From Dipteris shenzhenensis (taxonomy: Eukaryota): a stretch of DNA of 64,000 bases. The notes below the pieces were generated by a model. The model had not been told where the DNA came from. It worked only from the letters and a program-made list of their open reading frames with translations, and did no database searches. This document shows, one piece after another, positions 1 through 64,000 of the stretch (position 1 is the stretch's first letter; each line of letters opens with the position of its first letter). The stretch lies in the NCBI GenBank assembly GCA_047967505.1, contig CM106538.1. One strand, written 5' to 3'. The position numbers and the translations under genes are program-made.

Positions 1-1052
1 CGAGGGTCAGAGGAGGGCTGCGAAGAGACGGCTAGACGTCGTAGATACTTCACACTTTGGTGCAAGCGGACGGTATGTGTTCGAGGCAACCGTGGTAAGT
101 CTACTTCTTCCCATTTAATGTATTGTTCTATTTATTTTACTTACATATTACATGCACTTTAGCTAACTCTAACTCTCGTAAATTGGATCCACAGCAAGCT
201 GCGATGGGTCGTCTTCCTACGGATGCAGAGACACGGCGCGCATTTCGAATAGGAACAAAGCCGTGGTTCATTGAGCAAGAGGCAATGGGAGCAACAGTCG
301 ATTGGGCTTAGGTGGCTGCTCGCACGGTATAAGTTTACTCCTACTTGTAATCTCACTTTTTAATTTAAGTTCCAATCTAATTTTCGATTTATATGGTTCA
401 CTCTTAGGGTCAAAGCTCAAGCGTCCCATCATCCGGAGGCGAGCGATCAACAGGAGCAAGGATCGGACGCAGGTGGCGAGGACAAGGGAGAAGACGCAGG
501 TGTCGAGGACCAAGGAACAGGCCAACAAGACGAAGATGATTCGGATTCGGATGAGTAGTGGTAGTAGCATTTTGTATATCCGCTCGTTTGAGCAATTTTG
601 TATCGCCCTTTTGACAGGGTAATTTTGTTACAAACACTGTTGTATATGTTCGACATGTATATGCATTTGTTACTCATCATTTCACAAGAACAATTTTGTA
701 TCACCTTGCAAGCAAGGGAAATTTTATTATAAAAAACTTTCTTTTGTAATTACAAAAAAAAAAAAGGATTAGTGGGGCTAAACAGGGCCAAAAGGAAGCC
801 CTGTTTAGCCCCACTAACCCTTTTTTTTTACTTCTGTTAATCGTCGCTATATAGCAATGTTTACCAGTGTCGCTATATAGCGACGTTTCTATCGTCGCTA
901 TATAGCGACGTTTGCAGTGTCGCTATATAGCGACGCTCCTTTTCCGACGCTTTTAGCGACTTTTATAGTGACGTTTGCGCCCGTGAAAAAAAAAAAATTT
1001 AATGTAAAAAGCGTCGGTATTTTCGTCGGAAAATGGCCTATGCCTTGTAGTG
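1..1052 (+). mobile_element. 3' end of a CACTA (En/Spm) DNA transposon with subterminal palindromic repeats and the tail of a TnpA-like ORF
   Basis: Ends in ...CCTATGCCTTGTAGTG at 1052 (reverse complement CACTACAAGGCATAGG). GTCGCTATATAGCGAC-type palindromes are repeated at ~841-935. Spliced ORF remnants (..SHFGASGR..) are homologous to the inverted copy at 11925-13350. Confidence 0.85.
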
Positions 1053-2065
1053 GTAACAGTAAACTTTATTCTATCAGGCTAGAAAAAGTATGTTAAATTG
1101 GTAGCAGTGAGTTGTGCATGAAGTGTGGTAAGGGAGTGGAGGGTTGGCATGTGGCTACATGCTGTGTAGATACATGAGCACTGAGCAACATTTGAGAGGG
1201 CCTCTCTGCATCTCACTGAGGCTGGGGAGGCTACCCATTCAACATTGGATGGTTTCAAGGGAAGAACGTCCCCGCGTGTCTGCCTTGATGAGCTGCAGGT
1301 AAGAGCCAATCAGTTGCACCTCCTAGAACTTACTTTGCAGGTTTCCAGCACTTGGGCATGAAGGCCGTTCTTGGCAGTTTCAGAGAATCAATACTCCATT
1401 CTACCAGTTCACCTACTCCAATAGTGGAATGTTGGGCTCGAATCTGGAAAATTTAGGCAGCTAGGGTAGGGCTCCCCAAGCACCACTGGCTGGCGCAGGG
1501 AGGCCCTCTGAGTCCCGCGATTTTATTTTTCTGATGACTCAATTTTGCACAATAAATTTTGCATTTTGAAATATTGAAGCATGCGCGGTTTTCAAAAGCC
1601 CACGTCTTCTTTCTATGGATCAACCGTGACGACCCGATTGAGCGAATATTTCAAGGCAAGCCTGCATTGTCTTTCTTTTAAAATGCAGGCAATTCTGGAA
1701 GCTTTAACTTCTGAATGTTCTGAGATTAATTAACAGCAGCTTTAACTGCTGAATGTTCTGGAAGAAGGCATTTTGAACTTTGAAGGCTGCTGAATGTTCT
1801 GTGATTAATTAACAGCAGCTCTTATCTTGAAGTTTGGGATGTGTTTTACAAATTTACACTCTCCGTTTCAGGGACTCAACAAAATCTTCAATCATTGCCG
1901 CTTCCATTCCACCGCATTTATGAGTTGTCTCATTCCCGTGGCTCTCGACACGGGTTGATAGACTAAAACACAAGGATCCCGCTCAGAGGGACGTTGAAAC
2001 TTGAACCAGTTTCTATAAAACGACACCAAAGAATGGTGTGTGTAGGATTTCTAGTCTTTGACTTT

Positions 2066-5000
2066 ATGGCGTCCTTCAGCTCCTGTCTTTGCAGGCAGCT
2101 GCTCCTCCTAATTCTTTCGCTTGCGCAGTCGGCCCGTTTGAATGCTCTTCTTCGTCATGATCAGTACCAGTACAATTGTAGTGTTTCCTCCACTATCGAC
2201 CTGAGCCTCTTCCCCAGCAGCTTCGTCTTCGGAGCCCAAACTATGGCGGTGAAGGTATCCTTAGTCAGCTCCACTATTAGAAAATTAGCTCACGATGAAT
2301 TGTTTGCACTGAATTTACCGCTTGCTCCCACCCAGAAAGAAGAAGGGAGGAAGCGTGTCCGGCCGTGTGTTGTTTGATTCTCGAGTGAGAAATTGTTTGC
2401 ACCAGATGTCTGAACGGTCTGGAAATTGAGTGAAGAGTCGAGAGTCGAGAGTCGCACACTTAACAGTTCTAATGAGTCACATTCTAACACGAACGAACGA
2501 GTGTAGCACAAGCATGTGTTGTAGAAAACACAAGTAGTTGTTTTAGTTCCATGATTGAAACCCGGCTGCTTCTGACGGAAGAGTAGTTTCTAAAATTTGT
2601 TGAGCAAGCGTTGTGAATCCACTAGTGCGCAGGGTTGAGTGCTGCATGAGGGAAGAATTGTTGCTTTGGTTGGACGAGAATTCTCGCAGGGTACATACAC
2701 AATGAGTCGCTTCCAAACTTTCGGAATGAGTATCAGAAATATCATAACAAGTTGACAGATTACTAATGTGGGTTCAGGATTGTTTGAACTGATGCTTATC
2801 CATTGTGCACTCGACGCATCGTCTGCTCGATGAGTAATGTTGTGAATGAAATCCGGCGTTAGAAGTCCACTCCATGGGTTGTTTATGCCTGCAATTGATG
2901 GTTCGTTAGAAAGCCAGTGCTCTCCTTACACTTTCGTAAAAAAGTGTTAGCACTGCCTGCAATTGATGGTTTGTTGGTTTGTTAGAAGGGCAATGCTCTC
3001 CTTACACTTTCGTAAAAAAGTGTCCCTCCAATTTTATTAGGCCAGGTCTCCCTATGTTTCTAAAGTGCTCATGCTGCCTTCTATTTTTAGCACTACCCCC
3101 AAATTTTATTGATGCCCATTGCCCAAGCTACTCGCCTCTGTCTCACTCCCCGCCCCACCATACATATTCCAACGCTGTTTGATGAACGGGTGAATGCGTT
3201 ACATAGTTGTTTGCATTGACTGCGCTTGTTTGCGCCGAGTAATAAATTTTGTAATTATACCCCTCTGCGGCTGTTTGAGATTAACTTTTTTTTAAATTTT
3301 AAACATGAACGTTCTCGGTCTAGTCCTTAATAACGATTTCTACTTCAATTTTTCCTCCACGTTCCATAGCACGAAGGTGCTTCTCCAGCTCCGGGCAAAG
3401 GCGACAGTATTTGGGACACCTACGCGGCGTCTTCTACCTGTAATTTCTCCTAGGGGTTCCCTCAAATTGCGGTTTCAAGTTTCCATCAGACCATCAGGAC
3501 AAGATTACATGATTCTAATTGCGGATGTTTAATTTGCGGTTTGCAGCTCCGGTGGCTGACGGTAGCACACCAGGCAGTGCAGGTGACCATTACCATCGCT
3601 ATCGGGTAAGATATTGCCCGCGCACGGCTTCAAGTGCGCCCGACAGATACCGAAGTAATTTTCCTGTAGGAGTCTACACGGCCTCCATAAAAACTAAATA
3701 TTCTGGGCGTCCACCTCCTACTTACAGCGCGCCGTTCCTTCAACTCCCTTGTTTCTGTTCAGGAAGATATAGAACTCCTGTCCGACATGGGAATGGATGC
3801 ATATCGATTTTCGATCGCCTGGACAAGGATCTTTCCAAGTTCGTTACTTCACTTTACAGAGACTTAATCCATAGGCTAATCCATTCATGTAAATAGCTGA
3901 GACCGACTCCCGAGTCAGGCTCACTGATGTTCAAAGCTATTTACCTGCGCAGATGGACCTGGAGAAATCAACGAGGAGGCTGTACAACACTATAACGATG
4001 TCATTGACCTCCTCCTAGGCAAAGGTGATCGATTTAGCTAAGCTGAGTGTAGCTTTCGCTATTCGCCACGAACATTTATTTTGAAATTACATCACTCACA
4101 TATTTGTCACAAGTACAGGAATACAGCCGCACGTCACCCTCTGGTCTCTCGACCATCCGCAGGCTCTCGAGGACTCCTACGGTGGCCTCCTGAGTCCGTC
4201 CTTTATGTAAGCTACTGTAATGTCCTGGGCTCTTGACGCAATATTGTCCTCTTGTATCTTCGTGTGTGGTCGTCCTTCGCATTTTCAGTACTGACGCTTT
4301 TCATGTCTTCGAATTATGTAGAGAAGATTTCGTTATATACGCCAATGTCTGCTTCAGTTCGTTCGGAGATCGGGTAAAGCTATGGGTAACTATGGATGAG
4401 CCCAATGACTACGCTGTTTTAGCATTTGCCTCTAACCAAGAACCGCCAGGACGGTGCAGTACTTGCACTGCAGGAAACTCATCAACGGAGCCCTACATTG
4501 TGGGTCATAATGCCCTGCTTGCGCACGCAGCTGTTGTGGAACTATACCGAGCAAAATACCAGGTGATCGGATCGCAGGTGGTAACTAGTAAAACCTCCTT
4601 GCAAAATCGCATAGTGACATGTCAAAAAACTAACGCGACTGTCCTCACACCTGACAGGCTACTCAGCAAGGTCGCATTGGCATAGCATTGTGGTTCGTAT
4701 GGTACGAGCCCTTGACTGAGAGTGCACAAGATGTGGCAGCGGCGAGGAGGGCGATCGACTTCTTTACTGGGTGGTGAGTATAATTTCAAATTGTAGAGCA
4801 TGTAATCAACTCAGAAAACCTGAAATCTTAGTGAAAGCGAAGCTTATGCCGCAGGGTGCTTGAAAAACATTTGTTTTTTGCACCTTTTTGCATTCCATAT
4901 CTCAATTCAACAGCTCGCAAAGGCGCCGCAGGATGCTTCCAATCCGTTAAGTTTATGCAGGCTCCGCATTCTGTATTATGAATTCAACAGCTGCATGGTT

Positions 5001-7472
5001 GCGATGGTGATGAGGCCAGAGATCCAGATGCAGCTGATGAAGATGATCTATTGTCTTTTGGTCTGCAGGTTTTTGCATCCGATAGTGTGGGGAAGCTATC
5101 CAGAGTCGATGCGGAGCGCGGTGGGCGAGCGGCTACCAGAATTCAGAGAAGAAGAGATAGAGAGAGTGCGGTATTCGGTTGATTTTCTGGGACTGAACAT
5201 CGCCACTGCGACGTACGCCTACGATGGGACGGCCGTGCCGGATGCTAACAGCACGGGATTTTATCAAGACATGCGGGCAAGCTTCACAAGTAGGCTTTCC
5301 TATCAACGTCCTTTCATGTTGGACACTCACGACCAGCAGGACAGAATCTGCTGGTGGAAATATAAAAATGAAAAAAAGTTCCCTGACAAATTATTTTTGG
5401 GAGCAGTGGTAAATGATAAAGAAGACACCCAATGACAATGCTATCGTAGTCCATTTTTGTCCCTGAATTATTTTACAGTTGATGCCTTATTGGAAGCCCT
5501 CGTCCAGTACTCTAGAAACTTTTTTGCGTCAAGTACTTCCGAAACTTTCTAATAAGGGCAGAGCATTTCTCGGGAGTATGCAAATACATATTTATTTTTA
5601 TATATTTCTCTATCGGGTTAACATTTAAGCTACTTCGCATGTGAAAAGTTTGAAATTTCTTGGGTAGCCGTTATTAGACGTTAGAGGGGCTTTATCATTC
5701 ACCAACTTATAACTAGACTATCATTGAAATAACAATAGATGGAGAATATAAGTTTTATCAAGCAATTTATTTTCATATTTGAAAGGCTTTGCTTTCTCAC
5801 TTTCAAAAAATGTTCTTCATTTGTTTATTTTGTTTACTATGTAGATTATCGTGATGGAGAAGCAATTGGAGAATTTCTTGAGGTAAGACAAACACAGCCT
5901 TTGTTAAAAGAATAGATAAAACAAAAAGACTTATGCTGCATATTATTGTGCTCCTCCCCCCAAGCTGCCAAATCTATTAGAGGATAGTTAGCCCCAAGAA
6001 AAGACCTGTTACCAAAATTGGTCCATAATTACGTGGGCAAGCTTCCTTGGACCTACACTAATTGTAGCTTTGGGTAATTGTAGGGGTTCACCCTTACTAG
6101 TAAGACTAAACACAAAAACCGCCACCTTGAGTAGACACTGACTAGTAAGACTAACTGTGGGGGTTAACCCTTACTAGTAAGACTAAACACAAAAACCACC
6201 ACCTTGAGTAGACACCGGCTAATCAGTGGGTCTTTGGCCCTCAACAACCAACTAAAGTCTCAAAGGTTCGCTTTCAAAAAGGCCCGAATACTTGCTACCC
6301 TGTCTCTACCAACACCTTGGACTGGGCTTAGACTCGTGGACTCGGACATTATGAAACTCCCAAATAGCAAGCAAGAAAGCCGATTGTAGGAACGGATTAC
6401 AAGCAGCTCCCAAAGTTGACGGGAGTCTAGACACATCTCCCATTAGAGCCAACCACCAATTTGTGCCCAAGTAAAACTTTGCCATGATTCCTACTTTCCT
6501 AATCGCCACCTCCAAGCCCTTTCGAATTTCCCTTGCAACATGCCAATTCCACATTAGTTTAGAAGAAGTGTGCAATAGGTACTGTTGTGCCCTTAACAAT
6601 AGAATTCATGCTGGTTTGGTAAGTTGCATGTCTTTCTTGAATCGCTTATTAGTAGTTACAGTATGCTTGTAGATATCTATGAATCTCTTATTAGTAGTTA
6701 TGGTATGCTTGTAGATGTCGAATCAAGCTGCAGTACCATGGAGTATGCGGAGCATCTTGAACTATGTGACCAAAGAATATTCAAGCTCCATTTCAATTTA
6801 TATAACAGAAAATGGTGAGAATTATCATAGTCTTGTACATGTTCTCGTGTCAAATATTCCATGTAGAATAGATGATCATCCGAGCGTGGGTACATTTGAA
6901 AACAATTGCTATATTTTATCATAGTGTCATTATGTGAGAATCATTACATGATTATGAATTATGTATAGGTTCATGCTCATGAATACTCCCAAAAACAAGG
7001 CTTTGATTTTGTGTATTTGACAAAACTACGCATTTCCATACTGCAGGATGGGGATTGGAGAGCAATTCCTTAGAAGAAACCTTGAATGATGTGGAGCGCA
7101 TTGGATATTTTAATGCTTATCTAACTTGCCTTTTAGAGGGTATAAGGTATATCGAATATCACCTTTTTGTGTTCAAGAAATTGTATAATGTTTCAAGATC
7201 ATTAAGTAAAATAATATGTTTTAATTACTTTTACTCAGTGTAATAATTTCTCTTGTAGGGATGGAGCAAAGGTTGATGGGTACTTTGCTTGGTCATTAAT
7301 TGATGGGTTTGAGTATGTTTTAGGCCAATCAATACGATTTGGTCTTCATTATGTGGATTCATCATTCAAGAGGTACAAAAGGACATCATCCTTATGGTTT
7401 GCAGAGGGTATGACAAAAAGGAAAACTACCAGTACAAAGTCAACGAATGACACCACTTATCACTATATTTAA
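2066..7472 (+). CDS. Glycoside hydrolase family 1 (beta-glucosidase-like) protein, 13 exons, 527 aa, probable signal peptide
   Basis: Exons: 2066-2254, 3370-3439, 3547-3605, 3763-3838, 3953-4024, 4119-4206, 4322-4562, 4658-4773, 5069-5289, 5845-5882, 6715-6814, 7047-7146, 7259-7472. All introns are GT-AG and the exons splice in frame (1584 nt). GH1 motifs: [51 protein letters not shown] (acid/base Glu), IYITENG (nucleophile Glu), [12 protein letters not shown]. The start ATG is inferred. Confidence 0.93.
6007..6598. mobile_element. Possible solo LTR or small insertion in GH1 intron 10
   Basis: Bounded by TGTTA...TAACA, with an internal ~55-bp direct repeat (~6082-6137 and ~6159-6216). The flanks do not form a matching TSD. 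Confidence 0.3.
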
Positions 7473-8099
7473 TGACCATGATTAGCATCATGCAATATTT
7501 ATTTGAAGGAGTTTACCTTCACTCGTTTTAAATTGTTGACAGGATCCATATCATAATATAGGCACCCCTAATATCATTCTCTCTTCTTCACAATGTGCTA
7601 TTCATTTTCTTATCCCCCTTTGCATGCATAAGTTGGTCCATTGGTAATTCAAATTATTCTATTGGGGGATATAGACGAATAGTATTTGGAAATTTGTATA
7701 GAGCTTATAAATAGAACAAAATTGCTTCTCCTTGCACCAAGTGGGACTATTTAAAATATCTATTACTTTCATTCTCAATATGGATAGCCTATCTCTAAAG
7801 CTTCTCTAAAAGCATCATGTTTGAACGTATTTTCAACTAAAACATCATCCTACAAAAATGATATTAGTATTCCCTCAAAGAAATCTTGATGTACAAAATG
7901 TTCCAAATATTACTTCCTCTCTTTGTATATGGGGATTTGCGGTGGTATTAAAACGTTGTATTTAAATGCTTTGAATGTTTTTAAATTAACCCTGGGGCAC
8001 ACCACTTGGTGTTGTTAATCATAAATAAACCAGCGTTGCACTGGTACTATTCACATAATTGAGATTCCTAGAATTTTGTGGAGTCTTGGGAAAGACAAG

Positions 8100-9200
8100 A
8101 AGCATAAGAAAGAGGATAAACAAAGCTACCAAGAAATTTGTAAGTTTTGTTGTGGTTCAAAGCCACTATAGATGAAGGACAAAGATTGGTGTTGTACTCC
8201 CTCAACCACAAGAAATTGTTGGGCATATTCTTAAACCACCAACGTGATGAACATCCACTAGAGTTTTTGAAACTTGGCGAAACACGTTTCAGAACAAACT
8301 ATATAATGTTGGACCATTTGCTCAAGCTACAAAGAGTTGTAACGAAGACATTATTCAGTGTAGAAGCTAACGAGTGGATAGCTGAGTCAACTTCACAAAA
8401 TGCCCATAACGAATTTAAAGAGATGAAGCAAATCGCTCATAATGCTGGCTTTTGGAAGAGAATAGTTGATGCGGCCAATGCAATGAGGCTAGTATGGTTT
8501 ACCATTCAAAAACTAGACATGAAAGGTCCAAGTTTGGGCAGTGCTTACATGGCTTGGTGGACTACTGAGTGAGACCTATTGAAGGAAAATGGAAAATCCA
8601 CATGTGACGGCATTGGCTATAGCACCGATTGTCGTGCCACTTTGCAAAAGATGTTTCGAAAGCGATGGAATCATGCTCACAATGACCTTCACTATGTTGT
8701 TCGTATTTCAGATCCTCAATGGTGGGAGTATCATTCGAAAACAATGGAATACTTCGGCGTAATCTCTTGGGATGATTTTTTGAGGATACATCTGAATATG
8801 CTATGTTGCTGCTGTCTGAGAATTATCCACTGTTTCAAATAGGGAAGGGCTGTTTGCATATACAAGAATATGAGACCTTGCAAAGGAGATGCCTGCATGG
8901 AGATGGTGGGAAGATTATGGAGCATCAACACCTCATTCGCAAATGTTCGCTTTGAAAGTGCTATCCCAACCTTGCAGAAATTCGTCGAGTGAAAAAAATT
9001 GGAGTAATTATTACAAGTTTGTAGATTTAGCCACAAGAAATTTCTTGAAGATAGAAAGAGCAAAGAAATTGGTATATGTTTATGCAAATGGTAGAGTTTT
9101 GGATGATGTTAAGGGAGAGAGTAATGATGGAGATCTACCCAAGTGGGTACATTGTGATCCCCAGGCCTATTCCATGATCCTTCCATCGTTGGACAAGTGC
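8100..9200 (+). mobile_element. Degenerate hAT transposase remnant (catalytic region plus C-terminal dimerisation domain)
   Basis: Frameshifted ORF pieces contain LGETRFRTNYIML, RKRWNHAHNDLH and WWEDYGASTPHSQMFALKVLSQPCRNSSSEKNWS...KKLVYVYAN, which are typical hAT motifs. Confidence 0.85.
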
Positions 9201-10149
9201 AAGTCGCAGTCAAAGCAAGCTCTAGCGATGATGAGGATGAGGATGAGGAGACTTTGTGATGTATAGAAATGCATAGTCTTGAAATACTATTGACACCACT
9301 GATCGTGGTTACATTTTTGTGCCATTTAAATTTTGTTGATTGACGTCATGCCAATTGCAAGTTATGTTAAAGCATTTAGATGGTATTACAAATTTTTTAT
9401 TTCCATGTTCAAACTTGGAGAGGATTATCTAGTTGCTTGAAACCTGTCGACATGAAGCCCTTCAGCCTCTTCACAATAATAATTTGATAAAATGTGTTGT
9501 TATAAGCATCAATACATTATTATACATTTCAAGTTATAAGATGTTCGTATTCGTGTCTTGGAGTTCGCAGCTCCGAAAACATTACTATTATGAAAAATGG
9601 GCCCAAAAAAAAAGAGCCAATAGATGGCAATATCCATATAAGATGTAAAAAGGCAAAATTTGAAGCCAGTAGATAGGCAAAAACCGAAGCCAATGTGGTG
9701 TGCCAAAAAAGATTTACATGAAGGTTTTTACATAACAGCTCATCCTAACAATGGGAGGAGGTTGGTGGGTGCCTTGGGCCCCTAGCAAGGTATGTATTCC
9801 ATGTTGGTACAGGACCACGAAGCATCCGCAATCAACAGTAAGCCCCAGCAGCATGCTAGTAATGATCAACACCATGGCAAGGATGATTGACATTATGTGC
9901 AAGCTATAAAACAATGTTTCTCTTTATGAGAATTGACTCAACACTACATTGAATATAAACTAAATGAAAAATTATTTTAATATACCATTATAAGTAAATT
10001 TAGTGAAAATTAAAAACAAAACGAATATTGTTGCGATATACCATTGTAACAAACCTTTAATACAATTCTTGCAATTTGGCTACACATGCCAAAAAAATGG
10101 TTTGATATTATATGTCAAGTTGTATACAAATTTTTTCTCTCTTGATCGT

Positions 10150-11295
10150 TTATATTCTATGTAGCCTCGGATCAGGAGAGTACATTGCGCCAATGCCGAG
10201 CATGTCATACAACTCACGTGCCATAGGAGCATTGCAGGCCGCACATGCACTTCTCACATTTAGAGTATTCACGAGGAGGGCAAGGTGAAAGCGATGATCA
10301 CAAGGGAGAGCATAGTATCCTGTGGCCCCATCAAAGTGATCTTGGCAAATTGGACAACATGGCCCATCCATGATGAACTATAACTGTGCGGGTATTGTGG
10401 ACGGTTTGTGCATGATGAGGCCAACAAAATCATGGTTGATTGCCAACACTATGCCTCCTTCGATATGTTGCAAGGTGGTTTGTGCATCGTGCACCTATTG
10501 AGAATAATTAGTTGCTATATTTAGGCACATCTCTGCGTATGCATTGTCGATATCAAGCCATTGTCTGGTTTGAGATAACAATGCATGTAATCGTTCATTG
10601 TCACTTTTCACCTGCTCAAGTTCTTGCAGTTGCACCCGTCAATGCTCCATAACTACATCTCGCAAAGTCATGGTAGAAAACATGACGTCTTGCTTGGCAT
10701 GTTCTCCCTCTCCAACTTCCTCTTTGATATTCATGAAGAGGTTGTCAGTAGCATCACCGAGGCTACATGTCCAATAAGGTTACATACAAATTTATCAGTT
10801 GACGTTGGGGTGGAATTCTCCCAAAAAACATGAAGCAAATAGTCGACATGATATTTGAATATTATATTCTCCTGACATTGGACTGTCGACGTGTGTTGGA
10901 GGTTTTGCTACCACAGGTCTAGCGCTTGTCACACATGGTTGCTAGCATACTTGAGCATTTGAGGAAAAGTCCACTTCACAGCCAAGCACAAACTTTGCAT
11001 ATAGCATCTTTGCAAAGTATGGGGGAATATCGAAGTGAGCTTTCTTTATGAATATCATCTCCCAGATGGTGGCGGCATTCTCTTTGATGGCTTGGTTATG
11101 ATACCACAAAATGGGCCATCGTCCATGGCCAACGGAGGCTGAGCTCATATTCCATATAGCCTCAGCATCCTCGTTTGAGATTAGGGCCTTCATAGTTCTC
11201 CACTTCAAGCCTTCAAGGTTATGGAAAGGACTAGCAAGGGCAATTGCCTTTGTCTGCTCTCTCTTCACAAGTTTTGTGGTGGCAACGTCAGCCAT
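10150..11295 (-). pseudogene. Decayed intronless ORF: unknown N-terminal domain, coiled-coil-like region and C-terminal RING-H2-like finger
   Basis: CPICQDHFDGATGYYALPCDHRFHLALL...CAACNAP at 10150-10371. Stop-interrupted coding sequence continues up to 11295. Confidence 0.55.
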
Positions 11296-13350
11296 GTCCC
11301 ATCAAGAATTTCATCCCTTGACTAGAACATGTGCATTCATCTTGTGCGTGGTACTCGGTCTATGTGGATGGTCAAGAGGGTGTTCTTGATGATGATGCCA
11401 TTGCTATGCTTGTAAACTAGGATCATGGAAATGCTAAACCTAATTAGTATTAGCAAAGATACGAATTCAGGACATGAGACATACGAACATTCTTACATTT
11501 TGTTTCTCATACAATTGTAAAAGATCGTTTCCTCGAATATCAAACCATAAACCCTAAACTACCAATCATGGTAACCAACATCCATTTCAAAACAGTGCAT
11601 AATATGATTTAGGAATATTTAAAAAGTGCACGACTTATAAACAAACATTGTTTGTAGGCCAACTAGCAACATCATTATGTAAATACTATGCTATCCACCT
11701 TGTAAATCAAGATATGATGAGATGTCAATATTGCAAATTTTTTAGATAAATTTTCATATCATCAATTGATTGCATTGCGTCATTTTTATCAACATTATGT
11801 GCGTGTAGTTTGGTAAGCAACAAGTCCATTATCATCCGTTCCCAAGACTCATTCTGGCACTTGGAGTTTACAATCCCACAATAGCTTTATTACATGCCCT
11901 GGGTATAATTGATCACTTGAAAATTACTACAAGGCATAGGTCCTTTTCCGATAATAATACCAACCTTTTTTTGACTAAAAAACTTTTTTTTGACGAGCGC
12001 AAAGGTCGTTATTTACGTCACAATAAACATCAAAAAAGAACGGTTGCTATATAAGCATCACTATATAGCGACACTAATAAACGTTGCTGTATAATGACGC
12101 TAGTAAATGTCGCTATATAGCGACAATTAACAAAAGCTTTAAAAAACATTAGTGGGGCTAAATAGGGCCACAACAAGCCCTGTTTTACCCCACTAATGTT
12201 TTTTATTTAGTAATTACAAAAGAATGTTGTTTATTATAAAATTTTCCTTGTGGAAAGGGTGATACAAAATCACTCAAATGAACCAAGTAGCAGAAGCATA
12301 TACATGTCGAAGATATACAACATTGTTTGTTACAAAATTACCCTTTCGAAAAGGGTGATACAAAATTGCTCAAACGAGCCGATATACAAAAGCATATATA
12401 TGGCGAAGTATATGCAAACTACTACTTATACTAGTAATACTACTACTCATCCGAATCATCATCGTCCTCCTCATCCTCGTCTTGTTGGCCTAATCCTTGG
12501 CCCTCGTGAGTTGTGTCTGCTCCCTAGCCCTCGTGAGCTTCGCCTGATCCCTGGCCCTCGTCAAAGTTGTGTACGCCTAATCCCTCATCATCACCGCTCA
12601 CCTCCACTAATGGGACGTTCGAGCTTTGATTCTAAGAGTGAAACCATATTAATTGCAAATTAGATTGGAACTTATAGAATAAAACAGTTTAAAAAGTGCA
12701 ATTACAAGTAGGAGTAGACTTATACTGTGCGAGCAACCACCTCAGCCCAATCGACCATCGCTCCCAGTGCCTCCTACTCAATAAACCATGGCTTTGTTCC
12801 TACGCGAAATGTGCAACTCGTCTTTGAATGTGTAGGAAGGCGACCCATCACAACTTGTTGTGGGTCCAATTTACGAAAGTTAGATAAAGTGCATGCAATA
12901 TGTAGTAAAACAAATAGAACAATACATTAAATGAGAAGAAGTAGACTTACCATAGTTGCCTCGAATGCCAACCGTCCGCTTGCACCAAAGTGCGAAGTAC
13001 TTACGGAGTCCATCCATCTCCTCACATCCTTCCTCTGACCCTTGAACTTTTCGAGATGATCCCTGTTCTGCTTCTTGATAAACTTCCAATCAGCTTTGTC
13101 TGCCCAGCTGGGTTTAGCTTTCCCCTTTGCGATGGAAGTATGCAAGGTTGACCTACGATGCTTTAAGATCAAACCCATGCGCTCTTGCATGTTATTCTCA
13201 TTGAACTCTCAATTTGGGAGGTCAGGGAATTTCTTTTCAACTCATCAATGATTGCCTGCTTCTTTTGGTCCGCGAGTCACTCGCCAGTCAGTAGCTATGT
13301 CACTCCTAAAGTGGTGGCTCATCAACCACCTCATGGTGGCCATCACTGCT

Positions 13351-13607
13351 TGACAAAATATGAAGAGGGGAGAGGAGAAGAGTGGAGATGAGGAGAGAGG
13401 GCACAGCTAGAGAGCACACCACAAATGACTAACTGTACACTAGAATTAGTTGAAAAAATAGAATATATACAAACCCTTTTAGGGTTAGGGTTAGGGGATC
13501 TAACCCTTTCCTTTATAGCACTCTATAAGGTTAGTGCTATGCACATATGATCACGTGATGGTGCTATGCACACATGATCACATGATGTTGAGCGTGAACT
13601 CTCAACA
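13351..13607 (-). repeat. 3' LTR (257 bp) of the copia element
   Basis: Identical to 20381-20637, with TG...CA termini and an adjacent PPT. Confidence 0.97.
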
Positions 13608-13695
13608 CCTTCCCTCAAGATCAACATCATGAAGTAGGCCTTCCCTCAAGATGATGATTCTGGGGAATCGAAGAAGGACTGAGCATTACATTCCA

Positions 13696-16600
13696 TCACA
13701 CCCCTTTAATGGGAATGTCCTTCCTCTGCATCAAACCAAGAGCTAGTCGGTGTTTCTCGAATAGCTCTTTACCGAGTGGTTTGGTAAAGATGTCTGCAAC
13801 ATTTTCTTTGCTATCACAATGCTGCAGTGTGATGTCACCAAGTAACACTCTTTCTCTGATGAAGTGCTCTCTGACATCAATGTGCTTTGTCCTGGAGTGA
13901 TATACTGGATTTTTGGCCAATGCTTGAGCCGATTGATTATCACAGTATATTGTTGTTGGCTTTGACTCATCAAAGTAATCTGTTTCTGACAATAGTCTTC
14001 TGAGCCATATAGCCTCACATGCACCTGTAGTGAGTGCTCTATATTCTGCTTCAGTCGAAGACAAAGAAACAATTGGCTGTTTGTTTGACAACCATGATAT
14101 AGCACCTTGACCAAGGAAAAATGCATATCCCTGTGTCGATCTCCTGGTCTCATGATCTCCAGCATAGTCACTATCACAGTATCCATGCAACCGTGGATGA
14201 CTTCCTCTGTATTCTATCCCAAACTGTCTTGTACCTCTGATGTATCTCAAGACTCTTTTGGCTGCATTCCAGTGAGACTGTTTTGGATTTGCCATAAACT
14301 GTGCTAGTGAGCTTACTGCATAACAAATATCTGGCCGTGTGATTGTCAGATATATAAGAGATCCAATGAGTTGCCTGTAGTATCTGTCATTGAATGTAGG
14401 CTTTTCTGAATCTTTACTAAGTTTCAAACTCTGTTCCATGGGAGTGGCTGCAATCTTGCAATCTGCCATATGAAACTTCTTCAGGAGACTGTCAACATAT
14501 TTGAGCTGACTCATAAATGTGCTATCGGAATCTCTCCAGAACTCAATTCCAAGACAATAGTGCATAAGTCCAAGATCTTTCATGTCGAACTCTGCAGATA
14601 AGTCTTGTTTTAATTTTCTGATGAAGCTATCCTTGCTTCCTGTCACAATCAGATCATCTACGTACAAAAGTGCAATAGTAATATCTTCCCCTTGAACCTT
14701 GTAGTAGAGAGTATGATCTGCATTGGACTTCATGTATCCCAGATCAGTAAAATACTTGTCAATTCTGCTGTACCAACTTCTGGGTGCTTGCTTTAAGCCA
14801 TAGAGACTTTTCTTGAGATGGCAAACCTTGTTCTCCTGTCCTGGTTCAACATAACCGGCTGGTTGTTGCATGTAGACATCCTCGTCTAGATAACCATTGA
14901 GAAATGCATTCTTGACATCGAGCTGATACACATTCCATTTACTGAGTGTCGCGAGTGATATCAAGAACCGTATGGAATCCATCTTTGCTACTGGAGCATA
15001 AGTCTCATCATAATCTTGGCCATATTGTTGTGCAAATCCTTTTGCAACTAATCTGGCTTTGTATCTCTGAATACTGCCATCTGGATTGTACTTGACTTTG
15101 TATACCCATTTGTTGGCTATGGCCTTCTTTCCTGGTGGAAGGTCGCATAATACCCAAGTGTTATTTTTATACAAAGCATCCATTTCTTCATTCATAGCAG
15201 TTTGCCATTCTGGCTTATCTACTGCGTCTTCGAAGTACACTGGCTCTTCTGTAGCCATGATGGTAGTCATAAGAGCATAGTTGGTGGTTTCCACCTGAAT
15301 TGCTTTGCCTTTCTGAGCATATGTCAATCTGGCTGGTGGTCTGCTTTCCCTAGTAGACCGTCTGAGCTGCTGTGGCACTGCTTGGGGTGTTGCTGGCAAT
15401 TCTTGCTCTTCTTCATCAACCTGTTCTGTAGATGACTGTGAAGTCGATGCTTCTATCTCCTGTGTAGGTGAGGTTTTCCATTCTAATTCCTCATCGAAGA
15501 TCACATCTCTGGAGATAATGACTTTGCGGTTGATGGGATCATACAATTTGTATGCTTTGCTTTCTTCACTGTAGCCAACCATGATGCATTTGCGTGATTT
15601 CGCATCCAATTTCCTGCGATGATCATCATGTATGTGGGCATATGCTATGCAACCAAATATGCGGAGATGCCCAATGCGTGGCTTGTGTCCAGTGAATGCT
15701 TCATAAGGAGTCATACCTTGTATCGGTTCGGTAGGAAGCCGATTAAGCAAGTAGTTAGCTGTAGCTATTGCTTCTGCCCAATACTGATTTGGAAGATGCT
15801 TTTCACTAAGCATTGCTCTAGCACTGTCTGCTAAAGTCCCATTCTTCCTTTCAGCTATTGCATTTTGCTGAGGAGTATCTGCACATGTGAATTGTCTTCG
15901 AATGCCGTGAGTTTTGCAAAAGTTCATGAAGGCTGAAGACATGTATTCACCTCCTCTGTCTGATCTCATGACCTTGATTTTTCTACCTGTTTGGTTTTCT
16001 ACCATGGCTTTAAATTCTTGAAATCTGGCAAACACTTCAGATTTCTCTTTCAGAAAGTAGACCCAACAATATCTACTGTAGTCGTCGATGAAGGTCAAGT
16101 AATAAAGTGAACCATTGATGCTGCGGGTCTGGGCATAACCCCATACATCTGTATGAATTAAATCAAGAATACCTCGTGCACGAGAAGTACTTCTGACAAA
16201 GTTGGTTCGCTTTTGTTTGCCGAAGCAGCATGCTTCACAAACCTTTCCAAGAAACTGTAGCTTCGGAATCCCAATTGCCATATTTTGATTCCTGAGATCT
16301 AATAAGTACTTGAAGTTGACATGACCATATCTCTTGTGCCATTTTGCAGATAGTGGCATCTGTTGCATTTGAGCTGACATGGCATGCTTATCTGGTACTG
16401 TAGCTAGCATCCTGTATAAGCGTCCTTCCTTGACACCTTTTGCTACTAGCTGACCTCTTTTGGATTTGTCTCTGATAGTGCATTCATCACCGTCGAAGAT
16501 GACTTTGTAGTTGTGTTCCGTCATTTGACCTACTGACAAAAGGTTCTTGCTGAGCTTCGGAACATAGAGCACATCTTTGACTAATCCTTTTGTACCAGTG

Positions 16601-16866
16601 AAATTGTTCATAGGGATAACACCTGTCCCTTGAACCGGATTCGGTGTATTGTCTGCTGTGTAGATGACATTCTTTTGACCTTCTAATGGCTTCATTTCTG
16701 TGAACCATTCCTGATGATTTGTCATATGAGATGATGCACCGCTGTCGATGTACCAAGGATCCTGTTCCACTTGGTCGACTTGATAGCTGAAATCCTCTTT
16801 GGGATTGAAATCAGTGTCTAGGTGCATTGTATCAGTCTGATGCAATTCCTCACTTGCAAGAAACAT
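13696..16866 (-). CDS. pol: Copia Pol polyprotein (protease, integrase, RT, RNase H), open 1056-aa frame
   Basis: WYIDSGASSHM (PR), WHKRYGH...CEAC and SDRGGEY (INT), QLDVKNAFLNG and LYVDDL (RT), IYCDNQSA and ADIFTKPL (RH). Confidence 0.95.
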   Translation of the reverse strand: MFLASEELHQTDTMHLDTDFNPKEDFSYQVDQVEQDPWYIDSGASSHMTNHQEWFTEMKPLEGQKNVIYTADNTPNPVQGTGVIPMNNFTGTKGLVKDVLYVPKLSKNLLSVGQMTEHNYKVIFDGDECTIRDKSKRGQLVAKGVKEGRLYRMLATVPDKHAMSAQMQQMPLSAKWHKRYGHVNFKYLLDLRNQNMAIGIPKLQFLGKVCEACCFGKQKRTNFVRSTSRARGILDLIHTDVWGYAQTRSINGSLYYLTFIDDYSRYCWVYFLKEKSEVFARFQEFKAMVENQTGRKIKVMRSDRGGEYMSSAFMNFCKTHGIRRQFTCADTPQQNAIAERKNGTLADSARAMLSEKHLPNQYWAEAIATANYLLNRLPTEPIQGMTPYEAFTGHKPRIGHLRIFGCIAYAHIHDDHRRKLDAKSRKCIMVGYSEESKAYKLYDPINRKVIISRDVIFDEELEWKTSPTQEIEASTSQSSTEQVDEEEQELPATPQAVPQQLRRSTRESRPPARLTYAQKGKAIQVETTNYALMTTIMATEEPVYFEDAVDKPEWQTAMNEEMDALYKNNTWVLCDLPPGKKAIANKWVYKVKYNPDGSIQRYKARLVAKGFAQQYGQDYDETYAPVAKMDSIRFLISLATLSKWNVYQLDVKNAFLNGYLDEDVYMQQPAGYVEPGQENKVCHLKKSLYGLKQAPRSWYSRIDKYFTDLGYMKSNADHTLYYKVQGEDITIALLYVDDLIVTGSKDSFIRKLKQDLSAEFDMKDLGLMHYCLGIEFWRDSDSTFMSQLKYVDSLLKKFHMADCKIAATPMEQSLKLSKDSEKPTFNDRYYRQLIGSLIYLTITRPDICYAVSSLAQFMANPKQSHWNAAKRVLRYIRGTRQFGIEYRGSHPRLHGYCDSDYAGDHETRRSTQGYAFFLGQGAISWLSNKQPIVSLSSTEAEYRALTTGACEAIWLRRLLSETDYFDESKPTTIYCDNQSAQALAKNPVYHSRTKHIDVREHFIRERVLLGDITLQHCDSKENVADIFTKPLGKELFEKHRLALGLMQRKDIPIKGV

Positions 16867-17960
16867 ATTTCCATGTTCATTTGCAAAATGACTGTGACTA
16901 GAATGTCCACCACGATGATTTCCTCTTCCTCGGGAATTCCCTCGCTGCTGGATTGACCGCCTTGGTCATACTGCTTCTTGCGGCAATCTCTTTCATAGTG
17001 TCCGAACTTGTGACAATAGTTGCATTGAATGTTTGACACATTGGTGGATGCATTCCCTCGTCCTTGGAATCTTCCTCGGTTGGAATGATTTCCTCTTTGC
17101 TGATTTTGATGTTGCTGAGGATGCTGCTGATGCTGATGCTGATTCTGATTTTAATTTTGTTGATGATGATGACCACTTTTCTGATATGATCTACCTCTGT
17201 TTCTGCCTTTGCCTCTGCTTCTGTCTGAAGCTGTGAATGCCTGATCATTAGAATGACCTTTACGTGCTTGAATGGCCTGAGTCCTGAGTTCTTCACCAAG
17301 TAGAACTGACTGAAGTTCTTCAAGTGTTGGAATTTGCCGTTGGATGGCAATACTCTGGACCAGATTCTCATATCCTTCTCCTAGTCCATTTAGGATTACT
17401 TGAACCATTTCTGCGGGATTCATAGTCTCTCCTGCTACTGCAAGTTGATTGTTGTAGTCTTTGATGCGGAGTACATAAGCATGACCGGTTTCACTGCTGT
17501 TGCGGAAACTCTGGTTGATCTGGTTTCTCAGGGTGAGAATCCTGGATGTGTTCTTGGACTCGTAGAGAGCTGCGAACATATCCCATGCTTCTTTTGATGT
17601 CTTGACTGTGTTGAGCTGTCCTAGCATGACATCTTGCACATTCTGCTTGATCAGGTGATAGGCATACTTGTCTTTCTTATCCCATTCTGCTTGAGCTCGG
17701 GCAATGGCAGGATCTGCTACTGGTGTGGAAACTGTTTGTGTAGATGTAGATCCCGATGTAGATCCCGTTGCTGGTGCTGTGACAACAGATGGAGTAGAGC
17801 TACTGGTGGCTGGATCGGCCAATGGTCTAGGTATGGATCCATCGACATACTCCCATTTGTCCTGAAGCACAAGAATGGTCTCCATTCGGTATTTCCATGT
17901 ACCGTAATTGGAGTTGTCTAACTTAGCAGATGCCTCCAGATTGAGGTTGCTAGTCGACAT
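16867..17960 (-). pseudogene. gag: Copia gag with an in-frame TAA (17151-17153) and a frameshift near 16945
   Basis: AKLDNSNYGTWKYRME start, UBN2-type gag core, and zinc knuckle CNYCHKFGHYERDC in the same frame after the TAA. A frame change is needed to join pol. Confidence 0.88.
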
Positions 17961-18940
17961 GGTGCAAACAATGTACTCAAAAGTGTCCTGAAAAAACTCT
18001 GTATGAATCAACTGCAAATACACTGAAGATGCCAAGTGAAATCTCTGTACCGTCGGTGAAGATAGAACTGCAGTAAATAAGATCTGACCTGTGTTACAAG
18101 GCTTGTGGCAATGATGCCGGGAATAGCCAAGAGGCTTTACAAGGCTGAAAAATGATGTGCACGATGCCGTGAGATAGCCAAATAGGCTTTACAATGGTGG
18201 CATGTGTGTGTGAAATCAAGTGCTATCTGCCCACTGAATCAATCTGCAATGCCTCTGAACTCTGAAGTCTGCTCACTGAACTGATGAACGTAAGGTTTCA
18301 GGTAATGTAATGATGTGAAATCGGATGTGAGCGTATGGACTGACTCCGAGTAGGTACTAGTCGAGAATTTCGGGCATGGCTTAGATTGGCAACTTGGGGA
18401 ATTCAAAGCGTCCCCTCTATGGCGATCTAGTCTACTCTGATCTAGATCTAAACCAACCGTCGATCGATGAAAGAGCAGCAAATAATTCCTTTTCCTTTGT
18501 TCTTTTTAAGTGCTGGGTCAGATGCGTCGATGTAGAGGCAAATGTGCGTGAAGGAAGTGGTTTTGTCGGTGAGGCTCAAATGTGAGTGTAACTTGCGCCG
18601 AAATGTGCGCGTGATGTAACGAGCGCGTAGAGCACAAAAAATCGAGCGACTTTCCTTTTTGGAGCACCCTCAAATTCTTCCTGGATCAAGAGATATGACT
18701 TGATCTAGGTGGAGGGGCAAAAGGAGTGCAAACGGTGCTCAATGATGATGTGTCACTGTGAGTCACATGCAGTGATGATGTGGCACTGTGCTTAGCAAGA
18801 GGTGTGCCAGTGAAGCTCTGTGCTGAGGTGGCAGGAGTGTGCACATGCAGTGTGTGCACAGTGTGCCTGGCAAGGGACTGTGCCTGCAGAGGGTCAGTGC
18901 TGGCTGGACTGCTGAGGTGGCACAGATGATGTCAGCAGGG

Positions 18941-19254
18941 TGACATGGCACTGATGACATGGCCTGATGACGTGGCAGTGCTGACGTGGCAGATGACGTG
19001 GCAGTGCTGACGTGGTAGATGACGTGGCAGTGCTGACGTGGCAGATGACATGGCAGTGTTGACATGGCAGATGACATGGCAGTGCTGATGTGGCAGATGA
19101 TGTGGCAGTGCTGATGTGGCAGTGATGATGTGTCACTGATGACGTGTCAGATAAGATGATGTGGCAAATGGATAAGTGCCACGTGTCAGTTGATTGACCA
19201 CACCTCTGTGTGGTGACCCTTGTGATAGGGTGAGTGGATAAGTGCCACGTGTCA
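18941..19254 (+). promoter_or_regulatory. Tandem array of TGACGTGGC (ABRE/Hex) motifs plus two GGATAAG-GCCACGTGTC (I-box/G-box) units in the copia leader
   Basis: Units alternate 14 and 12 bp (26-bp period). Five exact TGACGTGGC copies plus decayed TGACATGGC/TGATGTGGC copies. GGATAAGTGCCACGTGTCA occurs at 19170-19188 and 19236-19254. Function is inferred. Confidence 0.6.
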
Positions 19255-19341
19255 AAAGGAGGACGATCGAAATCTTTGAGATTCTGACGGAATCTCAAAG
19301 ATTTCGTCTTCTTCGATCAACTGGGTCCAGAGACAGACGTT

Positions 19342-19488
19342 GATACCTATGCCTCGCTGTTGACGCGTTGTACCAGTGCCAAGAACCTGTCGCTGGGTGA
19401 AAGTGTGCATGTACACATGAGCAGGCGCGGATATGCGAGCGACAGATTTCTTAGTAACCTGCTTATTCAAATGTACAATAGGTGTGGG
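19342..19488 (+). pseudogene. Captured fragment of a PLS-class PPR gene, antisense within the copia leader
   Basis: DTYASLLTRCTSAKNLSLGESVHVHMSRRGYASDRFLSNLLIQMYNRCG matches the L-to-S motif pattern of plant PLS-PPR proteins (YASLL..C....L..G..VH......G...D.FL.N.LI.MY.KCG). Confidence 0.8.
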
Positions 19489-19736
19489 CGGAACGAGCTT
19501 GTTGCGAGGCGTGAAGCTCCGGCCGCGCGGCGTGCGCTGCCGAAGTAGTCGTTGGAGTCATTTGCTTTGGAGATGGCAGACCGTTGGAGCAGCCGTGCGA
19601 TGGCGAAGGCTGTAGAGAGCTTCTCCCATGAGCTGGAGCTGTGGAAGAAAGACGCGCAGATAGAAAATTTGAAGGACACTAAGCAGAGGCTGGTGGCGAA
19701 AAATGAGAAGATGGAGAGGAAGCTCAGGAAATTGGA

Positions 19737-20050
19737 GAGGAGCACTATGACGAGACTCCCACGGACACGGATGGTGCACCCACTGAGACTCCTTCTTTCA
19801 AAGAAGAAAGCTACAACGTCGCAGATCTGAAAGAGTCCGAGAAGAAGGCGCTCGAAGCATTCAGGCTGAAAGTCGAAGAAGCGATAAAGAGCAAATCTTT
19901 GCTCAAAAAGAAGAAATCGGAGTCGAAGAAAGAGGCGGCAGCAGCAGCGCCGGAGGACCCCCCGACGGAGACCGAAGCAGTTAAGGCTGAAGAGGTGACC
20001 GAAGCTGCTGCCGCAGAAAAAGAAGTGGTGGAGGTTACGACCACCACAAC
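19737..20050 (+). pseudogene. Captured fragment of a patellin (Sec14/CRAL-TRIO-GOLD) gene N-terminal region, antisense within the copia leader
   Basis: ETPSFKEESYNVADLKESEKKALEAFRLKVEEAIK followed by an E/K/A-rich stretch. This matches the patellin SFKEES....DLKESEKKAL......EEAI motif. Confidence 0.75.
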
Positions 20051-20380
20051 GAGGGAGGCAAAGGGTAGAGAGTTGCAGAAATTCTCGTCTCTCTTTCTCT
20101 CAAAAACAGTAGAGCTTCAGACTCTCTCTCTCAAACAATAGGATCTCTCACACTATGAAGAACCACTCATTCTCCCGGAAGAATGAACGGAATAGAGAAT
20201 CAAATGAATCTCTCAATGAAACTCTCAAGAACAAATGATGGAAATTTCTTTTCGATGGACGAAATTTTCTCTCAATGGAAGAGAATGGAACACTCAATCT
20301 CTCTCGATCTCTCAATCTCTCAATCACTCTCACAAGAAGGATGGCACCTCAACGGAAGGCAGAACCAAGCTCTGATACCA

Positions 20381-20637
20381 TGACAAAATATGAAGAGGGG
20401 AGAGGAGAAGAGTGGAGATGAGGAGAGAGGGCACAGCTAGAGAGCACACCACAAATGACTAACTGTACACTAGAATTAGTTGAAAAAATAGAATATATAC
20501 AAACCCTTTTAGGGTTAGGGTTAGGGGATCTAACCCTTTCCTTTATAGCACTCTATAAGGTTAGTGCTATGCACATATGATCACGTGATGGTGCTATGCA
20601 CACATGATCACATGATGTTGAGCGTGAACTCTCAACA
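20381..20637 (-). repeat. 5' LTR (257 bp) of the copia element
   Basis: Abuts the PBS and is identical to 13351-13607. Confidence 0.97.
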
Positions 20638-21339
20638 CTGCTATGCCCTTTTTATCTTCTATTATCTCTCTAATAGTCATGATTTGATAGGACAGGTCCT
20701 TGATTGGGTAAGGAGGACTCATGGTAGTGGCAGAGTCAGAGCGAGTGGTGCTTATACGAGCGCTTTCAGAGGGAGGAATAGCAATGGGAGTAGGAGAGGA
20801 CAAGGGACCTGACTGGTACTGGGTCTCGGGACCAAGTGGAGACCTGTAGGGATGTGAGTGTGCTGACTCATATACATATCCTGAGTCAGCACAACATAAG
20901 AGACCCCTCCTAATCTTGCTTTCGTTACGATGGGCACACCTAGGTGGTGATCCCTCAATCAAAGGGGTAGAGGGGACGGCTGGACAGTAGGTCCAGCCAT
21001 CGGTGTAGGAGAGAGAGTCGTTGAGGTCCTCTGGGATAGCAGAGAGAAGAATCTCGCTACCTCCTCATCACTCATCTATGCGACAAACTCGTCAGGACTC
21101 CCGACAGAGCCATGGGCTGCTAGCAAAGGAGTTCCCCGAGGGGTAGTCACAGTGCTACGCTTGAGAGGAGTCGAGCCAGGGGTAGTCATAGGGGTAGGCC
21201 CCTAAGGTGTCGCCTGAGTGGAATCAAAGTCCTCTGGAGAATAGAGATCATGATGTCTCCTCCTACGAGGGTTTTCATATCGTCGGACGTGCAACGTGAT
21301 CCCATGTCTAATGTGGGGGGACTGGACAAACGTAGACAC

Positions 21340-22680
21340 AAAAAACAAAAAACAAAAAATAAGAGCGGGTAAGAAGCGAAAAGCATATGAGGGAAAGCAT
21401 AAGAAGCAAAAGAGAAGGAGAAGCATAAGAGAAGGAGAGGGAAAAAGAAGAGAAAGAAAAGGGAAAAAGAGATTGAAAGAGGGGAAAAGAACCAAATATG
21501 CATAAGAAAAAAGAGAGAGAAATCATATGCATAAGAGAAAAAGAGAGAAAGCATATGCTTATGCCTATGCATAAGCATATGAGCATATGCATGAGCATAA
21601 GCATAAGCATAGGCATAGGCATAGGCATAAGAGAATGAAAAGAAGAGAAAAAGAGAGGGAAAAAGAAGAGAAGGAAAGGAGAAGGAGAAGGAGACATATG
21701 CTCATGCATAAGCATAAGTATAAGGGAAGAAAAAAAATATGCTCATGAAAGAGGGGGAAAAGAAGAGGGGAAAAGAAGAGAAGGAAGAGGGGAAAAAGAA
21801 GAGGGGAAAAAGAAGAGGGGAAAAGAAGAGAAGGAAGAGGGGAAAAGAGATTGAAAGAGGGGAAAAAGAAAAGGAAAGGAGGGTAAAAGAGATTGAAAGA
21901 GGGAAAAAAAGAAGAGGGGAAAAGAGATTGAAAGAGGGGAAAAAGAAGAGAAGGAAGAGGGGAAAAGAGATTGAAAGAGGGCAAAAAGAAGAGGAGAAAA
22001 GAGCATAAGCATAAGAGAAGGAAGAGGGGAAAAGAGATCGAAAGAGGGGAAAAAGAAAAGAAGGAAAGGAGGGAAAAAGAGATTGAAAGAGGGAAAAAAA
22101 GAAGAGGGAAAAGAGATTGAAAGAGAGGAAAAGGAAGAGGGGAAAAGAAGAGAAGGAAGAGGGGAAAAAGAAGAGAGGAAAAGAGCATAAGCATAAGAGA
22201 AGGAAGAGGGAAAAAGATCATAAGCATAAGAGAAAAAGAAAGAAAGCATATGCTTATGCTTATGCATGAGCATATGAGCATAAGACAAAAAGAGAGAAAG
22301 CATAAGCTTGTGCTTATGCATGAGCATATGAGCATATGCTCATGCATAAGCATAAGCATAGGCAAATACATATGCTTATGAAAAGAGGAGAAAAAGAGAG
22401 GAAAAAAGAGTGAAAAATAAGAGAATGAAGAGGGGACAAGAGATTGAAAGAAGGGAAAAAGAAGAGGGGAAAAGAGCATAAGCATAAGAGAAGGAAAAAC
22501 ATATGCATAAGAGAAAAAGAGAGATATATTATGCTAAAGCTTATGCATGAGCATATGAGGGAAAGAGGGGGGAAAAGAGAGAGGAAAAGAGGAAAAGAGG
22601 GGAAGAAGAGGGACTAAGAGAAGAGAGGGGAAGAGAGGGTTCCTACGCCTAACGAAAATAACCAAAAGGAAAAAAGAGAA
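21340..22680. repeat. Low-complexity purine-rich tract (AAGAGGGGAAAA-type units interspersed with GCATAA/GCATAT hexamers)
   Basis: Visible degenerate tandem repeats. The ORFs called here are low-complexity artefacts. Confidence 0.9.
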
Positions 22681-22781
22681 AGCACTTTCTTACTTGGAAA
22701 ACTCCTACTCGGTGTTTCATGGACTGGCCCTACAAAAGAGAGGAAACATACCATTTTTCAGATAACTAGTTAGAGGAAGGA

Positions 22782-22937
22782 GGAGTTGAGAAGCAACTTC
22801 TCAAAGGGATTGGATTGAGGAGACAAGCATAAGCCTACAAACAAGGAGAAAGAGGAGGAAGTTGAGAAGCAACTTCTCAAAGGGATTGGATTGAGGAGAC
22901 AAGCATAAGCCTACAAACAAGGAGAAAGAGGAGGAAG
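22782..22937. repeat. Tandem duplication of a ~75-bp unit
   Basis: AGTTGAGAAGCAACTTCTCAAAGGGATTGG...GAGAAAGAGGAGGAA occurs twice. Confidence 0.85.
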
Positions 22938-23489
22938 AGAAATACTAAAAAGAGAAGAGGTGAGTCTTCTTTCTTTCACCAAATCTCGTTTTTTCTCCTT
23001 AACCTCTGAAAATCAAGCATGAAAATTAGCACATAGCCTTAGCAATACAAGGAGAAACATGCTTAAAAAATGAACCTACATTGCTTAAAGAGACTCACCT
23101 TCTTAAAAAACTTCCTTTCACACAAGCACAGAGGGAGGGTGGAGAGGGAGCACAAGTGTTGGGAGAGGGGCTAGGTAGGGGTGACGAGTGGGGAATAGAG
23201 AGGAGGAAAGCAAGGTCATCGAATATAAGCTGGGAGGAGAGATTTTTTTTTTCCCACAATAGAGATGTGAAAGAAAGTGTCGCGCGGGTTGACTTCTTTG
23301 TTGCTTTGATAGTTCATCCTCCCAATTACAATAAAAGGGTGCATATAAGAAGATGTTAGAAATGCTATATTCAAAATCAGTTGGTATTGTGAGGTATGCT
23401 TACTATCAAATCGCATTGATTCCATTTTCTTCAATTTAATCTGAATAATCTGTAGACGGATTATGAATATATCTTACATGGGCATGTGA

Positions 23490-24035
23490 AATAGGTGGAT
23501 ATCTCAAAAAGAGATCTCCATATCAAGCATCGAGAAGGTTAGGGTGGAATCCATCAAAGCCATATGCTTGCTTGAGAAGCACTCTCCCTCAAGCATTATG
23601 ACAACTCAAGTGCACTTGCTTGTGCACATAGTTGATGAGGTAGCCATTGCAGGTACCGTTCATAGTCGGTGGATGTTTTTTCTTGAGCGGTTTATGAAAA
23701 CTTTGAAGGGATTTATAAGACAAAGTGCAAGACTAGAAGCAAGCATTGCAAAAGGATGGCTTCTACAAGAGTCATTATTATATATCACAGGAGCGAGAGT
23801 TATCATCTAGATGTATCATGCATGTAAGTTTCTTACCTCTTGATGTAATTAAGTAATTATTTGTGGCAATATATGCTATAAAATAGATACATCTTCATTG
23901 TTTTAATGATGCTCTTTTGCAGTACAAAAAGTACAGTGCATTATGGTCATATGGACGACATTTTTGCATGGAACGAATCATTTCAAAGAGAGTCACATAT
24001 GATTGTGGAGTCATGGCTAACTTTAAAAATAAGAA
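23490..24035 (+). mobile_element. CACTA TnpD/Tnp2 transposase remnant (DUF4218-like region)
   Basis: AICLLEKHSPSSIMTTQVHLLVHIVDEVAIAGTVHSRWMFFLERFMKTLKGFIRQSARLEASIAKGW is a typical En/Spm transposase motif. Confidence 0.85.
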
Positions 24036-25192
24036 AGTGATCATTTGTGAACATTTTTCCTTTGAATTTATTTTTGTTAGAGCTGACTCTAGAACATTTA
24101 ACTCAAAACTATAATTTATACAAATATACACCTTACCAAGAGGTCAGTTTTTAATACATATCAAGTACATACCTTGATGCATAGACTTGTGAGGTTGACG
24201 TTCACATTTGTGAACATCTAGCAAACATTGAGGATTGAAAGAGGACTGTTGCATTGGGTGAATTTGATGATGTCAAAGGAGTGTCAAAGAGGATGATATG
24301 TTGGACGACCTACATGTAACCTAATATATGCAGGGCCTATCCAAGTACGCTGATATGGAGGGCCTATCCAATGACTTTGATGGAACATGAAAGAAAGAGG
24401 GATACGATTTGACAAGGACTCTGAGGAAGGTGGCTACTATAGTGAGTAACAAGGATGGCATGCTACTCTCTAGAGCCTTTTTGGGGTTGGGTAGTAGTGG
24501 TCATCCAAGCACATAGATGAAAGCACATGATCTATATTTGTCCTAGTCCTACACGAATTATGATACATCTAGTGTAAATATTTATGGAACATCTAGTCCT
24601 ACACCAACTATGAAAAATCTAGTGTAAATCTTTATCATGAATAGAAATAGAACCAAAATAAAATAACAATATTTGGGTATTGATAACTAATATAAAGTTA
24701 CCATACTATGAGCCTCTTTTTTGAAAGCACCAACAACAAATGCTACTTACTAGCACTATGAAATATCACAAATGTCCATAGGGAGGAAGGGGGGAGGAGG
24801 TAGTCAATTTAGCTATCTAAGCATATGTGAAGGCCTTCTCATCATCAATTGAGCCAACCATATTCAATCATAATGGATATTAGCAATAGTGAGTGAGTAA
24901 TCCCTTTTTGGAACATTATCTATCATCTTATTAACTCTTCCAATGATAACCTTGTACAACCTTTCCTTCATAGGATTAGTATAGTAGTAGGGATTTGTGT
25001 CTTCACTATCATTGGATATACTTTCTTTTAGTAATCTCCTCGTCTTCTCTTTCTTTGCCCTCTCTAGGTGTACCACAAACTTTTGTGGACAATTATATTG
25101 TGCTGATGTGTATATGCATATTATGCATGAGACAGAGAGAGGGCGGGGGGGGGGGGGGGTCATGGTCACTAAGAGAAAGGAAGAGTAGTACT

Positions 25193-25194
<2 letters not shown>

Positions 25195-25231
<37 letters not shown>

Positions 25232-25275
25232 GCAGGGGGGGCTTGAGTGTCAGGTTGTGCGAGGGTGGGAAGAGA

Positions 25276-25336
<61 letters not shown>
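25195..25336. repeat. (GA)n microsatellites
   Basis: Two (GA)n runs, with a poly-G run nearby at ~25145-25159. Confidence 0.95.
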
Positions 25337-28300
25337 CTATTTTTAGACTATTATTTTCTAAATAAACTATTTTTAGGAAAATTCCCCTATATAAAGTGCA
25401 TATTGTATAGTTCACACTCTCAGTTTTAGGGCAAAACCCCCTTTATATTGTTCACACAATTGATTCATTTGTATTGTTCACACCCCTAATTTTAGGGCCA
25501 AATCCATTTTACATAGTGCACTACTATTGAGTCATTTGCACATGCATTGTACTGTTCACACTCCTGGGTAACCCTCGAGTAGCCTTGCTTTCCACATCCT
25601 TCTCCTTTGTCTTCCCTAGCATTCTCCTACACTCATGGCTTCCCCTAGAAAAGCCTTTGACCACTGGATTTCATTGATTTACATGCTTAACAGACCAAAT
25701 GTACCATATCTTTTACAAGCCAATCCATCTTGCATTGACCTTGAGAAGTTTCCTTCCTATTAATGCTCCCTCTCTTCAATTTTTTTATAGACTTATCCAT
25801 TTGCAATTTCTCACAATTGCTACCTCCCCTTGTCAATGAGTTCCTTTCGATATTTTGAGCTCTCTAGACTGGAGTGATAACTTTAAGAAGACTATGGGTA
25901 CGGCCATGGATAATGTCCCTATATCTCTCCATGATTATGATATTCCCCTTAGGGATGATTCGTACTGTGGAACATTTCAATGCAACTAATGCATAGGAGT
26001 TTGTGACACTATAGGGATAACTACAAGGGAATATCAACTTATATTTAAGAGCTTAAAAAGCATGCCTTTCTATGGGAAACAAAATTTAAAGCCTTGCTTC
26101 CAAAACCAACCGATGTTGATAAATCAAGGCATGCTCTCGATTTGTGTGTACTAATTGATTTAGTTGGTGAGCCTTAGTGGGGCCTTAGCATGTATGTAGT
26201 ACACTAACTCTAAAAGAAAAGGTTGACCATTAAACTTTCATCAAGCTTAGTACGATCTGTAGTTCATCATTCTATTCTATCGTAGGCAAATTATAAAACT
26301 TCACCATGGCTTGTAGTACTCTTATCACAAAGTCATTATTGACTGTGAGTTCTAGTTCTTTAGACTCACTAATCCCCAGGGAGGTCACTAACAAATATGT
26401 AAGATAGCACATGCGATCAACAGAAGAGGTTTTATATTTTTATGGAGTTACCAGACATAAGGGATTTTTTAACTCAAAAAGTGAAAGTGTTCATACATAA
26501 GGTATGCTTTAATCATCTCAAAATTTACAGAAGGGGTGTATATAGGTTATAAAAATCTGTAGGTAGGAATTTTTTCAAATATCCTCTTATCGCACATGCT
26601 ATACAATGATTTTACATAGTGCCCCCCCCCTGCAGAAAGAGTTATTTTAATATTTAGGAATAGAATACTAGACCTTTAAGTTGACCTTGATTATGCAAGG
26701 CAATTTAGTGTGACATCAGACCAAGAGATTTTGTGGCTAGCTGCATTTGAGGTAACATGGAAATTTACATTCTGATTTGTTAATGGAAATTACAATATTT
26801 TAAAATAGAATTGAGTTGGTTTTGTGGGTGTTGAAGGAGTCACATTTGATTTTGAAGTGGTTCTTTGACCAAGCTAAAATCCAAGTGTGATCAAATGTCA
26901 TAAACATGGTGAGCTACTTGAAGTTGAGGATATGGACCCTACCACATGGAATGGCATCTAGTTGTTGACATCAACATTATTAAATACATGTTTAATGTGG
27001 CACAAGGAGAAAATTAAATGCAGCTTTGTCCATTGTACATGCAAAAGAGAGTACCATTGCAAGCAAGTTAAAGAAACCAAAAGCAATGGGTTCTTAAACT
27101 TCCAAAGGTCAATCAAAGTAACGCATTGGATTGCAATGCTCTATGGAGACATCCATCATGAAACCCAATCTTGAAATTCCTTTTGGGAGAGTACTCATTT
27201 GTGTCCTTCATTCTATTGTTAAAATAATTGAAAAGTTAGTTCACCTATACATCATTGATGCATATAACTTGAAACCCCAATGAGAGATTGAGAGGATGAT
27301 AGCAAGGATTGAAAAGGTTCTTTCAAATATGGGACTATGACTCTGGATAAGTAAATATTTACAAAAGATGAGAAAAGGTCTAAAATAATAGGAAAGGTTC
27401 CATGTAAGCCAAGCTTTGGTGGTGTCAAGGCTGTATAATTTTGTTTTGCAAAGAATAAAATGACAAGATCAAACATGGTGATGAGTTTGATGTATGGGGA
27501 AATTTACTCAATGCCTATTGTGAAGAGGAGGAATGGGTAACAAAAGATTTGAAAAAGCTTGAGTTTGATTAGCTCTTGATACCTTACCTCCTCTACAAAA
27601 GAAAAGGTTTGAAAATGATGATGCAAAGTGTTTCATCAATGTTGTGAATGACTTTAGCCAGAATATGGTTATTGCTTCAGGAAGAATCATTTCACATAGT
27701 ATAGTAATATGTAGTTTGGATATTGAGATGTCCATATTGAATGGTCCCATACTAGGCTAATTTGTTTTCCTATATGGTAGCATATTCTAGATGCTCATGC
27801 ACTATACATGGCATAGTATTATGGAAGCATTGGAGTGTGGTCCAAACAAAGCATGGAAAAACTACATTGGCAAGTATGTTGTGCATATAATAGAGCAACA
27901 GAACACAGGAAAACTAGCATTCAAAGAGCCATTAGTGTCCCACATAGTACGAGACTCGTGCGAGATGTCACCCAAACCCAAAGACCCACCCAAATAGAGG
28001 CACCCAACAAGGCACCCACCTAGATTTCTATCTAAAGATTCGCTTTTGATGGACAAAGATTCAAGAAGAAGAGAAAACTGAAGAAGATGACGATAAAGAA
28101 GTAATGTGATGAGTAGAGTAGAGGATGTAGCAACATTAATTGAATGAGAAACTCCATCAAGGTAGAACAAAAGGGGAGACAAGATCCACAATTCCAACCT
28201 TAACATTGGGGGAAAAAATGAATAGGGTCCACCTCATATATGCCCATAAGCACCAACCGCCACTCTATCTAGGCCAGAGACCTCTCACTTGAGGTCCTTC

Positions 28301-30599
28301 TCTAGTGAGGAAGCATAGATTCAAGCTGGGAACTATGGCACTTTGGGAGATCCACAAGTATTAGAAGTCTATCATTGTCCTTACCCCAAAGGCAAGATTT
28401 TTTTAAGTTGTATGTGAGATCATGCAAGACCTTAACAACAACCAGATGTCTAGATGGTCCAAGTGAGAGATCATGAAAGCCCATTAGTGTATAATAGTAG
28501 ATTCCCTACTTGCCTTGTAGTACACAACCAAGGCATATTCAATAGACCTCATGTATGATGTCTAGATGGCTTCCATCCATAGGATTAGGGTCACCACCAT
28601 GAGTCAAAAGATATGTAGTTTATTGTATGCCTTAGGTGATCCAAGGATAGTTAGGGTTGGTATGTGTTATACACCTTGGGTGATGATTAGGTTTGGGAAG
28701 TGTACTATGCCTTGGGTAGTGTAGAGATGCAAGTGTCCTCAATCTTGTGTATCATTCCTATGAATATAACAAAGTTACTTCTTTCACATCATATGCTATC
28801 TATGTATTTTTCTTTACAATCTCCAGTTTACTTACATGCAATTTGAAAATAGAAAATAATAATATGCATGTGTTTGCAATCTCTATTCTACCTACTTGCA
28901 ATTTAAAGAAAGCAAATAATATTCAACAACGAACAAAGAAATCAATTCAAAAATATAGTGTACATTGATAAGGAGTGAGACTAGGGCACATATTACTCTA
29001 GCCGACACTTTGTTCAATTGGGTTTTGCACCCTTAGCATTTGAGAAGAAAGGATTCAACAATTTCTTTTTAAATTGCTTGGGCATTAGTGACACCAACTA
29101 GCCTTGCAATGGCCACAACACTATAGAGGGGTCCAAATTTTATGTTTAAGAGTAGAAACAAAGCAACCCTAACTACAAAATTGACATTGTGACACATGGC
29201 CTTCATCTTCACATTCGACTAAAGAACCTAGACTTCATTATCTTTAACTTTCATTTAACAAAAATTGCCAATGGAGGACAAATATGTGTGGAGCCACTGC
29301 CAATATAGTGATCAATTGAAGCCATTGTTCCCCCAATTGATCCTCTACTCCCACCCTTGTGCATACCAATCATTGATCAATATTACATGAAAACCCTAAA
29401 CCCTAATTTTTTATTATATTTCATTATGCAAAAATTGTACCATGCCATTCATACAGTAGAGTATAGTCGGTGAAAAAACAAATTAGAAAAGGGCATGGAA
29501 GCATGAAATCCGGTACTATGTGACTAGGAGCTACTTTTTGCAAAAGGTAAGTCCTAGTCACATGGTATTAGCATGCTAAACCTAATCATGAATGTAAATA
29601 AATTAGCACATGTACATGATAAGTTGGTAGAAAACAAAACCGATATCACATACAAAGATATTACATAAACAATAAATAAACTGAATTGCATTTAGCAAGT
29701 TTAGAGGCACACTTGACTTAGTAAATTACATTAAGAAATTAAAAATCACATTTGAAAATGACAAACATTGTTAAACTATTAAATGTAAAATAAATCAGAA
29801 TCTTGTGAATGAAATGTAGCAAATTCCTCCTTATTTGGGACTTATATTGTCAAAGATTCATGTCAATTGAGCAACTCCCTGTTGTATCCTTCCTCTCCCC
29901 CCACTGCTTGCCTTTTCCTCTGCTCTCTACCCCCCTTCCTTTTGCTACCAAATGCACTGAGATCAAGGTGCAAAAATTCACATCTTTATCAAGCATTAAT
30001 CCATACTGTAAGCCATACCATTCCATACAACTTGTTTGTACTTTTGTCGGTACACAACAGGCTACTTTGTCTATATGACTTGGTTGTTTATATGGTGGAT
30101 AGTAACTAGGGTCCTATTGCCCTATACTTTTGTATACAATTGTGCCATACAAATTGTACCAATCATGTGCATCTGATGTGATCACTCAAGGGTAGGTTTC
30201 ACCTCAATTTTTGTGCCTTATACTAGCTCTACTAATTTGTCCAATGCTTGGAGCTAGCTTGGTTCAAATGTCTCTTTTGTGGCTCAATAGATCTATACAT
30301 GGTAGCTTCCTAGGTATTTCTCTTCCTTAGCCTCTCTTATCCCTCATCCTTCATCCCTCTCTAGCTCTACCCCCCAATCCAAGCTCTCCCCTAAACCCCT
30401 CCTTCCTCTCTCCCCTCATCCCCTCAACACCTCGCCCCCTCCTTCCTCTCTCTCCTTAGATGCCCACTCCTCTTTACCTAATACTCTCATTCCTTTCATC
30501 CCCTCTCACCTCCCTTCAACCCCTTCAACCTTTTGTTTTCTCTTCCTTGCATCCTCCTTCTTAGCCTTTCCCTTATCCCACTTCCCGCTCTGCATCTCT

Positions 30600-32900
30600 T
30601 CGATGGATATATATCTTAATGGTTTGAATCAGCCTCTTATCCTTTCTTGACAAGTGGCAACCCATCTAGTAAATCATCACCCACTTCCATCGGCCAAGAC
30701 AACATGTTTTTCTTAAAAGACAAGCTGCTATATTCGCAAAAAGATGTGGAGTGGAATATCTCTACTACTCTCTTCACACACATCCATGGTTCCCACCCTT
30801 CAAGATCTTAGGCTAGGGATTGCTGGATTCTTGCAACCTTATCTGAGGACATTGCCCAACACCTCATCAAGATTAGATTACTGAGATGAAGAATTTTTTA
30901 GGTGGATTTTGACTCTCTTGGGGCTACAAGCTGCATTGTGCTCAATTCTAGTTCCTTACTTCTCGGCTCTAGGAAGATCCTATTCAAGCCCTTCTCTCTT
31001 AGTTTCAACACTATAGAGAAGGATATGAAAACAATGCCTCTCTTCATTAGATTTCAAGGTTTGGCTTAGGTGTATCATAGGCTCCTTGCCACTGATTTTT
31101 GACTAGTCAACACTGAGATCCCCCCCCTCCCTAGTTTTCCCTCTTTAGTGGTAGAGGTGATTAGATCCAATGGGCATTAGGGAAATTTTGAGCTCAAAAA
31201 GGGTCTCATAAGGATAGGATTAGGGGATTGGTAATCTCCTTAATATCAGGGGGGAAAGAATGCAATCATTGCAAGTATTTTATGAGTCAATGAGAGTTTT
31301 CACTATTTGACTTCTTTGAATGTGCAGATGGATCAAAGGGCTCAAAAATGGCTCTCAATTAAGTTGAAGGGGCGTTTTTAGCCAGTGAATCATGTATGGA
31401 TCTAAATTAGATGGTTGGAGAAGGGAATATCATGCAAAATATTTGATGAGCAAAAGATCCTCTGGCTCTTAAAGGCTCACAGGCGGGTGACCCTACATAT
31501 GCCATGTGTCCAACTCCCTCATGTTAAGACCACATTAAGGATTAGATCTAAAAGAATCTAATGGTTGAAAACCATCAGCACTACAAGTGATAACACATTT
31601 AAGTTATTTCCATAAAAGGGAACCCATCTGCTACCATGAGGGAGGACTCACTCGTGTGCATGCCAAATGTCGTGTCTGTCGGTTTTGCCCATGATACAAT
31701 TGAGCACGACCATCAGATCCCTCTAGGTCTAATAATGCTAACTACTAGAAGGTGGCTGAATCTCCACATTTAATGATCTTTCCATCCAATGGTGTGTGTG
31801 AGGAACTAATCCCTCACCTTTAGATATGCCTCTCATCTAAGGGCCCAGAAGCCACCGCCAGCCAAGTGGCCACCTTGAAGGATGCACCACTAAGAAATCC
31901 TAGGTATCACGTGCGTTCAAGGCGTATTTAAAAAACCCCTCAACTAAAATTTTTTCTCCAATACAACTACTTCTCTTTACTTGTAAACTATTGGATTTTT
32001 TCCCAAAGTTGAATTTAAAAACCCCTCCTGTTATTGTAAGCCTGTAAAATTTTCCCCCAAATTGGGATTAAAATACTCCTCCTTTTGAATGCACATGGTA
32101 CACTAAATTTTTTGGATGTGAACCCCTCGAGGTGGCTGCCTCATTAGCTGTATGGGTTGCCATGCAATACCCCGAGTTAAAACCTTATGATTTGCTTTCC
32201 ATCTAAGGGTGTGCATGCAATGCCTATCCCTCACTGTAGATCTTGGACTCTATCTAAGGGATTAGATGCAGCCATGAAGATGTAATAATTCATTATTAAT
32301 GTGGAAGCCATAATAAGAATTTGAGCCATTGGATTATTGCAACTACGCACACTCTCAACGGCTAGGATCAAACTAAGGCATTGTGAATCATCAACCTTCA
32401 AGGTTCAAGCTAAAGTGGCAAGAGATAAATTGGACGTCTTGTCAGTTATCCCACCAATCAAAAGTGGACGAAAAACCTCCATTATCTAAATGCTCAAGAT
32501 TTCCTATTGGCCAACCCCTTAATCACATTTCTTAAGGTCCTAATCCAAGAGGCCCTTTTTTAGCTCAAATTTCCCCTAATGGGTACCTAGAGCTAGGGTC
32601 ATTGACTCTGACCCTAATATTACCAATGACCACATCATGCTTCAACTCCTGGATGTCTCTCTTTTTTAGTAGAGAGTTAAGATTGTAGGAATGCAAGATC
32701 AGTGCCATATGTCTAGGGTCTTTGGGCATTTTGTTAGAGATTGCCCAAAGAAGAAGAAAAGAGATAAGAATCTCGTGGTGCAGCTCCTTCTCATACTTTT
32801 TCCCACTGACTGTCTAGAAGAGGAAGATAACTTTGCAGTTGTTGCAGATTCTAGGGAGAACGAGGAAGATGACCCATACTTTCTATTGTAGTGCACAAAA
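30600..32900 (+). mobile_element. Highly decayed LINE ORF1-like remnant, split by an inverted-repeat insertion
   Basis: Pyrimidine-rich 5' region, decayed coding sequence, and a degenerate knuckle QDQCHMSRVFGHFVRDCPKK at ~32700. Confidence 0.35.
31165..32590. mobile_element. Non-coding element with long imperfect terminal inverted repeats (MULE/MITE-like)
   Basis: CATTAGGGAAATTTTGAGCTCAAAAAGGGTCTC..GGAT at ~31175-31220 is an imperfect inverted match to ATCCAAGAGGCCCTTTTTTAGCTCAAATTTCCCCTAATG at ~32543-32581. Confidence 0.5.
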
Positions 32901-33267
32901 CCTAAGTACAAGGTTGAGGAAACATTTAAGGATAACTGGGGAACAACCTATGATAGTGGGATGTAGTAGTTGGAGCTTTTTGGTACAAAAAAACATCCAA
33001 GAGATGTCGCAATTATGAACTGCTATGTAAGAGTCCACAAACATGTGTGTACTCTCATCTAATAAGAGCTATTAAGTTCCAGATGCAACTTGTGCCACAA
33101 CAAAAGAAGGGCAAGAGTTTCTTCAAATTGGATTTAGAACACATGAGCACATCTTGGGGTGTCTTAGAGCGGTGGACGAGGACGACTGAGATAATACAAA
33201 GAAAATTTATGTAGTCTCATTGCAAGGAAACAATATGTCCACTTGTTTGAGACTGCTTCTTTTGAAT

Positions 33268-33810
33268 ATATCCCAAACAACCACCGTGCTGGTTTTATTA
33301 AATTGTTTTTGTAAATCCCAAACAGTTAAAACCCATGCTTGTTTTTAGTATATCCCAACAACCACCGCACTGGTGGCTATTAATATCCTAGTGTAAACCA
33401 ACCACTGTGCTAGCGATAACTTATCATGCACTAATCCTACACTACTACCATGCTATCCCTACAATACTACCATGCTATCCTAAAATTTGTTGGATAGTGT
33501 TATACTAAAACAGTGCCCTTTACATTGTTTATCATTTCGTTAACTGTCAGATTTCATCCCATGCTTGCTTTTAGTATATCCCAACAACCACCGTGATGGT
33601 TTCCCATAATGAATCCACAAATCCTACAAATCCATTCATCTTGTAATAATAGAAGCAAACCACCACACTGGTTGCTGTTAATATCCTAGTGCAACCAAAC
33701 ACCGCGCTAGTGATAACTTATCCTACACTACTACCATGCTATCCTAAAATTTATTGCACAATGCTAGTGCCCTTTAGACTGGTTATCATTAACCGTCAGA
33801 TTTCAACCAC
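33268..33810. repeat. Repeat cluster (ATCCCAAACAACCACCG motif plus a ~140-bp direct duplication)
   Basis: The motif recurs at ~33269, 33350 and 33577, and in inverted form at 39042-39165. Confidence 0.7.
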
Positions 33811-34789
33811 CAGGCTACTTAAAACATTTATGTACTAACATGGAAGCAGGTCGATATAAAATCAAGTATTACGTGCACCATGAGAATATCCACAAGTTTA
33901 AGAAATGTTTGCAAGATTTTTATTATTTCAAAACACAATGACATTTTTCTTTTTCAAGGAAATTCCAGACTCCCAAAGTCTATCTTATTAGCCTCTCTAT
34001 GGCAAGCATCTCCCAGCTCTTGAGGCCAGTTTGCTGCAAAATAGCAGATCTCTTCACACACTCGAATTATACATGGCTTGCTTGACTCTACCGACTTATA
34101 TGCCCATACTAACTCCTCCTTTTGCTGGGGGTCCTCTTCATCCTGGTCTTTACACTCTGTACATCTTTGTGCCTCTATCATGTCCTGCCAAAAGAAACCT
34201 ACATCATGAGCTTGACAAGTACCTTAAAGGAGTAGGAAAAACAATAGCCATGGAAATTAATACTCATCGTCAGTGCTGACTCCAAGTAATACACCCACCA
34301 CTGAAGCATGTCCTTCTTGTAGTTATTTTCCTCCTTCTCCGAGTCTGTTTCTGTGAGGCTGCCATCCAACATCGTTTTTAGATAGTACAAAAGCATTCCA
34401 ATGTCTTTTGGGTATGCCATAGATTCGCAGTAGGTGGATCAGTGTACAAAGTTTGGATCGGTGTACAGAGTTTTAGGGCTAGATTTTGTAATGGGCTCTT
34501 AGTTGTGTCTGCACTACAATTAAATAGGGAGAGAGTTCATTGAGCCTGACCTTCTCATTCTTCAGTCTCATGTTAGTTGTCTAATTAAAATCTTTCATCT
34601 CACATACTATCACTAATCAAAATCTTTCAGTCTCACATTACTTGTCAAATCGAAATCTTTTGTCTCATTATTATCATCACACTAGCGTCGATCAAAGGAC
34701 ACTATCTAGTCACATAGGTAAGAAAACATTGCCCAAGTAAACTCTGGAGAAGATTAATAATTCAATAGATTACACACAAATTACATAGA

Positions 34790-36720
34790 TTACATTCTCA
34801 AAGACTCCTTTACTTCAGATCTCATCTCAAGGACTCCTTGTTGAGCTCCTTGATTGCGGACTTGGCCCTCCTTGCTCCTTTCCAGAATGGGACTGGTTCC
34901 TTTTTGCAGGGGCCTGGCCCCTCCCTTCATGCTGCTTCCTCTTTCCTTGATTTGAGCTTCCTGGTTGCAAGCTCAGCCATTCTTGCTCCTTTCCTAAAGG
35001 GGGCTAGTTCCTCCCTTCAAGCTTCTTTTCCTCACAGTCACGCTTGGTCTTGGCTTTCTTCAATTTGAGCTCCTTGTCTTTAATATCTTTTGCCCAAATG
35101 GCAAATTGAGTTGCAACATCTACTTTCTCGTCATAGATAGCTGTAGTGGCAGGCACATTTGATATGTCCATGACCTGGGAAATGGCAAATGGCATTCTCT
35201 ACATAGAGATTTTGTATACACAAACACTCCAAAGCAAAAAACGTGCACAAGGTGGTATCACGTAGGCCATCAAATACAATAGTCATCTATGATGGGAGTA
35301 TGGCAAACCATGCATTTTGAACCTTGCTGCATAGCAGGATAGGCATCCGATTTAACTATTGCGGCTGTCAATACCACAGTCTTGCTTTGTACATGACAAA
35401 GTTGCTTCTTGATTCCTTTCTCCCTCATCCTAAGGCTACGGATGTTCTCCTTCATCTCCTCCACTTTTTGCTCACTTTATGCAACAGCTTCATCTGAATC
35501 CCTCAGCATCTATTGAAGCTGCATAAATTGTTGAAAAACATCTTCATGGGCTGTTTCCAAGAGTTCCACTCTAGTTTGGAAATCTCTCAAGATGACGGAC
35601 TACTTTTCATAATCATCAAAAGCCTCGGCAAGCTCATGCAAGCGTCTATCATGATCTTCTTGCAGAGTCTTGTAGCTTGCTCTTTGGACTTCCAACAGTG
35701 TTTTAAAAAAACAACCCTCACCGACGGCTGCTACAAATTGTTGCACCGTGGTGCTTGGAACTTCCTCCACTGTGGTAGGTGGAAATTGCTCTCTACATCC
35801 TTCCTAGCCTGGGGAGCTGCCTCATTGTCTTCTCCACCCAGGCTCCTCTCTACCCCATCCTTTTTGGCCTTGAAGCTCTCTCACAGTTCCTACATCACCT
35901 TTCTGGTTTTTGCATTCTCCCTTTTTAGCTCCTCCATCATTTGGTCTTTTTCAATGTTCAATGCATTTTGCATGTTGCAGAGTCATTTGTAAAGACCCTC
36001 CTTTTTGCCTTTCTGATCTTCAAGATCCTTTCTAGCTCCTTGTCTGCCATGTCGCTATCATTTCTCACTTCTTCGAGCCTATCTCATAGCTCCTTCATGT
36101 GCATCTCTGCTTCCTCTATTCTATGCCTTTCTATTGCGAGACCAATTTTGTAGCGGCCTTAGCTTGGTCTTGTGCCTGCAAGGCCCTCGCTTGTGCCTTC
36201 TCTACCTTGGCTTTTGCACCTTCCCTGATACTTTTCTCAAGTTGTGTTGCCTTCGCTGCATTGGTGGCTTTCTCTTGTAGAAAAGTCACCTTCTGAGACA
36301 TTTTCTTATCGTATTGCTCAAAAATCCCTTTGAGGGTAGATGCCTTCAGGTGTATTGCAACTCCAGCGGACTGAGATGACAATAAGGATTTGCCATCCAT
36401 GCAATTCTTTAGGTTGGTTAACATGCTCTTGGAGATCGCTCTTGAGAAAGATACATCACATCCTTTCAGTTGCTCTACTGCTGCTTGAACCTGCCAGAAC
36501 TTGCAAGTTCCTCTCGTATCTTGAATGGTCTTCTTCAGCACATCTTGGAGGTCTATTGGCACTCGTAATCTTGACTCCACCATCTTTACTAATCTAAGCA
36601 TTGGGGTATATGTCTAGAATTTTCTGTCTCTTCCACTACTTCTCAAAAAAGTGTGCTTGCAAACTGCCTCCAGAAATTCCTAGAGCATTTTCAATCATGC
36701 TTTCATTGATGGTAATCTTC
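34790..36720 (-). pseudogene. Decayed intronless ORF: long K/E-rich coiled-coil and RING-H2 finger
   Basis: 35170-35315 (minus) reads CMVCHTPIIDDYCI*WPT*YHLVHVFCFGVFVYTKSLCRECHLPFP, a RING-H2 pattern with stops. Coiled-coil ORF pieces flank it. Confidence 0.55.
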
Positions 36721-36801
36721 TGACCTTGACAGACTAGTTGCCCCTGTTAGATATCAATGCTCCACTCTCGTGTAACTACATGAGAACTAGCTAACTCTAC
36801 T

Positions 36802-38345
36802 TGTAAGCCCCCCATATGAGGAGAAGGCATTTGAGTAGCTCGGTTATCCGGTAGGTCTTGGTTTGGATACCAGATGGGGGCCATGTGTGGCCTGATGGCT
36901 GGACGGCTTCAGATAGAGTTGGCACACTGCCAACTAGGCTACATTCAAGTGCAAGAAGGCATCCCATGACTGATCGCACTGAGGGTAGACTGAGCATTTC
37001 TAGAGGTAGCCCACTCTCAGGCTACGGGGCCCATTTGGAAACCTAGATGATCCCGGATGGCTCCGGCCGAACGGAGACCATAGGTAAGTTGCTCTATTCT
37101 ATGCCATAATTCTAACGTGTGGTTGATGGCCTATTTCGGGACCAACCTCTAGTCGACCATTTTGGGCCGATTGGGTCAGTCTCCCAATTGGGTCTAATTG
37201 ACTACGACTGGTGGCTATATAAGAGCAAGCCCGTGAAGCCCATCATCATCACTGGCTATAGCAACCCTGATTCCTTAGCATCTAACCTCCGTTCTCTACT
37301 GTTTCCAGCATGCCATCGAAGCTTCTCACACAAGAGCGCACGGCTGGGAGGCAGCGCCATCTATTGTATCAGTTTTACAGTATTCAAGTTTTTGATTCTC
37401 CGTACTATCTGCTTTTCTCTCTTGCATACGAGATCCTGTTATTTGTTGAGCATAGACGTTGTATTGTTTTCTTACATGGTATCAGAGATTGGGCTCTAGC
37501 AAGAAGATTTGGTAGTGTGTTTCTATTTGTGAGCAGATTGTGAGAGATGGCCCAGCCCGCAAGACTGCGAATCCCACCGTTCAGCGAAAGTGAAAAGTTG
37601 GACGGCACTAACTATCCACTCTAGAAGTTCAAGATGAAGACCATCCTAAGCACATATGAGCTTTAGGATACTACTATTGTGGTGGACATGAAGCCAGTTG
37701 CGAGATCGAATCCAACCAATGTAGGACAATAGATAGTACCAATTGCGGATGAGATTCTCATGTGGACAAGAAGAAATGCAGATGCGTTGTGTTCTATTGT
37801 CTGCAGTGTAAGTGATTCTATCATGGCGTTAATTCAACATGTCACCACAGCGAAGGAGGCATGGATGGTCTTGAAAAAATCAGTATGAGACCATGAATCA
37901 GATGCGAATTCAAAATTTAGAGACTCAACTCATGAACAAGAAACTGTCTGAGTTTGAAATGGCAGAGAAGTTCATCACTAGGGTGAAGAATCTGTGCAAT
38001 TAGATGACTGCGATTGGCATCACCATCACCAATGAGAATCTAACACGAAGGTGTATATGGATTCTCCCACCAAAGTACGACGGTCTTGTTACGACATTGA
38101 ATACACAGAACAGAAATCCACCCCTCAACTTTGAGGATTTCAGCGCAATGCTTTTGGAGGAGGAAATGCATCAAAAGATGAGGACTGGAGAAGATTCGAC
38201 TTTCTCCGCTGGATCAAAGAAAGGTAAGGGTAAGGACTCTAGTAACCCATCTTCTTCTGATGATAAAAAGAGAAAGAAGAAGATCAAGTGCTTCTATTGC
38301 AACAAGGCAGGGCACAAGCAGAATGAGTGCCGGAAACGAACGATC
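36802..38345 (+). mobile_element. Truncated, decayed copia-type element: 5' LTR (36802-37476), PBS and gag pseudogene
   Basis: TGTAAG...CTTACA termini followed by TGGTATCAGAG (37477-37487). gag from 37547 (EKLDGTNYPL*KFKM) has stops and frameshifts and the knuckle CFYCNKAGHKQNEC. No pol or 3' LTR was found. Confidence 0.85.
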
Positions 38346-38589
38346 ACGAGATGGTTGCCATGGGAGAATTTCTTGGTCATCAGAGCCAAGATCATAATAA
38401 TTCAATGGGATGAGGGGGGAGGAGCGGTGGCATGTACACCCAGCTTTGCTAGTAGCCCAGCCTAGCGTAGGCAGTCATATACATCATCATCTGGCCCCAT
38501 GACATGCGATTAGATGGTTGCTCATGACGTGCGATTAGATAGTTTCTCGATCATCGAAAAATTCTAAAAGTTTGATATGTTCTTACATT

Positions 38590-39770
38590 CTATCTCCAGC
38601 TTAATGCTAATCTGAGCATGCGAATTAAATGATCCCTCATGAAAAGTCATTGTTATTACAATTTGATTCCAACTCAATGCTAATCTAGGCCTGTGACCTA
38701 GATGTCCCCTCATGCAAAGTCATTGTTATTACAATCAACTGAAGAGAGGCAAGATCAAAACAGGACATCAGATTAGCAGAGTCGGTTCATCAAGCTGTAA
38801 TAACAATAGTTCGCATTCTAAACTATTGTTATTACAGCCTAATAAACCGACTGAATGCTAATCTAAGCTTGTGAACTAGATGCAAGTCATTGTTATTATA
38901 GTCTGATTCTGGCTCAGTGCTAATTTGAGCCTGTGAATTATATGCTCCCTCATGCATAAACATTGTTATTACAATCTGATTCCGACTTAATGCTAATCTG
39001 AACCTTTGTATCAGATGGTCCCTCATGCACAGTCATTGTTACTAAAACAAGCGCGGTGGTTGTTTGGGATTAGTATACTGTTTGGAATTTACATTTTCCC
39101 TTGTTTGGGATTTAATGATTGGGATTTACTAAAACAAGCGCAGTGGTTGTTTGGGATTTACTAAAGGTTATCTTTTGTGGGGTTTACAGTTAATCCTAAA
39201 CCAACAAAAATGCATTTTGTTGCTAGTCTTAACTGTTGTTTGAGCTGACCCAATCACAATTGCATGATGTTCCAACCACTGAGCTAGCTTAGGACAATCA
39301 CATTAAGTCCAAGCCATCCTGGTTCTGGTATTTGAGCTGAACCAGCCACACGGTTGCATGATATTCCAACCACCGGGCTGGTTTAGGACAATCACATTAA
39401 GTACCTAGCAATCACATAACTGGTGTTTGATCTGACCCAACCATGATTGCATGATGTTTCAACCACTGAGCTGGTTTAGGGCAATCACATTAAGTCCAAT
39501 CCAGCCTGGTTTTGGTGTTTGAACTGAACCAGCCACCTAGTTGCATGATATTCCAACCACTGGGCTGGTTTAGGATAATCACATTAAGTTCAGGCCAGCC
39601 TAGTAAACTATCCCTAAGCTCAATCACAACCAACCACTGGGTTGGTTCAGGCAACCACTAACCTACATTGTATCAAGAAATGAAACAAGTAAACTATCCT
39701 AAAGCTCAATCACAAACAACCACCGGGATGGTTTAGGCAACCACTAACCTACGTTGTATCAAGCATGTGT
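38590..39770. repeat. Degenerate minisatellite arrays (~70-bp units at 38590-39040; ~90-bp and ~80-bp units at 39240-39765)
   Basis: Recurrent AATGCTAATCT...GTCATTGTTATTACAAT and TTGCATGAT.TTCCAACCAC.G.GCTGGTTTAGG..AATCACATTAAGT units. Confidence 0.8.
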
Positions 39771-41489
39771 ATGATTTGCTCGTCAAACATCTTGCATCCT
39801 GTCTGCTTTCTACAAATGTCCTTGTTATTTGGAGAAACTCTTGAGAGATGCATGAAGAGTGAAAGCAATGCCTGATCATCCCAATCCGAGTAGTCTATGG
39901 GCTTCAACAGAACATAAGAAAAGGAGATACAACCTAAGTGTAGAAGTCATTACAATAGTGGTGATGTTTTCGCATGAAAATATGAGGTGTTCGTAGGATT
40001 GTCACTCTATGAACTTTAGGGTGCCGGCTATAGCTTATGAAGACTCGAGACTGGTATTTACTTGAATGGCCTGATGTTGCTTCCTCGAATGCTACCACCA
40101 ATCATGACATCACACAGCTCGTTTTCTTCGCTCTGATGGTAATGATCAAATGCATGCATCTGCAACTGCTTTCTGTTGTTGCTTTGCAAGGAGTCTTCTG
40201 TTTCTTGTGCCCTGACCAAGCTTTTCAGCCTTTCTATCTAGTAGCCTCTATTTGCTTCTCTTATAAGCCATGACGAGCTGCATGCTGCCATGGCAACGAT
40301 CAGTGAAAGATGACAATAATGCCAAACCAAAACAGAGAGAAGCTAGCCTGTGAGGCAAGCAAAGAATAGAAGACAACTTACCAAAAAGAAGACAATGGCA
40401 AACCAAAGTCTGTGCAAGGTCACGTCGAGGTGTTGTAGAGCATTTGCAGGGTGGAGACAAGTTGCAGGTACTTAATCTTCTAAGATATGATGGACGGGAG
40501 GTGTGAAAATTCAAAATTCACGAGAGTAGTAAAATTTTAGCCGCCAGTTTTTTCCCCTCCGATGATACACGTCATCAAAATTAGATATCCCAAACAAGTG
40601 CAATATGGCCTAAAATGCTTCAAAACACAAATAGGCCAAAGGGTACGCCATCGGGTTTAATGCTGTGTATTATTAAATGCAATGACCTTTGGCATGCTTA
40701 TGAGCCATATAGCAAGCAAGTGCATGGAAAAAGAAATAATTCAAATTTGTAAATAGTGTTAGATTTATTAAAATATATTTTCACATGCACAAATTGTACT
40801 TTTCCAACTTCCATTTTAGAGTGAATCTAGATACCAATACCAACAATTATCAATGTTTTAAGACTACCATGCAGTAGTCCCACTAGTTTGGATTTCAAAT
40901 TTTCAATCCGTTTTGGTTTTCAAAACATATCAAAAAAAAATTATGAAGTGTGCCCTCAAATGGGTATGCATCACTTTAACACAATATTGGAGGCCCGTTA
41001 ACCCATGCCTAATGTTCTCATTTAGGTGTGTCCTTGGGTTGAGGAGAAGCTCACGTAGTGTACTTTTAAAATTTTGATGATTTTGAATAAATTGCTATAT
41101 CTTATAGTCTTTAAGATGCATGCTTCACATGCAACATAGCACTTGTAATGCTTTAACGGTCTCATTCCAAATCGTTATTCCATAATTTTTTGCTCTCGTA
41201 TTCAACTTTTGAATGTGTACTACAATTTGAAGACAAAGTTTGCCGAATTCCTTTGAGCAATGCATAAGTTATGGGTCATGCAAGATACCTATATACAAAA
41301 AAGTCCCTGAACCTCACCAAAAATGGCTACACCCAAGCAAACAATGACCACCAAATTTTTAAAGTATATCTTGAATGTACTTGCGCTGATGAAGGTGAAG
41401 AATGTTGGCTGGTCTATTACAATATATTTCCATGCCAAGACAATAACCCAGTTCGCCCAAGTCAACCATGTCAAATTGAGAGAAAAGTT

Positions 41490-44400
41490 TCCCTTTGATA
41501 TTATATCCTGAAGAAGAGGAGAATGATTGGCAAACAAGATGATGTCATCCACATAAGTGCGAGGAGAACAAAACATGAACTGTGTCAAAGAATGTAAAGG
41601 TTGGAGTCGACTTGGGATGGAAGAAAACCGATTTGTTAAAGATAACAATCAATTTTGACAAACCATGACCGGGAAGCTTGCTTGAGACCATACAATGATT
41701 TTTGAAGCTTACAAACATGTCTTTGGTGATGTCTCCATGCAAGAAAACTATTTTTACGTGCATCTAATGGACATCAAGGTCACTAGACACAGCCGCATGC
41801 CAAGAGCACACGAATGGTGGTCAACTTGATGACGAGAGAGAATGTTTCGAAATAATCGATCCCAACAACTTGAGAATACCCTTTAGCAATGAGTTGTTCT
41901 TTGTACTTGGAAAGAGTCCCATCTGCATGATACGTCTGAAAATCCAATTGCATGGAATAGAACTACGTCCTACAGGAAGTTCAGTCAGAGTCCATGTTGA
42001 ATTATGCATGAGAGAAGTATATTCCTCGTCCATAGCCTTTTGCCAATGTTGTCCATCAGGACCATTGAGTGCTTCTTCATATGAGGAAGGATCTACTTCA
42101 TTGGCTTCGTTGGATGATAATAGGCTTGGGGTTGAAACCATGGACATTCGACAGCATAATAGAATTGAGCATTTTCGATGACTTTGGCTGAGGGTCTATG
42201 AGATCGTGGTGGAGGGAGAGTATGTGATGAGGAATCGGGAACATATGGAGCATCTAACTTATAGAAGAGATCTGAAAAATCGGTGGGAAGGTTTGAAGAA
42301 GAAATAGGGTCATTAGAGAAGGATGGCAAAGAAAGATCAGGGGCATTAACTGGAGATGAGGCTGGTTGATTAGCAATGAAAGGCAACATGGTGGAAGGAA
42401 GGGAATCAGACTGAGAGATATTATGCAAGGGTGATGATGGCTCAGGATCGTGAGTGGAATCAAATTCAATGTCGGCAAGAGCATTTGAACTAGGAGCATC
42501 GATATCAGGTAGATGGACGATGGGATATGACGAGAGATCCACAAGATGGACACCTTGTAATGCTTCTGATGAGGGAGTGCTTGGCAAGGCATCTCTTCAT
42601 AAAGAAAATACAATGAAGCATCATGATGAGTACCTGGGAAAGTATCTTCGAAGAACACAACATCTATACTGAGAATCATTTGCTAGCTAGTCAAATACCA
42701 AAGCTTGTACCCCGCCCAATGTAAAAGGTAGCCAACAAAAATAGTTTTCACATGCTACATGGATCAAACTTATAGTATTGAAATGAGGAACTTTGGAAAA
42801 TGCACGACACCCGTTCACTCTGAAGTAACGTCGGGCTTGTGACCATACCACTTTTCAAATGGGGTAGCTCCTGGCAAGGCTGCAGTTGGTAGACAATTCT
42901 GCACATAGATAGATGTATGACTACTTCTGCCCAGAAACTGGAGTCAAGATGACTGTGAGTAAGCATGCCTCGTGAGTAATTGTTGGTCGTTCTGTTCTTT
43001 TGCTTGGCTACTCCATTAAGCTGGGGGGGTATAAGGCATTGGAAGTACTCGTACAATGCCCTTCTGGCGACAATGATCTTGAAATTGATGACCTAAGTAT
43101 TCTCCCCATTGTCTGATCTAAAAATCTTGATTTTGTGTCCAATTTGGAGTTCATCCATGCATTGATAATCCACAAAACTTTGAAAAGCCTCTCATTTTTG
43201 TTTAAGAAAGTACACATCTGTCCACCTACTGAAGTCGTCAATGAAAGTCATGTAATAGAGACAACCTTCTTTTGAGGGTATGGGCTTTGGTCAACATATA
43301 TCCATATGCACGACTTCAAGGGGTACAGTGGCATGAGGAGCTTGTCATAGAAGGATCTTCTAGAGTGTTTGCCAAGAATCCAATCGAGAATGACTGTCGA
43401 GATGAAGCCCTCGTGCTAAACCATGGTTGTGCATGTACTTGATAGCTTGAATGTTACTGTGGCCGAATATTTGATGCCAAAGCTCTGCATTACTTTTGCT
43501 TGTGGCCAGCATTACCACATTCTTGATCTCGCTGGCATATGTAAGCATATAGAGAGACTGTCTTCGAACACCACGAGCAACTGCTTCTCATGAAATTTCA
43601 TTACAAATAGATTAATAGTGCATCCATTAGCATTAAATTCTATTGTGAGCCGGGCTATGGAAATTTAATCACGTTTGAGATTCGGGACATACAACACCCC
43701 AGACAAACGAAAAACATCACCAGTGAGAAGACAAAACTCTATATCACCAACACCTGCGATCGGATGTTCCGAATCATCTCCCATTTGTACATTCCGCTGG
43801 ACAGCACATGGTTTGAATGTGATGAACCAATCACGATGATACATTAGGTGTTGATTGGCACCTAAATCCAAGATCAGACTATCGACCATCTTGATTTGAT
43901 CCTTTTCTCGTATATGATGCATCCGTGGCTTATCATCCATGGTCGATGGAAGATATATTTTTCTTAATCTCCTTCAGCTGCCTCTCTAGATCTGCAAGCT
44001 TTCTGCGACACTCAATTTCAAAATGACCTTCTATTGCAGTATCTACATTTACCTTTCCTCCGTGTTCCTCTTTGTCTTGAGAAAGATCTGGTCGAAACTG
44101 GTGCTGCATTGGATATCAATGCATGCTCGACTGCCGATGTATTTTTTATCATCCCAAGGTCAATATGCATTGTTTCTTCTTCGTACAACATGTCGGCTGT
44201 CTGTTCTTACATCAGACTTTTGTTCGTCATCAATGTACTACAAAAATTGTGCCAAGAATTTGGAAGAGACTGGAATAGCTTAAGCTTCTGCTATTCGATA
44301 GGCACTTTGTACGCATCTCCTGCTCCAACAAGTTGATTAAAGAGCTCCTTCATGGCGCATACATGTGTTCTCAAATCCTTGCCATTAGTGTATTAGCTTG

Positions 44401-44790
44401 TGAAAAATGTGGAGGATCTCCACATCCGAGTGCTTCTCATACTTCTGTATGAGCCATTGTCAAAGCCCATTACTTGAGTCGCATGGGGCTTCCAATACGA
44501 TTTCCTTCTTCAAGCTTAGCACTATTGTAGCTGGAGTTTTCTCTTCTTTGATCTACCATGCCTTGGCCTCTGCTTGATCGTCAGGCTTTTTCTCACTACC
44601 AGTCACGATAGTCTAGTAGCCTTCTCCCTTTAAATGTAGTGTCATCATGCATTTCCAAGCCTCGAATCCTATGCCATCGAAGATTGGAACCAATCGAAGA
44701 GTTGAGTTAGATGTAGAGGTCGTCATCCTGTATAGCTTATGAACGATGTGAACTAAGCAAATGAATAACCATGTCGTCCTAGCTCTGATT
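41490..44790 (-). mobile_element. Old degenerate Ty1/copia internal region (gag-PR-INT-partial RT)
   Basis: PIFDGIGFEAWK (gag), ILDLGANQH and VLYVPNLK (PR), LWHQIFGH (GAG-pre-integrase), PQLNGVA and FWAEVV (INT), PSSYEEAL...WQKAMDEEY and YVDDII (RT). Many stops and frameshifts; LTRs not resolved. Confidence 0.9.
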
Positions 44791-46643
44791 TGCACCTCAA
44801 TTTTTTAGGGTGTCATTTCTAGCGCCAAGAGCGTCATTCTTTCTCCAGCCAATAGAATGTTGCCAACTGGCGCTGGCATTGAGGCTTAGTGCACACGCGA
44901 AGTCGATGCCCAGCTAGTGGGAAGGCGTCATTGTGTTCACACGATTTATTTGCTTGATTGCTTCGAAGCATTTATGGAGGTCTGAGTCGCTTGAAGCACA
45001 TCTCTACGTACATAGCAGGGCGCTTTCCATGCGAGAGCTGGAGAGACTTGATTAGCCTGCTCATCGAAATCTGCACCAGGAGCTGAGCATTGAAGACACT
45101 TGAATCCAAGGCTAGCACCAGATGGCAGCTTCCTATTGGGCTCAACTGAAAATGGCACTCCATTGTTGCAAATGGCACCCTCAATTTTGGAATTGCAAAG
45201 ATGAGCACCAATGGTGCATCAGCTTCGTCTCGAAAAACGTGAAAGACTCCACAACTGTCCACTAGCTGTGCATCTTGGGCATCATGTGCACTAACCCTAA
45301 GCTACAGAGCATCCAAAATGCCCAGCTTTCAAAGGCAGAGCTCCAGACAAGTACTCATAGCTCACTCAGATCCGTAATAAATGCTGAGACTAAAGTGATT
45401 TAAACGTGTGAACTAAACTATGCGATGGCACTAGCCCAGGCGTCGAATGCTACGCCAAGCCCTCAGTAATATTGCGTAATTTTACTCTTAAATGGGGCTT
45501 ACGGACCATCACTTGGTCCATTGATCCTTGTCAATCGAGCAGTTCTCCAAATCTGGCTCGTAGATCCTTAGGTCTATATCATCACGGTTACAAGCTGTAG
45601 TGGGGTATGCCTAGAACACGGAACTCTCACGTATATTTTTTATCGCTCCCTTCATTTTTTATTAGTTCTATTTCATATGTTAATATGAAAGGGTCATACC
45701 AATGTTCTCCATTCGCTCTTCATCTAATAGTCCAGGATCTCCTTTATAGTAAGATTTCGGTGTCCACTAAGTCCACTATCTTGATGTATCAAGAATCGTA
45801 TGGTATAATTTTCTTCAAGTGAATATTCGTGGTATTTCAAAGACCATAATAAATCATGAATGTATCAACAAGGGCTGATGCTACTAAGCTCCTTGTTAAA
45901 ATTAGTGTCAATTGTCCATATTTTTCTTCTTATGTCATTTCCAATGTATGCCATGAGTCCATTGCATTTAGGATCTCGCCATGACCATGGGCATGTATGG
46001 TCTGTCTATCTATAGGCCGGGGTTCTTCTACCCTTAGTCTCCCTCTTCCAAATCCATATAGGCTTCCCAAGGCAAGGGGAAGAGAGTGTGTGCGTGCATG
46101 CGCGTGTACGTGTGTATGTATGTATGTATAAAAGAGAGAGAGAGAGAGAGAGAGAGGACTTACTTTATAGATGGGGCCTTATATGTGAAGGGTACGGCTA
46201 ATAGCCTTCAAAGACAGTGGCACCCCCTAGAGTCTATTGCAAGGATTTTGGAGCTAGATATCTTTAACCTATTAACCACGAACACGAGGAAAAAAAAGAG
46301 GACACATGGCAGCTTGGAGGAGAAGAGCATGCCACGTGTCGCAAAGAAGGAGCTCTTGCATGGAGGCTTGGAGAGGGGAGGAGGTGGCAAGACAAGAGGC
46401 AAGCCTTGAGTGGGGAGGAGGTGGAAAGACAAGAGGCATCTTTAGGGGAAAGGAGACAGAAGGTCAATGGAATGGATGAGATGAAAGTTCAACTTTGGGA
46501 GGCAGGAGGAGATGGAAGGTTAATGGAATGAAAGGAGGCGAGGGAAGGTCTCAAAGCCATGGGTTAAGACAAATTTCAAAAGCCTAATCAAAGTATGCAA
46601 GGTGAATTGATTAGCAATTAAGAATCGATCATTCTGCTGACTA

Positions 46644-46937
46644 GCTGAGGAAAGATCTTCAGATGGGGAGTGGTTGAGGATGATCATGCATCTTTGCCCG
46701 TGAAAAGCATGGGTTTAGTACTCGTATCAATAGGCTTCACATGTGGCGTTGATCTTAGCTTTAAATTTTAAATGGATACTCCGTGGCCAGGCTGAGGAAA
46801 GATCTTCAGATGGGGAGTGGTTGAGGATGATCATGCATCTTTGCCCGTGAAAAGCATGGGTTTAGTACTCGTATCAATAGGCTTCACATGGGGGGTTGAT
46901 CTTAGCTTTAAATTTTAAATGGATACTCCGTGGCCAG
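46644..46937. repeat. Near-perfect tandem duplication, 2 x 147 bp
   Basis: Units 46644-46790 and 46791-46937 differ at only a couple of bases. Confidence 0.95.
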
Positions 46938-48279
46938 ACACCATGATACTTGAGATGCCAAGTTAGTTTAGAAGTTTTACTTGTCAACAAATAGCCCCAA
47001 TCCTAAAGACTATGCACAAGAAGCAAATCCTATACTAGAGCTCCACCCAAACTTCCTTTATAGGTAGAGAAATTTTGGCAAATCAAGTTCTTTTGGACAC
47101 AAATTGGCACATTGTATCATGTTGGTCCACAAGGCCTATAAATATATTGTTGTTGATTTATTGTAGGAGGTTTTTTAGGCCCATAAGTTTTCTTCTCAAT
47201 GGCATATTGGTCACTCCATAGCAAACTTACACCTCGAGAACAAGGCCTTTTGTCCTAGGTCAACTCATCTTTCTCTTTGGCATATTGGTCACTCCATAGC
47301 AAATTTACACCTCCAGGCCAAGGCCTTGTCACAGGTCATTGGGCATCCTGACATTAATTGAAATGCTAAAAGGTCATTGGGATCCACCACATGGTTGCCC
47401 TCAATGCATTTTTGCCTTGAATATTCATCACATGGCGATGATGGTAATAGTTATGTCATTGACTATAAAAGAGGAAAGCCTTAGTAGTGTTTCCATTAGG
47501 TTTACATCTAGGAACTTACTTGCAAATTCAAATCCCCTTTCTCAATGTACATTAGGGTTACAAAGAAGAGAGAGAGGTTACGAAGGCCCTTTCTAATACA
47601 CATCTATTTTTTGTAATGTTCTCATCCATCTATGGCTAAATGGTAATCTTCTTTATGAAAACCTATCACAATTCCTTCTTTTGAAGTACAAAAGCTTAAT
47701 TTTAGCCCTCAACAACTTGCCATAACCAATATATCAATGTCTAGCTAAAATAGCTCATGTAAAGGAGTAACATTCTCACTTTTGTAGTACAATACCTCAT
47801 GCAAGCTCCAATCTCCTAACATTCTCAATATAGGTAATAGTGAGACATAGGTAATAGTGAGACATAGTAGCTCATTCTTAGCCTTAAAGTCTATCCAAAT
47901 TCACCTCAAGCTAAGGTGAAGGCCCATTATTTTTTAATTAGATATTCATTAGTGGAGAGAATCAATCTTGAAAAGAGAGGGTGTTTGAATGGAGAACCAA
48001 GACTCTTATTTATGGAGGAGAGGTTTAAGCTCAGGTTGATGACCACAATTACATATACCTTTGTAAGACGAGAATGTATCCAATCGTACAAATTTAGATT
48101 TTTGGTTGACGAGAGTGTGGACTATCCTATATATTTTTAGCCTGCCCCTAGGCAAGCCTTAGCGATGAGGATTTTTGTAAGAAGCTAAAACTGATTATAG
48201 TAATGTCAAAATTTTGGCCATGATTTTCTCCCCCTTTCTCTCTCTTCTTTCTTCTTTTCCTTCTCTCTCTAAGCTGCTG

Positions 48280-48281
<2 letters not shown>

Positions 48282-48331
<50 letters not shown>
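48282..48331. repeat. (CT)n microsatellite
   Basis: Perfect CT run. Confidence 0.95.
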
Positions 48332-48334
<3 letters not shown>

Positions 48335-49042
48335 TTTCAGTTTGCCAGGGCAGGCCTCTTGAATGTATTCACTTGTTATATACATGGATAATTGAAGTTA
48401 ACAAATAGTGTTAGCATGTCACAAATGGCACAAGCAAAAAACACGAGGGATTAACTGGTTTTGTCGTAAGCACCCAAACCCTCTTTTTATAGACCGAGGA
48501 AAAATCAGCTATTTCTGAAATTTCTTATGCAGAGCCATGGATACCTATATTCATCCATGAGGGATTGCAATCATGGCATATGTCCTTTCCCATTCATGAC
48601 CAGCAGAGACAATCCATCAATTACACAGTTCATAAAACCAGTAAATTCATAGCTTTTGCTTATGTTTATGACATCTGTGGAAAATCTTATCTTCACACTA
48701 CAAAGCTATAGATTCTAATGTACAGTTAAATCTAATACCTCCGGATACAGATAATATGTAGCCCTTCTTCCTGCCTAAAACATATCTCACCAACAAATAG
48801 ACACCTTGATGTGCACCATTTAAAAAGAGTCAGCCTGAATAGGATCAATAATAAAAATAATGAAGAGAAACTGGAGTGTGACTAAATGAAAGGTAAAAGA
48901 CTCATATATCAAAAGAGACCATTCCCAAGAATTCCCTGCTATAATCCTCCCAAACATGGTACTATAGATCCTCAAGAAGACAGCTCATCCTATGCCTCCA
49001 ATTAGCACCAGCAGACCTGTCACCTGATCAAAACTGAAATTT

Positions 49043-49947
<905 letters not shown>

Positions 49948-51039
49948 TCAAAATCATTGACGCTAGACAAAAAATGGAGGATAGATTGCAGTAAGGGGAT
50001 TAGGTAAAACTTTGAAAATCAAACAGGACTAAGCACTTTGCAGGGGTACATATTGCCCTACCAACTTATACTCTACCTCTGCTTATTCTAGACAGACATT
50101 CTTAGATAATGACCCATTTTGGAACCTTTTTGTCTTTTTTCTTAAAGCTTGTATGGCTTTCATATCATATCTCAACAGGTTCTTGGACACTGAATGTTCA
50201 GAACAGGCTTAAACGAATGCTAAAAATGTATGGAAAGTCGTCTTCAAGTTGGCAGAAAATTCCTAGAGTTGATGAACAAAGAGAGGAAAATTTCTTTCAC
50301 AGCAAGATTGCCTGCTAGAAAAGTATTTTCTCCAATAGCATCTCACTGTCACCAAAACTGTCATGGGAGAAAACTTCTGGTGGAAGACCACCTCATAGCA
50401 TGTAGCCCACGCCATTCCAGTTTCATGTATGATATGTCAAAGAAAATGCATTATATGGAAGTGAATAAGACCTTCCGCCGAATAATGGAAGTCGAATCAT
50501 TCCATTACTCTTATTTAGTATTCATTCCACCTCCTTTTTGACATGATGTACTTTTATGCCAGATTATTTGTATTTGTGATGATTCTTTGATTTTTGCTAC
50601 AGCAGATAAATACTGTCCCATAGAAAAGTGCTGGCTATAAAGTCATGATTCTGTATGTTGTGCTAGCAGTCACTGGGTTGCAGAATCAAGGAGATGAATG
50701 GGCAGAGGATCAGCAGGGCCAGCAGAGGCACCTACAACTGTGCACTGCTGCTACTCACTGCCGGTTTCTGCTCCTGGATAATTGATTTGGAAAATCCCAT
50801 GCAAGGCCAGAAGGTTCCAGAAAAGTAGAGAAGCTAGCTTTTTGAAAAGGATTTCCAAAAAAGAGGTTCCTTTCCCTGCTTAAGGATTTCTTTCCAGCAA
50901 TGGCTTTTTCTGGCACAAAACACGTAGCTTTTGGGGGGCCTACTCCTTCATATTTAGGAGCCCATAGGCCTCTCCACTCACCTACTCGCAGCTCTAGTCC
51001 TTTCCTTTTTGTCACAAAGGGAGTAACACGTTGAGCTGA

Positions 51040-51830
51040 AGACATATCAAAATGCAGCTAAAGGAGTTGAAGGAAATGTTCATGACCCAAGAGACACTCC
51101 TAAAAGCTTAAGAGCAAACAATTGCGGTGTTACAAACCATAGCTACGGAGTGCACCAAGCACCATCTTTCATAACTGAGGCTTTTGCAGGTGAGAAGAAA
51201 GACCATACACCTGAGAGCATAGACACATGGTCAAACTGATGCCCGGTACACTTCTCATTTCATCCTTTCTCTAATTTGTAGAAGGATCCGAGGGAGAGTC
51301 AGGAACAGGAGACATGGATGAGACAATTGTGGAGGTTGGTTGATGTTATAGCAAGTACAATGGCCTCATTTTATAGGCAGAGAAGCCTTGTCTTCATACT
51401 TCATCTATAATGTTACACAAAATCAAATCATATCATATTAATCTGATCTAGACCCAAAGGTCAAGTGACCCTTGGAACATACAAAAGGACAAACCCAACC
51501 CTCACACTGGCACTCAAAGTATTACTCGAAAAACCCAGTTCTCACTAGCAAAGCTCCAAAAATACTCCAACACCCCCCCTTTCCCCCTTTAGAGCAATGG
51601 TTGTGAGATCCTTGACCAAAAGTGATCAAACTCCAATTCCACCACAATGTTGCAAAGACGCGGTCTCCCTGTACGCACCTCCAGTGCCACAGCTACCCCC
51701 TCACTCAACTTGCCACCAACATCGGACACTATCGTCACTAAGTCACCCCACGACTCCGAAGTGTGTGCAACTGGACATTTCAAGAGCCTCTTATAAAACG
51801 AAGGTTTGCACACATTAACCTCCTCAAATA
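51040..51830. mobile_element. Fragmentary LTR-retrotransposon relics (gag-like piece, LTR end with PPT)
   Basis: FAGEKKDHTPESIDTW gag-like peptide on +. ...CCAACA (51572) is followed by CCCCCCCTTTCCCCCTT, a minus-strand PPT next to an LTR edge. Confidence 0.35.
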
Positions 51831-52030
51831 AAATTATTTTAGAGGGACTACCGGGGCAGAGAACCATCAACACATATAATATAAATATGTATAAAAATAA
51901 TACACGTAGAACTCTTGGGATGAGAGATGTTCCCCGTGCAGCTGTTCCACATAATGTGCACATTTGTGCTCTTCTAGTGATGTGTCGGCGAAGCTCTCAG
52001 CATGAATGCCAGCATGGATGCCCCTGAAAC

Positions 52031-54678
52031 CTTCATCCCTTCCTCCTCCTCCTCCCCTTGCTCCCTCCTTCCTCCCCTGCCCTCTCCTTCTCTCTCCTCC
52101 GCCTCTACGCTTCATCCCTTTTTCATTTGCCTCCCTGCAGCAGAAACACTCGTGTTTGCTACAGTGAAAGAAAATCTTGGTGGTGACCTTTGGTCTGGCC
52201 AGAGGGGCTCTATGGCAGCACCTCGACTCCCACAGCCGTTAAGGTTCTTCTTTCCCCAGCTAACAAGCAACAGGTACAACAAGCAGTCCAGTCCCTCAGG
52301 ACAAGGCGCTTGTGGGCAGAATTGTGGGCCTCACGCCTATAGGGAGACAAGTGCGACAGTGGATTCAGGCGAGCTTGACATTAGAGGGCGACTACATCCA
52401 AGAGGTCACCATCTATGGACGAGGTGTTTTCCTCATCCAGTTGAGCTCCCCTGACATCACCTCGACACTTGTGGAGCAAAGCCCCATTCTCCTTGGCCTG
52501 CACCTTGTCTACCTCTTTCTTTGGTATCATGGATTCACAGTGGAGGACATGGATACGACACACCATGTTCCACGGTTTCCGGTTACACTCCGCTTGCCAA
52601 GGCTCCCCAAGGAGTATCGAGCCATCCTCCCTTACATTGGCCGGGCATTTGGCACAGTGCTCGAGTCCCCGCTAGAGATGGCCGCATCCGTCCTAGCAGA
52701 TGATGGAGTCCCCAGATCAAACTGGTGGTGGAGAGCCCGGAGTCCTTGCCACTGCTTGGTATATTGCCTCCTGTTGGTGCTTTCACAGAGGATGCATTAG
52801 GCAGCTTCGACAGTTGGTACGGAACTTCCTCTGGGCAAGTTCAAACAGCACGAGAAACACTAGGGCCCGAGTAGCTTGATAGACAGTGATCATGCTGCAA
52901 GCACTGGGAGGCTTGGGTATCATTGATCCGGAGATGCAGAGCAGGGCCCTTCTCGGCAAGCTGGTGGTTCATGGCCTCACCCCAGATGCCGAGCCTTGGA
53001 AGCTCCTCTTACAGAGAGGGCTTCTGAGGAACACCCCACGCACTAGGGTACAGTGGCAGCCTTCACATACATGGATCTTCTCAGAGGCCCCCTTACGGGG
53101 AAGGGCTCCCCCCTGATGAGGAGTCTTCACAGGGTTTGGCAGAGACTAGCAAGGGGTCTCATCTGTGCTCCGTCCAGATAATGGGCACAGTGGGACAGTG
53201 GTCCAGCAAGGTCTTTTGGTTGCTGGAGCAGACTACCTATGGAGGCAGAGGCGAGGCTTGACGCCCTAGCGCATCTGAGAGGGGCAAGGCAGCGGATGGG
53301 CGAGATCGACTTAGCCATTCCTAAGTCCTAGTGGGAAGGACTTCACATTTGGAGAGAGCAGATGGCTGGGGCAGTTTTCCCGTACTGGTGTTCCCTTGAG
53401 GATTTTGATGCAGCGCGGCAGCACGCACCCCGACTTCTTCCGTGTAGGACCTGGAGGCCTATTGCATCCCCTCACTGGGAGTGACCCTGAGATGGATGGG
53501 AGTCTTGATGGGATACACTAGCAAATGATCAGAGTGGTAGGACGCTTGGGGAAGGAGTGGCACATCGATCCTCCCAGTATCTCAGAGCAGGACGCCTCTA
53601 GATGACACCTCTGGCTATGGGAGGGTAGACCCCTGAGGGAGGTCCAGTGGGACCCCAAGGAGTGGTTCTAGCCCTCCAAGGGCAGCCTAGCTGAGACGAT
53701 AGATGAGGTGCCTTTATTTTCCTACACCACACGGATTGGCAAGAGACTTCAGATGGACTCGTCGAGATGAACTTTCTCGAGGGAGAAACACTTGGAGACC
53801 CAGAGAGTGCCCCAGGATGTTCGCTCTAGGTTTTGGACACAGTTGTGGTCCAGCTTGTGGCCGAGGAAGATTTCTCGCTTCTTCTAGCTGGCAGCCCATG
53901 GAGGCTTGCCCATTGGCCCGTGGTCGGAGCAAATGCGAGTGGAGGGACAGTGACATTGCTGCTCAGATGGTGTCCTGGAGACTATCCCACACTGCCTATG
54001 GAGCTATCGTAGCGCAACGAGGATCTGGATGAGTCCTCAGGATCATGACACGCATACAGAGACTACACCTGGGGGATGGTGGCTTGGTTGACAGAGGGAG
54101 GACACGCGTTCTAGATTGATGAGATCTCCCTAGCCTATCGGATAAAGGGTCAGAGTATTCAAAGGATTGCATTCCACGAGGCAGCCCGGCCCCCCCTGAC
54201 GCCCTAGCTCCTCCTTCCCCTAGGGAAGACAGTGTTTGGGAGGTGGTAGCAAGCATCACGGCTTGGAACATTTGGGTGGCTCGCTGCAGTCTCGTGATGG
54301 GAGAGCACCCGGTTCCACCCTCGGCTACCTTGGTTGCCATCTGGCAGGATATCATTTACACTCTATGGTCCACCTGGGAGCGTTGGATTCCAGGCTCCAG
54401 GGCGACTATTGAGAGGCGTGCTCGTTTCTGCAAGGCTTGGCCTGCAGATGTTTTCTACATATTCACTGTGTGAGGGATTCGCTGGCTATATAGTCCCCCC
54501 ACTTGGCTGTTAGCCCCAGTTCCCGAGATCCCCTAGGCAATGAGCTGGGCTTCTCTGGAACAGGCCGGTTTTTCTTTCAGCCTTTTCCGGTTTTTTCATA
54601 CTCAGCACCTTCCGGGCTGTTGTCTTGTATGAAATCTTTCAAGCATTAATAGAAGGTTCCTTTCTTTGAAAAAAAAAA
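52031..54678 (+). mobile_element. Internally deleted L1-type LINE with 5' end, poly(A) tail and TSD
   Basis: TSD ATGCCCCTGAAAC at 52018-52030 and 54681-54693, with an A-tail at 54669-54678. ORF1 N-terminus (GRIVGLTP...YGRGVFLIQLSS) is joined at ~52745 to post-RT ORF2 sequence homologous to 59680 onward. Confidence 0.9.
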
Positions 54679-57600
54679 GAATGCCCCTGAAACTGATGTC
54701 GAAGAAGTCCATGGGGACAGCTGTTCACGGCATTTAGCCCATGACTCTCAAAACTGCAGGCTTAGAGTCACTAATGTCAGATTGGACTCATTGGAGGCCT
54801 GGGATATGACTGACTTTTCCTGACTTGGCACAGCCCCCAATTTATTGGTTATGCAGGAGATGAAGCAAGGCCTCAATTTGCAAAATCACTAAATTTGGGT
54901 GTATGCAATGCCTTCAAAGTTGCTGAATATCGAAAAGGCCCAAATTTTACAAAACATCCCCGAATATAAAAATTAGGATTTGCAGGTCGAACTGCTTGTA
55001 ATCTTCCTGAATAGAACTGATTTCGATGTAAATAAGACTTCCTCGGTGGCTAACCAGGCCGAGCAGACATAGAGGTAAATCGATCTTTCTTTTGACAAGA
55101 ACAGGAGATTCCAGTGATGGACCTAAATGGGAACTCACGAACAGTGCTTGTAGCTGGAGATAGACTATCCTCACTCTCTCTCCTGCTCACTAACTGCAAA
55201 CTGCAAGATGATGCACTCAATACACAAAGTGATGCTGTGGATGTGAGTGAGAGAATCAGAGGGAGAGAATATAACTGAAATGTATGAATGCCCGAAGCGC
55301 TGAATACAACTCTATGGAGGGGCTGAAACCATCATCTGCAAAACTAGAAAGAAACTAGACTACCTAGAGGAGGTGAATCCTCACTAGATCCCTAAAGAAG
55401 CTGAGGCTACCCTGCTAGTCTGCTACGGGAAGACCTGGCTCTACTGCTCTGAACAACCAAGCACACAGGCTAGAGATCAAACTCCCATAAGCCCATGTCT
55501 ATAGCTGTGGTGTCCCATACCATCAGAATCAGTTTCCAAGGAACCTTCGGCGCACCATCTCATGATCCGCCATGTAGATGGCAAAAGCCTTGTGTGCACA
55601 CTGAACGAATTCACAATAGCCTTGGCCACTCCCGATTCAACGAGTGTCCCTACCTTAATATAGCCAACTGGCCCTTTGATATTGCTCAAACCCTCTATAC
55701 ATACATTAAGCTTGCTTCTCTTTATCCAGGGCCTGTTAGAGGAAGTCCACTAATCTAAGGAAGACAGATAATCCAGGTACATAATAGCAAGTAAGCATGC
55801 ATAACACATCCAAACATTGTTGGAATAATAGGATCAATGCCCCAACTGTCGGCCCCCATATGCGAAGGACAAAGGGGCTTGACAACTATAGAACTATGGT
55901 GTGAAGGAAGCTATATTGGCAAAGGATAAAGCTGCCACATGGGTTGATCATGAACAACAGAAAACGGTGCCACATGGGCAGCACAGACAGCCCGCCACAA
56001 TGGCAGATGGAGGGGTCATCTGGTTGTCGGCCAGCTCAGCCCCTAGTGGGCTGATTTTAGGACTGATCGGCCAGTTAGAGGGCAGTCAGCTCTATATAAC
56101 AGCTCGCTTGGGGGCATTTAGCATTCAGCCAAGAGCAATCCAGTGTGTGAACACACAGCCTGGTTGAAGAGCAACTAGGTCTGCATAAGACAAGCAGTAA
56201 AGCTCTTATTTGAGGCAGTAAGGACAGTTCCACAGCAAAAGGTCCAACATACGGAGGCAAATAGCCATGCCATACCTAGCTTGCAGCATGTGGTGGTAGC
56301 TTGATTCTGTAAATCACACTACATGGGGTTTTGGCTGTACTTCTGGTGACAAGCAAAACATGAAGAAATTGGTGCCTTACTCTAGCAACAGTTCATGTCA
56401 ATTAAAAATGCACAGGTCTTCAAGGTCTGCTTCATCCGAGAGAACACTTTTTCTTAGAGAGTGGAGAGGAAGTCCTTTCTTCTTTGAGTCCCTTACTGGC
56501 CTAGCATGGCACCTTCAGCCTCACAATCTTGGTTCCTTTGAATCATATCCTTAAATTATTTCAGTGGCCCTTTACCAATTGTTTCTCATGCTTTGCATGA
56601 TGTATCTGTGCCTTGAGTTCCTTGCACTTGGCTTTCTTTCATACTCAGTAGAAGTTTTTTTCACGGAAAAAAAATATGACTATGTACCATGCTTGCTCAT
56701 CCCTACTTTAGTGGACTCTCACTATCCTTACATGAAACAATATGCAGGCCCAGCTACATCCTCTGCTTTCCCATGCCAGCATGGTTATGTTGCTAGGCTG
56801 CCTCCATTGTTTTCCTGTGATGGTGCACCTGCATGACACAGCCCCATTGAGTTTCCTGCCCTTAGTATTCATATTGGCTGTAGGCATTAGGCTGCCTGCT
56901 GCCTCGTCCAAGCAGTTTCATATGCATGTTGGGCTGACAAAAGATCATACATTGAGATGCTCCCACATTGATGCCTCCAGCCTCCAGCCCTTTATTCCTC
57001 ACTAGAATGGGACCACAGGGACTAGATCTTTGGTACGCCCATGGCGCGGAGGTGAACTTTCAGCTGAGCTTCACGCGCGAGGAGCCGGTGTGTGGTTTTA
57101 CAATAGGAGTTATCAGATTGCCAATGGAGGCAAAGGTGGAGCAGGCACACTTATGGCCCCTCCAGACGTGCGCCGAGTTGCTCGGGGTGGAAGCCTCCTT
57201 CATGATGAAGTGGGCACGGAAGATCGTAACATGGGCTCCACGACCGTGTTCGTAGTCAGCCGCAGTACTTGTTGCTCCGGCAGGAGTTGCAAAGGACAGT
57301 GGTAGGGCGGGCAGTGGACATCCTTATTATTCAAGAGCACATGTTTTCAGCAGCAAACATCAGACGACGCCCCAGGGAGAGGTCCAGAGGAGTGGTCTCC
57401 CGCAGTAGGACGGAGCGGAGGGGTCTGCATCTTAGTCTCACAGATTTTGGCTTCAGAGGTCTACAATCAGGGCAAGCTCATTCCAGGACGGGTAGTTTGG
57501 ATGGGAGTTCGGACGGTAGAGTCTAGGATTGGAATCCTGAACGTGTATGCCCCAGCGTGTAGACAGCATCGCCCGGCCTTTTGGATGAGGCTGTCAGAGT

Positions 57601-60574
57601 GTCTTTCAGATGTTGATTCCTAGATTGTTGGAGGGGACTTCAACAACCTGGAGTTTGGGGAAGACAAGCACGGCGGCGCCTCGTTCTTAGAGATGTCAGC
57701 AGCAGAGCATAGCACCTGGGAGCAGTTCATTTTCATGATCAGTGGCAGAGACCCGTGGAGAGAGCCAGAGTTCAACAGGACTCCTGGCAGCCTTCTCTTC
57801 TCCTTTGGACAGAGGAGACACGATGGATTGCTCGAGAGATTAGACCGCTTCTATGTTGGGGACTGGGCATTACACAAAGGCGGTTCTACCGGGATTCTGG
57901 CAAGTGCCACGATGTCCGACCACCCTCCAGTGGTACTTCACTTGGATCAGCCCCACCGAGGTCTCCCACAGAAGGGGGTCCACATTCCAGAGGACCTCTT
58001 TCAGGATGAGGAAATTCAACAGGTTATGGCAGAGATCTGGGAGCACTCAGAGATGGCACCGAGTGAGGGCTGGCCTGCGTGGGTGGCCAATGCGATTCAG
58101 AGGAGCAGTGTAGAGCTGCAGGCTCATGCCCTTAGGCGCACGAGGACACTTCAGGAGGGAGAGCGAGCTTTGAGGAGAGACCTCGCCTCCATCGAGAGGC
58201 TCAAGGAGCAGGACTCGGTTTCTCAATGGCTTAGTGACAGATTGGAGAGCGCTCGTCTTGAGCTTCAGGACACAGAGCTGCGACAGGCTGAGTTCTCCTA
58301 CCATTCCTCTCGGGCCCGATGGGTACAGCAGGGGGACAAGATGACGAAGCAGCTCTTTCAGACCACCGGGCCCCGATCGACCGGCACACAGCTACGTCTT
58401 TGGGACTCGCAGGGCATCATGCACACTGACCCGCAGGAGATTCTTGACATGACCAACGAATTTTCTAGCCAGCTCTTTCAGACAAAGAGGATGACCCCAG
58501 CAGGTCTTGTGGCCCGAGAGCTGGTTTCGGATCATGTTCCGATAGTAGTCTCGCGGGAGTTATGCAACAGACTTGAGGAGCCCTTCACAGATGAGGAGCT
58601 CTGGGAAGCCCTCAAGGCTCTCCCGACCCAAAAGTGCCCGGGGGAGGATGGCTTGACTTCGGCCTTCTTTCGGAACTTCTAAGAGATTATCTCTACCCCC
58701 TTCCGTTTAGCTTGCCAGGAGATTTTCGATACAGGCCTTCTTCCTTAGTCCTTGTGCAGGGGGTGGATCTGTTTGATCCCGAAAGGGAGAGATAGGTCAG
58801 ATATTCGACAGTGGAGGCCGATCACTCTACTTGATATTGCATACAAGATCCTCGCCAAGGTCTTGAGTTTGTGGTTACGGCCTCATCTTACCGACATCAT
58901 CCATGACACACAGACTGGGTTTGTCTAGGAGCGCAGATGCTGAACAACATCTTCACGTTCTGGGAGGCAATGGATTGGTCCAAGGAGGAGTCACAGCCAC
59001 TAGCCATCCTTCTCTTGGACTTTGAGAAGGCCTACGACAGGGTGGAGTGGTCTTTCCTGGAGGGCACTATGAGGAGATTGGATTTCTTAGACAGATGGGT
59101 CAAAGGAGTTTAAGCGCTATACGCAGGGAGCTCTAGTCAGATGATTATCGGAGGACACACAGGCGAGGCCTTCCCTCTCTCTCGCTCGGTTCGCCAGGGC
59201 TGCCCACTAGCTCCCTTCCTCTTCCTGTTTGTAGTGGAGGCTCTCGGCTACTTTTTGAGATCACAGGTGGCGGGTCTCACAGGGTTGAGACTCCCAATCA
59301 GGCAAGAGGAGGAGCTCCTTGACTCGGAGTTTGCAGATGACACGGCCTTGTATGTTGAGGGCACCACAGCGAGTCTAGAGAGAGTCAAAGGCGCCTTGGC
59401 TATCTATTGTGAGGCTTGGGGGCACGGATCAACTGGACGAAATCCATAGGCTTCTTCATGAGCTTTGAGGAGACACAGGAAATCCGTGAGTGGGGGAGTG
59501 ACTTTGGTTTCAGATGGATACCGCGGGGCCAAACAGCGAGATACCTCGGATGCCAGGTGGGTATTGACATTACAGCAGAGCAACAGATTGCCCCGATCCT
59601 TGAGAGTGTTCGGCACAAGCTTCTCTATTGGAGCTCGGCCAAACTCTCCCTCGCAGGTCGCGCCTCAGTGGCAAACCAGGTCCTTCTTGCCACTACCTAG
59701 TATATTGCCTCCTGTTGGTGCTTTCCCAGCGGATGCATTGGGCGGCTCCAACAGTTGGTACGGAACTTCCTCTGGGCAGGTTCAAACGGCACGAGGAACA
59801 CTAGGGCCGAGTAGCTTGGCAGATGATGATCATGCTGCAGGCACTGGGAGGCTTGGGTATCATTGATCCGGAGATGCAGAGCAGGGCCCTTTTGGGCAAG
59901 CTGGTGGTTCGTGGCCTCACCCCAGGTGTCGAGCCTTGGAAGCTCCTCTTACAGAGAGGGCTTCTGAAGAACACCCCATGCACTGGGGGACAGTGGCAGC
60001 CCTCACATAGATGGATCTTCTCAGAGGCCCCCCTTACGAGGAAGGGCTCCCCCCTGATGAGGAGTCTTCACAGGGTTTGGCAAAGACTAGCAGGGGGTCT
60101 CATCCGTGTCTAGCCATTCCTGAGTCTTGGTGGGAAGGACTTCACATTTGGAGAGACAGCAAATGGCTAGGGCAGTTTTCCCGTACTGGTGTTCCCTTGA
60201 GGATTTTGATGCAACGCGACAGCACGCACCCCGGCTTCTTCTGTGTAGGACTTGGAGGCCTATTGCAGCCCCTCACTGGGAGTGACCCTGAGATGGATGG
60301 GAGTCTTGATGGGATACATTGGCAGATGATCAGAGTGGTAGGACGCTTGGGGAAGGAGTGGCACATCGATCCTCCCAGTATCTCAAAGCAGGTCGCCCCT
60401 AGATGGCGCCTTTGGCTATGGGAGGGTAGACCCCTGAGGAAGGTCCAATGGGACCCCAGGGAGTGGTTCTGGCCCTCCAGGGACGGCCTAGCTGAGACGA
60501 TAGATGAGGTGCCTTTCTTTTCCTACACCACACGGATTGGCAGGAGACTTCAGATGGACTCGTCGAGATGGACT

Positions 60575-63208
60575 TGATGGGATATCTCAAGGTGTATGCC
60601 CCAGGCACACCTTGGTTTCTATGTGTGTGTGCTAGAGGCACAGTTAGGTGCCCATAAGCACTGTTAGGTGGTGGTAGAAGCCACATAGGATGATTGAGAG
60701 AATCTAGGAGCAGATTGAGGAGATGATTGTGGAGCTCAGAGGTCATCAGTGATGTCAGTGATCATGTAAGAGGTGCCTACTTAAGGACCTCACCTTTCTT
60801 CATTCCATATGCAAGAATTCTCAGTTTGTGTTCACTCCATGCTTTCCTTTCAGTTTACCAACATGGTATCAGAGCACTTTGATCCTCCTTGAGCCCACTT
60901 GTGCCACATCATCTTCTTCTCCATCTTCTTCTTCTTCATCTTCACCGTTTCTTCCCTTTCTTCCCAAATCTTGCTAAAGCTTGTTCTCCCTCAGTTCTCT
61001 GCCATTCTCCAAGCCCTTCCTGCTGGAGATACCCCTCATTTGGGCGAACTTCCACCTGCAAGCAATTGAAAAAAAAACGTCTCTGCTGGCTGCCATTCTC
61101 CAAACAGCGCATTTTTTCGTCATTCTTCTGTTGCAAAATACTCCATGCCTGCTGCACCATTGCTCGAGCCCTCTTAGGAGCAGATGAGCGACCTCAAGAC
61201 GAATATTTTGAGTCACTTTTTGCAGCCCATTTGGTTCAGTAACGAAGGAGAAAACGTAATATCGCGCGCCATTTCGCCCAACCTCTGTGCTGGATCTTCT
61301 CTGGTATATGAGCTTTCTTTTGCTTCAGAAAGACCTCTTTTCTTTGCTTTGAAGAGTGAGATACAAGCCCTCCAAGTTCAAGCCTCTGTTTTGGACAGTT
61401 TTGACAAGGTTGTGAGTGTGATGCTACATTAGATGCTACTTTAGCATTTCTGAGGTTTTAAAGTTTTGAAAAGCATCAGTACAACTGTGGCTACAACTTT
61501 CTTTTAAGTTGCTATACCTGGATTTGCTTGGAATACTTTCATTTAGTCACCTCTATGAAGCATGCAAGTGAAAACATCATTGATTTGTAGTATGGATTTT
61601 GGTTGCAAGCCTTTGCTACTCTAAATGCTTGTATTTTGAAGCTCTTCAACTCTTTCTAGCCTTGTAAGAGAGTAGACATTGCCCATTCTGGGTTAGACCC
61701 TCTCATGGCTACCATCTTGAATATGGATAAGTTCAATGGTAAGGGGTTTCACACATGGCAAATGAAGGTTAAATTTGCATTGATGAGGGAAAACCTCTGA
61801 GGGCTTGTCAAACCGGCTTCAACTTCTTCTTCAACAGCCTCCAATGCTCGAGAATCCTCAGCTCCGACACACCCGGCAAGAGATCCTGCTAGAGAGGAGA
61901 AAGCCTATGGCATCATTGCTCTTGCCTTAGGAGATGACTATATTCATCACATCTCTGACTTAGAGTCTCCTTCAGAAGCTTGGCAGAAGCTTGACATTAT
62001 TTTTGGTGCTAGCTCTCACATCTCAAAATTGTCACTTAAGATTGCTTTCTTTGAATTGAAGATGGTTAGTGGCACTCCTTTGGCTACCCATGTCAATTAC
62101 ATGCGGAGTCTCATGACTCAACTTGCTTCTATCAACTCTCTTATCACTACAGATGATGCAATGGCAGTGTTGCTCAAGAGTATGCCTGAAGATTATGATC
62201 ATGTTGTTACCACTTTGAAAAATCTTCCTAATCCTAATCTTGAAGGTCTTATCTCTGCTCTTCAAGAAGAAGAAAGGCACATGGAACTCCGGAAAGGCAA
62301 TGACATAACCTATGCCATAAAAATCCAGAAGGGCAAGTTTTCACCTTGCAATCATTGTGGGAAGACTAATCACCTCTCAAGAGACTGCTTCAAGATCAAT
62401 CCATGCAAACACTGTGGCAAAAACAATCATCATGAAAAGTTTTGTAGAGCCAAAAAGGAAGCAACTTCAAAGTCAGAAACTCCCAATCTACTTTCAGTTG
62501 ATGTGCCTCCACAAGATGAGGCATCCTATGAAGATTATGCTTTTTGAATCATCTCCATGTATGCTCCAGATCTCTCTTTTTGTTGAGTCAAGGTACTCAG
62601 CCTAGATAGTCCTCCAAAATGAATGAAATAAACTATTGTGTGTTTTGTAAACACCTCTGGTCACCATATGATGTAGGCCATGTGTATGTGTTTTTGCTCC
62701 ATGGTACCTCCTGCAGACATTGTATGCATGTACATGCAGGGGAGATAACCATTGGAAGGTCTTTTGTATCCCTTTTGTTTACTTCACACCCTTGGGAACC
62801 CCTTGCTAGCATGAGAACCTAGCCATAGATTTATCCTTGACCACCATGAGATGGCATGAGAAACTATGAGACTAGATGTATCCTTGACATAGCTTGAGGC
62901 ATTCCCTTGAGGGGGGGTATGATGGGATATCTCAAGGTGTATGCCCCAGGCACACCTTGGTTTCTATGTGTGTGTGCTAGAGGCACAGTTAGGTGCCCAT
63001 AAGCACTGTTAGGTGGTGGTAGAAGCCACATAGGATGATTGAGAGAATCTAGGAGCAGATTGAGGAGATGATTGTGGAGCTCAGAGGTCATCAGTGATGT
63101 CAGTGATCATGTGAGAGGTGCCTACTTAAGGACCTCACCTTTCTTCATTCCATATGCAAGAATTCTCAGTTTGTGTTCACTCCATGCTTTCCTTTCAGTT
63201 TACCAACA
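60575..63208 (+). mobile_element. Young gag-only non-autonomous LTR retrotransposon (TR-GAG type), 2634 bp
   Basis: 289-bp LTRs at 60575-60863 and 62920-63208 with one mismatch seen (60768 A / 63113 G). TSD GGACT, PBS TGGTATCAGAGC (60864-60875), PPT TTGAGGGGGGG before the 3' LTR. No pol. Confidence 0.96.
61705..62547 (+). pseudogene. gag: Copia-type gag with two zinc knuckles and a premature TGA at 61798-61800
   Basis: MDKFNGKGFHTWQMKVKFALMRENL*GLV..., a UBN2-like core, and knuckles CNHCGKTNHLSRDC and CKHCGKNNHHEKFC in one frame. Confidence 0.88.
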
Positions 63209-64000
63209 GGACTTCCTCGAGGGAGAGACACTAGGAGACCCAGAGAGTGCCCCGGGATGTTCGCTCCAGGTTTTGGACGCGATTGTGGTCCAACTTGCGA
63301 CCGAGGAAGATTTCTTACTTCTTTTGGCTGGCAGCCCACGAAGGGTTGCCCATCGGCCCGTAGTTGGAGCAGATGCAAATGGAGGAACAATGCCACTGCT
63401 GCTCAAATAGTGTCCTAGAGACTATCCCACACTGCCTATGGAGCTGTCGTAGCGCAACGAGGATCTGGATGAGAGCCCTCAGGATTATGACACGCATGCA
63501 GAGTCTTCACAGAGACTACACCTAGGGGATGGTGGCTTAGTTGACAGAGGGAGGACACGCGTTCCAGATTGATGAGATCTCCCCAACCTACCGGATACAA
63601 GGTCAGAGCATTCAGAGGATTGTACTCCACGAGGCAGCCCCCCCTGATGCCCTAGCTCCTCCCTCCCCTAGGGAAGATAGTGTTTGGGAGGTGGTAGCCA
63701 GCATCACGGCTTAGAAAATTTGGTTGGCTCGCTGCAGTCTCGTGATGGGAGAGCACCCGGTTCCACCCTCAGCTACCTTGGTTGCCATCTGGCAGGATAT
63801 CATTTGCACTCTACGGTCCACTTAGGAGCGTGGGACTCCAAGCTCCAAGGCGACTATTGAGAGGCGTGCTCGTTTCTGCAAGGCTTGGCCTGCAGGTGTT
63901 TTCTACATTTTCACTCCGCGAGGGATTCACTGGCTGTATAGTTCCCCCACTTGGCCCCAGTTCCCAAGATCCCCTAGGCAGTGAGCTGGGCTTCTCTAGA

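What the first reader, a model, noticed from the sequence alone, without database searches (positions are those of the whole stretch)
19310..20060. Young copia carries an antisense mosaic of at least two, probably three, unrelated host-gene fragments in its 5' leader
Seen: between PBS and gag lies a ~2.4-kb leader. On the strand opposite to gag-pol, ~750 bp reads as fused, intron-free coding pieces: a PLS-PPR segment (19342-19488), a coiled-coil segment in the same frame after one TAG (19552-~19735), and, after a frame change, a patellin segment (19737-20050). Identical LTRs and an intact TSD suggest the cassette moved with the element recently. Known: gene-fragment capture is typical of Pack-MULEs and Helitrons and is less common in pol-intact copia elements; LTR elements can capture mRNA by template switching. 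Inference: each genomic transcript would be antisense to several host mRNAs. It could therefore seed trans-acting siRNAs against a large PPR family, or protect the element because silencing it would also hit host genes.
Basis: partly seen in the sequence, partly recalled or inferred. Interest (0 to 1): 0.85.

Follow-up and report, generated by a model that had tools for sequence, protein, structure and literature searches.

The report
Copia element carrying three host-gene pieces
A recently inserted plant jumping gene carries, backwards in its untranslated leader, short pieces of three ordinary host genes, which is a clean new example of a known kind of gene-fragment capture and not a new mechanism.

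Summary
A 7,287-bp Ty1/copia element lies on the minus strand at 13351-20637. Its 257-bp LTRs are identical and it has a CTGCT target-site duplication. A 2,408-nt leader separates the PBS from the gag ATG.

On the plus strand the leader carries three host-derived coding pieces:
- A PLS-class PPR piece at about 19313-19488 (PDB PLS9-PPR, E 2.4e-26).
- A DUF641/GIL1-like coiled-coil piece at 19631-19754, perhaps starting at about 19563. It is 51% identical to a Pteridium protein.
- A patellin N-terminal piece at 19751-20058. It is 74% identical to a Sec14-GOLD protein.

Public contigs from 3 organism labels carry the patellin piece at about 98-99% nucleotide identity, inside 2.7-2.9-kb contigs that continue differently on both sides. 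One 1,971-nt contig carries the coiled-coil piece at 96%. These two pieces overlap by 4 nt (CGAG), which is junction microhomology. The closest PPR contig is 92.6% identical.

I could not test whether other copies of the family carry the cassette, whether introns are missing, or whether any RNA or siRNA is made. No genome is held.

Capture of gene fragments by LTR elements, in either orientation, and the "silencing conflict" idea are already published. Verdict: real, tidy, a new member of a known kind, of moderate interest.

The parts
13346..13350 (.). Target-site duplication CTGCT (left)
13351..13607 (-). 3' LTR of the copia element (257 bp, TG...CA)
   Evidence: 100% identical to 20381-20637
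13608..13617 (-). Polypurine tract-like run next to the 3' LTR (minus strand reads TGAGGGAAGG)
   Evidence: read; the role is inferred
13696..16965 (-). pol frame, open for 1,089 codons, with protease beta-barrel, integrase, RVT_2
16818..17150 (-). gag C-terminal part with the CCHC zinc knuckle. It is in the gag frame after the in-frame stop. A frame change to pol is needed between 16965 and 16818
17151..17153 (-). In-frame TAA stop inside gag
17154..17960 (-). gag (Retrotran_gag_2, E 4.1e-26), ATG at 17960
17961..20368 (-). 5' leader, 2,408 nt, between PBS and gag ATG
18941..19152 (.). Tandem array, 8 copies of a 26-mer (TGACGTGGCAGTGCTGACGTGGCAGA)
   Evidence: ACGTGGC enrichment
19268..19306 (.). 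Perfect hairpin (17-bp arms, 5-nt loop), 6 nt from the left border of the cassette
   Evidence: -27 kcal/mol, z -5.0
19313..19488 (+). PLS-class PPR gene piece (end of one motif, an L motif, start of an S motif). Protein similarity may run on to about 19515
   Evidence: The best contig is 92.6% identical over 19313-19488
19489..19562 (.). GC-rich stretch of unknown origin between the PPR and coiled-coil pieces
   Evidence: 19522-19562 has no cover in any of the 4 runs, and 19489-19521 has only residual depth. No similarity inside the window
19563..19754 (+). DUF641/GIL1-like coiled-coil gene piece. 19631-19754 is secure. 19563-19630 is uncertain: another paralogue, an intron end or filler
19751..19754 (.). 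CGAG shared by the ends of both parent matches, a 4-nt junction microhomology
   Evidence: tables 7 and 8
19751..20058 (+). Patellin (Sec14-GOLD) N-terminal coding piece
   Evidence: 3, 4 and 6 differences in 308 nt
20369..20380 (-). Primer-binding site, TGGTATCAGAGC on the minus strand
   Evidence: the match to initiator tRNA-Met is recalled, not tested
20381..20637 (-). 5' LTR
20638..20642 (.). Target-site duplication CTGCT (right)

Best explanation
A Ty1/copia retrotransposon of a fern-like host carries a passenger of about 750 bp in its 5' leader. The passenger has no long reading frame. It was stitched together from internal coding pieces of three unlinked host genes: a PLS-PPR editing-factor-type gene, a DUF641/GIL1-like gene and a patellin gene. 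All three pieces lie antisense to the element.

Inferred origin. The pieces were joined by copy-choice, that is, serial template switches primed by a few bases of microhomology, in an ancestor copy. The cassette was then reverse-transcribed and integrated with the element at this site.

Inferred phase. All three pieces are antisense, so the likeliest reverse-transcriptase route is a switch of the growing second (plus) DNA strand from the element's minus-strand DNA onto co-packaged host mRNAs. This would happen shortly after the second strand transfer at the PBS.

Consequence. Every LTR-driven transcript would carry 308 nt that are about 99% complementary to patellin mRNA, plus shorter or less exact complements of the other two genes. 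Whether that does anything is not shown. I take the cassette to be a neutral passenger until small-RNA data say otherwise.
For: Shown:
- The element's structure and youth: identical 257-bp LTRs, TSD, PBS, gag and pol domains.
- Three host-gene identities.
- Near-identical parents. Patellin 19751-20058 shows 3, 4 and 6 differences in 308 nt in X1, X3 and X4. In X2 it shows 0/139 and 3/199. The same loose ends appear on both sides in all 4 runs.
- The coiled-coil piece 19631-19754 shows 5 differences in 124 nt in a 1,971-nt contig.
- The two parent matches overlap by 4 nt, 19751-19754. By my own calculation, chance gives an overlap of 4 or more about 1.6% of the time.
- No inverted repeat longer than 20 nt and no duplication flank the cassette, so there are no MULE-like ends.
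- No long ORF runs across the pieces.

Inferred:
- The parent contigs read on in frame beyond each border. This is my hand translation of the 30-letter loose ends. The borders therefore lie inside coding sequence, as expected for copy-choice.
- The same orientation for all three pieces is required by serial switching among mRNAs, but has a 1 in 4 chance if orientation were random.

Literature (passages read):
- Bs1 of maize carries pieces of three host genes.
- 204 of 6,200 maize Sireviruses carry gene fragments, 15% of these carry two or more, and there is no orientation bias.
Against: - No second copy of the family was available, so carriage through transposition is unproven.
- No contig in the 4 laid runs bridges any junction of the cassette.
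- The left part of the coiled-coil piece (19563-19630) does not match the organism-A mRNA-like contig. It is preceded by a pyrimidine run and AG at 19631-19632, which looks like an intron end. If it is one, that favours capture from DNA or unspliced RNA.
- The review read states that retrotransposon-transduced sequences are usually in the sense orientation. I know of no documented case of plus-strand switching onto mRNA (this rests on recall; no search was made for it).
- The three pieces differ in distance from their nearest sampled relatives: about 1%, 4% and at least 7%. This could mean separate events, or only that the true parents were not sampled.
- The runs are coded and may be sister species rather than the window's own species.
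Confidence: 0.7

Rival explanations
1. DNA-level patchwork. A double-strand break in the leader of a chromosomal copy (this one or its ancestor) was repaired by synthesis-dependent or microhomology-mediated copying from ectopic genomic templates ('filler DNA'). This pasted in pieces of three genes. Reverse transcriptase played no part in making the mosaic.
For: - There is 4-nt microhomology at the coiled-coil/patellin junction.
- A perfect 39-nt palindrome lies 6 nt from the cassette border. Snap-back synthesis could have made it.
- 19563-19630 may be an intron end rather than mRNA (and sequence read).
- Antisense orientation needs no special pleading under this route.
- Maize Sirevirus captures show no orientation bias.
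Against: - Three pieces of 124-308 nt from unlinked genes, all in one orientation, have a 1 in 4 chance if orientation were random.
- If the patching happened after this insertion, it must have occurred within the short time in which the LTRs stayed identical (0/257). The pieces nevertheless differ by 1-7% from their nearest sampled relatives.
Confidence: 0.22
2. The cassette is a remnant of another gene-carrying transposon (Helitron or Pack-MULE) that already held the three fragments. It either nested in the leader or was copied into it.
For: Mosaics of several gene fragments in one orientation are typical of Helitrons. In maize, 68% of fragment-bearing Helitrons carry two or more fragments and 78.6% of fragments are in sense. 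A hairpin sits at one border.
Against: - No terminal inverted repeats and no TSD lie around the cassette. The longest inverted pair flanking it is 13 nt, with arms 1.7 kb apart.
- The hairpin is AT-rich. Reading the sequence on either strand, I see no CTRR end within about 15 nt of it.
- There is no transposase or Rep/helicase similarity in the leader. 10 ORFs were scanned and gave 0 credible Pfam hits.
Confidence: 0.05
3. The cassette is a working module. Antisense host sequence in the element's RNA seeds siRNAs against patellin, the GIL1-like gene and many PPR genes. Alternatively it shields the element, because silencing it would harm host genes. Selection therefore keeps it in the family.
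For: - There is 308 nt of about 99% complementarity to a transcript that has high word depth in the RNA-like runs. Depth there is a poor measure of expression.
- The PPR piece matches 14-41 contigs per run at 80% identity or more (table 3).
- The published conflict model has supporting maize data.
- A dense array of ACGTGGC motifs lies just upstream on the plus strand and could drive the opposite strand. That is speculation.
Against: - No expression or small-RNA evidence of any kind was obtained here.
- The copy has a broken gag-pol.
- Muyle et al. themselves call the advantage to the transposon 'not yet fully convincing'.
- Most PPR matches are only 80-90% identical, which is poor for siRNA targeting.
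Confidence: 0.12

Closest known systems
Bs1 LTR retrotransposon of maize (three transduced host-gene segments)
   Same: An LTR element whose internal region holds pieces of three different host genes, none of them full length (passages read).
   Different: By recall, Bs1's pieces are in sense orientation, form a hybrid ORF with gag and are translated, and Bs1 lacks pol. The review read says only that transduced sequences are usually in sense. Here the pieces are antisense, have no joint ORF, sit in the 5' leader, and the element keeps gag and a long pol frame.
Gene-fragment-bearing Sirevirus (copia) elements of maize and the 'epigenetic conflict' model (Muyle et al., bioRxiv 10.1101/777037)
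   Same: These are copia-lineage elements with exon fragments. 204 of 6,200 carry them, 15% of those carry two or more, and either orientation occurs. The model proposes siRNA cross-talk with donor genes and possible camouflage of the element (passages read).
   Different: Those captures favour 3' exons (64.2%). Here all three pieces are internal or N-terminal coding parts. The host here appears to be a fern. No siRNA or methylation data exist for this case. The supplementary figures of that paper were not seen.
Conserved antisense additional ORFs of plant LTR elements (Grande, RIRE2, Retand)
   Same: Extra sequence on the strand opposite gag-pol inside an LTR element, with suggested dsRNA-based regulation.
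   Different: Those ORFs lie between pol and the 3' LTR, are conserved across copies and have no host-gene relatives. Here the sequence lies in the 5' leader, has clear host parents and has no intact ORF.
Template-switch chimeras among LTR elements (BARE-2, Veju long form)
   Same: New sequence introduced into an LTR element by aberrant template switching between co-packaged RNAs (passages read).
   Different: Those donors are other retroelements or unknown DNA, not host protein-coding genes. Their orientation is not at issue.

Membership tests
Ty1/copia LTR retrotransposon | Two LTRs in direct orientation, ending TG...CA, flanked by a 5-bp target-site duplication | tested here: met
   The 257-bp LTRs are 100% identical and the TSD is CTGCT
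Ty1/copia LTR retrotransposon | PBS next to the 5' LTR and a polypurine tract next to the 3' LTR | tested here: met
   TGGTATCAGAGC at 20380-20369 and a purine run at 13608-13617. The tRNA identity is recalled
Ty1/copia LTR retrotransposon | copia-type gag, and pol with integrase before reverse transcriptase | tested here: met
   Retrotran_gag_2 at E 4.1e-26. In pol, rve lies at residues 236-331 and RVT_2 at residues 568-811
Autonomous (coding-competent) copia copy | Uninterrupted gag-pol reading frame | tested here: not met
   In-frame TAA at 17151-17153, and a frame change is needed between 16965 and 16818. Programmed recoding was not excluded
LTR-retrotransposon gene transduction/capture (Bs1-like) | Host-gene-derived sequence inside the LTR-bounded internal region | tested here: met
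   Three pieces
LTR-retrotransposon gene transduction/capture (Bs1-like) | A parent gene outside the element with nucleotide-level identity | tested here: met
   Patellin is about 98-99% identical in 4 runs, and the coiled-coil piece is 96% identical in 1 run. In both, the contigs continue unlike the element on both sides. For PPR the best contig is only 92.6% identical. The same genome could not be searched
LTR-retrotransposon gene transduction/capture (Bs1-like) | Captured sequence lacks the parent's introns (RNA-mediated) | not testable with these tools
   No genomic parent locus is available. 19563-19630 may even be an intron end
LTR-retrotransposon gene transduction/capture (Bs1-like) | The cassette is shared by other copies, so it was mobilised with the element | not testable with these tools
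   No genome is held. No other copy lies in the window. Nothing was found in earlier findings or in metagenome contigs
Pack-MULE | Long terminal inverted repeats and a 9-bp TSD around the captured fragments | tested here: not met
   No flanking inverted repeat longer than 20 nt
Helitron | 5' TC and 3' CTRR ends with a GC-rich hairpin close to the 3' end | tested here: not met
   The only hairpin is AT-rich (6 GC pairs of 18), and no CTRR follows it on either strand. The end consensus is recalled
PLS-class PPR gene (parent of piece 1) | An L-type motif followed by an S-type motif | tested here: met
   Query residues 8-66 align to three L-S stretches of the synthetic PLS9-PPR, each at about 1e-5, for E 2.4e-26 overall. 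Pfam PPR models are below their cut-offs
Patellin (Sec14-GOLD) gene (parent of piece 3) | The piece aligns to the N-terminal region of proteins with CRAL_TRIO_N, CRAL_TRIO and GOLD-type domains | tested here: met
   8 of 8 hits have CRAL_TRIO_N and CRAL_TRIO. The piece is 74% identical over residues 76-139 of P0001. The name 'patellin' is recalled
DUF641/GIL1-like gene (parent of piece 2) | The piece aligns within the DUF641 domain of a protein that also has GIL1_IRKI_C | tested here: inconclusive
   There is one supporting protein, P0012: library E 9.5e-4, pairwise E 9e-13, aligned to residues 96-156 with DUF641 spanning 20-152. Pfam on the piece itself does not list DUF641. The Atlas gives no usable hit, and the word-based search found none
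trans-acting siRNA source / epigenetic-conflict element | Small RNAs map to the cassette and to the donor genes | not testable with these tools
   No RNA holder is listed, and no junction-bridging contig was found

The most novel reading that the evidence does not exclude
The cassette is a fixed, selected feature of a fern copia family. Its antisense mosaic would have been built in one replication cycle by serial second-strand template switches onto co-packaged host mRNAs just downstream of the PBS. It would make every element transcript a multi-target antisense RNA. That RNA would either trigger siRNAs against patellin and a swathe of PLS-PPR editing-factor genes, or deter the host from silencing the family. 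This would be a mechanistically resolved case of camouflage by capture in an LTR element, outside seed plants.
Probability: 0.1. Interest if true: 0.65.

Novelty: new member of a known kind. Interest (0 to 1): 0.38.

Why it matters
Gene-fragment capture by LTR retrotransposons is documented, but few cases are resolved to the base pair. In this one, two parents are recognisable at 96-99% identity. One junction shows 4 nt of microhomology, and all pieces share one antisense orientation. The case can therefore discriminate between reverse-transcriptase copy-choice and DNA-repair patchwork once the host genome is searched.

The capture review read here never mentions ferns (0 occurrences). None of the 10 listed of 64 papers in my search dealt with capture by fern retrotransposons. 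PLS-PPR families are, by recall, very large in ferns.

If small RNAs from the cassette exist, the case would be a direct test of the published TE-gene 'epigenetic conflict' model in a new lineage. If not, it is simply a well-preserved passenger.

Tried and rejected
- Whole-genome search for parents and sister copies: no genome is held.
- Window self-comparison: no other copy of the element or cassette.
- Earlier findings of the scan: nothing by sequence or by genome.
- Word-based protein search, longer proteins: the PPR piece gave 400 candidates with none at E<=1e-3. The coiled-coil piece gave 48 candidates with none at E<=10. Both are uninformative for short queries against 5.8 billion sequences.
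- NCBIfam: PPR repeat at E 0.042, below the cut-off, and nothing for the other two pieces.
- Atlas on the coiled-coil piece: best score 0.77, not usable.
- Sequencing runs: no RNA holder is listed, and no run holds more than 0.26 of the sampled words.
- Laid contigs: no joints and no contig bridging any cassette junction. Bin 19522-19562 has no cover in any of the 4 runs.
- Rfam on the whole element: 0 matches.
- Pfam on 10 other leader ORFs on both strands: only 2 chance-level rows (E 0.07-0.09).
- Short-word search of the unexplained stretches (19489-19640, 20055-20130, 19240-19320) against the window: only the hairpin's own arms and a 15-nt repeat.
- Two exact 24-mer scans of metagenome contigs, one on the junction and one on PBS/LTR: 0 matches each.
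- Bacterial-type promoter scan: not applicable to a plant. It served only to report the hairpin.
- The second LTR element in the window (60575-63208) was checked as a possible family member. Its gag is only 30% identical over 64 residues, so it is another family.
- Papers: PMC2899935 (Bs1, 2010) is not held. Jiang & Ramachandran 2013 contains none of the words orientation, antisense or intron.
Full report
**1. The element**

Direct repeats of 257 bp at 13351-13607 and 20381-20637 are 100% identical. The repeat finder reports 258 nt, but the extra base is shared by chance. The repeats are flanked by CTGCT on both sides, at 13346-13350 and 20638-20642.

- On the minus strand the right-hand repeat is followed by TGGTATCAGAGC (20380-20369). 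By recall this is the usual initiator-tRNA-Met primer-binding site.
- The left-hand repeat is preceded by a purine run.
- The minus strand encodes a copia-type gag (Retrotran_gag_2, E 4.1e-26).
- It also has a 1,089-codon open pol frame with protease barrel, integrase and RVT_2, in the copia order.

This is a 7,287-bp Ty1/copia element. With 0 differences in 257 bp it is young, though so short an LTR dates it only coarsely.

Contrary to 'pol-intact', the coding region is not one frame. gag is interrupted by an in-frame TAA at 17151-17153, within a Gln/His-rich run. The zinc-knuckle part (to 16818) and pol (open from 16965) are in different frames. Either the source copy was already defective and was mobilised in trans, or the lesions arose in the last cycle. 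Programmed recoding is not excluded.

**2. The leader and the cassette**

The gag ATG is at 17960, so the leader is 2,408 nt. Reading from the PBS on the element's own strand, it contains in order:

- about 310 nt of CT-rich, low-complexity leader;
- the cassette;
- a perfect hairpin with 17-bp arms (19268-19306; -27 kcal/mol, z -5.0);
- an array of eight 26-mers rich in ACGTGGC (18941-19152);
- about 1 kb without recognisable content.

One frame is open from 19300 to a TAG at 19546 and on to 19828. Another frame is open from 19707 past 20100.

**3. What the three pieces are**

*PPR piece.*
- Pfam and NCBIfam PPR models score below their cut-offs (E 0.013-0.14).
- The word-based protein search found nothing.
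- The PDB sequence search is clear. The synthetic PLS9-PPR scores E 2.4e-26 and a synthetic PPR-DYW protein scores 7.7e-26. Query residues 8-66 align three times to the L-motif plus S-motif unit.
- In the language-model Atlas, all ten best family-bearing clusters are PPR.
- L motifs occur only in the PLS class (established knowledge), so 'PLS-PPR' is justified.

*Patellin piece.*
- 8 of 8 hits at E<=1e-3 are 420-626-residue proteins with CRAL_TRIO_N and CRAL_TRIO. 7 of them also carry PF25099.
- The best hit is 74% identical over 65 residues (P0001 residues 76-139). A named Adiantum protein is 57% identical over 90 residues.

*Coiled-coil piece.*
- An exhaustive search of 1.84 billion representatives gave 4 proteins at E<=1e-3.
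- Three of these are multi-stretch matches of the kind coiled coils give by composition.
- The fourth, P0012, aligns once, to its residues 96-156 (98-156 in the HMMER search): 51% identity, pairwise E 9e-13. It carries DUF641 (residues 20-152) and GIL1_IRKI_C, and comes from a Pteridium aquilinum transcriptome.
- This assignment rests on one protein and is the weakest of the three. Pfam on the piece itself, the Atlas and the word-based search do not support it.

The nearest named relatives are ferns and a lycophyte, so the host is probably a fern (inference).

**4. Parents at nucleotide level**

No genome is held. A word index of public runs found six runs holding part of 19250-20110, none above 0.26 of the words. 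I laid the four best (three organism labels, three studies; all kept as contigs) on 19153-20380 at 80% likeness or more.

*Patellin.*
- One long contig per run matches exactly 19751-20058: 2,890 nt in X1, 2,749 nt in X3 and 415 nt in X4, with 3, 4 and 6 differences. X2 has two contigs covering 19751-19889 and 19860-20058, with 0 and 3 differences.
- All runs show the same loose ends on both sides.
- My hand translation of those loose ends continues the patellin frame in both directions. The borders therefore lie inside coding sequence.

*Coiled-coil piece.*
- A 1,971-nt contig in X1 matches 19631-19754 with 5 differences and diverges on both sides.
- Its loose ends also read on in frame and resemble P0012 at the left border. 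This supports the DUF641/GIL1-like assignment.

*PPR.*
- 14-41 contigs per run pile up on 19317-19488 at mostly under 90% identity, as expected for a large family.
- The best listed is 92.6% identical (13 differences over 19313-19488, X4).
- Family members diverge from the window at 19313/19317.

*The junction.* The coiled-coil match ends at 19754 and the patellin match starts at 19751. CGAG is therefore shared. By my calculation, chance extension gives an overlap of 4 nt or more about 1.6% of the time.

*Against my reading.*
- No contig bridges any junction.
- Bin 19522-19562 is uncovered in all four runs.
- The window's 19563-19630 does not match the X1 contig, although it still aligns weakly with P0012.
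- A contig in X4 covers about 19563-19644 (depth table only). It spans 19631 by too few bases to count as bridging.
- The window reads CTTCTCCCATGAG just before the secure match, which looks like an intron end. 'Intron-free' is therefore unproven and possibly wrong for this piece.

**5. How it arose**

No terminal inverted repeats, no target duplication and no Helitron-like ends surround the cassette. A nested DNA transposon is therefore unlikely.

The borders lie inside coding sequence, one junction has microhomology and all pieces share one orientation. Together these point to copy-choice.

Classical transduction is a switch of the first cDNA strand between co-packaged RNAs. It yields sense inserts. 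The review read says transduced sequences are usually in sense.

Antisense inserts therefore need one of three routes:
- an antisense host RNA as template;
- a switch of the second (plus) strand from minus-strand DNA onto host mRNA;
- a DNA-level event such as break repair with ectopic templates.

I favour the plus-strand route for two reasons. It forces all pieces into the same orientation. It also places the event where the plus strand resumes after its transfer at the PBS. This is inference, and the DNA-repair rival keeps about a fifth of the probability. The hairpin at the border and the possible intron end fit that rival better.

That the cassette predates this insertion is suggested by two things. 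It differs by 1-4% from its nearest sampled parents while the LTRs show 0/257 differences. It also lacks insertion signatures. The runs may be sister species, however, so this is only suggestive.

**6. What it does**

Any LTR-driven transcript includes 308 nt that are about 99% complementary to patellin mRNA, 124 nt that are 96% complementary to the GIL1-like mRNA, and 176 nt that are 80-93% complementary to many PPR mRNAs. No evidence of transcription or small RNAs was obtainable.

The plus strand has no ORF across the pieces, so no chimeric protein is expected.

In maize, 204 of 6,200 Sireviruses carry exon fragments, 15% of those carry two or more, and there is no orientation bias. The authors regard an advantage to the transposon as not yet convincing (passages read; supplementary figures not seen). 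I therefore treat the cassette as a passenger and give about 12% to a measurable trans effect.

**7. Comparison and novelty**

The closest single case is Bs1 of maize, with segments of three host genes (passages read; the primary paper is not held). This element differs from Bs1 in four ways:
- antisense orientation;
- position in the leader;
- retention of gag and pol;
- absence of a hybrid ORF.

It differs from the conserved antisense ORFs of Grande, RIRE2 and Retand in having obvious host parents.

I found nothing on such captures in ferns:
- 'fern', 'antisense' and 'microhomology' each occur 0 times in the 2026 capture review;
- the 10 listed of 64 papers for retrotransposon + gene capture + fern are unrelated;
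- the 8 papers for pentatricopeptide + transposable element + captured + gene fragment do not, by title and abstract, describe this.

It is a new member of a known kind. The example is unusually clean, and it would become more interesting if the cassette proves to be family-wide and a source of small RNAs.

Noticed in passing
window 18941-19250: Seven of the window's eight ACGTGGC sites lie in the leader (chance expectation 2.0 per window). By recall, ACGTGGC is an ABRE/G-box-like core. Five of the seven sit inside an array of eight 26-mers. The array could be a bZIP-responsive enhancer for the LTR promoter, or a promoter for the opposite strand running into the cassette.
   Followed up: partly
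window 19268-19306: A perfect 17-bp-arm hairpin with a 5-nt loop lies 6 nt from the left border of the cassette (RNA fold -27 kcal/mol, z -5.0). It may be a snap-back scar of the event that built the cassette.
   Followed up: partly
window 16818-17153: gag carries an in-frame TAA (17151-17153). gag and pol are in different frames, with the change needed between 16965 and 16818, although the LTRs are identical. This suggests a non-autonomous lineage mobilised in trans, or lesions from the last replication cycle.
   Followed up: partly
window 60575-63208: A second, small LTR element (2,634 bp) lies on the plus strand. It has 289-bp LTRs that are 100% identical and the same PBS, TGGTATCAGAGC, at 60864. 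It encodes only a gag plus zinc-knuckle ORF (62029-62547) and no pol. Its gag is 30% identical to the copia gag over 64 residues.
   Followed up: partly
window 52745-54488 and 59686-63936: Long direct repeats of about 88-93% identity, probably LTRs of an older, larger element, are interrupted by the small young element.
   Followed up: no
window 4233-5435: Two plus-strand ORFs match glycosyl hydrolase family 1 (E 8.9e-17 and 1.4e-7) at successive profile positions. They are probably exons of a beta-glucosidase gene.
   Followed up: no
window 21200-22650: An AG-rich, low-complexity repeat block (GAAAAGAGATTGAAAGAGGGG-type units) begins about 600 bp to the right of the element.
   Followed up: no
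window 19177-19243: A 603-nt contig of run X3 matches only these 67 nt of the leader (2 differences) and diverges on both sides. The stretch holds two copies of a 15-nt motif (19174-19188 and 19240-19254). It may be a further small shared or captured piece.
   Followed up: no
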